The notes: generated by a model not told the origin, from the letters alone. 58,441 bases of DNA, filler included, from Sphacelaria rigidula (GCA_964200075.2; 8 parts of 8 records of this genome joined end to end with filler, not necessarily neighbours in it), one strand, 5' to 3'; shown: positions 1 to 58,441, counted from the whole stretch's first letter. Program-made: numbers and translations.

Positions 1-77
1 GAGTTGCTTTGTTTTCTGGCATCGCCACTTCCAGAGACAGCCATGGCTTCTACACTGCCTCATGGGTGTCTCACCAT
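1..77 (-). mobile_element. 5' part of ~300-bp SINE-like family B (cut by contig start)
   Basis: Reverse complement begins ATGGTGAGACACCCATGAGGCAGTGT, the same 5' end as the copies at 36109 (+) and 40630 (-). Confidence 0.75.
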
Positions 78-94
78 GGGCAGGGGGGAGGGGC

Positions 95-620
95 GTACCC
101 ATTTGTTGCTTGACTTCGCCGTTTGACCATTGATCACGCATCCCTTTCGAGACGGAGTACCGTTCCTACTCCTAATCGAGACACCTTCAACATTCCGGCG
201 CTCATTACGTTTCTTCTATAGCTCATTACATTCCTTCCATACATGACACAAAAACCGTTTACATATTATCTTATCCCCGTCCTGTTCCGCCGTCTCTGGC
301 CACCATCTATCTCCTAGAATAGTAATCGTTTTCTCCCTACAGTCTAATGCATCGAACGATTTCGTGCCACATTCGTTCACATTCCACATTTTCCCCTCTA
401 GCACGTCCCGTTCCTCCTTGTATAGTTCATATTCTGCCACAATATGACTTATGCCCTCTACTACTTTGCCACGGAGGCAGTTCTGTGCATCTACCTTCTC
501 CTCCTCGCGCCGACTGGTGTATCTCTTTCTTTTTTCTGGCAGGTCCAGACCCCCCGTCCGGAATCGCAATTTTATATTTTTTCGCAGCGTTCATTGGGCC
601 ACGCGAATATGCTTTCATTC
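95..620 (-). mobile_element. 3' fragment of RTEX-like LINE family A (C-terminal zinc-knuckle region plus 3' end)
   Basis: ORFs 427..618 and 216..569 (SRGPMNAAKK / RFRTGGLDLPEKRKRY...HIVAEYELYKEERD...ILGDRWWPETA) are homologous to 48451-48945. It ends in the family 3' motif followed by a C-rich tract. Confidence 0.85.
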
Positions 621-1209
621 TCTCGGGGGCACCCGAGAGGTATCCGTGTGGAAAATAAAGAAATGGCGGTGGTGGTGATGATCTCTTGTCATTCCACGGG
701 CCAAACCCTTGCTCTTTTTCAAATCAAGTGTCCTTCACGCTAGAAACCACCTCATTGCGCATCTATAGGCAGTATAAGGATCCGCACGAAGTTTCAGGTC
801 ATTTCTTCCTCCCTGGGTTGAGTTTGACCCATGGCTGCTAATGCGGCTGTGCCCGGCGCAGCACGGACGGTAGATCGGAGAGATGTGACACACGCGCACA
901 AACACTTTGGAATAGGATATCTCTGTCAACACGGAAGCAAAATAAACGTACGGTATATCAAATTAAAGATCTCCTTCATCATAAATACATCCACACGTGT
1001 GTTTTTGTCATCGTTTCCTGTGCGTTCAGAAATTGTGGCCTATCGCCCCAGGGGTTACGCTACATGCATTTCATATACTCCCTCGAACCTCTTTTTCAAA
1101 ATTCCAGGAAACTTCCGAATCTGTATTTATCCGACAAAATATAGTGTTTTGATACACATCGGTCTACCCCTTGCACTGGGCACAACACACACCCGCAGCC
1201 GTGCTGAGC

Positions 1210-1617
1210 ATGCCACACATATCGCACGATCGAGTACTTCTCGTCCTTATTGCTGTCATAGTGATGGCGCAAAATTCAAATGGAAATAACCGCGAAATAC
1301 CCCGATCACGCGGCACTCCGTCTGGCCGTGCTCGCCGGGGGCAAAGATCGTTCTTCGCCACCACTCCAGTTGCTTCCACTGGTGGACCAGAACTCATCGC
1401 CCTCGGGGTCCTCGTCGTCGTGACTCCCGGCACTCCGTGGGCGGTCGGTCATCTGCGTCTACACCTCTTACCCGGGAGAGTTCACGTGCGGAGCGTATAT
1501 CTCTCATGGGTCGGCAGCAAGATTCTTTGCCCAGTACTGGTCAGCGGCAGCAACAGCGCCAACAAGCCGCCAGGGATCGCAGAAACGCTGACCTTCGCAC
1601 AAGGCGACAAGCGATGA
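1210..1617 (+). CDS. Possible small hypothetical protein or exon with a hydrophobic N-terminal stretch
   Basis: Open frame MPHISHDRVLLVLIAVIVMAQNSNG...TFAQGDKR*. The stop is followed by G|GTGTGT, the same ending as the frame that stops at 4686. No recognisable family. Confidence 0.25.
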   Translation: MPHISHDRVLLVLIAVIVMAQNSNGNNREIPRSRGTPSGRARRGQRSFFATTPVASTGGPELIALGVLVVVTPGTPWAVGHLRLHLLPGRVHVRSVYLSWVGSKILCPVLVSGSNSANKPPGIAETLTFAQGDKR

Positions 1618-2221
1618 GGTGTGTTGTCCGATTTTAAACGTAGATTCACGATGTAGTACACAGTCGTACTACAGTACACTGAGCAGTGCATGCGGTAGAT
1701 ATATAGATTTGCATACCACTCCGTACAAGGTTTTGACGGATACTGCTGTATCAGAGAGCTTCGATGAGGTGTGTTTTCCAGTTACCATGTTGTGCTGCAC
1801 AGTCGTACTGCAGTACAGCAGTACAGCAATACATACCAATAGTCTACAACTTTACATGCTGCAACGTTCATGCTCCGCTGGTCATCTGTTCAGCTTTGCT
1901 TGACCCAGCGCGCTGTTTTCCAGGCACATCCACCACACTTGTCGATCTTGAAAATCAGTTGTCACTCTACCCGAAAGCTGCGATTGGATCGATTCATAAT
2001 TGCGATGGGAAATAAACGGTCCCATCCCGTGGATTTCGGAGGGATAGGGATCCCTGTGCCGAGGTCCCGTTACAAACCTTGGATATGAGATTTGTGACCG
2101 TCCCTCCCTTCACCTGAAATGCACTTCAAGATTTACCTATGAAAGGACCCGTAGTCTATAAAAGAAATATATTATCACGTTTTGCATACGCACATATATG
2201 TCTATGTTTCCGTCACATTAG

Positions 2222-2462
2222 GCGGGGATTCCCGTTCCCTTGACGAGAAGTCACGGCCAATCGCACGAAAATTCTCGTGAAAAAACATGCCGGGAAATTT
2301 CCCGTGAGGATAAGACGGGAACGTTCCCGGTCGCGTTTGGACAGGACGGGACTATTTTCCCGTCTCCGGAAATACGACGGGACGGTAACGCGTTCTTGTC
2401 GCAAAACATACAACGGGACGGAACGGGAATTCCCGCCCTGTCCCGTGCCGTAAGAGTTTCCG
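2222..2462. repeat. Array of ACGGGA/TCCCGT motifs in both orientations (probable non-autonomous DNA transposon subterminal repeats)
   Basis: About 11 copies forming short palindromes (CGGGAAATTTCCCG, ACGGGAACGTTCCCG, GACGGGA-ctattt-TCCCGTC, CGGGAATTCCCG). Related motifs occur at ~2003-2075. Confidence 0.6.
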
Positions 2463-4222
2463 TAAGGTGTCCCCCCCCTCGATAGACCCTTGTGAACACT
2501 GACGCGGACTGAACTGCCCATGCATGTGCACCTAGTTTTCCCCTACTTCCACAGCAGAGAGTACGAGAATGGATTCGAGTCTCCGCTAGGAGCTGACCGT
2601 TGAGCGAACAAGCATGATGCTGCACGACATTAGTTTCGAAAAACATCGTTGGGTTCGTAACTTTTCGATACCGGGTGACATGGCAACGATCAGGATTTGC
2701 CCCGGGGTCCCGTCTGTTGGGGAACCCGTCAAAGAGGATCTGCAGGATACGGTCATGACCTGGTTTGTCAGAATATGATATTGTTTCGGAAACTCAATGG
2801 TTGTTATCAAACCCAAAACGAAACTTGCACCAGGTCCAACTCGAGCCACATCGAGAACTCCTGGGCATGGAGAGTGTAGAGAAATGGTGTCTTGGCCAAA
2901 ATGCGCATTGGCTGAGCTCAAACCGGCACCCCAGGCAACGAATTGAGCAAAAATGCGTGCTGCCCAAGCTGGCGAACGCCTGGGGCTACAGCCCCCCGAA
3001 AGGTTGGGAGAATATAATTCATATCACTACCATGAGTTGCCAAGTCGTGGAGTTTTTCGATTGATTGCGGTTACTGTTTTTTTCGGAGATGGATCCATGC
3101 AAGCAATAACAACTGGCATTACAGGCGTTGCGCACCAACCCTGACACTGACTCTCATGGCGTGCGATACTGATGTAAATAATTGCTCGCGCAAGCCACAA
3201 ATACATACCCAACGTTATGGTCGTTCATTCAAACGGCCTAGTCTCGTCCACAACGCCATGGCGGTTATACAAGAAGGCAAGACGTGTCCTTTTTCCGGCC
3301 GTGATTGTCAGCGCCGCGCGACAGGTCTTTGTGCTCTTTTTATAATTTCTGGGCATGATGCATGCTACACCGGGAGTCAAACAGGTACGTTGATATTGAA
3401 GCGTAGACAGGAAGAAGGCCGTTTCAGCCATACTGCTCTGGCTATGCGGTGCCGTTGAATAGGGCGCACTCCTGCAAATGGAGCACAGGTAGGAAATAAT
3501 TAGAACCACTATTAGGCTGATATTTGGGGTGTAATCGCTTTAACGCACCGATCATTCGTGTGTCGCGGCGAATCATTTCACCATCTTAATACCAAGATCC
3601 TAGAAGAGAGATCCAGATGACCTGAGAAATTGCGTCTTGATCCAAATTTCCCGAGTAATCAAACATTACCTTCCCAAATGCAGTTTGTTTTGTTTTCCTT
3701 GTTTGTTCTCTTATCGTCAGCAGCGAAGCTTTTTGAAGAGGATATAAGAAATACTACAAAAAGGAGAGAGGCATCAGCTAAAATCTAGTGCATCTACTCT
3801 ATGAGCGTTGATGCAACACACAGACTAGCCGGGGAGCCGTATCGAGAGGGTTGGACTCCAACTTTTATCCTGCAGCTGCCGTGTTTCACCTCGCACTGGA
3901 TACAAACTTCAACTCCGTAGGCACGAACGTTTACCAAACGTTGCGGCGCTGCCACGGTAAACACGCCAGTCAAAAAGGGACATGTGTTAGTACGTGCCAG
4001 ATTCGGCGGACTGGTGAGAGTGGCCGACACGGGCTGTGGCGGCTGCACCCTCCCGGTGAGGACGACAGGCAAAGCAAGAACCTGGACATGTGAGCTCAGC
4101 AAAAATCAAAACAGAAAAACATAAGTCGCACGTGAGATAAGACGGAGAGGAAGCCCGGAAAGGAGAGTAGGAAACAGAGCAAAGCGTACAGACGTAGATG
4201 AAAGCTAGACGCTTATAGGGGA

Positions 4223-4431
4223 TGTAATGCGTGAGAGGACCGCGTGCTTAGAGGACCGCATTGTAGTCCAAAATACCTCAGGACCGACGTTTTAAAAAAT
4301 CAATCGTGCCAGTCCCTGCAAAGACCACGCCTGACCCCAACCCCAACACTAACCCTTAACCTAAACCTAACCCTGGAGGTATTCAAATTCCGATGCGGTC
4401 TTCTAAGCAAGCAGTCATCTCACGCATTACA
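4223..4431. mobile_element. 209-bp MITE with TGT...ACA ends, ~38-bp TIRs, 5-bp TSD (GGGGA) and internal telomere-like repeats; Ginger-like
   Basis: Left end is TGTAATGCGTGAGAGGACCGCGTGCTTAGAGGACCGCA and right end is TGCGGTCTTCTAAGCAAGCAGTCATCTCACGCATTACA. GGGGA lies at 4218-4222 and 4432-4436. A degenerate (CCCTAA)n tract lies at ~4330-4374. Confidence 0.8.
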
Positions 4432-4621
4432 GGGGAGTTCACGGTGACAACCACCAACGTCCGTACACTATCTCTCACGGGAAGTATGGAGATTGGCTAT
4501 GCTGGTAGACGGTTTTGCAGAGGTTTGGAGCGGTGGGCTATGGTGTCATCGAACTGCAGGGAACACGGAGGCGAGGTCTATACTGCGTCTTATCCTGTTG
4601 GCAACGAGGATCCTGTTCCCC

Positions 4622-5376
4622 CTGTCACAGCGATGCCGACCGCGACAGAAACACCAGTACGCGCAGAGAGCAGAGAGCTTCGATGAGGTGTGTTCTTGCT
4701 TCAACTTTAAACGTAGACTCATGCTATGCGTACAGCAGTACCTACTCTGTTATTTTGTACCCGAGCTACAGTGTACTTAGAAACATATGATGATGGCTAA
4801 ACAGCGCTTGTTTCCTTTTTTCCATAAGAAGCTGCAACGTTGATGCTCATGGCTGGATACTGCTGTATCAGAGAGCTTCGATGAGGTGTGTTCTCCAATT
4901 ACCATCATGTGCTACACACGTACTGCAGTACAGCAGTACAGCAGTACATACCACCAGTCTACAACTTTCGAAATTTCCCTTTACATGCTGCAACCTTCAT
5001 GCTCCGCTGTTCATCTGTCACAGCGATGCCGACCGCGACAGAAACAACAGTGGGCGCAGAGAGCAGAGAGCTCCGATGAGGTGTGTTGTTGCTTCAACTT
5101 TGAACGTAGACTCATGCTCTGCGTACAGCAGTACCTACTCTGTTATTTTATACCCGAGCTACAATGTACTTAGAAACATAATATATATGATGATTGCTAA
5201 ACAGTACTTATTTCCTTTTTTCCCTTGAAAAGCTGCAACGTTGATGCTCGTGTCCAGATACTGCTGTATCAAAGAGCTTCGATGAGGTGTGTTCTCAAAT
5301 TACCATGCTGTGCTACACAGTCGTACAGCAGTACAGTAGTACAGCAGTACATACCATAGATAGACAATAGTCTACA
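4622..5376 (+). repeat. Tandem duplication with 393-bp period, built from ~200-bp subunits each containing GAGCTTCGATGAGGTGTGTT; partial copy at 1612-1890
   Basis: CTGTCACAGCGATGCCGACCGCGACAGAAAC starts at 4622 and 5015. CGATGAGGTGTGTT occurs at 1612, 1762, 4681, 4879, 5074 and 5280. Confidence 0.9.
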
Positions 5377-5783
5377 TTTTACGCCTAACAATTCTCGCAC
5401 CCCTCCCGTCCTCTCTTCCTCCTGCTTCGTGTCTTCGCCACCTTACATTGCTATGCAGGAACTGCCTACTACACACAAGCCCCCAGCTCATGATTAACCT
5501 CAGCAACAACGTCGTCTCCTGCCTACGATATTCTTCAACTTTCCTTCTCGTAAATTGCAGAGCACGATACCTGTACGGAGTTCTCCTCTCATACAGCGCG
5601 TGTCTGATGGCTTTTGTGCCTTCTGTCCTTCGTTTGCAAGTTTATAAGTACGTACCCGGATATCTTGCACGGGGTTCGCGTCTCCTGCAGCAGGCACCTG
5701 CTGACTTTTGTGTCCTCTCTATACGGGAGGCTTTTTTTTTCTCTGCCTTGTTTTCGTAATCAATCACGTATCATAACGAGTGT

Positions 5784-6409
5784 AGCCCGTACCTGCCTCC
5801 TCTCTTTCCAATTGTAAGGGTTTACCACCCTCCTTTTCCTTTGGTTTACCGATGTTTTCAGTGCTTTTCCTTCGAGTTGGTGTGGACTTGTCGTCGGTGC
5901 CAATTGCACTTCTCCTGATATGCTCTACAAACTTAATTGTTGTGCTTTCAGATGTCTTTGCACGTATTATGCGCCTCCTACGGTGTCATCTATCTTGCGC
6001 ATCCGCCTTGCTTGCGATAGAAACGTGCCTACAGGCCCCATAGCTCCGCTGTTTTTGCCATGTTTACTTCCTAGTACTTGGCCGTTCAGTGTCCAGTGCA
6101 GCCCGTACCTGTCTCCTCTCTTTCCAATTGTAAGGGTTTACCACCCTCCTTTTGCTTTAGTTTACCGATATTTTCAGTGCTTTTCCTTCGAGTTGGTGTG
6201 GACTTGTCGTCGGTGCCAATTGCACTTCTCCTGGTATGCTCTACAAACTTAATTGTTGTGCTTTCAGATGTCTTTGCACGTATTATGCGCCTCCTACGGT
6301 GTCATCTATCTTGCGCATCCGCTTTGCCTGCGATAGAAACGTGCCTACAGATTTCTTACCTCTGCTGTTTTTGCCATGTTTACTTCCTAGTACTTGGCCT
6401 TTCAGTGTC
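5784..6409. repeat. Near-identical 316-bp tandem duplication
   Basis: AGCCCGTACCTG starts at 5784 and 6100. The duplicated ORF translations (LYKLNCCAFRCLCTYYAPPTVSS) at 5920 and 6236 confirm the 316-bp period. Confidence 0.9.
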
Positions 6410-7074
6410 TTCCTTGTTTGGTCTTGACTTTCCGCTTTCCACCTCTTGTCGTAGGACTCAAGTTGCACCTTTTCCTCTCTTGTTGTATCGGATGTGGCGT
6501 GCACGCAGGAAGACCACTTGTAGTGAGACACAACCTGTTCTTGTGCTGTAGCTTTTGGTGCTGCATGTAGTCATACACTACTGCAGCCGTTGTCGGTCCT
6601 GTGTTTGACTACACGCAGCACGTTGCTGCTCATCATAGGGTCTGGTTAACACGCGACTTTAATACATATGTAGACTATGCACTTCGTCTCTACTGCGGGG
6701 ATCGCATCTGTCTGAGACTTTTTTTCTCAGTTCTTCCCTTGCATCTGGTATCCTTTGCCCTACTGCTCTTTGCGCCAACACATTTCCAATAACGCTCACC
6801 ACCTTCTTATCTACCTCTTCTTTTCGGACACCATCGCCGCATATCTGCCACCACCATCTCTCCTCATAATATCCGACCGGGTACATATCATTTTTCATTT
6901 TCCTTTTATTAGCATAGACTACATTCCTCTTCTCCCTACACTACACCGGACGATTCAAGGGGTGGAGAGGGGAGCGGGGGGACACTGAGAGAACAGCACG
7001 CCGCCTGCCACGAGCGTGCCTTTCCAATATATATTACTGTAGAAAATAGTCGAGGAGAACCCCTGACCGTTTTT

Positions 7075-7137
7075 TCATCTGTTGCTTGCCTCAGCCATTT
7101 GACTATTGACCACACATCCCTTTCGAGGCGGAGCACG
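7075..7137 (-). mobile_element. Short 3'-end fragment of LINE family A
   Basis: Reverse complement reads GTGCTCCGCCTCGAAAGGGATGTGTGGTCAATAGTCAAATGGCTGAGGCAAGCAACAGATG. It is directly preceded on its own strand by a C run (G run at 7137-7147 on +). Confidence 0.75.
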
Positions 7138-7218
7138 GGGGGGGGGGTAGAGGCGTAAGGGGGATATGTAATACTGACCGAGGCCAGCTCTCCCGGGAGG
7201 CTGAGCCATTCCTGCCCC

Positions 7219-7318
7219 NNNNNNNNNNNNNNNNNNNNNNNNNNNNNNNNNNNNNNNNNNNNTTAATTAATTAANNNNNNNNNNNNNNNNNNNNNNNNNN
7301 NNNNNNNNNNNNNNNNNN
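7219..7318. other. Artificial contig spacer N44-TTAATTAATTAA-N44 (also 14537-14636, 21855-21954, 29173-29272, 36491-36590, 43808-43907, 51125-51224)
   Basis: Identical 100-bp spacer with stop codons in all six frames. The contigs between spacers are 7218, 7218, 7218, 7218, 7218, 7217, 7217 and 7217 bp, i.e. length-sorted. Confidence 0.97.
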
Positions 7319-10240
7319 TACCACGGTATGGGATACCCCGGTAAATACCGGGGGTACGCTCGGTACGGTACCTTACCTACGGTGCCTGTGAAACATTACG
7401 CCGGCGTTTTTTGTCTTCATCGATATTTCCTCAGAGCCGCTGATGCGTAAACAATTAACACCCTGAACAATAAAATACAATGTCAAAACGTGTACTGCTT
7501 ACAGTATTGAATATTGCGTCTATTGCAATAGACAGCAGATTTCATACTGTAAGCAGTAGGCTTCTTCACATTGTAATCTATTGCCATCATCCAGGGTGTG
7601 AAATAATTACGTACAACGGCGTAGGTAAACTTGCGAGACGAGATCATACTTCGCTACTGCCGTTTTTATCAAACGGAACGTGGGGGCAGAAAAACTTCGA
7701 CTGAAGAAAAGGAACTGTTTTGCGAGAAGTTTGCTAATGCACTGAAAGCCCTTGCTCCGTTTCGACCGACCCCACCTTCATCCGAATCGCCTTCCAATCT
7801 TGTCCGTTGAACGACGGGTCAACGTACGCCGCGTTCACCACCCGCCAAACCTCGTTCACCACGTCCTGTTTTTGTGTTCGAGATGGTGCGCGCGACGTGA
7901 ATTCTTCAAATCTATTGGGTCGGTTATTGATCGCCGTCCATCAGTTATCCGTTCTCACATACACTGAACACGCTCAAACCGCGTGGTTGCGCGTGCACTA
8001 CTGTGAAGATCTGTAATGTGGGGTGTATTCCTCGCGAAACGGGTTCGGGCATGGTCCAGCGTACGGTGTATGGGCAGACTGAGAGCGACATCGGTCACAA
8101 TAAAAACAGGAGGAGCGGAAAATAACTCGCGTGCCCGCCTGAGGGTGACCCTGAGCATGGAACCAGGAGGAAATGAAGAATCTTGACCCTTGCATACACT
8201 GTACACAGTGTCTGCGCAAGACTGTTGTGAGCCGAGAAGCTGACCTTTTCTGTACCTGGAGACGACCCACAGTTTAACTACGCCGCCGATGGGCACGGGC
8301 GCTGAAAACGGTTTGCAAAATATAACGTCACTGAACAGGTAGGATTGAATTTCATGCGGTTTCCAACAACGGTTCCTCGGGTGGCAGAAGGGGCTCGTTC
8401 GACTTGCGGCGTATAAAACATGCGCGTGGCAAACAGGCAGCAGAAAGCCGCTCTCAGCTTGACGGTCGCGGAGTATGAAAAGCGCGGAGCAAAGTGTCGG
8501 CCCAAGCGGCTTCTCAACTCTTGCATTAGTGTTACCGCTAGCCACTTCGAGCTACTATTTCCGCGACTTTCAGGTATTCATCGATGTGCAGGTGAATGCT
8601 GGTGGGAAAAACAGGCAGGCTTGAGGTACATGTACACCTCCTGGGTTCGCGGGAGCCTCCAGGTATCCCGCCACCTCGACCCGTAAGGTTGCCGCGTTCA
8701 AGGGCGGGTTGTACGCTAAGGTTTTGCACAAATTGCAGTATCTGAGTGTGACCATTTCCTTTCCTGCGCCCAATATCCACCCACCTGTTCATCAGAGAGC
8801 GCACGTGCCGACTGCGGTCGGACGGTGAGCCCAGTAGCTCGTGACACCTCATCGCCTATGCGGAATACGTCGGGTCCTGCAAATACCCATGCTGCGCAGA
8901 CTATGCACGCCATCATTCCCCGGATCATATTCCATCCCACGCCCTCACCCGGCGTGAGCGCAGACATTTTTGAGCTAGCTCGCTCACTGGTGCTGCTGGT
9001 GCTGCTGCATATTATCGCCGTCCTGGGTCGTGATGCTGAAGGTCGTCTTGTATTAGCAGCGCGTAACCTTTGAGGGGGCGGAATGATTAGAGTGGGAAAA
9101 AGGCAAGCGGGGAAAGGGCATGCTCTCAGCGACCGCAGAAGGCATAAAACGTGCCCCCGCAGCAGACTGCACAGCACGTTGTGCGAGTTTCGTTACAGTT
9201 CAGTTAACTGGACAGCGTTACATTAGCAGGAAAGGGATAATCGCGCCAGCTCCAAATCGGTAGCGGCATTTCTCATGTCACACCACCATGAACAAGAGAC
9301 GGCGTCTACTGCAAAAGCAATAGGATCTGCAGCAATGAGCGCCATGATTGTCGTCGGTAATGGCAATCGATCGATAAGTTTCTCTGTCTACTGTCATCGG
9401 CAGTGTCCATGGGATGATCCTCCTCCCACACTTTTGCCCGGGAAGCAGTTTATTGTGGTTCTACACTGAAATATATTGCCGCCGACCGAATACATCCATA
9501 GGTAACTTCCCGAATCTATTGATGACCGAAATTGCCATTGATAGACTGTGTGCCATAACGATTGATGGCGGCAATGGGTATTGATAGATTGTTTACCAAA
9601 TATATTGATGTCGGTAAAGCTATCAATATATTGCGCTCAAAATTTGTTGATGACAATTGCTATCGATGGATACATACCACAATCTACAGTGGTATACAAT
9701 GCCTATCGATAGATGTTCTTTGTCGTCTACTGCCACGCATACATGCAATATACGACATATAGAGCATATACTCCACACACTGTGCTGAAGCACGATCAAG
9801 AGGTCGAAGTTGAACATTCGGTGAGTATTTGATTACACCACTGGTGAAAATATGACGCTACGATTCTACAAATTCAGAACGGTTGTATGTCGTAGGAATC
9901 CGCGGCATGTGTCGACACAAGTCAACGAGATATGTTGTTGGTGTGTGATGTTGGTAGTCAGGATTCTCCCCCTGATGGACAAGAGTGCTTAGAGTACTTT
10001 AGTGTGTGGAGGATATGCGCTTATACCCTAGGCAATAGACTGATGTAGGACATCGCCGCGACAAGAGTAGCCTCCAAAATGTGACCGTTAATGTCCATTG
10101 TCAGTCACAATCGACTGGCGTCACTGCCTGTTGATAGCGATAGTAGGCAACGATAGATTCGGGACAAGGGACGGAATGTGTCATTGGCAAGATAAATGGA
10201 GTGGCCAAGTTATTTATCGATGTTTGTATGCTATTTGTTG

Positions 10241-10473
10241 CAATAGGCTCTGAATTGTGCTCACCAATGTCTATTACCGATCACAGTAGGATCTGCATTG
10301 CGGTCACCAATGCCTATCGCTGGTCACAACAGGACCTGACTTGCGCCCACCAATGTCTGTTGCTGGTCATAATGGGATCTGAATTTCGGCCACTAACGTC
10401 TATCGCTGGTCACAATACGATCTGAATCGCGGCCACCAGGATAAATTGCTGGCCACAATAGGAGCTGACCGGC
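10241..10473. repeat. Degenerate 43-bp minisatellite, ~5.5 copies
   Basis: Units start at 10265, 10308, 10351, 10394 and 10437. Consensus is approximately CAATGTCTATCGCTGGTCACAATAGGATCTGAATTGCGGCCAC. Confidence 0.85.
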
Positions 10474-10611
10474 GTCGATCATTAGCTATCGACACACCAT
10501 TTTTCGGTGGATATCTCCACCTTCCACGAAGGCTTTTGCCAACTATCGCCTCACTTGCGTGTGAATTTGCTAGGAATACTGACGTTGATGCCTTAAGCCT
10601 CGGACAGCGAA

Positions 10612-10700
10612 AGTGGGCCATCTGTTGAATCGGCATCAACTTCATTTGAAAAAAGTATGCTTTGTCCAGATGGATTACGTTCGCGCTCTAAGGGTAAGAC
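10612..10700 (+). repeat. Dispersed repeat segment (CATCTGTTGAATCGGCATCAAYTTCAYTTGAAARAAGT)
   Basis: Homologous to ~21372-21455 (+) and, reverse-complemented, to ~42461-42495 inside the MITE at 42400-42630. Confidence 0.7.
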
Positions 10701-10864
10701 CAGTTCAGTGAGCAAAATGCATGAAAATATCATAAAAAATCAAAACCTTTTGTTGGCGGCAGTAGCTATCGATAGATGCTCTCTACAATAATTAATCCGT
10801 TGTTGAAGACAACGGCTCTCGATAGATATCCCCAAAATTATTTTTGCTGAGCGTAACGGTTTTA

Positions 10865-11648
10865 GAGCCCTTGTTATCGAAGGGGATTTTCCCCTTTTTC
10901 AAAATCCCCTTTGAAGGGGATTTGCCCCCACGACGGTTAGTTTCAGTTCCATCGAGGAGCAGTTTTGAGTTTTGTGCAGATCGAACCCCAGATCTGCACG
11001 CAGGTTCAGAAATGCGGCAGGTCTGGAAGTGGTCGTTAGTCCGAGGTCTCTGTAATGCTCCAGAGAAGACGCAACAAGGCAGCACAACACCTACACACCC
11101 AGCCCCGAAAAAACACGCACAGACAACCACCGCTCCCGCGCATCAGTTCCACCACTAGCTAGCCTTGCTAATCTAACGCGGCGGTCTTTGTTTGACGGAA
11201 ATCCGTTTTGCATTGGAAGAATGGCGGCCGCGTGCGTGTCAAAAACAATCGAAAACGTGTCGTTGCTGACCGTTTTGTGAGCGCGTGTGATGTGCGCGCG
11301 TCTCAAACGAATGATCATTTCTCAACGAATTGTAAACAGATTTGAGCAAGGTCACGCACAACGTGCTCAGCTAATGAGCAGCTACGGCTCGCGCTGTGTG
11401 TTTTTGGTTTGCGGGGGCACGAAGTTTTGCAGGTTCAGCTTTGGTTGTGTTAGGTTGTGTGGTAAGCCTTTGCATGTGCCCTCATCAACGGTACATGTAT
11501 GTTACCCTTCGAGGAGTTCGGAAATCCGTTTTCAGTAGGGGATTTCTGGGCATGTTGTGGGGGGTGGTATTGCAGGCACCAATCAACGGTCGTTCTTCGG
11601 AACGGGGATTTTGAAAAAAGGGAAAATTCCCTTCGATAGGAAGGGTCC
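10865..11648. mobile_element. 784-bp PIF/Harbinger-type (Tourist-like) MITE with 45-bp TIRs and TTA TSD
   Basis: 10865-10909 and 11604-11648 are inverted repeats (6 mismatches in 45). TTA lies at 10862-10864 and 11649-11651. Internal segment ~11309-11460 recurs at ~43494-43650. Confidence 0.85.
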
Positions 11649-11804
11649 TTACACAGATTCTCGCAAAATCTACTGATGACGGCAGTTGCTGTGAGTACGT
11701 ATGGAGGGGTCACCAAATCTATCGATCACGGTAATGTATCAATATATCCATCCCGGAATGAATCTATTGCGGTAGGTAAACGTTCCTTTTTCTTTTTTTT
11801 CCCT

Positions 11805-11906
11805 TAGAGCGTGTTTGAATTCCGTTTTCTTGACCACGTCTCTCATAAGACCACGGCTGGACCCCTGGGGGGTCAGTTAAAGTGCGACAAGCAGTCTATC
11901 AATCAA
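11805..11906 (+). mobile_element. 3' end of a retroposon family with (AATC)n tail
   Basis: AGACCACGGCTGGACCYCTGRGGGGTCAGTTAAAGTGCGACAA...ATCAATCAA is also at ~15790-15891. A related tail lies at ~45318-45351. Confidence 0.65.
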
Positions 11907-13099
11907 ACGATGTCCGTTGATAGCCAGTGATTTTAATTTACGGGCGCTTAAATAGGCCGTTGTATTTATCGAGATTAGCAACATCTACTATAGTATCGCG
12001 CTTGCAAAGCAATCAACAGATATGTTTCATCCCCTACTGATTTTCGGTAATATATATTCGTACATATATCGATAGGTTCCCCCCAGCGTCTACAGTATTC
12101 TTGCAGCAATTGACTAGCTGTGTCCGTTGTCCAGTGTTCATCTGTCAATTCGTTCAGTATGAGCACAATGTGTACTTGTAGAAAGAACAAGAGTCATGCA
12201 GTCAATATAATGTACAGCAGTACAGTCAGCAGTACAGGATGTGTGTATCGCATACTTCTACCGCATGAAATCCAAAATAAGAAAGATCACAACGCAGCGT
12301 TATTCTGCTGAGGCACTTCATGCCGCTGCACCGCAGATCCAACTGAGACCCATCCAACCAAGATTGTAGTATCACACCACAGTGCGTCACCTGCCGCAGT
12401 TCCGGGTAGCAGTATCATCGAGTTGTGACACATGTCGTACACCCAGAGCTCCCCGCGTTGTCCTTGTAGCTGCAGGCGTCACAAAGCTTTCAATCGGAGA
12501 TAATCTTTCAAACACTGACAAAACGCCCAGTATAAGGGCGCCCACAACCCTAGCTTGCCGAGCCAGCATGTCGATGGATACTTGCTCAAGCTTGGCTCAA
12601 GCAGTGTTCGGCATCAGTATCAAGTATCCACTTTCGCCCACATCAAATAGTTTCTCTGGTCCGTCGTGAAGCTTTGGTGAAATTCCCTCGCCGAGATCGA
12701 GATCAAGGGACATGAGGCGCGTCGAAAGAATAGAACGTATCAAGATGCATAGGCAATGCGTATAGAAAGTTGCGTCTCAAAGGCATATATACTCGTTAGA
12801 ATTACATGTTTTGCCCCCTACGGGGGAACATAGAAAATGATACTCCAAACGGACTGTAACCGTCAAAAACGACAAGAGTAGAAGAATCCGACGCCGCGCC
12901 ATCTCGCCATCTCTTGATTTTCATGTTTTACAATACTGTGGAACAGCCTCAAACATTCAAACGCGGTGTTGCGGACAGTACATTATCAAACAATATTTCG
13001 TGCGCTTCTACATGCATTTAGTACGCTAAGAACCGTTCACTCAGTACTGGGCGCGGTGAATATTCATCCGTTGGTGGTTTATCTCGAAAGTCCTCAACT

Positions 13100-13291
13100 A
13101 TGGCGGGAAGCTCCTCGCCCAACGCGTCCTCTGCTTCGGGGCAAGATGACGATCGGGAGGCACCAGGCGACGGTGGTGGTCCACGGGTCGAGACATCGGG
13201 CGGCAATACGGGAGAAATTTACATGCGAGTTGGAAATTATGTGTGCCCTGCGCTGCATGTCAACAACTTCACGCCTTTGGAGTTCGAAGAG
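13100..13291 (+). CDS. Possible first coding exon of an unidentified gene or TE protein
   Basis: ATG-initiated frame MAGSSSPNASS...NNFTPLEFEE ending at a canonical GAG|GTAACT donor. No downstream exon identified. Confidence 0.3.
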
Positions 13292-13433
13292 GTAACTCAC
13301 AGCTGCTTCCTATGTTTTGGATTAGTGCACACCAACACAACTGCCAAGCAGTCACATACTACTGCACACGCAACAGGACTCTACGGGTCGTGTCTGTGGG
13401 CCATAACCAGCAGACCCCCTCTTTTGTACTACT

Positions 13434-13770
13434 GCAAATCTCGTCAAGTGTCCAATCTCGCCGAAAATCGACACCAAATGTCCGCACTTTTGCACCCGCA
13501 AGAGCCCAGAGGTCGCAAATGAAGTCATGCATTTGCGTAAACCTTGCCAAACGTCAAAGCTGGCCAAAAGTCAGCCAAATTTCTCCACTTTTACATCCCC
13601 CAAAGCACGAAGGAGCCAAATATTTGCCGTGTGTAAAGTCTCGTCAAAAGTCAAATCTCGCCGAAGGCAAGCAAAAATTTGACGCCTTTAGGCTGTTGTG
13701 GGGTGCAAAAATGAGGAAACTTGGCTCTGATATTAGCGAAATTTGACGTTTGACGAGATGTCACACACAA
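13434..13770. repeat. ~100-bp degenerate direct repeats plus an inverted copy (DNA transposon subterminal-like)
   Basis: TCTCGTCAA..GTC.AATCTCGCCGAA occurs at ~13440 and ~13639 with a diverged unit at ~13540. An inverted GCGAAATTTGACGTTTGACGAGA lies at 13736-13758. Confidence 0.6.
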
Positions 13771-14636
13771 AATATGCCTTCTACAGGTAGTTCCTTTGGA
13801 CGTGTGTTCGCAAAAAAAAACGTTTTAAATCGAAAATCGACGCTGAATTGTGTGCCATGATTGAGCTGCAACTCTAAAGGACAACTAAACAACCCTCACT
13901 TTCCCGGGACCCACCCCAAAACCAACACAACATGCTCAAGATCGAAATTTGATCGCTTCTCATGAGAGAGCGGTGCAGAAAAAAGTTTGTAAAGGTCAAG
14001 GTCGTCTGCGAATGTGACAAGGTCCCGAGATGTAACCGGGATGCAAACGTGTGCCCATCATTCCAGAGCATGCAGCATCGCGTACGGACAGACACCTGCA
14101 ATCGAAAGCGCCCACATCCACGGACAGCCAGACTCCGCTACATATAAGGTCCTTTCAACGAGTGCTTTCAGTTCCGCGTTGAGCGAGCATTAACAGTAAA
14201 TGTGTGTCAACACTTGGGTAGTGTTTTCACAGCCTCCAAGCGTCGGTTTTGTTTGGGACCATTCCGTGCTCTGCGGTTTTGCGAAAGCACTCGTTGCAAT
14301 CTCATTTCTTGTGCAATCTCATTTCTTGACGGATTGCAGCCGAAACAAGCTCATCATCCGTCGTTGACCAAAAGGTATCGTAAGGACTGTCAAGCTCAGT
14401 CTGGACTAGAGTACAACCAACTCTCTTAGTTCACGGTTGAACCCATTCGATCGGCTGTGGCTCGTCAGTTGATCTGTTAACAGTGGATTCTCGAAAATGG
14501 GGTTGAGAAAATAAATGAGGTTCAACTCAAAAGCCGNNNNNNNNNNNNNNNNNNNNNNNNNNNNNNNNNNNNNNNNNNNNTTAATTAATTAANNNNNNNN
14601 NNNNNNNNNNNNNNNNNNNNNNNNNNNNNNNNNNNN

Positions 14637-14757
14637 CTGTTACATATCTTATCCCCGTCCTGTTTTGCCGTCTCTGGCCACCATTTATCTCCTGGTATAG
14701 CCATCGTTTTCTGCCTACTGTCCAATGCATCAAACGATTCCATGCCACCTTTTACAT
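14637..14757 (-). mobile_element. Fragment of LINE family A (cut by contig start)
   Basis: Translates GGMESFDALDSRQKTMAIPGDKWWPETAKQDGDKIC, matching 48690-48800. Confidence 0.8.
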
Positions 14758-15156
14758 GGAATGAGCTATTATCGTAGAAACGAGTGAAAGTGATGACATG
14801 GAATGAAATCTCGAACGCGTATCTGTACACCCAATTTGCGCGGGTGTGCAGGCACAAATGATTTCGGAGTAGGGTCGGGGGAGGGGGGGTGTGTGGAGGG
14901 TGTGTAGGGAGCGAAGTCCTCGAAAATGAAATAATAAGAACGCAAAGTTGTTATAATGTTGCGGTTGCGGCCGTGCTTCATTTGTCTTCGTCCCTCGATA
15001 GGACATGAGTACTGTACTCGTCTTCATTTTGAGTTGATGAATTGCTGTGGTTGTTGTCTCGGTGTCCGTGTTTGTCATGCTCTAGAGTTTGTGTGTGTGT
15101 GCTGCTTTTTCAGCAACATTAGTAGGCACTTTTGGAGCAGTTTGCATGTTACAGTA

Positions 15157-15593
15157 CAGTGAGCACGCCGACCGTCAAGAACTTCGCTTTCTTGTGCTCC
15201 CGTTATTCCTGTAAGGGATTACAGACAGAACTGTGAAGCGACGGAAGGGAGAGCCTGTATGGCCCTGTTATACCGCATTGTACTACTTCCCATTGTGATC
15301 GACACTTTTATTTACTCTGTCGAATATCTCCGTAATTTTGGGACTGGCAAGGTACATGGTGACTCGAATGCTAGCGATCGCCGGGGCGTAGTCTCAGGGC
15401 AGCTGCCCCCCAGTTCTGCGTCGTAGTCCGAATTTTGCGGACTTGTTCAAAAGTGAAGCTTGAGAAAGAAAACCATGCTGCTTCGTTTTCGGAGAAGTCT
15501 GACCGCATACTCCGAAAAAAACGGAAATATCTCAGATATCCGAAAAACTGTCGATAAATCAAGGTACTGTGTCTCAACTCGAGGTTCCCACTG
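15157..15593. mobile_element. Possible old Tc1/mariner-pogo-type MITE with TA TSD
   Basis: TA-CAGTGAGCACGCCGA ... TCGAGGTTCCCACTG-TA. 11 of 15 terminal bases are complementary. Confidence 0.45.
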
Positions 15594-17798
15594 TATTTGA
15601 ATGTAATTTGGTCAAATAAACCTTAGCTCTGTTCTTTCCTTTTCTTTTCCTATTTTTCTTGTTTTAGGTCGGCCATTTCTTTCTGTGTTTTGCTTGTGTT
15701 GACATTTGTATCACCTTTTTTTTGTTACGACTTAGTCTGCTATGTCGTTCTGTTCGACCCCCCCTTTTTTTCTGTTCCTTTTTTTTCTCAGAGCGTATTT
15801 CAGTTTCGTTTTTCTTGGGGACTTCTATCATGAGACCACGGCTGGACCTCTGAGGGGTCAGTTAAAGTGCGACAATCAAGCAATCAATCAACCTCGCGTC
15901 AGCGATACCTCCATAATACGACCAGTACTACTCCTGTTTTGTCTGGGTATTTGGAGTCGTGCAACAGGCATCACGAACACAAATGCAGCTTTCACGGCAG
16001 TGTTTTGCTTGTGCACTTCGGTATTAATTATCCAGCAACACTGTACTGCACTGTGCTGCACTGTATTGCACGGCAAGGTATCTTTACTGTGGCACAGCGC
16101 ACATTCGATTGCGCTCCCGTGCACACCAACAAAATACAAAACACCCCCGCGGGAGTTTGAATTTCAAGCCTAATGCAACACAACATCTGGCCAATGCGCT
16201 GCGTATAATGCACAGAAGAAGGCATACTCGGCGAATAACCGCGCACACAGAGGTCAACCAGTACAGTACAGTGGCACGGTACACACATATACCACATGAT
16301 GACATGGGCGCATCGATGGTTCGTACGGGATCATCACTCCACGGACATGGAGAAATCACAAGACCAGTCTACAGTCTACTACAGCCGTCAGTATAGAACG
16401 TGCGGTAGGTCTTGCGGCTGCTGGTTGGACACTTTGTTTTTAAATTGGGGCAATTTCAAAGACTGGTTATCGAGTACACTTTGCACGGCGTGTTATTGGA
16501 CCCAGTCAGCAACACACCACGACTAACGCCAACACCACTGAGCTAGCAGACATGACACTGTTTGCCCATGAACGCCCAGCCGCGCTTCCGTTTCAAGTAG
16601 GTACTGCACGTCATGCGCACGTTCATTGCATCTCACCCACTACCGGTATCTAACCCCTGCTCGGCTACTGTACTCTTATGTAACGGACGGCCGAATTGTG
16701 GCTGTTTGAGCTTTTTTTCAAATCGAGGCAACAAGGATGCACTGCAGTTTTTCTCGACACATGTTCTCAAGACATACACCAAGCGCAATTCGCTGCTGCA
16801 ACCGCTGCTGTAGCTGCTACTTCTGCTGCAAAAGAAGCAGCTGCATAGCTTCTGCCTACAGTTCCTCTCAGATGAGCCCACCGAGCGCTACCGAAGTCGC
16901 CCGAAATACCAGCACAAAGCAGCGAGCTCACCGCAGCAGCCGTTTTGTTTTTTAAAAACACGGTCAACGGAACAGGCAGGGTTTCGGACACTCCGTCCAA
17001 ACATAGACACCTGAAAACTCAAAACTCATCAGGTTCACCAACTCTGAGACACTTACAGAAACACTGATGTAGTAGCAGTAGCGGCAGCAGTACCGGTGCC
17101 GTCAAGGCAGCGCCAGAGTATCAGCGGCAAAAGATGTGGCTACAGTACCCAGCAAAGTATAACACAGGAACAGCACTCTGAAAAATTCAAAAATAGGATA
17201 CTGACAAAGTTGTAGACGGGCATAGTTGGATACTGGTCATGGCAATAAGCTGCACGTACATGCCGATTTTTTCTCAAGCGGGTCGATCGGGTAGAAAAGA
17301 CTACTGTACAGATATCCGAGTCACCACTGGTTGTAGCAGCATGACGATCACAGTCAACGGCATGCCCTAGAACCGGTGATATCGCTTCAATGATTGTGTG
17401 GTTGCATCACTCTCAAGAGATTTTTTTTGCGTACGAGTACTCGTTCCCATGAATGTATGTTTGGGGGAAACTGTAGACGATGCGGATGCGAGCTATGGCA
17501 CTGCTGCGGCATGACCGCAAAAGTCGCTATTTGCTACCCCAATGCGCGACGGGAGAATAAAAAATCCACATTCCCGTAAAGATGGAGTTGATGTCATATC
17601 GGACACTGGAATGGATATATATGATACATTCTCTTGGATAATACATTTTTGATCATACACAACACAAGTGCAAGTACAGTACAGTGTGTCAGCATTTGAA
17701 TTTTTGTTATATTTTTTGAGGGGGTGATGGGGAACAATGAGGAAAGAATTATGTACGTTGAACCACGACAACACAACGCGCCTGTTTGCGCTCCGTAG

Positions 17799-18342
17799 GA
17801 CAAAACTATACACGGTGACCGTGCACGAATCTGAACATGCGCCCATCAGCGAGAATGCATTGATCGATCCAAAATTCTTCGAGTCAAACACTAGACTGTG
17901 GGACAAACGCCGAGGGGTTGTGCTACACAACGTAGGGGTGGTATACAACGTTATCTCCGACGGTTCGCCTGTACAGCATACAGCTTCACCAAACCTTTTC
18001 TCTACCCGGCATAACACCAGACCGTCATCTCCACCGCCCAACCACCGCAACGAACCTTGCTCCCTATCGACATTTTCCATCGGCGAAGAAAAGAGTGTGG
18101 CTTTGCAGGAATGCACGCAGGGGCAGGTCGCTCTCTGTGCATGCGACACTGAAAGGAGCTTAGGGGATTGGGTCACCCTTCACACAAAAAAAATAGTAGC
18201 AGGTATGTCTTCTGATGTTGGGAAGTCGTGGCAGAGCATTGGATCGCCGGCTCGAGGATTCAAGACCAAAAAACAGTTTATGCCACGGATGCTGAGGGCT
18301 AAGGGTCCGGATCACTTCATTGGCTTCGGCAGCGCAGTCCAG
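17799..18342 (+). CDS. Probable 544-nt coding exon of an unidentified (possibly decaying) gene
   Basis: CTCCGTAG| acceptor and CAG|GTACGT donor bracket 181 uninterrupted codons (TKLYTVTVHESEHAP...DHFIGFGSAVQ). Flanking candidate exons contain stops or frameshifts. Confidence 0.45.
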
Positions 18343-21300
18343 GTACGTTGCTATCGTGCAAACCGTATCAGACGGTTGCGTTGTAAGACGATAGCAGGAA
18401 GACAACGACAAACAGTACCGTCAGTAGCGCACAGTACTGGCTGTAGCACGCGTGCAGGACAGCGAACGAGATACCAGTCATGGTCGAAAAAAATGGATCT
18501 ATGATGGTACCGGTCAGCAGGAATAGTTACTCTTCAGAATTCATACGTTCATTTCAATACGACACACTACTGTACAGATGCCGTGGGTGCTTGCGTGCGG
18601 TGCGTGTATGCGTGTGCACATCCGATTTTCTCGTTGAGGGAACCCAGCTCGGCACGGAAGCCCCTTTGGATTGAGTTAGGTGGACCCTGGACGACAAAAT
18701 ATGACTCTACAAAGCTTCGTGCGTTGCGCGTTTCAGGACTTTTGATGATTCATCGTGTTCTCGTCTCTGTGCGACAGAAAAAACGAAGATCCCCCGCAAT
18801 TTTTGCTCTCTGGCTGTTTCTCGTCACAGTTTCACCCTGCATCGTGATGTTGGCGAAAAATATGTATGGGCTTCCCAGGAGCCCCCTCCCCTCACTGGGG
18901 ATAATGATCGGTCTGGCACCGCAAGAGTTTGAGCGGCGAGTCATGTGTAGGGATGACTGTTCGGTTTGCGGTCTAGAATAGTTGTTCGCCTAGTGCTTTG
19001 ATTCCCTTGACTTTTTTTTCAACACCACCATGTCCAGCTCAAAAAACAGTCTCAAAGATGCATCTTCAACCATTATCATCGACCACGAGTAATTTTCGAT
19101 TTTGACGATACAAGGACGACTTCGTTTGCATTTGTCAGTTGCAGAAAACAGTATTTTTCGCTATCTCACGGACTTCAGGGAACGAGGGATGGGGGAGAGT
19201 GGGGCACAATCAGGGCCCATAGCTTGGTCTACACTGTTTACACTCGAGTGTGCTGCACAGGATGAGCATCCTAGAGGCGAGATGATTCGAGATTTCGTCA
19301 CGTTTATTACAACAGTGCCACAGAAGCGAGTTCCTGGTGCGGCGTGGTGCCACTGTCAGTCGTGGCCTCTTCAAATTTTCGTCAGTAGTGGTGGGTGACT
19401 CTTTTGATATCTCCCTCGCCGATTCTATGACCGCACCAACAAAACGAGCCTCTTTGGCGTGCCCCGTCGGCCAAGGAGTTCTCAGCGCATCAACAAAAGC
19501 CACCCAGCTCACTTCTTTTTATGATGATGGTAGTCATAGTACACCTGCCCAGAAATCGAGATATGTTGATACGGTCTATTGTAAACGACTGTCTCGTCTG
19601 TGGACATGGTGTCCCGAAACGTCAACACGTCGATATTTTTCGAAACTTGCATGAAATTTCATGTGTTCGCAGGTGTCGAGTACTTTCTCTGCGATATCAT
19701 GAACCCCCTGAGTTATCGAACGGTATACGAGTACGGTCACGAACAACAGTCACACTACTCTACGGTATGTGTTGGGTCCCCTATGGCTATGGGAGACGCC
19801 CCGACTGTGGCCCGTGAAAGCTGGATGACATTCCCCCCCCCCTGCCCCCAAACCCTGACCTTGGCCTGGAAATGGGGGATTTACTGAGGCTATCGTCATA
19901 GTGTAGCTTGCCATCGCGGTGAATGTAAACGGAATAATACAGACAGTGCAGTCGCCGCCCCTGTACTGTGGGCACTGCTTCGCACATCTTCGCTATTACC
20001 GTCTCTAACTCCTCGAAGGTACAGGACCCCCTAAGAAATGATCAACCACAACCCCCAATAACGCAGACTGTGGACCCTCGGGGGGCGGTGGGGGAGGGAG
20101 CAGGAAGGGAGGGTGGGTCCACCTCGATGCAGCTCACCAAAGTAACGAGCACAGTATTCTTTTGCTGATGAGACCAGAGAGGAGGTCATCAGGGGTCGGG
20201 TGTCGCTGCACAGACCCACAAACAAAAGTCGGGATGGCTTGACTAGACAATTATGTTCAAATGAGCTTTCGCACAGCACGGCCCTAATATTGATATCGTC
20301 AGCATCGCGGAAGGGTCTGGAAACATATTCCGCGACGTCTCGGCTCGGCAGCCTGTGAAATGTCCCCAAGATCTCTGTGTCGTGGTGCAATAAGGTAGCA
20401 TGCATGGGCGATGCACGCGTACAGCACAGTAAAATATAATGGCCTGATACCGTACCCGGGCGGGTTTACGCAACGGGAAATCGGCACGGGTGGCTTGCAC
20501 CTTTTCAGACACTTCGTCAATCACGGAGGAGCTTTTGCGGAATTATTTTGCCCCGAAAGGGTATGTGATCGATATGTTGAATCGGCATAACTTTCCCTCA
20601 TATTTTAAACGTAAATGATGCCCATCCTACAGATCACCTACCCTGACAGTCGAACGGGTTATCCCGGCCACAAAAATTCACAGCCGAAGGGAACTTATTG
20701 GTCATCATCATATCCCCGACCGTCACAATTCGGATCTCTGGAAGGCCGACACCCTCACGTAGTCCGCGAGTGGTAGCCCAGCGTGTTCTAGCTTATACCG
20801 GCCTTGACTGGGGTTCCATGCCAGTAAAGCACACTATTCCTTGGGCATTCTCTGCACCCGCCTTGCCCAAGCATTCCCGGTATCCCTCAGATTGGAGCGA
20901 AGGTCAGCCCCAGAGGTTAACCAAGCAAAGTGTGTTCAACGATCAATTTGAACCATCGAGTTCGTGTAAACGCACCTCCGATCAGCAATAAAAAATTCCC
21001 AAAAAACATAAACATTTGCAACGGACGGCGCGTACAAGTATCAAGACACGACGGCACAGTACAGTATAATACCATAGTGTTTGAACCCAAGCTATACATA
21101 ATAGTGGTGATGCGAACAACAGCCGAGCGGTGCGCTTAGTAGCGTTGGCTACTGGCTACACTTCGATGTTGACTTGCCTTAAGGCAAAAATGATGGTGTT
21201 GACAATTCCGCCTTCATCACCCAGGATGGGCCGGTCACCTGTCGGATGAACCGGCATCCTCTTCCCTCTAAAAATATAAGTAAACTACCGGAATGTATGT

Positions 21301-22651
21301 ACCCATGCCTCCCCCCAGTGTCGGACTGCCAGCTGGGTTTTTATTCTCTGCAAACTCACGTAGATGGCGAGAGGTCATCTGTTGAATCGGCATCAATTTC
21401 ACTTGAAAGAAGTCTACATTATTCAGATGGGCTATCCGCCTCGCGGTCTAATGGTTTGAATAATATTTTTGCAACTGTGGGAATGATACCCGTAAAATCA
21501 TCACGTGGACTCTATACATACATTACTCTGGCTGCAAAAAAAGGTAGTTGGAACACTTTCGATCGCCAGCAGCGTACCGTAGGTCGTCTGAGTTGTATAT
21601 TCATTTTTTCAAGTAAAAATGTTTTCTGTTCAAGAGTTGAACAGATGGGAAGTCGAAGGGTTTGGTCCCTGTCAGCAGGATGGTAGTTTTGGAACAACAG
21701 TAAATCCGGCTGACGGTCCCCCCGGAAAATCCGGGAAAATGGGATGCGTTTGTGTGTGTATGGGGGAGGGGGGGGGGGGGGGGAGGGAAGGGTACTTGTT
21801 GTTGCTGTTGTTGCTGTCTTCACGTTAACCCTCATGATACTGGCAATGAAAAAGNNNNNNNNNNNNNNNNNNNNNNNNNNNNNNNNNNNNNNNNNNNNTT
21901 AATTAATTAANNNNNNNNNNNNNNNNNNNNNNNNNNNNNNNNNNNNNNNNNNNNGATCGCCCTCGACTACCGCCAGGTGCGGGATAAACACCTTTCTACG
22001 GTCGCCCCCCCCCCCCCCCCCAAATAAATCCAGCCCAAAAGTGCCACGAAAGAAATGGTCATACAGCGCCTGATGTTTGGGTTCAGGCTGCATGAAGCGC
22101 CTCATGTGGGCGACATCGGCGAGAACGAACCTAACCTGAGCATGGGAATCCCCAGCTGCTCGTTGTGCTCGGCTTTTCCCATTTCGATTCACGTGAAGAT
22201 TTTGCCTCCCCGAACCAGGCATTTTTGGGGGGCGGGGGCTATCGTAGAAAGTGTCGATATTGCAATAGACAATAGGTTTCATATTCTGCGCATTACATTT
22301 TTTTTTACAATGAAACATTTTGTCCAGGGTGTGGGTGACTACACAGATTATGCTGTTTATACAAAGTAGTCACTTTGGAGGCCGATAGTCGATTTGACCC
22401 GTCACTCTGAGTTTACCTCGTCCTGTACCCATTTCCTTTGTGGATGCTGATTTTCGTTGCTTTTCTATTATGGCACCCCTCTGAGTTTGTAGGGATTGGT
22501 CATGGCTTGCTTGCCTGCAACGTACTTTTTTTTGCTTTCAAGAAATATGTACTGTACCGAAAAGTACTCCATATATGTATATATGTATACATATACAAAT
22601 CATGTGAGAGTGTGAAGATTTTCACGCGAAACTTGACTTGCCATACTGAAC

Positions 22652-22853
22652 TTCGACTTTACGGTCGACGAGGGAAACGGGCTGCTGAACCAACCCCTCT
22701 CGCGATGAAAAATAAGGCAAGCACTGCAGAAGGAAGGTGGATTACTACAACAAAATAAAAACTCCTATGTAGGCATTCCTCCTGTGTGACCCCGGCTGAT
22801 GCGGCCACATATACCGAAGGGTGCAGACTGGCGTCCAGAATAGATGGGATGGC

Positions 22854-22888
<35 letters not shown>
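22652..22888 (+). mobile_element. 5'-truncated tRNA-derived SINE family C with (CA)n tail
   Basis: Matches the body and 3' end of 30788-31155 (ACGGTCGACGAGG...CCTCCTGTGTGACCCCGGCTG...CCACATATACCGAA) and ends in an (AC)n tract. Confidence 0.8.
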
Positions 22889-22890
<2 letters not shown>

Positions 22891-23050
22891 GGTGAGTCAG
22901 TCAGGCGTCAACGTTTTGAATCAATTTGATCGATAGATATATATATAGAGAGAGAGAAATATTTTTCATACTGTACTCGTTTCACAAAAAAAAACGGTGT
23001 GCATTTTATTTATTTTTCGTCTTTTTCCGATGTGTGTGTGTTTTCGGCAG

Positions 23051-23141
23051 GCAGACAACAGAGATGCCTACGAGGAGGCGCTGGAAGACCTTAAGGATGT
23101 GGTGTTGGAGGAGGTGATGAAGATTGCTGCTATTCTTCGCG

Positions 23142-23178
<37 letters not shown>

Positions 23179-24591
23179 GCTAATTGCTGCTCCTGCTCCT
23201 GCTGCTATTGCTGCTATTGCTGCTGCTGTCGTCGCACCTTTAACTGATTCCCAGGAGTCATGATCCAGCCGTAGTCATTATCCACATGGTAGACGCTTCC
23301 GAGGCAAAACAAAACGGAAACACTCGCTGCAGAAAAGCGAAGCAATACAGAAAGAAGGCAGATAGAACGACTAACAACAAGTGCAAGGTTTCTGTGTAGA
23401 ATCAGTTAGACAGAGGTAGTTAGGTATCAGGTTGCCCAGATAAAATGATGTTTCTCCTGCAGTTTCAGACGGTAACCGAATAGTGTTGGTATCACTTCTC
23501 CAAAACACACACTCACACAGCGTTAAATATTGATGTGGTAGTCGTGACGTCGACATGCATTCACTCATTTTCGGAAAACAGGAAGGACCAGAGATGAGAG
23601 AGACCCTCCGAGAAGAGCGCACGTTGTGGGTCACCGATCAGATCGCCCAGGACAAGTTTCCCGAGGAGCTGGACGCGTTTTACCTGCTGAAGAACCCGCC
23701 CGCAGAGGAGAAGCCGGCGGCGGACGAGGACGCCGCTGGAAAGAAGGGAAAGGTTTGTTGCTGTGCTCGTGTCTATGTTGTTCGTGTTGTCTTGTGCTTG
23801 TGTTCCGATTTGGTTTGATTCATTCTCCGATTGTAGTGATCGACGGACTTGATGGACTCGACTGATTTGTCGCACATGAAACTAATCACCCGGGGATCCA
23901 GTCGTGATCATTATCCATATGATAGACGACGTATTACCCGAGAAAAAACGAACCGGAAACACCTGTTGAAGAAAATTGGAGAAGGTAGAACGGCAGAAAC
24001 AGAGAAGCAGAGTAGACTAAGAGAAAAAAGGGGGGGGGGGGGAAATGAGAAAAAAGAACAAAACAAAACAAAAAACAAAGAAAAAACTACTCGATATGGC
24101 CGGCCTCTGCAACATGGCTTCGGTGGAACAGGTCTCGCACAAAAGCGCACACTCATGCCTGATTGGAAAAATTAAAAGCCGCGGAAAGAGATTGCGGCTC
24201 ATGTACTGTATTTTTATCTCACTTCTGTGGGTACAAAGCTTTCATCCATGGATCCTACGGAAGCGAGGCACTAAACTGCTACTTGCATACACCGAGGGGA
24301 AAAAACTTACATAGCGAGAGACAGAGAGAGACAGAGAGACGGGGAAAGAGATGGGCAAACAGCGAAGGAGACTACAGAAGTATTGAAACCCAAGGATACA
24401 GTGCAGTAGACCAGGTACGAAAACAGCACCAGGGAGCACCGCAGAACCATCGACCAAGGACACATTCAACAGCAGATATAAAAGACGAGGAGTATCGGTT
24501 TCCGTGTGAGCCCAGCTTCTAGCATTCATCCCCAGTCGGGTATAAAGCGAGCCGTTTCCTCGGTCATTTCTGTCTTGGATCCCTCGCGAGC

Positions 24592-24647
<56 letters not shown>

Positions 24648-25799
24648 TTATGTTAGCGAGGGCATTTCTACGATTGGCGGCTCTTGACACAGAAGCCTCT
24701 CGTTTGTGGCGGTGGTCCGATTCTCGTTTGTCTTCGCGTCGCCATGCGTCTTCCAAATCTTCCGCCGCTGTCTCGACTCCAAGATGCCATAGTGGCCCAA
24801 TCGTGTGCGTCGTTAACCTCAACACCGTTGACGAACCCTTTTCCGTCACTCTCTGTTGCGTGGGAGAATCTCTAGTGCACGTATATATATATATATATAT
24901 ATTTATATTTGTGTGTATATACGTGTGTAGTTTCTAGCACTCTCATGATTTTTTCCGTGTTTTTCTATTTTGTATTCTGGTTCGGACGTGTGGGTGTGTG
25001 GGCGTGTGGGCGTGTGTTCAATACAGATTATTTTCTTGCTTTGTCATTATTCACGTACGTATTTCTTGTAGTTTCTTGATTATTCCCACATTTCTAATTG
25101 CGAGAGAGGGAGAGAAAGGTGTTGTATCCGAAGGATCGGGGGGGTGAGAAGAAGGTTAACTGGGTGGTGGGACGCGTCCAGGTATCCAATTTCGCAAACC
25201 GTAAAAATACTGTAGCAGTGACTCATGAACGACCTAGAACCGCCCGGTTCTTAATGGCGAAACGGAAGCTATCACACAAAAAATCCGGCCCCGTCTGGTC
25301 CTGCTTCCCTGCACAAAGTCTACACGGCGTCAAGCGCTCGAGCGACCGTGGGTCAGAGAATTTTGGCTCTGCCATTGTCGTCAGATCACCCCCTCCCCCC
25401 TCAGTTACATGAGCTAATAGTTTAGGGCCCATCGTAGCATGAAATGAGCACACAAAGAATACTAACTTTGGGCGTGGGTGCGGAAGGCCTGATGAGGATA
25501 GTCGTGAGTGACGAACTCTATACGTGTGCCTTTATGTGTATGTGTAAGCTGTACGCATGAGTCAACTTTGTGCCGCCGTATGAAAAATAGTTCACGACAA
25601 GGAAACGACGTAGGAACTAATGTAAAGCACGCGCAAACACAGCACTGGAAGCAAAAGTGAGGGATAGTTTGTAAGGTACTTACTAACCAATGTTTTTCTC
25701 ATACTGACGATGAAGACAATGGGAATGATGATGTTGGTGGTGATGGGTGAGAGGTGGTGATGATGATGATGGTGATGACGATGGTGATGGTGATGATGA

Positions 25800-25830
<31 letters not shown>

Positions 25831-25847
25831 CGATGATGACGATGACA

Positions 25848-25883
<36 letters not shown>

Positions 25884-28867
25884 GTGATGATGACGATGAT
25901 GATGGCGATGATGATAGTGGTGGTGGTGGTAATGATGATAATGATGATGACGACAACGACGACGACGACGATGATGATGATGATGATGATGTTTATGGTG
26001 ACGATGATAACGAAAAACCTGGGGAAAAAAGAAAACAACAACAACGACACCGGCGTATGTGAAAAGAAACACTTTGGCATATTGACTGCCCGCGCACTCG
26101 TCCGTCTACGTGTCCGTCCGCCGTCCCTCTCTCGCTCTCTCGCTCTCTCGCTCTCTTGCTCTCTCCCTCTCTCGCTCTCTTGCTCTCTCCCTCTCTCTTC
26201 TGTCGCTGCCTTCTCATGGTCTGCGCGCACACACACATGTATGTACATACAAATGTGTGTGTATTACGTACAGGGTAAAGACGCCAAGGGTAAGGGCGGT
26301 AAGGAGGACAAGGACAAAGATGATAAAGGGAAAAAGGGGGGCAAAGGGAAGAAAGGAGGCAAGGGGAAGAAGGGGGGCAAGGGGGGCGGTGATCCAGACA
26401 CCCCCCCGGAGTTACCGCCTCCACTCCAGGGGCAGTCGGAGCTTGCCGAGAAGATCTTCAGAGAAGTCAAGTAGGTACTGTACACACATGATCCGATTTT
26501 TGCAGCATCTTGAATTGAAGCTACAGGATACCAGTATATGTCGTATATGAGCATGCTGAACATACTCATATGGTATAATGGTATAGATATGGATACTCTC
26601 ATATATATGTATGTGCCTATTCGTGGATGTAGTCAAAGGCTAATGAAAGCAGAACTATCTTCGGATAGTTCCTTGGTGCAACAAAAAGAAATGGTGAAGC
26701 GTATTCAGGGGAATCGAGTTACTAGGTACTGAAGGAGGTTTACACACACACACACGTGCACATGAAAAAAATACCAGACGTGCATATATATATATATATA
26801 TATGTAAATAGTTCCATCATGTGTAAATATCAGCAAATTCGATATGTAGCTGACAGGAAACGTTCTATGTTTTTCAGAGCGCGCATCATCCACTCGACGT
26901 ATGATTGAACTATACATCTGGTAAATTCTCGTTCGCGTCTTGAGTAGACGCCGTAAACGAGCCGCGAGAACACCCCCGGGGCGAGGACAAAAGACGTTCA
27001 TTTTCGAGAGAAATGCGTCCATATAACCCGATAAAGCTCTCTGTTTTCATTGATGCCTGGGCAGCATCGTACTGCACACCGTCGTGTGTTTTTGCCTGTT
27101 GCCTCGTGGGCTGCAAACAAAAAACCGCTCATATGACGTCTTTCAGGATATGGTGTGTTCCGTATTTCTCTTTTGATTCTTGCTCCGCATGTATGTATTT
27201 TTTCATTTTTTTAGGCTGGCGAATAACTAAATAGGGTAGAGTAGCAAGACATAAACTGCCCTCGGCATTGTATACTTGTTGTATTAGTTGTATTTTTAAT
27301 ATGTCTCGGGCGAAAAATCGCTTCGCTCATTTTCTTCTTGGATTTTCAGAATTTCGCTTTTTTATGAGAATCGTACAACAACAGGTAATGTCGGTTTGTT
27401 TTTGGGGCCATTTAGTTTATCGCAATTTTTTCGCAAACCGAAGCAGAAACAGAGGCGCCACCTCGGCTTACCTCGTTCGAGCCGAAGATACCTGCTCAAT
27501 CATCGCACCCTTCATCACTGGCTTCATTGTAGTCTACGTTACAGTATCGGTCTTGCCAGCTGGTACATACAGGCGGCCTGGCGAAGTGTCGCTTGCGACA
27601 GCGCGGCGGCATCCTGAGAGACGAAGCTTTCCCTTTGGCAGAATTTCACTCCCCTTCACTTACTACGAGCTGGGCCATCTGACGGTGATTTTTGAACGAA
27701 TCCGGGCGATGCGGTTGGCAATTCGAAGAGTTGGGCGCTGAAATTTTGACACGACATTTTTATCGTCAACCCGCGCAAAATTATTGGGGGTGCAGAAGAA
27801 AAAAAAACGGGAAGTTAGAGCGACTTGAAGTTTCAGCAAAGACAGAAAAAATGCTATAACTCAGTGAAAAATGGATAAATATGGCTGCACCCCGAACAAT
27901 GTTGTGGGTACTCGCGTCCAGAACACCCCGGAGAAGTTTCGGTAAAAAATACCTCAATTGGGCGCCGCATCTCACTTTTCGTGTGACACGGCTGCCCCCT
28001 TTAATCCAAGTGATACAGGAGACTCCAGTTATGGATGTGATGAGTTCAAATCCCGACATACTATCATTTTCTTTCGTTCCGTTGTTGAGGTAATATATTA
28101 CGCAGTACATTTTTTTTCTTTTTTTTTTTCTTCATTCAGCGGCGGTACCGTGGTACCAGATTGGTTTGCAGTTCACAGCGATATGCTCAAGTTGCGCTGA
28201 TCTGGAAAACTCGAGAACTTGTGGTGTGGAAAGCGAACGCTGGATACACTGCTAGCCCAGCTCGTATCATTGCTGCACGACCCAAAGTCATATTTCATTA
28301 GTTCAATTCGACAAAACCCTATTACCATGTTTGATGATGCCAGAAATCAATGTTCGAGTACTCTGATGTCATACTCCTTTTTCTTTTTTGCAAGGCACTT
28401 GCTCTCTCTTTGTCTACGTACCATGTTGTTGTTATTATTGTTGTTGGAGGGATACATGGGCAGTAGGGGTGAGTCCTCGCAAATAATTTGGGATAGCGCG
28501 GAGGAAGTGATGTTTTAAAAAAACAAAGATTACTACCCGATTGCGCAAAATTTAGTTCGGGTCAGACGTAACGAAAGAACATATTGCTTACTGGCTTGAA
28601 GGGAAGAGGGGGCGTGTTTTTTTTCCCCCGTGCATGTACACTTTTCGAAGCGAAACCGACGTGTTATCGTCTGCTTTTTCGCGCGTTCGTGCTCTCTTCG
28701 TTGAATGATTCGTGGGCTGCTTTTGGATACCACCGTATGGCTCGAATAGACACTTCTCGGCTGTCTGGGAGGACCGGGACGAAAGAGACAACTTCGCTCA
28801 GAAGCACGACGTCTCCCTTGCGAAGGACAAAGTTAGGCCGAGTGTCGTGGAGGAAATCCGCAAACAG
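23051..28867 (+). CDS. IQCA1: Dynein regulatory complex subunit 11 / IQ and AAA domain protein, internal fragment; exons 23051-23113, 23582-23752, 26274-26470, 28750-28867
   Basis: Four GT-AG exons with compatible phases (0,0,2) give ADNRDAYEEALEDLKDVVLEE-EGPEMRETLREERTLWVTDQIAQDKFPEELD...KKGK-GKDAKGKGGK...KIFREVK-HFSAVWEDRDERDNFAQKHDVSLAKDKVRPSVVEEIRKQ. This matches the IQCA1/DRC11 pattern Y..AL..K...EG...W....FP, a Lys-rich linker, then W...DE..NF.Q..D..L.K.....EIR.Q. Confidence 0.82.
23143..23230. repeat. (GTT)n then (GCT)n intronic microsatellite
   Basis: Direct reading. A second (GTT)n tract lies at 24593-24646. Confidence 0.9.
25706..26050. repeat. Long compound (GAT/GAC/GGT)n microsatellite in an IQCA1 intron
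   Basis: ~300 bp of GAT-based triplets. It produces the spurious poly-His/Met/Asp/Ile/Ser ORFs in the track. Confidence 0.92.
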
Positions 28868-29034
28868 GTGAAGTTCCATGCGCTGTACTGTAGTAATGCT
28901 GCTTCTGCTTCTGCTTCTGCTGCTGCTGCTTTCTCGTGGTATGGTTCCATAAGCTAAAATACCACTACTGCTGTTGCTTTCGTTGTCTCTTGTTGTACAT
29001 GTATTGTAACCCTCATCCCCCCCCCCACTCATCG

Positions 29035-29100
29035 GTGCTCCGTCTCGAAAGGGATGCGTGGTCAATGGTCAAACGACGAAGGCAAGCAACAAATGAGTAC
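29035..29100 (+). mobile_element. 3'-terminal fragment of LINE family A
   Basis: GTGCTCCGTCTCGAAAGGGATGCGTGGTCAATGGTCAAACGACGAAGGCAAGCAACAAATGAGTAC, with a C run at 29017-29027 upstream and C-rich sequence downstream. Confidence 0.85.
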
Positions 29101-29477
29101 GCACACCACCTACTCCCCCCACCAAACCATACATCAATAAACAAATATAAAAAATGTTACCACGTATCTATTNNNNNNNNNNNNNNNNNNNNNNNNNNNN
29201 NNNNNNNNNNNNNNNNTTAATTAATTAANNNNNNNNNNNNNNNNNNNNNNNNNNNNNNNNNNNNNNNNNNNNACCCAGTAAACTGGCTGCGGAGAGCAGC
29301 CAGTTTACCTGGTACTGGCGCGTAGCGCCAGTCCCCAACCCTATAGATTTACTCACACATATTTTCATTTTCAAGATTTTTTAGGCGGTCCGAGAGCGCC
29401 AGTCGCGACCGGGCCTCTTCCTTTCGAGTCTTGCAGCTGTTTTTACCCTTTTCCTGTCGACACCGAAATACCAAAAG

Positions 29478-32400
29478 GTGTCGGGAAGTCGACGCGGCAA
29501 GGGTGGGGGGGCGGGCCCGCGTATCACCGGACGGCGTCGACGGGCGAGGGAAGAGAGTGAAACTTGGACGGAGGATGGAGATGTAGAAGATGAACACACA
29601 TCCAACGATGGACCTGACGGACTGGCATGGATGGAAGCAACTGATGGAAAGAGCGAGCCCGGACATGAGGAGGAGAAGGCTGAGCAGGTGTCTAGTCGGC
29701 AGGAAGGCCGTGATGGTGATGGTAAACGAGGCGTCGTTGGTCATCATCTAGAGGTGCGTCGCGTGACACTGGTTTCATTTGGTCGTTGTCCACTGGTGCA
29801 TCTACGTGTGCGCGCGTTTGATTGTACGTGTCGGCATCGTGGCAAAGGTGACTGTTGGTGCTGTAATGTTGGAGTAGTCCTGGGTGCTGATGGACATTAG
29901 CTGACATCTGTAGTCGTTCTCTCTTGCTTCTTGTAAGAGATTTCATTTTAATATGGCCGCTGAGGGGATCTGAGTGGTTGAGATTCTGGTGGCGGCGCTC
30001 TGTGACGTCTACCGTGGGTGTTGTACGGAGTGTAACACTCATGACGATGAGAAAATCCACCTCGATTTTCTGTATAGGTAGCACCTCGCACTGCCCGTAA
30101 GATCTCGTTGTTCGATATAGAGCTCGGCTCTTTATGTCGACGGTAAAGCTGAAGACGGCGTTGCTGCTGCAATTCCATTACCCCGAGTGAAACACCCCGT
30201 ACAATACACGAGGTAGAAATTGATTGTTTGGAAGCCAACAAAGCATCCCTTTGGTTTTTCTGAAAATGCGTACGGGCTGTCGTGTTTCCTTGCAGCGTTA
30301 ACGAGCTTTTTCGAGACCACAGCATATCGAGTAGTGTGATACTTGTGATACTGCGGTCGTGGTGTGCTTTATTTTATTATTTCCTTGATGGAAGAAAGAA
30401 ACCTGACCCAGCCCTTAACCCCGCGAGCGGGTTAGTGTGCCGATTCCCACGAGGCTCGGCTAGACTGCCTCACGGCAGTGTCGGGTAGGCGCCTCGAGCG
30501 TTCGCAAGCTCTACTCAAGGTAGTGTGGGGGTCCGTTGTGTGGTCGTGGTGAGGGACATGATATTTTTGGTGTTGGTTAGTTCCGTGCCAGCACGATCAT
30601 AGCTCTTGCCTCTTGCTCGCGCCATACGCATTCAGCCACCTTTCATCACCACGGCGTCCCTTCTCCACTAGAACTCATGATCGAGTACTGAAGTCTAAGC
30701 TCACACACGGAGTTCGTTTTTCTAGTGTAGGCCCTCGGATCAACACAAATCTCTAGGACATTTTCAAAAATGCTTCCTCTACTCCTAGCCGGTCTCCCCG
30801 GTGACTCAGGTGGTAACCTCTAAACCTTCTGACGGTTGGGTCGTGGGTTCGAGTCTTGGAGCGATCTGGGATTTTTTTCTCACACATGTCCAAAAATAGA
30901 GAATGACTATGTCGTGGGTACACAAACTCGACTCAACGGTCGACGAGGAGAAGGAACCGCTACACTCCTCTCGCGTCAAGATATAAATGGCAGTCACTGC
31001 AGAAGGCAGGTGGAGAACTAAATCAGATGAAATAAATAGAGAAAAGCTCCTGTGTTGGCCTTCCTCCTGTGTGACCCCGGCTGGTGCGCCCACATATACC
31101 GAAACGTGTAGACCGACGTCCAAAATAAATTGATGACAACACGCACACAACACACACTCCTACTTCACGTGTCATCGTTTCAATAGTATCGAAATTAGTG
31201 CCGTGCACGCACGCCGTTTGCATCAACGCTTTTTTGAAACCCCCAAACCCCCCAAGTTTTGAGACAGGAGGTATTCCTTTTACTCTCGTTTCTGAGGAAA
31301 GTGCGCGTCTCAGGTCGGGGCGTACGTGTAACCCTCATAACTTATATTTGTGCACAGAGTGGTGAATATCCTTCCCCAGAAGTAATTTTCCCGCCCTCTC
31401 ATTGCTGTGCTTGGCTTCGACTGGTTGTGTGCGGGGGCAACAGACCGGGAAAAGAGTGAATCCTGAGGCGCCCCGACGGGAGAGCGAGGGTGGCACGGGT
31501 GGCCTACTTGATGGACGCCACTTGGAGGAGAACGGCGAGGAAGTGCTTTCATTAGAGGTGGCTGCTGATGCGGGTAGGGATACAGATGCGGTCGCCGTTG
31601 TGCAGCCGACCAATGGCATTCCAGGAACGGTGAGCGAGAATCAGCAGCAGCAGCAGCAGGGACAACATGACCGGCTTCCTGATATGCTCGAGTCGCTGGA
31701 CAGAGTGACCAAGACGGTGAACGACCTCAAAGGCCGTTGTCGCCAACTCTCGCTCGGTGAGAGGCCGTCACTGCTGTACTGTAGGTGCCCGAGTGTGCTA
31801 CTTGACCGTGCAACCGGGGGGTGCCTTGCACTAGGGTGAACACACCTGCCCCGTCAGAGCTCCGAATGCCGCGTACGCTGTATGATTAATTCGACCGCCT
31901 CATCAATACAACGGATACGTTGTAGTGTCGGTGTCAAGCAAGAGGACCCCCGGGATAGAGTTAGAGTGCACGCTGTCACAATATACCTAGACATGTCTCT
32001 TACGGTACTGTACAACTTGACGCGGGCAGGGCCGAGCGGCCGCGGGGTCCGAGGACATCGAGTGTCGACAACTCCCTTGCCCCGCGCGGTGTGCTCGACT
32101 CACTTTGCGGTGCTTGGGTCTGTAGTCCAAGCTACGTGTTTTTTGCGATTGGGTTGAGGTCCCGCGCTTTTTTTCACCGCGAAATGCGTGTCGTTTTGGA
32201 GGCGGCTGACTGGGGGTTTGGGCTGGGTTGTGTGCACCGGAAACAGGTTCCTTTGTGTTGGAGGTAAGTGGTTCGCCAATGTCAGATGTACGATATAGAG
32301 TTGGAGGTTCATGGAGGAGTTGCAACTGCAACCTCCATTCGCGTGTTGGACCTGGCCGGATCAGTCACAGCATTTTTCATCCTCGAAAGTATGCACGCGT

Positions 32401-35267
32401 TATTGCTGCTGCGTTTGCGTGTACAGCAGTACTCACCACGCCCCCGTCTCGCTCACATGACTCCCTGCGCACCCCATTCCATCATTGCCCAACAGTCATG
32501 GACGCGCGGGACGAATATCGAGCGACAACATCCAGGCGCGAGGTCACCACCAACGACAATGACTCCAACAGAGCGCCAGAGCCAGAGCCCCTCCGGTTAG
32601 AGGGTCCGTCGTCGCGGACGCCGGCCGCGGAATGGGTCCCGCCCCACGATGCAATGCCGCCGCCGCCTCGTCTCGAACCGGAACAAATGCGGGGTACCAT
32701 CGCCGCCTTGCGCCCGACGATCACAGTACCCACCCCCGTGACACACCCGCGGCGGCAACCCCCGCCCATCCTACGACCAACCGAGGACTCCCCACGCGAG
32801 CTGGCGCCCCCATCTTCCTCATCCCCCGCGATTTCATTCGCAGGGTCACCAAACTTCGAGGCTGGCGCCGGGCGCGGCGGTAACCGCGACGGGCAGATGT
32901 TTGTCGTGCCGCCAGGTCTATTCACCCCCTCTCCTGGTATTCCTCTTGGGGACAGCGGGGAGGCTCCTGGTAGAGAGGAGCGCGACGGGGAAGTCCTGTC
33001 GCCGCCTTGGCGGCGAGTAGCTCGGCAGACGGCGAGGGTGATAAATCCCCCCGCACTCGTGCGGGACGCTGATCCTCTTCCATCGCCTGCTCGGGGGGGA
33101 CCCGATGAGGACGGCGGCGGAGGAAAGAGGAGAGCGTCTTGGTTGCCGTTAGAGGAGGAGGGAGCCCCTGGTGACGGCCGGCAAGAGCATCCGCGCGGGC
33201 GCAGCAGCAGCAGCAGCAGGCTGGATGCAGCTGTAGAAGTATTCCGGAGCGGCATTCCACCCGCCAGAGGCGTGGGTGCAAGCGAGTACTTTGTGCCTAG
33301 GCAGGACGCACATCAGGACGGGGTTAGCGGGGCGCTTGGCGGCTGGGGGCGGTCGGACGGGGTAGGAGTTCCCGGTGTGAGGGACAGTGGTGGCTTTGCG
33401 CGGCCGGCGACTACAGGCGGTCGTGCGTCGTCCAGCAGCGGGATGCCCAGTTGGTCGGAATGGGTGGCGCGTGTCAATGGAAATAGCGAAAGGAAGCCGG
33501 ACACTGCTAGTTCTCACAAAAGAACCGTGGCGGAGGCCCATCTCACTGATGGTATTGATGACGGAAGTGGGTCGGAAGAGGGGGGCATGTACCCTTCTGC
33601 GTTTTCGATGTCGGGGCTTGTTGCCGAAGCTATCGCCATGGACAGAAATAGTAGCAGAACTCACGGTGCCGCAGGAGCCACCTCATCCTCCGGCGGTCTG
33701 GCTCTCGCGGACGGTGCTCCTCCCGAGCAACTGCAGGCAGAGAACCGTTCGCGCGAGACCGCAGCGTCCGCGACAGCGCCACCGGGCAGCGATGGACACA
33801 ATCCCCGAGACCTGTGGGATTCTCTTCTCGAGAGAGGACCAGCCATATCACCAGGGCGCTCTCGCTTCCGATTGCAGGAATCGCAGCTATCTCCCGCCGA
33901 CGTCGATGACGATGACAATTCAGCTGTCGGCGGCGCGGATTCTACGAGCGAGACATCCCCTGCACAGTTTGAGAGTAGTACGACCCCCAATATCTTTGGC
34001 TCCCGCGGCGACAGATCGAACGGTGGCGGTGGGCGAGGCACGGCGGTTCCTACCATGGAGCAAGATTCCGCGCCAGGGTTGAGCGGAGTCGAACCAGACG
34101 GTGGCCGGGAAGACGAATCAACTCACCAAGAAGGACGGTCACGCCTCCCAGCAGGAAAGGACTCCCCGGTCAACCCTACGGCGCCGACCGCGGGTGGGGC
34201 TGAGGCGGGGGTGCGGATTCAGAGTGAGGAGCGCGACGCTGGCTTGGATGGCCATCAGGTGGGTACTAATGACAACAGGCGACGGCGACTTGCTCCAGCT
34301 GAGCTGCAGTCACAACTGATGAACGAGCTGCAGCTTCACGAGGATCTGCAGGATGCGGAGATGCAGGCGGACGGACTCTTGGCAGCAGCGACGGTAGAAG
34401 AAGCGAGGCAGCGAGCTCACGCGGCGGCGCTTTTGCTGGGGCGAGAGAGGGTGGGTTTCATCTGTTTCGTTCGGGGACGCGTGTCCTTGTGTGGGGGTTT
34501 GTTCGTCAAACGAGTGAGGGCGAGTGATACTTTCCTTGTTCTTTGCGGCCGGGGAAGAGGCGGCATGCCTCGTAGGTTGTATAGTGCAGTATCAGCCTTG
34601 CGCGGCGCCTGTCGAAGAAGAAGGTCGCTTCTGTCGTATGGCGTAGCTGCCCCTTTTAGACCGTAAATGTGAAGTGTAGAAATGCATTGAATGATGTAAG
34701 CTTCTGGCGCCCGTCGAGTGGCGTAAAGGCTGGGAGGTGCCCCCCCCCCCCCCACATCTTCATCTTCATCTTTTGCACGAGTTTGTGCGGTGAACACGTC
34801 CACAAAATTCCTCGCGCTAAAAGTCGTTATCTTCACAGGATCAGGCGTTGAGTAACGGTTTCCTGAAGCAGGTAAACCTCCCCACCGCCTCCCGTGACCG
34901 ACAATCGATCAACCAGTCGTCGCCGTTGCCTTCCCTCCCCCTCAATTCGTGGGTTGAACAAAAGGCGCAAGCGGAGAGCATCGTCCGACAACAAGCACTT
35001 GTATACGAAGATGCACTCGCGCGTAACGACGCCGTGCACGAAGCTCGGCTACAACACGAGCGAGCTCTGGCGGAGGAGCAAGCGGCGACACGGGCAGACG
35101 CCGTTACCTCCACAGTCACCGCGGCCGTAATGGCTTCGTTGGGGGCGCAGGGGCGGCAGGCGGTGGCGGCGGTGGCGGCGGTGGCGGCGGCTGGTGCGCA
35201 CGCGCAAAGTCAGCAGGCGACAGCGATGGCAATGGCGGCGCAGGCTGCGGTGGTGGCCGAAGTGCAG
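29478..35267 (+). CDS. Unknown multi-exon protein with a large low-complexity/disordered region followed by a predicted coiled coil; exons ~29478-29753, ~30078-30142, ~31444-31756, 32496-34450, 34839-34871, 34965-35267
   Basis: Canonical GT-AG boundaries. The donor after 31756 (phase 1) joins the CAACAG|TCATGG acceptor at 32496 in frame. The 1955-nt GC-rich open exon ends GRER|GTGGGT, followed by the Ala/Gln/Glu helical exon AQAESIVRQQALVYEDALARNDAVHEARLQHERALAEEQ. The first two exons and their linkage are less certain. Confidence 0.65.
30788..31155 (+). mobile_element. Full-length tRNA-derived SINE family C with 7-bp TSD
   Basis: A-box-like TGACTCAGGTGG (30802-30813), B box GGTTCGAGTCT (30846-30856) and a CA-rich tail. 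ACTCCTA lies at 30781-30787 and 31156-31162. A second full copy is at 54015-54361 (-). Confidence 0.85.
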
Positions 35268-36108
35268 GTCAGCTTGTTGCTACAGTGGGTGGAGATAGAT
35301 GAGGTGTCCCTACAATAAGTATGTATCACTCAGGAGCACCAGTTTTGTAAGCAGAAGACGTTAGTTGTGGGACCGTCTCTGATGAAAGTATGGTCATCCA
35401 TATAGTTTTCGGCACACATCAATACTTGATATAGGTGACTTCTATGGGTTCACCCACCATGTGGTGATGGTAAGAGGTGCACTTGGGCGTCATTGCCATT
35501 ATGCGATGGTGGGTGAGATGTGTGCAGGTTAGCTCGTGGTGACGAGGATGTGGAGGAAGGGCAAGTCCATTTGTGGGGGTGTTTGTCTCGTGTGTGTTCC
35601 ATACTGGAGTACGTGCACGTTTATTACGCTTTGGTCTTGTCGAGTTTGCGGAGTGCAGCTACTCGAAACCCACCACAATTAGTGTGGTGGCACCAAGTTT
35701 GTTGAACATCACGAGTTCGAGGTGCTAGTTTGTTTCTGGGAGAGAAGTGGTCCGAGTGTCGTGAACCTGTCGAACAGCCACGCTGCGAGATGTGAATTTA
35801 TTCGTGCTGACGGTATACGAGAGTAGACGATTGAACCCTCCCCCCCTGGTTGGCCTGGTCCGGCGAAAGCTCGGCATGCTCCGTCCCGGCTTTGTAGAGG
35901 CGGACCCCTCTATGGAGTTGGCGTCGGTTTGCGACGACGCTGTAAAACACGCCACTCACTGCGTAAGCTAGGCAACCAGGTAACCAATCTTGCGTGAGCT
36001 TGCGTTTATTTTGTGGTAGCCGTGATGGTAGTCGATCTAGATCATTTGTGCGGGGTAGTAGAACCTCAACTCCGCGCACAGGATATGCTCGTGCTACGTT
36101 GTATCTAA

Positions 36109-36410
36109 ATGGTGAGATACCCGTGAGGCAGTGTGTACCCCGTGGCTGTTTCTGAAAGTGCCGACACCAAAAAAGAAGCAACCCATTGTAGGCTGCCATC
36201 CAAGTGCAAGCTAACCAGTACGCTCCGGGCGAAACAATCGTAGCAGGATGCAGCTCACCCTTCATGCGACTCGCCGAGCACACCACAGCGCTCCGCGCTT
36301 GGTGATTGATAGCGAGCCTGGGTCGGCGAAAACCCGGCGTGCTCCGTCCCGGCTTTGTAGGAATGCGAGGTCAATGACTCTATGGCTGTGGCATGCATGA
36401 TCATGAGTAC
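36109..36410 (+). mobile_element. Full-length SINE-like family B (302 bp), followed by a C run and a LINE-A 3' fragment (36427-36490)
   Basis: ATGGTGAGATACCC...GCTCACCCTTCATGCGACTCGCCGA...GTGCTCCGTCCCGGCTTTGTAGGAATGCGAGGTCAATG...CATGAGTAC. Colinear with 40327-40630, 48958-49261 and 49718-49930. Confidence 0.85.
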
Positions 36411-37380
36411 CCTCCCCCCCCCCCTGGCTCCGTCTCGAAAGGGATGCGTGGTCAATGGTCAAATGACTAAGGCAAGCAACAAATGAGTACNNNNNNNNNN
36501 NNNNNNNNNNNNNNNNNNNNNNNNNNNNNNNNNNTTAATTAATTAANNNNNNNNNNNNNNNNNNNNNNNNNNNNNNNNNNNNNNNNNNNNGTAGTACTGT
36601 ACTACTGTTGTCTGTAGTACAAGTGTGCATATGCCTATGTGTGTCCGTTTGCATACTTTGAGAAATTACAGTAGTTCTCGATAAAGATTCACCACACGCA
36701 GTAATCCTAGCTGCGTGAAGGCGAGAGGGGGAACAGAAAGACCCGTCGACCGGGCTAAAGATGACGTGGAAGGGCTGAAGTGGGCCACCCACAGCCTTTA
36801 CGGGGATCTCGACAAAATGGCCACCCAACGGTGGTGTAAGTGCGCGAGCTAACGCAAGCTTCACGTTGGGTTGCCATTTCGTCAAGTCCACATAGTAGCT
36901 GCTTGAGCGGCCGACTTCCGCCCTTTCGCATCAGCATAAGTCAGGTCGATTGGTGTCTCGGCTCCCGCGTTCGCTTCCAAGTGTTCCTCGTAGTTTTGGG
37001 TCACCCTTGTGAACGAGCTGCCATCATCAGTGCTGTCGCGGGCGTTCACGGCATCCGCCACTGCGTCACTTATGATATTTGTCCTACGGCTGTGTTCTGT
37101 AACCTTGGTCGTTATGGAGCAGGGTATCTAGTTCCGTTTCATAGCCCTGAGTTTGGCACCCTTTGGGGTGTCTAGCAACTCAGTTTTTTTTCTATTGAAA
37201 ACTTACCCTGGGTTGTTGCGCATGTCTCTTCTCACGGTTCAGTTTTCGGGGTTTACCTAGGGGAATTCGTCATATCCTAGCCTTGAATCCCAACTTTCTT
37301 AATAATCTCTGAGTTTTTCCTTATCCCTGAGTTCTGATTTGTGTTTCCGAAACTCTCTAATATCGAAATACTCATATATT

Positions 37381-37787
37381 TTACAAGAAGTTGCACAAGG
37401 ATGTACGTTATCACCCAGTTTGTTCAAGGTATTTATTAATGACTTGATAATAGCAATAGAAGCAGCAAAGCAAGAAGTCAAGGCAGATGGAGAAATGATA
37501 TAAGAATTGATATTCGCGAGTGATATTGTGGGGATTTCAGGAACAGCAGAAGGATTGCAGACACAGATAGACAAGGCATTAGAATACACTAGGGAATGGA
37601 GAGTGACGGCGAACGTTAACACATGCGCGGTACTCCTCTATAAAGAAGATAAGAAAAATCCGGTAGAGTTCACATGGAAGTGGGGAGAAGGGGAAGTGCC
37701 GATCGTAGACCAGTATACATACCTTGGTGTAGAAATCTCAAGACACTGTTCTTGGGATGCACACATTAATAGAGTAATAGAGAAAAA
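37381..37787 (+). mobile_element. Degenerate reverse-transcriptase core fragment of LINE family A
   Basis: Translates VAQGCTLSPSLFKVFINDL...*ELIFASDIV...EWRVTANVNTC...WKWGEGEVPIVDQYTYLGVEIS..CSWDAH. The end matches 47787-47866. Confidence 0.88.
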
Positions 37788-38049
37788 ATGTGTATTTTCG
37801 CGAGGTGGGTTCAGCCCCATTTGAGAATTCGACCCCATTTTGCAGGATCCTCTGTTGGAAGACAAGAGGATTAAAAGACCACAAAGCGAGGATAAAATCA
37901 ACAACCCCAGGAACCCCCATAGACAAATACCAGAGCTGTTCGGAAAACGGCAGATGCACTAGCGAGTGTACTACGCGACGGTCTTCTGGTTACGGTTCGG
38001 GGGTCCTCGATAGGCACTGAGGGGACTCTCGCGGTAACACAGCGAACAA

Positions 38050-40010
38050 ATTCTTAGCATAGCGTGCGTTGGTCCAGGCTATCATGTACATCTTAGCCCC
38101 TTCCTCTACGATTCGGTACCATTTGAAAACACCTTGGGTAACCTGCGTCCACGATGTCGTGTTTATTCTGAAGTTAGGGCAGGATTCCGTGACACAGTGT
38201 TGTCGGCGTCTTGCTGGTCGGCCTGTCTTCGTCTTCACTCCGACCATTACTCCACGCATGACGATGTTGGGAAGGCGCAATCATGCATGCGCACGACTCG
38301 GCCGGCGTGTAGGAGGATTAGCCCCATTATGGTAGCCTCGAAGCACTCGCGGCCAGTTCTTTCGAGGACCTCGTGGTATGACAGCATGTGGTGGTCGGGA
38401 GCGCTGCGGCTTGAGGTATGTTTGTTGAGGCACCTCCGTAGGAATCTCCGGTGGACCTCCCGTGAAACGACGAAACTGTCGTGCGATCGTCCAGGTCACG
38501 CAGTGGTATAACATCATTATCTCGACCACTTCAGCCTTCAGCAGACGATTGTTGGCAATGTGCGCGTTGTCGTATACCGCTCTGCTTTACTTATAGAAGC
38601 ACGTCCAGGCCTGGTCAATACGGCTACGGATCTCACGAGTGGCGTCGCTGATGCTGCTGACTTTGGCCGCCGAGGTAGACAAAAGAATCAACTTGCTCGT
38701 ACCTTTGGCCCGCCGACTTCACCTCAATCACACCCGCCTTCATGTTTGGGGAGCGCATATACACGGCGGTTGTCTTTTTTTCCGCCACGCGAGGCCGGAT
38801 GCCGGACAGGCTTCGACGTCGGTCGTCATCATCATCTTTTCCAGGCTTTGATAAGATCGCGAGGTGAAGCCCGCGTCACTGGCGAATAGCATGGCCCAGA
38901 GCATTTTGCGAAGTTCGTCCATGGTCTTCCCGCCCCTTTCAGCGATGCGACTGAAGTCCTTCGACGCCGCGTTGTTGTTCGAGAAATGGTCGAACGTCGC
39001 CGTCAACACCCGCCATGAAGAAGATGCTGAACAAACCGGGGGAAAGCACACAGCGGAGGCTCTGGTTGACGTTTAACCACTCAAACGTCTCGCCGCCGTC
39101 AAGGCGTACGCATGACCGTGTGCCGTCGTGGAACTGGCGGATGATGGAAATCATCTTTGCGGGGATACCGTAATCGTGCTGGGACCTCCCAGAGAAGAGC
39201 GCGGTTCACCGAGTCGTGCGCATTTTGGAGGTCGATGAAGCATTCCCACAGTGGAATATTTTTCTTTCTGGCCAGTTCGTATAGTCTACGCACAACGAAC
39301 ATCGTGTCGACTGTCGAGCGGCCGGGTCGGAAGCCGTATCGAGCTTTTGGGGGGATCCCCTTCAACTCGCAGTAGGCGCTGAGGCGAGTCGCAACTATCT
39401 CGAAAACCACCTTGCCCGCGTGGGACCCTGGCGGAATATCACGGTAGTGGCCGCATTCGTGCGGGTCTTGATTCTTGAAAAGCACCTTGATGGTGGTGTC
39501 TTTCAACTCTTGTGGCACTACTTCGTGACGCCACACGGTGAGCAGTTGCAGGATAGCTTGCTTGTCCCGCAACAACTCGCCAGTCGCGCTCCTAACGTAG
39601 GTTGAGCCTCACGCCTTTTCCTCTTTCAGTTCCAAGAACTTGTTGTGTTGGTACAGCCCAGGTTGGTCCTTCTCGCGAGGAAACTCTGTTCTCTGGGCGG
39701 TCAGCTCGTGAATGAAGTTCTGCAAACCAGCGTCCTTCACCCGCTTGGACGCTTTGTCCATAACCTTCAGTGCCTTTTTCAGGTCAGGGCCCTCCGGATT
39801 GGCGCGTAGTCTCTCCTATACACGTTCCCTGATATTCCACGCCTTTTGGAGGCGATCCTGAGCCTGTGGCGACTCACTGAAACCTCTAGATGGGGGGTCC
39901 TTCAGGCAGCGAGGGAGGGTAGCCGCGGCTGTCGGTCGCAGGGCGTTGGGGAAAGTAGATATCATGTCGTTCACGTCCAGAAGTGCTGTAGAGTTGGTGG
40001 CATTCACGAG
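38050..40010 (-). mobile_element. Degenerate RTE-clade LINE (linker, RT and C-terminus) with frameshifts and an internal deletion
   Basis: VPQELKDTTIKVLFK..D..ECGHYRDI, YGFRPGRSTVDTMFVVRRLYELARKK.IPL..CFIDL..A.DSVNR, MISIIRQFHDG, CVLSPGLFSIFF, MLFASDAG and RLPNIVM are RTE/BovB-type RT motifs. Confidence 0.92.
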
Positions 40011-40326
40011 GGGAGTCGATGATGTTCTAGCAGATAGACTCTCATGATAGCCCGAAGGTCAGTATTATAAGTAGACAACCTCATCGACGCATGCGATATG
40101 CAATGCTGTGACATCGGCAGGCGAGGAAGATCAATGCTAACAACACTCGTACTGTCGGAAGGAAAAGGATACTCCCAAAAGGAGAAGAAGAGAGAAGACT
40201 AGATGATAAGATGTGTTCGATCGTGTCCAGATGCGAAGGCTGAAAAAAACGCCGAGGCCCCCCTCCTCCCCTGCCACTCCACTTTCGCGCACAAGCCCGA
40301 AGGGAAGGTTGCACAGTGGCGGGGGT

Positions 40327-40630
40327 GTACTCATGATCTTGCATGACGTAGCATAAGACCATTGCCCTCGCATCTCTTCAAGCCCAGGACGGAGCGGCTG
40401 GGTTTTCGCTGGACCAGACTCGCAATCAATCACCAGGCGCGAAGCGTCATGATATGTTCGGCGAGTCGCATGAAGGGTGAGCTGTGCCCTGCTAGGATTG
40501 TTGGGCCCGAAGCGTACTGATTATCTTGCATATGGATGACAGCCTCCAATGAGTTGCTTCACTTTCTGGTATCGCCACTTCCAGAGACAGCCACAGGTTA
40601 CAATACACTGCCTCGTGGGTGTCTCACCAT
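40327..40630 (-). mobile_element. Full-length SINE-like family B
   Basis: Same 5' end (ATGGTGAGACACCC) and 3' end (CATGAGTAC plus CCCCC) as 36109-36410. Confidence 0.85.
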
Positions 40631-42399
40631 ATGAACACTGCGTAGTAGCGTGACCCTCCCCTTTTCGCAGATTTGAGGTTCTCCATCCCGCAAAACATGA
40701 TCTAACTGGACTACCACCATCGTCACCGCGAGAAAAAGTCAAGCGAGAAAAACCCGGTAATCCGGTTGCCTAGCGTGCGCAGTGAGTGGCATGTTTTTAC
40801 AGCGTCGTTGCCAACCGACGCCAACCCTCAAAAAGGAAACGGGAAAAATGAGCTCGTTCGATCACCAGCGCTTGCGTTCACTCGCAACAACAGCACGCGG
40901 AAGACATATATTACGTGGTTCGGTGTGCAGGCCGGGAAGGCACCCTGAACAGGATGCTAGCCCCAGCGTGGGTGGCAGCAAGACAGAATAGGGTGTATTA
41001 GACAATCTGGGGTCGGGCGAGAGATGGAAGATGACAAGATGAGAAGGAGACACACGTTCTTCCGCAGGAGAACGGAGAGAACGCCGCCGTATCCGTATGG
41101 ACGGACAAGTAGAGGAATGGAACGAAAAGTCGAAGCACCTGGAGTAACAAAAGGATGTATGCGTCAACTGTATGGAGAGAAAGGCGAGCCAGCATGCCTG
41201 GCACTCGGGTAGGAAAGGAGGACCCATAGAGCCAGCAGCGACAAAGGGAAACCTCCTCCCAGCCCCGGCGAGCCGCGGACTGAAGTCCCAGGCATCAATG
41301 ATGCACTTTACAATAGGAGACAAAGGGACAAATTTGGTGCCCCAACCAAGCACCAGCCCGACAGCAGAGAAGTTCAAGCACAGGTTCTCAGCCCCTATTT
41401 CGGTCACACTAGCAAGAGCTTTGTCACCCGCACGAGGTATCTTTTTTCACTCCGCATACCAAGAAGGTCTACACGAGTGTTTGATCTCTCATACATGCAT
41501 CCCCTCCTCTGGGATGTGGCAGAATGTTGTCCTTGTTTTGCAGACGTCGGGTGAAATCAAGGACGTCAATAGCACCCCCCAGCTTCCGATTATTAGATCG
41601 TGCCGCAAGGGCGCAGCCGTTCTTGCTCGCATGTGTGTGTGAGAGAAAAATAGCGGTGACGGGAACACCAACCTGATTTTCGACGACGAGTTTTACTGCG
41701 CACAGGGGCATTTCCTGTCCAAGCAGAGAGAAGAGGAATCGATATTTGCATTGGTCAATGTCACAGGCAGGAGACGACAACCGGGGCATCCCGAGATCTT
41801 GTTTCCGTGGCTGTGCTACATTTACCCGCCTGCCCACACATGGCAACCTGGGTATGTGCTGGTATGATAACATGATGCCAACCTCTGCAGCGATTGGGAA
41901 TTACCGGACGAGGGTATGCAAAGGACACCGGCGAGGAGCTTCCTCTCCGCCGTTGCTCCTCTCTATGGTGATCTCGTCATCGACACGCGTATGCACGGCA
42001 TTCATTTGGTGCATCTAACCACACCGGTCCGATGTGACTGCGACAGAAACTCTGCTTACGAGAAGAATGCTTTCCTATGGTGATACTGTTTGGCGCAAAT
42101 TCTCGATTTTTCGAACTCGTGTTGAACCCCATTTTAGTGCCCAACCCCAAATTTATAATCAGCAGTTCTCCGCTGTTCAAATCCCATATGCCAGTATATG
42201 GGATTTGTACAGCAGAGGTTGCGAGAACTAGTTGAAGTCGACTAGGAACAAAATTCGGTGGACCCATCGGATCTAAATTTTGTGTTCCACCAGGGTCGGT
42301 TTACCAGACTTTTTCGATCGATGAAAAATGTGCGAAGATATGTCCTGAAGCAAAGCGAAAAAAAACAAAAGGATAGAGAAATGAAGCTCTCAAAAGAGT

Positions 42400-42630
42400 A
42401 GGTATCTCAATCTCGGCTCCCGGTATCCTGGTTTATTCCTTGGCTTTGAGCTGTGTACTATTTTTTCAAGTGAAATTGATCGCGATTCACAGGAGAACCT
42501 GACCTGGCGGTCAAAGGGTCTCATCATCTGATGAATCTCCATCACGTTCACTTACTTGAAAAAATAAAAATCAACATGAAATTATTGAACAAAACAAACC
42601 AGGTTACCGGGAGCCGAGTTTGAGATACCT
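42400..42630. mobile_element. ~230-bp MITE with ~38-bp TIRs
   Basis: AGGTATCTCAATCTCGGCTCCCGGTATCCTGGTTT at the left end and AAACCAGGTTACCGGGAGCCGAGTTTGAGATACCT at the right end. No clean TSD. Confidence 0.75.
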
Positions 42631-43055
42631 CTAATAAGCCATAGCTACCAAACAAACAAAACCCATGCCGAAGAAATGCACATGAGCGAAGTCCAAAACG
42701 AAGAGGAACATGAACCAACCATCTGCCGTTCTACCCTGGTTCCACTCGCCTCTCCCGAGTAACAGCAGGGTGGTAGGCGGGCGAAATGATTTGAAACAAG
42801 TTCGAGAACCGCCGCACTCTCTATTGGCTGTCCTGCACACGCGAGCTCTCGTTTTTGCCATACTCAGCAGTGACGAGTGTGAAGTGATTAAGGCTTGGAA
42901 ACTGAATACGACTGAGAGAGGTGCGGCTATGTTTTTTTGTTCTCTCAATATGACCCCTACCAGCCTGCTGTGTCTTCATCCGCTATCCCAGAATATTGCT
43001 CCTAAAATGCGTCATTCGCCGACACGAACCTCAGATTTCTTCGATATGGAAAATT

Positions 43056-43143
43056 CTAACCCTAACCCTAGCCCTAACCCTAACCATAGGGATGTTCACA
43101 TTCCGATGCGGTTCTCTAAGCACGCAATCCTCTCACGCATACA
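43056..43143 (+). mobile_element. Right half of the telomere-repeat MITE (second copy)
   Basis: CTAACCCTAACCCTAGCCCTAACCCTAACC followed by ATTCCGATGCGGTTCTCTAAGCACGCAATCCTCTCACGCAT, matching 4350-4431. Confidence 0.75.
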
Positions 43144-43732
43144 CGGGTACAAGAATACGGCGGTTCTAGGAGTGGCCGTCGTCCAATACCTCTGTACTGC
43201 TGCAGACAACACCAACAAGGCAACGCAACGCCGACACACCGAGCCTCGAAAAATTCACGCACGCCCCCCACCCACGCGCATTAGCTCTAGTGCTAGCTCT
43301 CAATCATCTACACACGGTAGTCTTTGCGTGACAGAAATCCGTCTGGTACTCGTATTGAAAAAGAGGCGGCCGCCTGCATGTGAAATAGTTATTGTTTTGA
43401 ATAAGAGGGGGCCGTATGAAATTTTCACCGAAACGTGCTGTTGTTGCTGCTGACTGTTTATTGTGTCGTCTGCTGTGCTTGCGTCTCACCCAAATAATCT
43501 TTTCTCACTGAATTCTGGAACGATTTGAGCAAGGTCAAGCACAACATGCTCAGCTGATGAGTAACTATAAATCGAGCTGTGTATTTTTGTTTTGCAAGGG
43601 CAGTGCGATCCTCAGGTTCACGTTTGATTGTGTTGAGTTGTTCATCATGCTTTGGTTTTGCCCCTGTCAACGAGACATTGTATTATGTTCCCGAGTGAGG
43701 TGTCACAAAATCAATCTGCACAAGCGGCAAAA

Positions 43733-43807
43733 TTCGACTTAACGGTCGACGAGGGAAAGGGACTGCTGAACCCCTCTCGCGATAAAAAATAAAGGCAAGA
43801 ACCGCAG
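43733..43807 (+). mobile_element. Fragment of SINE family C (cut by contig end)
   Basis: TTCGACTTAACGGTCGACGAGGGAAAGGGACTGCTGAACCCCTCTCGCGATAAAAAAT matches the other family C copies. Confidence 0.75.
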
Positions 43808-44712
43808 NNNNNNNNNNNNNNNNNNNNNNNNNNNNNNNNNNNNNNNNNNNNTTAATTAATTAANNNNNNNNNNNNNNNNNNNNNNNNNNNNNNNNNNNNN
43901 NNNNNNNCACGAATCAACTTATTATACTAAAACCAAGTAATTTCCTGACGAATCATTATTTGTTTTAACCGTGAAACAATCACACTGGCATCGGTTTCAT
44001 GTCTCACATGTGGTGACACAGTGGCACTGCTTTCGCTTTTTCTTTATCCTTTTTTCTATCCCCCCCCGCGCGCGCCCACGGTTTTTCTTTGCCGCATCAA
44101 AGCATGGACAACATCTTATCCCTTTTTTTTCGGTTCCCATTAAACAAACTATTGCGTTGTCGTCGTTGTTGCTGCTGCTGCTTCTCACCAAACCCCACCC
44201 TTTCCGTATTCCGTTATAAAGGATAGAGATCATATTGTAAGGGATACGCACAAGAGCATCTTTCTCCCCCGGTACACGCCTCCTTACATTTTCGTCTCTC
44301 GCGGATTGGATCATGACCAACACTCCGGCACCGCGTTTACTCTCGTCGAGCACAACTTCCTCGCTGCTGACGTCCTCTCAGCAGAAGAAATGTATCTATA
44401 TATATCTAGATATAGATATTTCGGATTCCGTACCCGCGTTTTCCCGCCCCAACCGGTTTCAGTTGTACCCTTTTGATCTAGACCCCTGGGGCGCGGTTTA
44501 GGTGGGGAAAGAAAAAAGAAGAGCTGGATCATGATCCAAGTCAACGTCTCTTTCATAGAGGAGGGTGTTGAGGAAGTCCTGGCATGGTTTTGGGAGATTG
44601 TGAAGAAGTCTTACATTTGTTTTGTGTATTCCCTTCCCTTTCCCCTTCCCCTTTCATGTTCTTGTATTTTCTTCGCGGCGGATGGTTAAATGCAAAACAA
44701 AACAAAATGAAG

Positions 44713-47700
44713 AACGGGAGCGCGGATCCGCCTGGGTCTCAGTCGAACGGTTCCTCTGTAAGGGCGTCGGGAGCCGGCTCTTCGTCTCAGGACCCGTCCA
44801 CGATGCACTTCAGTCAGACGCAGAACCAGACAGTGCAGGAGGATATGGCTGAGGCACTCAAGGTGCACTGCGCGTTTGCTGCTGTTGCTGTTGTTGTTGT
44901 GTGATTTGATCTGTGTTGTTGCTCTCTCGTGAGAGGCGCCACGATGCGTACGATAGATATAATAGTGCGTTTGTGAAAACGAATCAAGCTGTTTTTGATA
45001 TATGGATATTTATATATAGACAGAGAGAGATGCATGTGGCTTGCCGTGTTCTTCATTCCACCTATATATTTTGCCATTTAAAGATGTTTTGGACTTTCCT
45101 TAGCGTGTATAGGATTATGTAAGAGCACAGCAGTAAGGGGAAAACCTGTTATTCCTTATATACATATATATTCCTAGCTCTTGGTTGTTCCTTTCCTTTC
45201 CTTTTTCTGCTTAGTTTTTTATTTCTCAGTTTGTTCCGTTTGCTCTTTCTATCTTGTTTTCCCCCACTTTAGTTCTTGTCTGGCGAGCGTTTCGTCTATA
45301 TTGTGGATGATGGCGGATCAGCTCATGTGCGACCATCAATCAATCAATCAATTGTTGTACAAAGGAGGCGAATGAAGAACCCCGACTAGCTCACCTGCCC
45401 ATCACTGTGTGTGTGTGTGTATTGTTTACCCCACGTCTATCGGGATAAACCTTGAACCTGCGTTGTGGACGAAGTCGTGCAGCTGCTGCTGACATTTTGC
45501 TCTCCCTCTGTCGAGAAGGGGGGGGGGGGGCTTTCATCAGAACACGAGCAACAAAAAGACATGACTAGAATAATCTCGCTCGCCGTTGACGGTTTCTGTG
45601 TGACCGTCGACGTGCACCTTTTTTTTTTCCCCTCGACGCTGTTGTGTTGTTACTTTTGTAGGTGGATCTGTCCAAACTAAAGAAACACAGGGGAGCTAAA
45701 GATCCTCAAGAATTGGAGGAGATACGCGCTGGATACACCACGCGCATTCAAAACCTTCAAAAGGAAATCGACCTCATGCAGCCCAACATGAAGGTACGGT
45801 AACGGTACGGTAACGGCAGTATCATCACGCATGAATGTTTTGGGCAATCGATTAGCTTTTTCGTCCTCACGTGCTTGTCTTTTTTTCCCACACAAAGCTC
45901 ACTTTGCTGCACACAACTCAGCCGACACAGCATGATACGGCACAAAAATAATGCACCCGAGAAGTTATATCACTTCAACCCCTTCCCCCCCCCTGCTAGA
46001 GGGGGAAATGCGGGACATGAACGAAGGTGGCATGGATTCGTTTGACGCATTAGACAGTAGGGAGAAAACGACGGTTATACTAGGAGATGGATGGTGGCCG
46101 CAGACGGCGAAACAGGACGGGCTAAAGATATTTCGACGATTTTTGTGTAATACATGAAAGAAACGTAATGAGCGCCGGGATGTTGGAGTTGTCTCTATTA
46201 GGAGTAGGAACGGTGCTCCGTCTCGAAGGGGATGCGTGGTCAATGGTCAAACGACTAAAGCAAGCAACGAATGAGTACCCTCCCCCCCCCCTCTCCATAA
46301 ACGGGAAGAATAGAGCTAGTCGAACAAGTAGGTAAACGCGACCTAGATATAGCAGGAATCCACGAGTCACGGGGGAAAGAGGGGGCGGAAGTAGGATGCA
46401 AAGTCGGAGAGTACATATGGATGAAGAAAAAGCGGAAGGAAAAAAACCCCAAGAGCGGGGGAGCGGGGGGAGTAGGATTCTTAATCAAGTAATACCTGTG
46501 TGACAGTGTAGAAGTGATCGACGTCACGAAAGTCGAGGAGAGCATATGGATAAGGGTACAAGGGGAGCGGGGAACGACGGACTTCTTCGTAGGAAACATC
46601 TACATGCCCCCAGAATCGAAGAGTAGGGTGAACGATATCCACCGTAGGTTTGGAGAGATAGCAGAAGATGTCCGCATGTATAAAAGGCAAGAAGAAGTAA
46701 TGTCAGTGGGAGATTTTAACGCAAGGGTAGGTAGGAAGAGCAGGTCAACCGGATGATATCATTGGGCAATACGGGGAAGATAAGAAGAACACGAACAGGG
46801 TGAAAATGCTGGAGTTCCTTGAGCACAACGAGATGAAGACGCTGAACGATAGAGTGCAAAATCGAGATAGAACGTGCCGTTCTTGACTGTATAGTGGTGA
46901 AGCATGGAATTAGTAAAGAAATGGAAGTACATGTATGCGCGGAGGATGTGGGAACTACAGATCATCGCCTCGTATGGACAGAACGCCAACATACGAGAGC
47001 TACGAGCAAAAGAAATAGGCGGGGTAGAAAGTTGTAGAAATGGAGAATCGATGAACTAGACGTGGAAAAAAACGGTAAGAGTTCCAAGAAGAGATGGCCA
47101 AGAATGCAGTGAAATTTTCCGAGCTGTTGGAACGCACAGGAACAGTTGATACCAAAATGGAAAGAAATCGGGCAGGAGCGAAGATCATAGAGGGATGGGA
47201 GCAGTTAGTCAAGAACACAGCGAGTAAAGTCATGAGGAAGAAGCTGATCGTATGCAACGGAGCAGAAAAATGGCGGGATAAGGAAGTAAAAGAGGCTGTG
47301 AGAGAAAGGAGAGAGGCCCACGCAAGATGCATATCGAGTAAGACTACGGCAGGATGTGAGGAGTATACTGGAGCTCGCGAGGAGGTAAAAAAGATGGTAC
47401 AGAAGAAAAAGAAGGGAGTGTGAGAAGATGTAGTGAATGAAACAAATGTGGGTAGGAATCAAAGGGATAACGGGAAACCAGGCAAGAAAGATGGACAAGG
47501 GCATAGCTGCACTCCGGGCGTAGCACGGTAAAATGGACAGTAGTTCGAAGGGGAAGATAAAAGTGCTAGTCGAGCACTACCGTAAACTAGGAACACCAAA
47601 AACAACCACGGAGTTCGACATGGAATTCGAAAATTGAATCAACGCGTGGGCAGCGGCAAATAGAGACGTCAAAACGGGAGGATGGTGGCTCGAAAGAATT

Positions 47701-50700
47701 GGAGAGCGTTTACCAGAGATGAAGTAAAGGAGTGCGTAGCTAAACTCAAGAACAGAAAGGCAGTAAGGGCAGACGGAATTGTGAATGGGAGGGGAACTGC
47801 CGATTGTAGACCAGTATACACACCTCGGCGTGGAGATATCAAAACTCTGTTCTTGGGATGCTCACATGAATTAATAGAAAAGGGTAAGGCACAGATAGGC
47901 AAGATGGACGTGGTCCTCAGAGACTCGCACCTGGACACTAGGATTAAGAGATGTATCCTGATGAACGTGATTGTAACAAAGCTGTGGTGCGCAGGAGAAG
48001 TATGGGAGGGGAACGCGAAGTTGGTGAAGAAGTCGGAAACAGTACAGATGGCAGCAGCTAAGAAAATACTTGGATGCTCGGAAACGACGAGTAATACAGT
48101 TTTGAGAGCAGAGTTGGGAATGTACTCACTTCAAACAAACGGAGATATTTGAAAGTTGCAATGACAATATAGCGTGAAGAACATGCAGAGAAAGAGATTG
48201 CCAGCTATAGTTGATAAGGCTTCATGGAAGAAAATTACGCAAGGCAAGGCTAGAATAAGGTTAAAAAGGTCGAGAGAGTATGGAAAGAGATGGGAGGAAA
48301 CCAAGACGAAATTATGTCCATAGGTGAAGGCGCGGTGTACAAGACAAGGGGAAAAGATATGATAGAAAGAAGGGGGGGGAAAGCGCTTAGACGCAGAGTA
48401 GACGACGAAGAACACCTGAAGATATACAGGGGGTTGAGAAAGGGGTAGGGGTGAAAACATATTCGCATGGCCCAATGGATGCGGCAAGAAAATTAAAACT
48501 GCGATTTCGGGTGGGGGACCTGGACCTGCCGGGAAAAAGGAAGAGGTATACCGGTAGTCGAAAGGAGGAAGTAGATGGACAGAATTGCCCCTGTGGCAAA
48601 GCGAAAGATATTGTAACTCATATTGTGGCAGAATGTGAGCTATACAAGGAGGAACGGGACATGCTAGAGGGGAAAATGCGGGACATAAACGAAGATGGCA
48701 TGAAATCGTTTGACGCATTACACATTAGGGAGAAAACGATGGCTGTACTGGGAGATAGACGGTGGCCACAGACGGCAAAACAGGACGGGGATAATATATG
48801 TAGAAGGTTTTATGTAATGTATGGAAAAAACGAAATGAGCGCCGGAATGTTGGAGGTGTCTTTATCAGGAGCAGGAACGGTGCTCCGTCTCGAAAGGGAT
48901 GCGTGGTCAATGGTCAAACGACTAAGGCAGGCAACAAATGAGCACGCCCCCCTCCCCAGGCACCCATGAGGTGATGTATTCCATACAGTACTTGTCTCCG
49001 AAAGTGGCGATGCCAGGAAAAATAAAAAGCAACTCTCTCGAGGCTGTTATCCATGTGCAAGATAATAAGTACGCTTCGGGCCGAACAATCTTGGCGGGAT
49101 GCAGCTCACCCTTCATGCGACTCGCCGAACACATAACGACGCTTCGCACGTGGTGATTAGTCGTGAGCCTGGTCCGGCAGATTCCCGGCGTGCTCCGTCC
49201 TGGCGTTACAGGGATGCGAGGTGAATGGTCTCACGATTACGGCATTCAAGATCATGAGTACACCCCCCCCCCCCCTCCCCAACCAACCCACATGTTCATG
49301 TCAGGCGGCGGAAAGATTTGGAGACGTGAACGACAGGCTCAAGGCATCCGGGCAGACGTTCGAGCAGTCCAAGCAGAACGCAGCGGGTGCCACCCATAAG
49401 TTCAACGAGGCCAAGCAGAGAAGGTTACCCCCCCCTCCGCGCGTGCGCCCGCTTTGCTGTCATTTTTTCCCTTCAGTTTTCTTGTTGCATCTGTGAAAAA
49501 CGTTCCCCTTCGCTCTTGTCCTTATTTCCTTCGTCTAACATTGACATCCCTCCGCCCGCCCCCCGCCGCCCCCTGTCCTCTTCCTATTCCTCGGGACAAG
49601 CCATATTTCCTCCGTCACTTACCTTGTCTGGTCGATTGGTTGGTTTGATTGATTGCATGAATGATCGCAAGAACCTCCCCCTCCCCCTCGAAAATAAAAT
49701 AAAAAATACATACTTCGTATGCAAGATAATCAGTACGCATCGGGCCGAACAATCTTAGCAGGATGTAGCTCAACCCTTCATGCCACTCGCCGGACACATC
49801 ACGGCGCTTCGTGCGGAGTGATTGATTGCGAGCCTGGTCCGGCGAAAACCCGGTGTGCTCCGTCCCGGCTTTTGTATGGATGCGAGGTCCATGGCCTTTA
49901 TATGACTACGGCATGCAAGATCTTGAGTACACTCCCCCCGCCTCCCCCCCCCCCAAAATAAATAAATGAAAGAGTAAATAATCGGGGAGAAGAACGGCGG
50001 CTGAAGGAAACGCGGGGAAAGGGAAAAACGTGCCCCTCACTATTGTGCTATCAACCATCGGATTCTATCATCGCCGCACAGGACCCCCCAACCAATCCAC
50101 TGGTATATTTCCCGCTCTATTGCCTGTCCCTGTTGTGATGATCATCAAAATGACAGGTATGACACGTTCATGCAGGCGTACGGCCACGTCTCCTCCAACC
50201 TCGACAAAATCTACAAGGTGAAGGAGGTGTAGGTATAGTGAAGATACATCAACCGTCGTATCGAGTTCATCCAAGTATATTCTTATTCATTCACATGGTG
50301 TTTGGTGACGATACCGTAGCGATCAAGTGTAACAGTGTAGTTGTGCGATGCACGGGACTGTGCATTTTGGAAGCACGGTAAAAGAATATTTTCAGTGCCT
50401 GTCTGTCTGCCTGTCTGTCTCCTGTTTTCAAATATCAAAAGAGGAAAATTCATTCCGTGAAGAAAACAGCTCGTCAACATTCCGCTCCACGAACTTGAGC
50501 ACATGCCGTAACCTGTGTTTCGTGACGCGCGTTCTCCCCTCTCTTTTCCCACATGTAGATATGTCTCGAAGTCGCCGATAAATCGCATGTTACGGGACTC
50601 GCTGAGCATAACGCCAACTCGTACGCAGGCGAAACGTGGCCAAACTTGATCACTGACCTGACTGTTGTCGTTTTTATTCTTCTTTGTTCTTCCTATTTCC

Positions 50701-50973
50701 TTTCCCCCCCGTCCCCGCCTAACACACACGCATACACACCTCGCCGCTGCCTCTATTTCTGCCGTGATACACGAAAAAACAGGACCTGACGAAGAGCAGC
50801 AAGCACCCTCTCGGGGGAACCGCGTTCCTGAGCCTGGATGACCAAGAGGAGCCTTACCTGGGAGGTTTGAAGTACAACGCCATGCCCCCCATGAAGCGCT
50901 TTCGTGACATGGAGCAGTTGTCGGGCGGAGAGAAGACGGTCGCGGCGCTGGCGCTCCTGTTTGCAATCCACAG
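44713..50973 (+). CDS. SMC1: Structural maintenance of chromosomes 1 (cohesin), near-C-terminal fragment; exons 44713-44862, 45662-45793, 49305-49423, 50157-50217, 50783-50973
   Basis: GT-AG exons with compatible phases give ...VDLSKLKK...EIDLMQPNMK-AAERFGDVNDRLK...KFNEAKQRR-YDTFMQAYGHVSSNLDKIYK-DLTKSSKHPLGGTAFLSLDDQEEPYLGGLKYNAMPPMKRFRDMEQLSGGEKTVAALALLFAIH. This contains the ABC signature LSGGEK in the SMC1-specific context PPxKRFRDMEQ. Confidence 0.95.
45995..46278 (+). mobile_element. 5'-truncated LINE family A copy in an SMC1 intron
   Basis: Translates LEGEMRDMNEGGMDSFDALDSREKT..ILGDGWWPQTAKQDG and ends ATGAGTAC. C runs flank both sides. Confidence 0.88.
46300..48945 (+). mobile_element. 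RTEX-like LINE family A: APE endonuclease, RT with core deleted, C-terminal CCHC; degenerate, in an SMC1 intron
   Basis: APE motifs DIAGIHE, GGVG, GNIYMPP, GDFNARVG and TDH are present. The RT start KLKNRKAVRADGIVN is fused directly to the IVDQYTHLG region. These are followed by RLPAIV and CPCG-x-HIVAEC. The copy has multiple stops and frameshifts. Confidence 0.92.
48958..49261 (+). mobile_element. SINE-like family B immediately downstream of LINE A
   Basis: Colinear with 36109-36410 and ends CATGAGTAC plus a C run. Confidence 0.85.
49718..49930 (+). mobile_element. 5'-truncated SINE-like family B in an SMC1 intron
   Basis: TATGCAAGATAATCAGTACGC...CTTGAGTAC followed by a C-rich tract. Confidence 0.85.
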
Positions 50974-53149
50974 GTCAGAGAGAGACAGAAAGAGGGAAGA
51001 AAAAAACAGACAATGAGTCATATGCTGCAATGAGGGGGGGGGGGGGGGGATTACCCGAAAAAAAGACCCGGTATTTGCCACAACAGCCCAAAAACCCTCG
51101 CGGTGGGCTATTTTTAGTAAAAAANNNNNNNNNNNNNNNNNNNNNNNNNNNNNNNNNNNNNNNNNNNNTTAATTAATTAANNNNNNNNNNNNNNNNNNNN
51201 NNNNNNNNNNNNNNNNNNNNNNNNCTATTGCAGAAAGCATGTTGGGCCTCGTGTAAGTGCATTTCGGAACTGAAACGATTAATTCACTGATTGACCGCTT
51301 TTCACTCTCAATCCTATCATCTACTCTCCATCTCACGAAAACACTGTTACTCGCGGTGCGCTTGTATTTGGGTAAAAGCAGTGTAAAGCAGCATGGAAAA
51401 CTTTGCCCAACGGACTGGGGTCCGAAAAATCAATCCACGGCAGAAACTCGGCTGTAGACGGGCTGAAATCCCCATATTTCTACACGTCAAAATTCGTTGC
51501 CATAAAAGTGGGTCTATAACCAATCATATTTCTTTTGTTGTACTGCAGGGCAGGATGCTGTAAACGTAGGCGGCGATAAGTTATTTGCTTCAAACTACCG
51601 GGAATCGTGAAATCGTTTTTTTTAGGCACTTCTTCAGGGCTATTTCTTGAAGAACAAAAATATGTTGATAGTTGATAGTTGATGGTTGTGTTGCTGCGGC
51701 ATGGACAACATGATATTAGCTGGGTGTTCAAGTGTTATCCTGTCATGAGAGTGTGCATTGCGTAATGACAACAGTTCACACCCGCCGCAGCCCATGCGCA
51801 GGGACACAGTGCATCCGGGCAGATAACGACATTTGGATGCTCTGAGTACTCTACACGGCCGTATACCGCAAGTAGGGAAACTTGTGAAATCACACCATCA
51901 TCGCACTACAAGTACCTACCGTTGTCTGCTGTCTGCTGTGCGGACTGTACACTATGTACAGCGGGCAACAGACGACAGCAGTACAGAAGTACTACTGTAC
52001 AGGGCCTATAGTGCTCTGAACAGTTGACACAAGTGATGCGATACAGGACCACTCCCGCTACTCGTGCTGCCACTTGGATAGCCTGCACAGTACAGAGACA
52101 CAGTGTACAGAGAGCGTGGTCTCTTGTACAACAGCAGTGCAACAACAACAGTATGATGTGGCGGTATTATCGATGGCAAGCAGTTGATGCATACTGTATG
52201 CAGTTCGTCTTGTCAGAGCATCCATACAACCAAGCATGCGCGGTGCTTGGCTGACCAAGAACACAAGACGATTGTGTGCTCATCAGTATCGAGCAGAGAG
52301 TTTATCGCCGCAGGCGTGCGGTCTTCTGCCCTACGACAAGATGCTTTCTTACAATATGATGAATTTCCCGTGTGTGTTATATTACGTATATATTTTCCTC
52401 CATCTACAGGCAGTCAGTCATGGCTCATATGTCAGAGCCGTGTCCATGTTGTCTACGCTGTGTTTCATCAGAAAGGTTGACATCACTGTTTGCGCTTCCG
52501 ATTTTTTTGCGGCAGGATCCTGACACGAAACATGCGCCGACAAAACGGGCAAGATCACCCTCTGCGACACAGCAGGCACGGAGCTATCGGTGTTGATGCG
52601 TGGTGTTGGNNNNNNNNNNTGTTGGCCGCAGTGCGCTCTCGCACGCAAGATCAACATATCGCCGGCCGTAATCTAATCAAGGCTGTACTAACTTCAACTC
52701 ACTTCGAAGAACACGTGCTCAAAACTGCAATGTAACGGAGACAAGCATGGCATATCAACATGTACGGGCTGATATTCCATTCGGACGACGAAAGCACGGT
52801 TGGTCATAAACATCACAGAGTAAGACCATGCTGCGCGCCGCTCACCCCGACTAATGGTACGCAGCCGATCGTCTCTACCCATAACCCCACCCCCACCTCC
52901 GATCAACGATCTTTTCCTCCTTTTCCTTCCACTCCAGGCCGTCGGTAGGGTGCGCTCCGTTTCCAGGTACTCGTCAGTCATCTCCACTTTGGGCCGCTGC
53001 TATTGCGAGCATCCTGCTCTTCCCTTTGTTCTTGGGTTTGATGGTGGTATCCTCGCCTCGAAGCTTCCGCTGCAATAGAGCAACACTCCCCCCACATCGG
53101 CAGACTACAAGTTGTCTGCTGTCTGCTGTGCGGTATTGGTATGTACACT

Positions 53150-53236
53150 GTGCGTGTGTGTGTTGTCCCATCTATTCTTGACGCCGGTCTAGATCTTTTT
53201 GTATATATATGTGGGCGCACCAGCCGGGGTCACACA
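53150..53236 (-). mobile_element. 3' fragment of SINE family C
   Basis: GTGTGACCCCGGCTGGTGCGCCCACATATA...TAGATGGGACAACACACAC on the minus strand. Confidence 0.7.
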
Positions 53237-54014
53237 CACAGAAGGTCCGTGTTCAGGTTCTGATCCTAGAAAACACTGCAGAACTACTGTGTTGTTTTGT
53301 GTTGAGTGTAGTACTCTGTACTCCTTACACCACTGCAAAATTGTCTTGTCTTGAGTGTACTGCCCTGTACTCGAGATAATGGGGTCATTGTTCGAGCAGT
53401 TTTTCGAAACGTTCTGCTCGTTTTTTTAGACGTTCTGCTCGTTTTTTTCAAGTATTCCGAAAAAAACGAGAGTGTTTTCTGTCACAGAAACCCTATGCCG
53501 AATCTGGAATAGCCTGAGACAACAACCAACTTGAAAATTGGAATACCTAGTACGGTCATCCTCATTGTGCGGAGTTGAGGTTCTCCCACGCCACGCCGCA
53601 CAATATGATCTAGCTCGACTACCATCATGGTTACCGCAAAAAAAGAAAAACAAGCAAACACAATCAATCGGTAACCTGGTTGCCTGACTTTTTGTATACA
53701 TAATATCGTCAAGTGTTTCCCGCGCATGACCTTACCCCTTGCGCGCTGTACTCGAAGATAGCCACCAGGAGAGCAAACCAACGAATTCTCACGTAATCTC
53801 GGCATACGTTTCCTAGCGTAATCGCATCGTCTCAAGCATGTGGGTTGCGAATTATTTTCGAATATTGAGCATCACCTGTTGTCGGTGAATGGAAACATCT
53901 CCCACGCTCTTCTCTCTCCATTCTGTCTATCGTGGATCAACACCATCAGCATTATTCGTACGAATGTGCAGATAGATGAGCCGCTTCATTTTTTTAACTT
54001 CGAATCATAAACGA

Positions 54015-54361
54015 CGTGTGTTGTGTGTTGTCGTCCCATCTACTGTGGACGCCGGTCTACACCTTTCGGTTTATGTGGGCGCACCAGCCGGGGTCACACA
54101 GGAGGAAGGCCAACACAGGAGTTATTCTTTTTTTCCTTTGTTTTTCAGTACTCCACCTTCTTTCTGCGGTGCTTGCCTTGATTTTTTATCGCGAGAGGGG
54201 TTCAGCAGTCCCTTTCCCTCGTCGATCATCAAGTCGAATTTTGCGCCCATGATGAAGTCGTCCTCCACTGTTGCACACAATCCCAGATCGCTCCGAGATT
54301 CGAACTCACCCAATCGTCACAAGATTTCGAGGTTACCAACTGAGCCACCGGGGCAACCCGC
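54015..54361 (-). mobile_element. Full-length tRNA-derived SINE family C
   Basis: Head GCCCCGGTGGCTCAGTTGGTAA (A box) ... GAGTTCGAATCT (B box). Body and CA tail as at 30788-31155. Confidence 0.85.
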
Positions 54362-56894
54362 CCGTCCCTTCAGTATTTGAGATCGCAGTCCTTCAAATAT
54401 GCATGGTATTTGAGGAAATTAATCTGTACTCACTACGCTTAGTGCTCATCAGTGACTGCACAGCCCCGTGGTCAATCCTTCGGGCTCAGACCCGTCATCA
54501 ACGTTTTGATTTAGGCGTGCAGGGTGCTTAGCTCCTGGTATACCAAACCACAGCATCGGAGCACCACCGGAACATGAAAAACAGATCAAGTACATTATTG
54601 GAAAGTAACCACCGTCGATCGATTTCTGATCTTCACTCAACAAAAACGTCCCTCTTTCATGTATTTTCGGGGACACCATATCTCCCTTCAAATTCATTCG
54701 CTCGATCTGAGGGGTTTTTTCTGGGTATATACACGACAGAAGAAATCAAGCGCGCCTCTATATTTACTCACATATTACTGACAATAGTGCCTCTCTTCGT
54801 CACACCACAACGCTAACGTGGTCCCCCGTCGTCACTCACAAAGATACAGCACTGGAAACTCAGACATCAGCGCCTATGAACACAAGAACATAAGCATAGT
54901 CGAGAAAGACCCGACCAGAACACCCTCAAGTGTCGACCAACCAAAAAGCAAGCCAAAAAGGAAGACAGACCAACGCGAACGAAGTGGAATCAGTGAACGC
55001 TCAGATGTGTCACAAGCATATGGCCGTATACTGGTGCCCATAAGCAAACCGATGAATATCGTATCACACCGGTAATTGGTAACGACTTCGCCTGTTTGTC
55101 GTTTCGGCTATCAAGCACGATGTAGAGGCCGTCATCTCATGAACAATGACCTCAGTACGGCAGAGCTTGCGCCCTCGTCTGGCGTCACAGACGCAACCAC
55201 AGATATTTTACGATACGAATGACGTCCATGGTGCGATCAATTTCCACCTGCACACAAGGCCCAGAAAGGTTCCACACCGAACTGGTTCCGAGGCTCGCTG
55301 CACTCTGACCTGGGGTCAAACAGACCACTACCACTGCGAGACCGATTCACGCCTTAGACCCACGGGGCCACTACCGGTCATCGCGTTTGCTTACGCACAC
55401 GCCAATTGCTTGTACCCTTTGGTAACCCGTCATGTTGAAACCGAATCACTCGCTGAATTATTCTCCAACTCGCGGTTCATCAGTTCACCTATTAGCACCT
55501 CCCACAGCTACCACCTCACATCACCCCAGCTTCCAGTCGGGACTCTTAACGGTGATCGAGGAATGGAGCTACGCCCTCTACGGGGTACAGGGCGTTCTAA
55601 ACAGTTCATGCGGGCGTCATCATTCTCCTACTTACATCATCGTCGTGGTCATATCATTACTCTGAATACAGTGAATTAGTCGTTTGCGGACGGATTTCTG
55701 ACCACAAAAAAGCAGATTCCTCGATACATTCGCTGTACTTGCGTATGCAAGAAGCTCGTTCTTTTTCATTTTTTGTTTTTGCCATCATGGAACCGTTCTT
55801 CTATTTTCCTTTTTTTTTCGAACCGATAGTTTACGTTTTCAAGAACGGCCGGCCTTGATGTTGGCCGCCGCCTGGTGTATTTGAGAGATCCGATCCGCGT
55901 GGTCGGAGAACCGGATCATACGCCCGTGTCCAGGCAAGATCCACCTGTTAATAACGACAATATGGGGGACAAGGGTCGTGGAGTAGAGGAGGCATGAGAG
56001 CTAGAGCTGGGATCGCGCGCCCTCCGAAGAGAAATTGCAATCAGCGACATTGAAAACAGAGTTAAACTGAAATCGGTATTAAAATTGGACATGATTTGGG
56101 GGGAAAAAAAAGAGACAAAAATGAACGAAACAAAATGCAAGATTTGAGAAATAATTGAAATACCAACAAAATTATAAAAGTGAGGAAGACGAATGATGAA
56201 ACAGACGTAAAAAAGGTAGAGAAATAATACGTGAGCAGGAAGAAATTCACCGAAAAGCGCTGAGTTTGATGAGATTACAACAATGACGGCTAGCACGATG
56301 AGCAGAGACACCAGTACGAGTCCGAGAAACGCACGGAAATTTCGAAGTTCAGACTGCAACCGGTTAAACGAAGCGGTGCACTCAAAACTCTCGAACGGCA
56401 GCAATCTGTAGATATGCAGAAGTGGCGGGTACTACTCTCTACGCACGCCTTGCGGGGCGTATGCAATAAACCTCTTGCTCACCGGAAATCGAGTTCTGGC
56501 CTGGCCAGGAGTTCCATGCTGTCCCCTTGGAGCGTGTGGTTCCATCCGTACCTGCCCGTGTGGCGGGCGTTGTGCCGAACGAAAACACACACACACGAGT
56601 GCGGACGAGAACCCGGACAACGGGGTGTGGCAATTGTCGTGGTGTCATAATCCAGCTGTTTGGAAGCCTCATGTCACGGCAATTTTTGTGGACAATTTTG
56701 AACCACGCATGATTGTTTTAGTTCATTTCTTCCGCTTATTTTATCACGAACGTCGAATCGACGATAATATCGAAAGAGCCAGCGGAAAATACAGACATAT
56801 CTGCGACCGATAAAAAAACGTTCCGCACAACTACGCAAAACAAATTTTGGGCTCTACTTGTGCTCTGCCGAAGCGTTCGTATTTCAACCGTAAG

Positions 56895-56958
56895 GTAACA
56901 TACGCCTTGGACGACACCGTGGTGTAAGTAACATACGCCTTTCATGACACCGTGGTGT
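56895..56958. repeat. 33-bp tandem duplication
   Basis: GTAACATACGCCTT....GACACCGTGGTGT at 56895 and 56928. Confidence 0.8.
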
Positions 56959-57732
56959 GAAACACAAGTCAAGTAGCGGGAGGTCGTCCTCTTTGTCTCC
57001 CCGCCAAACGAGATTACATGTAAAACAAACGAACCATGAGTGCAACGGAAGTTCGAACACTCCCACCAAGCAAGAGCGAGTGACGGCACAAACATTTTTT
57101 GTGTTTCTCATGTGCGCCAGGACAACACTCCCATCGACGACGGTTGTCATCTTGACTCTTCGAAGCAACCACGCATACCTCGGTTGTTTTCACTACGGTA
57201 GGTGAGCAGTCGTCTGGATACACTAGTCCGAGAGACACTTCGAGGGTCATGAAGCAACACGTCTAAATCATCGTGAAACTCCGGGCTCAATACCACCACC
57301 CGCGACTTCGTCGCTCGTCGCCGCTTTCTTTGAAAAACGTCCCCCGTCACAACGCGGGACGGGGAGGGACGGCGCACCCCAACTGATGCGAGCATGCGGC
57401 GAAAAAAACTCTCCCGGACAATCCATCGCCAATCAGTTGAGTTCCGTGCAGCGTCTTTCCTCCGCGTTTCCTCCGCGGCAATGTCGATCGCATCTGCCCA
57501 GTGAAACACGCTCGTTCACCTCGAGGTCCGTCATGGACTGGTGCCGCCATAGCCCCCCCCCAGAGAAGTGGATGGTTCCAGGAGGAAAAATGCACTTGTT
57601 ATTAATAGTCGAGATGATAAAACCCTAGCAGACGGAGCAACTGGAAACTGCCACGCTCGGGGTCACCTTCGCCATGTCACCCGTATGAGGCGCTTCATTT
57701 AGTCTGAAATCAGCTAACATGCGCTTCATGTA

Positions 57733-57866
57733 GTCATTGTCTCCGTGACGGCTTTGGGATTAGTTTGGGGGTGTACTCATGATCATGCATGCGTACACCC
57801 CCAAACCAACCCCAAAGCCGTCACGGAGAAAATGACCGTGACGGCTTCGGGGTTGGTTTAGGGGGG
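57733..57866. repeat. Fold-back inverted repeat (44-bp arms) with a third direct copy
   Basis: 57733-57776 and 57793-57836 are complementary with 3 mismatches. CCGTGACGGCTT.GGG.TT.GTTT.GGGG recurs at 57836-57866. Confidence 0.85.
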
Positions 57867-58376
57867 AGCTATCGCGGCATCACTCATACACCGTGATCAA
57901 TCCGCTGTTCACCGTCATGTTTATTCACGTATCGCGGTGGGATCACTGCGAGAGCAATGCGCACGCAAAGGCAGATGCCCGATCATTGTGTGGCGCTTTT
58001 TGTCGAACGTTGTGGATTATGCCGAAAAAAGCAATCGGCCATTTCCCTACCGTCAAGAATGCCACCTTGAATGCCACGAAAGCCTTGGTTGTTGAACGAC
58101 GATGACCTCACACCGCTTCATGGGGCTGGTTTCACGAGCGAGGGGTGGTACCTTAAACCTCGTGTCGGAGCAGAACAAACGTACCATGCTGCCGGCTAAT
58201 GTAGCCAAAGTGGTTACGGGCAATGGGCACTGAAAGAAGTCGATTGCAGGCCATTTCGACACCTTCTGCGACCAATCTTGTGTCAATTTTCAACACGATC
58301 ACTTCGCGTCAGTCTTCCGGTTACTATACTCCGTCTCTTCTATCTCCGTTTCCGGTGAAACAGTGCATTTTGGGGT

Positions 58377-58441
58377 GTACTCATGATCATGCATGCCATA
58401 GTCATAAGACCATTGACCTCGCATCCCTACAAAGCCGGGAC
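58377..58441 (-). mobile_element. 3' end of SINE-like family B (cut by window end)
   Basis: Reverse complement reads GTCCCGGCTTTGTAGGGATGCGAGGTCAATGGTCTTATGACTATGGCATGCATGATCATGAGTAC-ACCCC. Confidence 0.85.

Follow-up and report, generated by a model that had tools for sequence, protein, structure and literature searches.

The closest described relatives of the elements considered here are the RTE-X retrotransposons of Ectocarpus. In the 2025 Ectocarpus library, RTEX-1_Ec32, RTEX-2_Ec32, RTEX-N1_Ec32 and RTEX-N2_Ec32 are annotated with '(C)n 3'', '(C)n termini/TSD', a 'C-rich' target-site duplication (TSD) and 'can be present in tandem' (PMC12477816, supplementary file 1). Among the entries of that library available to us, (C)n ends belong to RTE-X families only, RTE elements ending in (CAA)n and CRE elements in (CA)n, and the RTE-X families are the most abundant of that genome (PMC12477816). 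These features are given as table notes; the portion of the main text available to us holds no passage on a C-rich target and no occurrence of 'C-rich' (PMC12477816). For RTE-X in a brown alga, our literature search found the Ectocarpus paper only (PMC12477816). It found no paper on a poly(C) tail in retrotransposons, and the 'C-rich' passages in the accessible part of a Blepharisma paper were rejected as a parallel, being concerned with another element.

Other LINEs offer partial parallels. The eel elements UnaL2 and UnaSINE1 form a stringent LINE-SINE pair with a shared 3' stem-loop and a terminal pentanucleotide repeat. The family described below would likewise mobilise its partner via a shared 3' domain and a short terminal priming repeat, this repeat differing in being a C homopolymer rather than a pentanucleotide. 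L1 and Alu carry a poly(A) tail and use a TTTT/AA nick site (PMC3812793). As far as the accessible part of that source goes, they resemble the present family in an RNA homopolymer tail that could pair with a homopolymer at the nick site, a weak preference, insertions in older tails and a short dependent partner, whereas here the tail is of C and not of A, is made without polyadenylation, so that it would come from read-through or from the enzyme, and the partner shares with the LINE a ~70-nt 3' domain of predicted structure (the 'stringent' type). The microsatellite-specific APE LINEs Waldo (ACAY), Mino (AC), Kibi (TC), Koshi (TTC) and Dong (TAA) also lie inside simple repeats and end in that repeat, but they belong to R1 and related clades and use di- to tetranucleotide repeats near-exclusively (PMC3812793), whereas the present family uses a mononucleotide, does so non-exclusively, and does not have nearly all of its copies in the target repeat. 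The list of microsatellite-specific LINEs in that paper, in the part available to us, includes no (C)n-targeting element (PMC3812793).

Here we consider a 58,441-nt stretch of DNA from Sphacelaria rigidula (GCA_964200075.2), made of eight record parts joined with filler and called the window below, together with external contigs. The LINE family found in it appears to be a further case of a known but barely described kind, the C-tailed RTE-X-type element that stacks at C runs. A preliminary description of the window had taken such behaviour to be undescribed; this does not hold, since the curated Ectocarpus library, in the entries available to us, lists LINEs and partners that have a single EN-RT ORF, a (C)n 3' terminus and a tandem arrangement in common with the present family, and gives their TSDs as C-rich (PMC12477816). 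Judged by those entries, the differences lie in the species and the family, in the length of the LINE (~4.85 kb in external contig L011 against 5.5-5.9 kb) and in that of the partner (~505 nt here, 607 or 188 nt in Ectocarpus; PMC12477816).

Anatomy of the LINE and its partner

The LINE in L011 has a single 1382-aa ORF with an AP endonuclease (APE) domain at 193-437 (Pfam Exo_endo_phos, E 8e-11) and a reverse transcriptase (RT) at 763-1012 (RVT_1, E 7e-32). The ORF ends in a TGA within the terminal AAATGAGTACG, five bases before a C13 tail, and no other sense ORF of at least 150 aa was found in this LINE, hence no separate ORF1; an N-terminal AP endonuclease joined to RT with no ORF1 is the single-ORF layout of RTE-X. 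The nearest named relatives of the protein are Ectocarpus proteins, 65-66% identical (65% over residues 640-1140, the RT region). For the decayed LINE ORFs of the window itself, Pfam yielded no more than sub-threshold hints of an endonuclease.

The partner (~505 nt) has in common with the LINE its first ~8 nt, a 14-nt box and its last ~70 nt. This agrees with the brown-algal RTE-X partners, which have a common 3' part of 60-100 nt and can occur in tandem; those of Ectocarpus, in the entries available to us, likewise have their final 60 to 100 nt in common with their LINE, and a head of unknown origin that is weakly like the LINE 5' end (PMC12477816). Two full-length copies in the window, at 35906-36410 (+ strand, ~505 nt) and at 40321-40827 (- strand; element at 40326-40827, GAGTACA and then C5), are collinear over 512 nt (76.6%). 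No tRNA was found, and Rfam gave no gathering-score match for the window and none at E <= 10 for the partner copies over 36090-36430 and 40300-40650, ranges that include the long form's extra ~200 nt only in part. Over these ranges the partner shows no head derived from a tRNA, 5S, 7SL or snRNA gene, as a SINE in the strict sense would have together with a Pol III promoter.

The 3' termini read (G/A)(A/G)G(T/C)AC plus one family-specific base, G in the LINE and A in the partner, followed by a C-rich run; the base preceding the run is G in 7/8 LINE ends and A in 6/7 partner ends. At least four C follow nine of the ten 3' ends visible in the window, and a C-rich run follows all four external LINE ends (L006, L007, L008 and L011). 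The exception is the copy ending at 7075, where the last bases and the run are missing. In agreement with the earlier description, no copy has poly(A), and no 3' end in the window or among the external ends is followed by an A run, so the LINE is not of the L1-like poly(A) type. The family-specific base before the run suggests that copying begins downstream of that base and, together with nine C-rich bases found between element end and TSD at one copy (below), that the element brings its own C tail. The C tract had been read as an insertion target; copies do sit at C runs, but in the light of these two features the tract would not be a target only. The predicted fold of the 3' domain, with a closing helix GUGCUC:GAGUAC and hairpins, is statistically not strong, with z values of -0.7 to -1.9 and change on both sides in only 2 of 17 pairs.

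Stacked copies and their C-rich boundaries

The main stack occupies 45979-49280 in an SMC1 intron and has the order originally described, with all parts on the + strand. A C-rich run (45979-45993) is followed by a LINE 3' fragment consisting of the last 285 nt (45994-46278, terminus GAGTAC, 80.5% to L011 LINE positions 4867-5164), a second run (46279-46296) separates this from another LINE copy (46297-48946, ending GAGCACG), and a third (48947-48957) forms the boundary to the 3' 305 nt of the ~505-nt non-autonomous partner ('SINE B'; 48958-49262, terminus GAGTACA), behind which a last run (49263-49280) makes the 3' edge. The second LINE copy had been called long; it is in fact 5'-truncated, beginning roughly where the APE domain starts, has lost ~836 nt of RT core internally and contains many stops.

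One could regard such an arrangement as secondary, arising when C runs recombined or slipped once the copies were in place, or as an artefact of assembly joins at homopolymers, which are error-prone; the copy at 7075, with its lost 3' end and run, would fit this. However, two Logan contigs of run X1 (44307-46023 and 49254-49748) span the outer junctions with 0 differences each, the runs of 9 to 18 nt being shorter than the 31-letter contig words, the junctions are also reached in X4, ~1% diverged, and the same stack type recurs in the unrelated contig L011 and in numerous contigs from four sequencing runs. We consider a secondary or artefactual origin very improbable.

Both further stacks that had been pointed out, at the window start and near 36109-36490, were recovered. 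The first (1-617, - strand) consists of a 524-nt LINE 3' part (617-94), a C tract (93-77) and, right after it, a partner copy that begins GGTGAGAC (73-1) and is cut by the window start. The other (35840-36490, + strand) begins with C7 and a partner-like fragment (35840-35905) whose start is a recurrent truncation point, seen in contig joints too, and continues with the full-length partner to 36410, a C-rich run (36411-36424) and the LINE's last 66 nt (36425-36490), beyond which the sequence is masked with N. Elsewhere in the window, the LINE is represented by its last 62 nt at 7075-7136 (- strand), preceded by C11 (7137-7147 in minus-strand reading) and ending without GTAC, by a fragment at 14641-14751 (- strand) with a masked 3' side, by its last 69 nt (29033-29101) in 29017-29120 (+ strand), where C10 and 6 nt precede and a C/A-rich tract follows, and by a lone RT fragment at 37342-37878 (+ strand); a partner 3' end at 58376-58441 (- strand) is followed by only 4 C.

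Among the LINE 3' ends visible, 4/9 have another family member right after the run (94, 46278 and 48946 in the window, and L011, where 0/500 shuffles reach the partner score). The flank in L008 is not significantly similar to the head of the partner (shuffle P 0.8). The contig data show the family to be extremely abundant in the host. LINE 3' ends were returned by a metagenome scan (three) and a genome-contig scan (one); a viral-contig scan gave chance matches only, at five loci unrelated beyond the 17-mer, and a protein scan gave nothing.

5' flanks and target-site duplications

Our sample of 5' flanks comprises 13 junctions from the window and four external contigs. A C run of at least 5 lies within 20 nt upstream at 9/13 junctions compared to 2.0% of random sites, and a run of at least 7 at 6/13 compared to 0.40% (binomial P 7e-12), an enrichment of 100-fold or more, which bears out the claim that 5'-truncated copies start at or near C runs. 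Four of the 13 junctions come directly after the tail of an upstream family member; among the other nine, a run of at least 7 is present at four (7136, 29033, 35847 and, at the edge of the main stack, 45994; P ~3e-8), with no tail remnant detectable upstream of these runs. C runs are absent at the truncation points within the element consensus.

This enrichment might be taken to mean that the endonuclease has (C)n:(G)n as its sole target, just as the microsatellite-specific APE LINEs have theirs, and C-rich TSDs are given for every RTE-X family in the part of the Ectocarpus library available to us (PMC12477816). Such strict specificity appears quite unlikely, considering that no run of at least 5 is found within 20 nt at 4/13 junctions (3/13 within 40 nt), that two 3' ends have only 4 to 5 C, and that runs of 13 to 17 nt stand free in the window, unoccupied by family copies. 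The flanks without a C run are those of 14751, 35906, 40827 and the full-length LINE of L011. Of the counter-examples listed earlier, the one at 14757 (14751 here) stands; 36109 and 40630 are not 5' ends, both copies running ~200 nt further upstream; their true 5' flanks (at 35906 and 40827), read by eye, likewise have no C run. The preference is thus not strict. The window holds 27 C/G runs of at least 7 nt, of which 8 touch a recognised element end and 19 are unattached; such free-standing runs may be common for reasons unrelated to the family. C/G runs of at least 10 nt number 13 in 58 kb against 0.05 expected, compared to two A/T runs of that length. The run at 21768-21783, which follows ...CAACAAGTAC (- strand), was rejected as a candidate family tail, having no score as a tail.

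Only one TSD is statistically clear, that of a 5'-truncated partner copy at 49712-49931 (+ strand, terminus GAGTACA). Its upstream copy, a 30-nt stretch of C-rich run and A-rich sequence (49674-49703), is matched at 49941-49966, a score reached by 0/2000 shuffles, and the element's own tail of nine C-rich bases (49932-49940) precedes the downstream copy. The duplication starts exactly at the junction between a probable decayed older partner tail (49608-49673; score 14, empirical P 0.014) and the C-rich run behind it (49674-49690). The flanks of the main stack gave P 0.04 as a TSD, just one C run against another, and a candidate at 7136 (P 0.024, uncorrected for six tests) would put the C11 within the insert. 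Searches at 29033 (P 0.15) and for the L011 LINE gave nothing usable, that at 40827 found none (P 0.52), and the remaining copies are too decayed, masked or nested for judgement. The motif GTTGGGG, which flanks the L011 LINE on either side, was rejected as a TSD free of C runs, the 3' flank being the 5' end of a partner and both elements beginning GTTGGGG. No contig joint removing an element cleanly was found among the 15 of 4164 joints, 24 of 12561 loose ends and 32 of 267296 contig pieces listed.

The stacks and 5' C runs might instead arise in a single event, if RT, having copied all or part of one RNA, added untemplated G to the cDNA end, which then paired with the C tail of another RNA, giving a stack by template jump, or joined the target, leaving a 5' C run; a C run in the target would then be unneeded. 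Solo truncated copies have a run within 40 nt in 6/7 cases and the three full-length solo copies in none, a contrast that priming at C runs does not predict. Certain truncation points that adjoin C runs are found repeatedly, where the shared 3' domain begins or ends: LINE position 48880 is joined to a C run in 3/7 window LINE copies and in at least 14 contigs in X1 and 19 in X4, and partner position 49831 in at least 66 contigs in X1 over the five matches listed. In three solo copies (7136, 35847 and 45994) the run abuts the element with zero bases between, and the weak TSD candidate at 7136 also points in this direction. On the other hand, non-element spacers of 6, 8 and ~20 nt separate run and 5' end at 29033, 617 and 49712, and at 49712 both run and spacer are duplicated behind the element, which added bases cannot explain. 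T(C/T)CCC is the ending of three junction runs in the main stack, which would be expected had a single tract been duplicated repeatedly and is unexpected from untemplated addition, and the members of that stack differ by 14% over their common 285 nt, which also speaks against one event even if the figure does not date them. On balance, we find a single-event origin of the stacks and 5' C runs rather unlikely.

A proposed integration at C:G tracts

We favour the model that a C-tailed RTE-X-type LINE and its partner integrate by priming at C:G tracts and form stacks by re-use of older tails, to which we assign a probability of roughly 60%. Let us assume that the ~505-nt non-autonomous partner is mobilised alongside the LINE, and that the RNAs of both carry at their end a short C tail, templated by the C run behind every genomic copy and RNA-borne rather than enzyme-added. 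Integration would then proceed by target-primed reverse transcription, with the endonuclease first nicking a (C)n:(G)n tract, by preference at its 5' edge; the G run laid bare on the nicked strand would anneal to the C tail, and cDNA synthesis would start inside the tail. The logic would be that of L1 and Alu, with C:G in place of A tails and T-rich nick sites. The second nick might fall at the tract end or up to ~20 nt past it, in which case the TSD would be the C run itself, give or take a few further bases. A C run would be left on both sides, and with older tails being the commonest C runs, later copies would tend to land there, producing head-to-tail stacks. The preliminary description had proposed an APE-RT that prefers (C)n/(G)n, works without poly(A) and regenerates its target; C runs on both sides and the re-use of older tails agree with this, and the preference is not a strict one.

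A broader version of this model, which we put forward tentatively, is that the family is at once a source and a user of (C)n:(G)n tracts, the C tail serving as a priming handle for an APE LINE, so that every insertion, even a truncation so extreme that hardly more than the tail is left, would seed a landing pad; part of the stacking may come from single-event RT jumps between C-tailed RNAs where the shared 3' domain has its edge. If true, this make-and-use feedback would explain the abundance of long C/G runs in the genome.

The origin and use of the 3' tail in LINEs without poly(A) are still poorly understood, and a pure C tail combined with C-rich duplications and self-renewing targets makes for a clean case in nature in which pairing between the tail and the nicked strand can be put to the test. 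A genome-wide description of the family would still be new, the Ectocarpus table notes being what we found in print, in the sources available to us. Copies lie within introns of essential genes such as SMC1, and the family probably shapes both the size of brown-algal genomes and their unusual content of C/G homopolymers.

Composition of the stacks

Residues 1086-1150 of SMC1 are matched by an exon at about 50780-50975 (E 6e-29). The main stack, at 45979-49280, is therefore situated upstream of this exon, in sense orientation to the SMC1 gene and most likely within an intron. The alternation of C runs, LINE copies and SINE B that had been proposed for this intron is borne out by self-comparison and junction print-outs. 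Reading along the plus strand, C-rich sequence (45979-45993) is followed by a LINE 3' fragment (45994-46278), a second C-rich run (46279-46296), a LINE (46297-48946), a third run (48947-48957), the partner element (48958-49262) and a last run (49263-49280). The stacking claimed at two other sites is real as well: in one, LINE 617-94, C tract 93-77 and partner 73-1 follow one another in minus orientation, and in the other a partner 3' end at 36410 is followed by a C run (36411-36424), the LINE's last 66 nt and an N mask, such masks recurring about every 7.3 kb along the window, which is of eukaryotic origin. Another family member stands directly after the C run at four of nine visible LINE 3' ends, and the window contains 11 occurrences of a 17-nt tail motif at up to two mismatches, against 0.03 expected.

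The LINE/partner family is clearly very abundant. Over the elements, contigs of four sequencing runs placed on 43908-50500 reach summed word depths of 0.2 to 5.7 million, a measure that does not equal copy number; the single-copy flanks in run X1 (177,208 contigs placed) stand at about 71. Other very high-copy repeats occupy the same intron region (43908-44347 and 45228-45447; summed depth up to 369,000 in X1 against the single-copy value). X1 contigs match the outer junctions of the main stack exactly, and X4 reaches them with 19 differences in 1,704 nt; we regard secondary or artefactual causes of the arrangement as very improbable. A C run is joined to LINE position 48880 in at least 14, 2, 19 and 2 contigs of X1, X3, X4 and X5, respectively, and to partner position 49831 in five listed rows, 66 contigs, of X1. 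No empty site appears among the 15 joints listed.

The LINE, its partner and their common tail

Every LINE copy in the window is 5'-truncated and decayed. A tail-pattern scan of public collections returned three marine metagenome contigs (L006-L008) and one contig within a genome-collection record (L009, whole contig L011), the last holding an intact copy with one 1382-aa ORF that includes an AP-endonuclease domain (residues 193-437) and a reverse transcriptase (residues 763-1012). In L011 this ORF ends at a TGA within the terminal AAATGAGTACG, with a C13 run starting five bases later, and L006 has the identical reading frame and ends in the identical way. Because the TGA falls within the terminal ATGAGTAC (L011 113-118, minus; L006; window 48930-48946), the LINE has practically no 3' UTR, and the domain recognised by its reverse transcriptase is coding sequence. 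A second frame is likewise open over the last ~130 nt of the window copies. The copy previously called long LINE A is indeed present in the stack, but it begins near the start of the endonuclease domain and, compared with L011, lacks about 836 nt of the reverse transcriptase core. A piece of another reverse transcriptase, 29% identical to that of the LINE, lies at 39189-39536 (minus).

What had been delineated as SINE B covers only the 3'-terminal 305 nt of a longer, non-autonomous element. About 200 nt 5' of the SINE B head are themselves repeated (35906-36108; 40631-40827, minus; 53566-53685, minus), and since two of these copies run on into the partner, the full partner measures about 505 nt; the partner does not follow the third, partial copy. 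The copies at 35906-36410 and 40827-40326 are collinear across 512 nt (76.6%), and a search for a tRNA or Rfam-like head of the partner found none. LINE and partner have in common their first ~8 nt, a 14-nt box that is close to the 5' end in the LINE but ~200 nt from the start in the partner, and their last ~70 nt. In this shared tail the box GUGCUC is predicted, for LINE and partner alike, to pair with the terminal GAGUAC and close a two-hairpin domain, a fold that is not statistically strong (z-scores from -0.7 to -1.9). Of the seven LINE copies in the window, three (7136, 29033 and 36425) start at most 3 nt from the GUGCUC box.

C runs as tail and as probable target

A C-rich run of 4 to ~20 nt follows nine of ten 3' ends in the window and all four external LINE ends, and, as the preliminary description held, none of the ends bears poly(A). 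The base preceding the run is G in 7/8 LINE ends and A in 6/7 partner ends; this family-specific base implies that copying starts downstream of it, within the C tract. Directly 3' of the run there is often an A(A)CCAAC-like sequence (49281-49291, 57798-57812, 29121-29130 and L007), which could represent a longer C/A-rich tail, flanking DNA of a master copy transcribed along with it, or a preference in the choice of nick site. At 7075-7136 the LINE tail is without its last bases and C run; a C-rich tract lies ~90 nt further downstream, within 6950-7074 (minus), and the 3' end at 7075 may reflect a later insertion or rearrangement. At 57733-57864 an inverted repeat (49-nt arms, 92% complementary, 6 nt between) is accompanied by a third arm of 29 nt; all arms are built from the final ~10 nt of the partner, C5 and an identical 3' flank, the whole forming a foldback that combines element end and flank.

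On the 5' side, a C run of at least 7 nt lies within 20 nt of the copy in 6 of 13 junctions, compared with 0.40% of random sites. Four of the 13 come after the tail of an upstream family member, and four of the other nine have a run of at least 7 nt, upstream of which a tail remnant was sought and not detectable. At the truncation points the LINE consensus is free of C runs, so the 5' runs do not belong to the element. The proposed (C)n/(G)n target preference is real as a bias towards C runs, mostly older tails, but it is not absolute: the junctions at 14751, 35906 and 40827 lack a 5' run, as does that of the full-length LINE in L011. These four argue against a strict requirement, and we consider strict site specificity for C runs unlikely. 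The 5' runs accompany 6/7 solo truncated copies against 0/3 full-length ones, which is our main reason for keeping, as a less likely alternative, untemplated G addition combined with template jumps.

The best single case of target-site duplication is the partner copy at 49712-49931. A 30-nt stretch at 49674-49703, in which a C-rich run is separated by three bases from the A-rich run that follows, is repeated at 49941-49966, beyond the end of the element and a further 9 C-rich bases, with an alignment score reached by none of 2000 shuffles, and a probable decayed partner tail lies upstream of the first copy (empirical P 0.014). Here the C run was already in the target, probably as an older copy's tail, the duplication extends from the run's 5' edge, and the new copy supplied its own short C tail. 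The target is regenerated, as had been suggested, but the element also brings the C tract with it as a tail. In the main stack T(C/T)CCC ends three junction runs, which fits repeated duplication of one tract; the remaining duplication tests were weak or negative. A C-free duplication considered for L011 was rejected, the 3' flank there being the partner's 5' end, which makes L011 another stack.

The window has 27 C/G runs of at least 7 nt (3.9 expected) and 13 of at least 10 nt (0.05 expected), seven of these reaching 13 nt, against two A/T runs of at least 10 nt (0.2 expected). No more than 8 of the 27 abut the end of a recognised element. The longest (13-17 nt; 21768, 22005, 24030, 34740, 45518 and 51034) have no recognised element attached, and the free-standing G13 at 24030-24042 has GAGAAAAAA on either side, as though a bare homopolymer were bracketed by a short duplication. 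Telomere-like AACCCT repeats at 4345-4375 and 43058-43090 start an 83-nt repeat common to the two places.

The observed stacking at C runs stands, and its earlier interpretation was partly right. We favour, with a probability of roughly 0.6, pairing of the C tail with the nicked strand at C:G tracts.

Comparison with described elements

In L1 and Alu, A tails pair with T-rich targets (PMC3812793). The repeat-specific APE LINE targets named in the same review are ACAY, AC, TC, TTC and TAA, a list from which mononucleotide C is absent, and our literature search found no retrotransposon with a 'poly C tail'. Among named relatives, those closest to the LINE are proteins from Ectocarpus, at 66% across the C-terminal 253 aa and 65% across the reverse transcriptase region. 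In supplementary file 1 of the 2025 Ectocarpus transposon landscape (PMC12477816), RTEX-1_Ec32 is entered as 'single EN-RT ORF; (C)n 3'' with 'C-rich' target-site duplications, RTEX-2_Ec32 as '(C)n termini/TSD', and RTEX-N2_Ec32 with a length of 188 bp. A term search of its main text returned no discussion of C-rich targets; that text ranks RTE-X families as the most abundant in Ectocarpus. The habit, of which no description had been known at first, is, going by these entries, already recorded in the sister genus.
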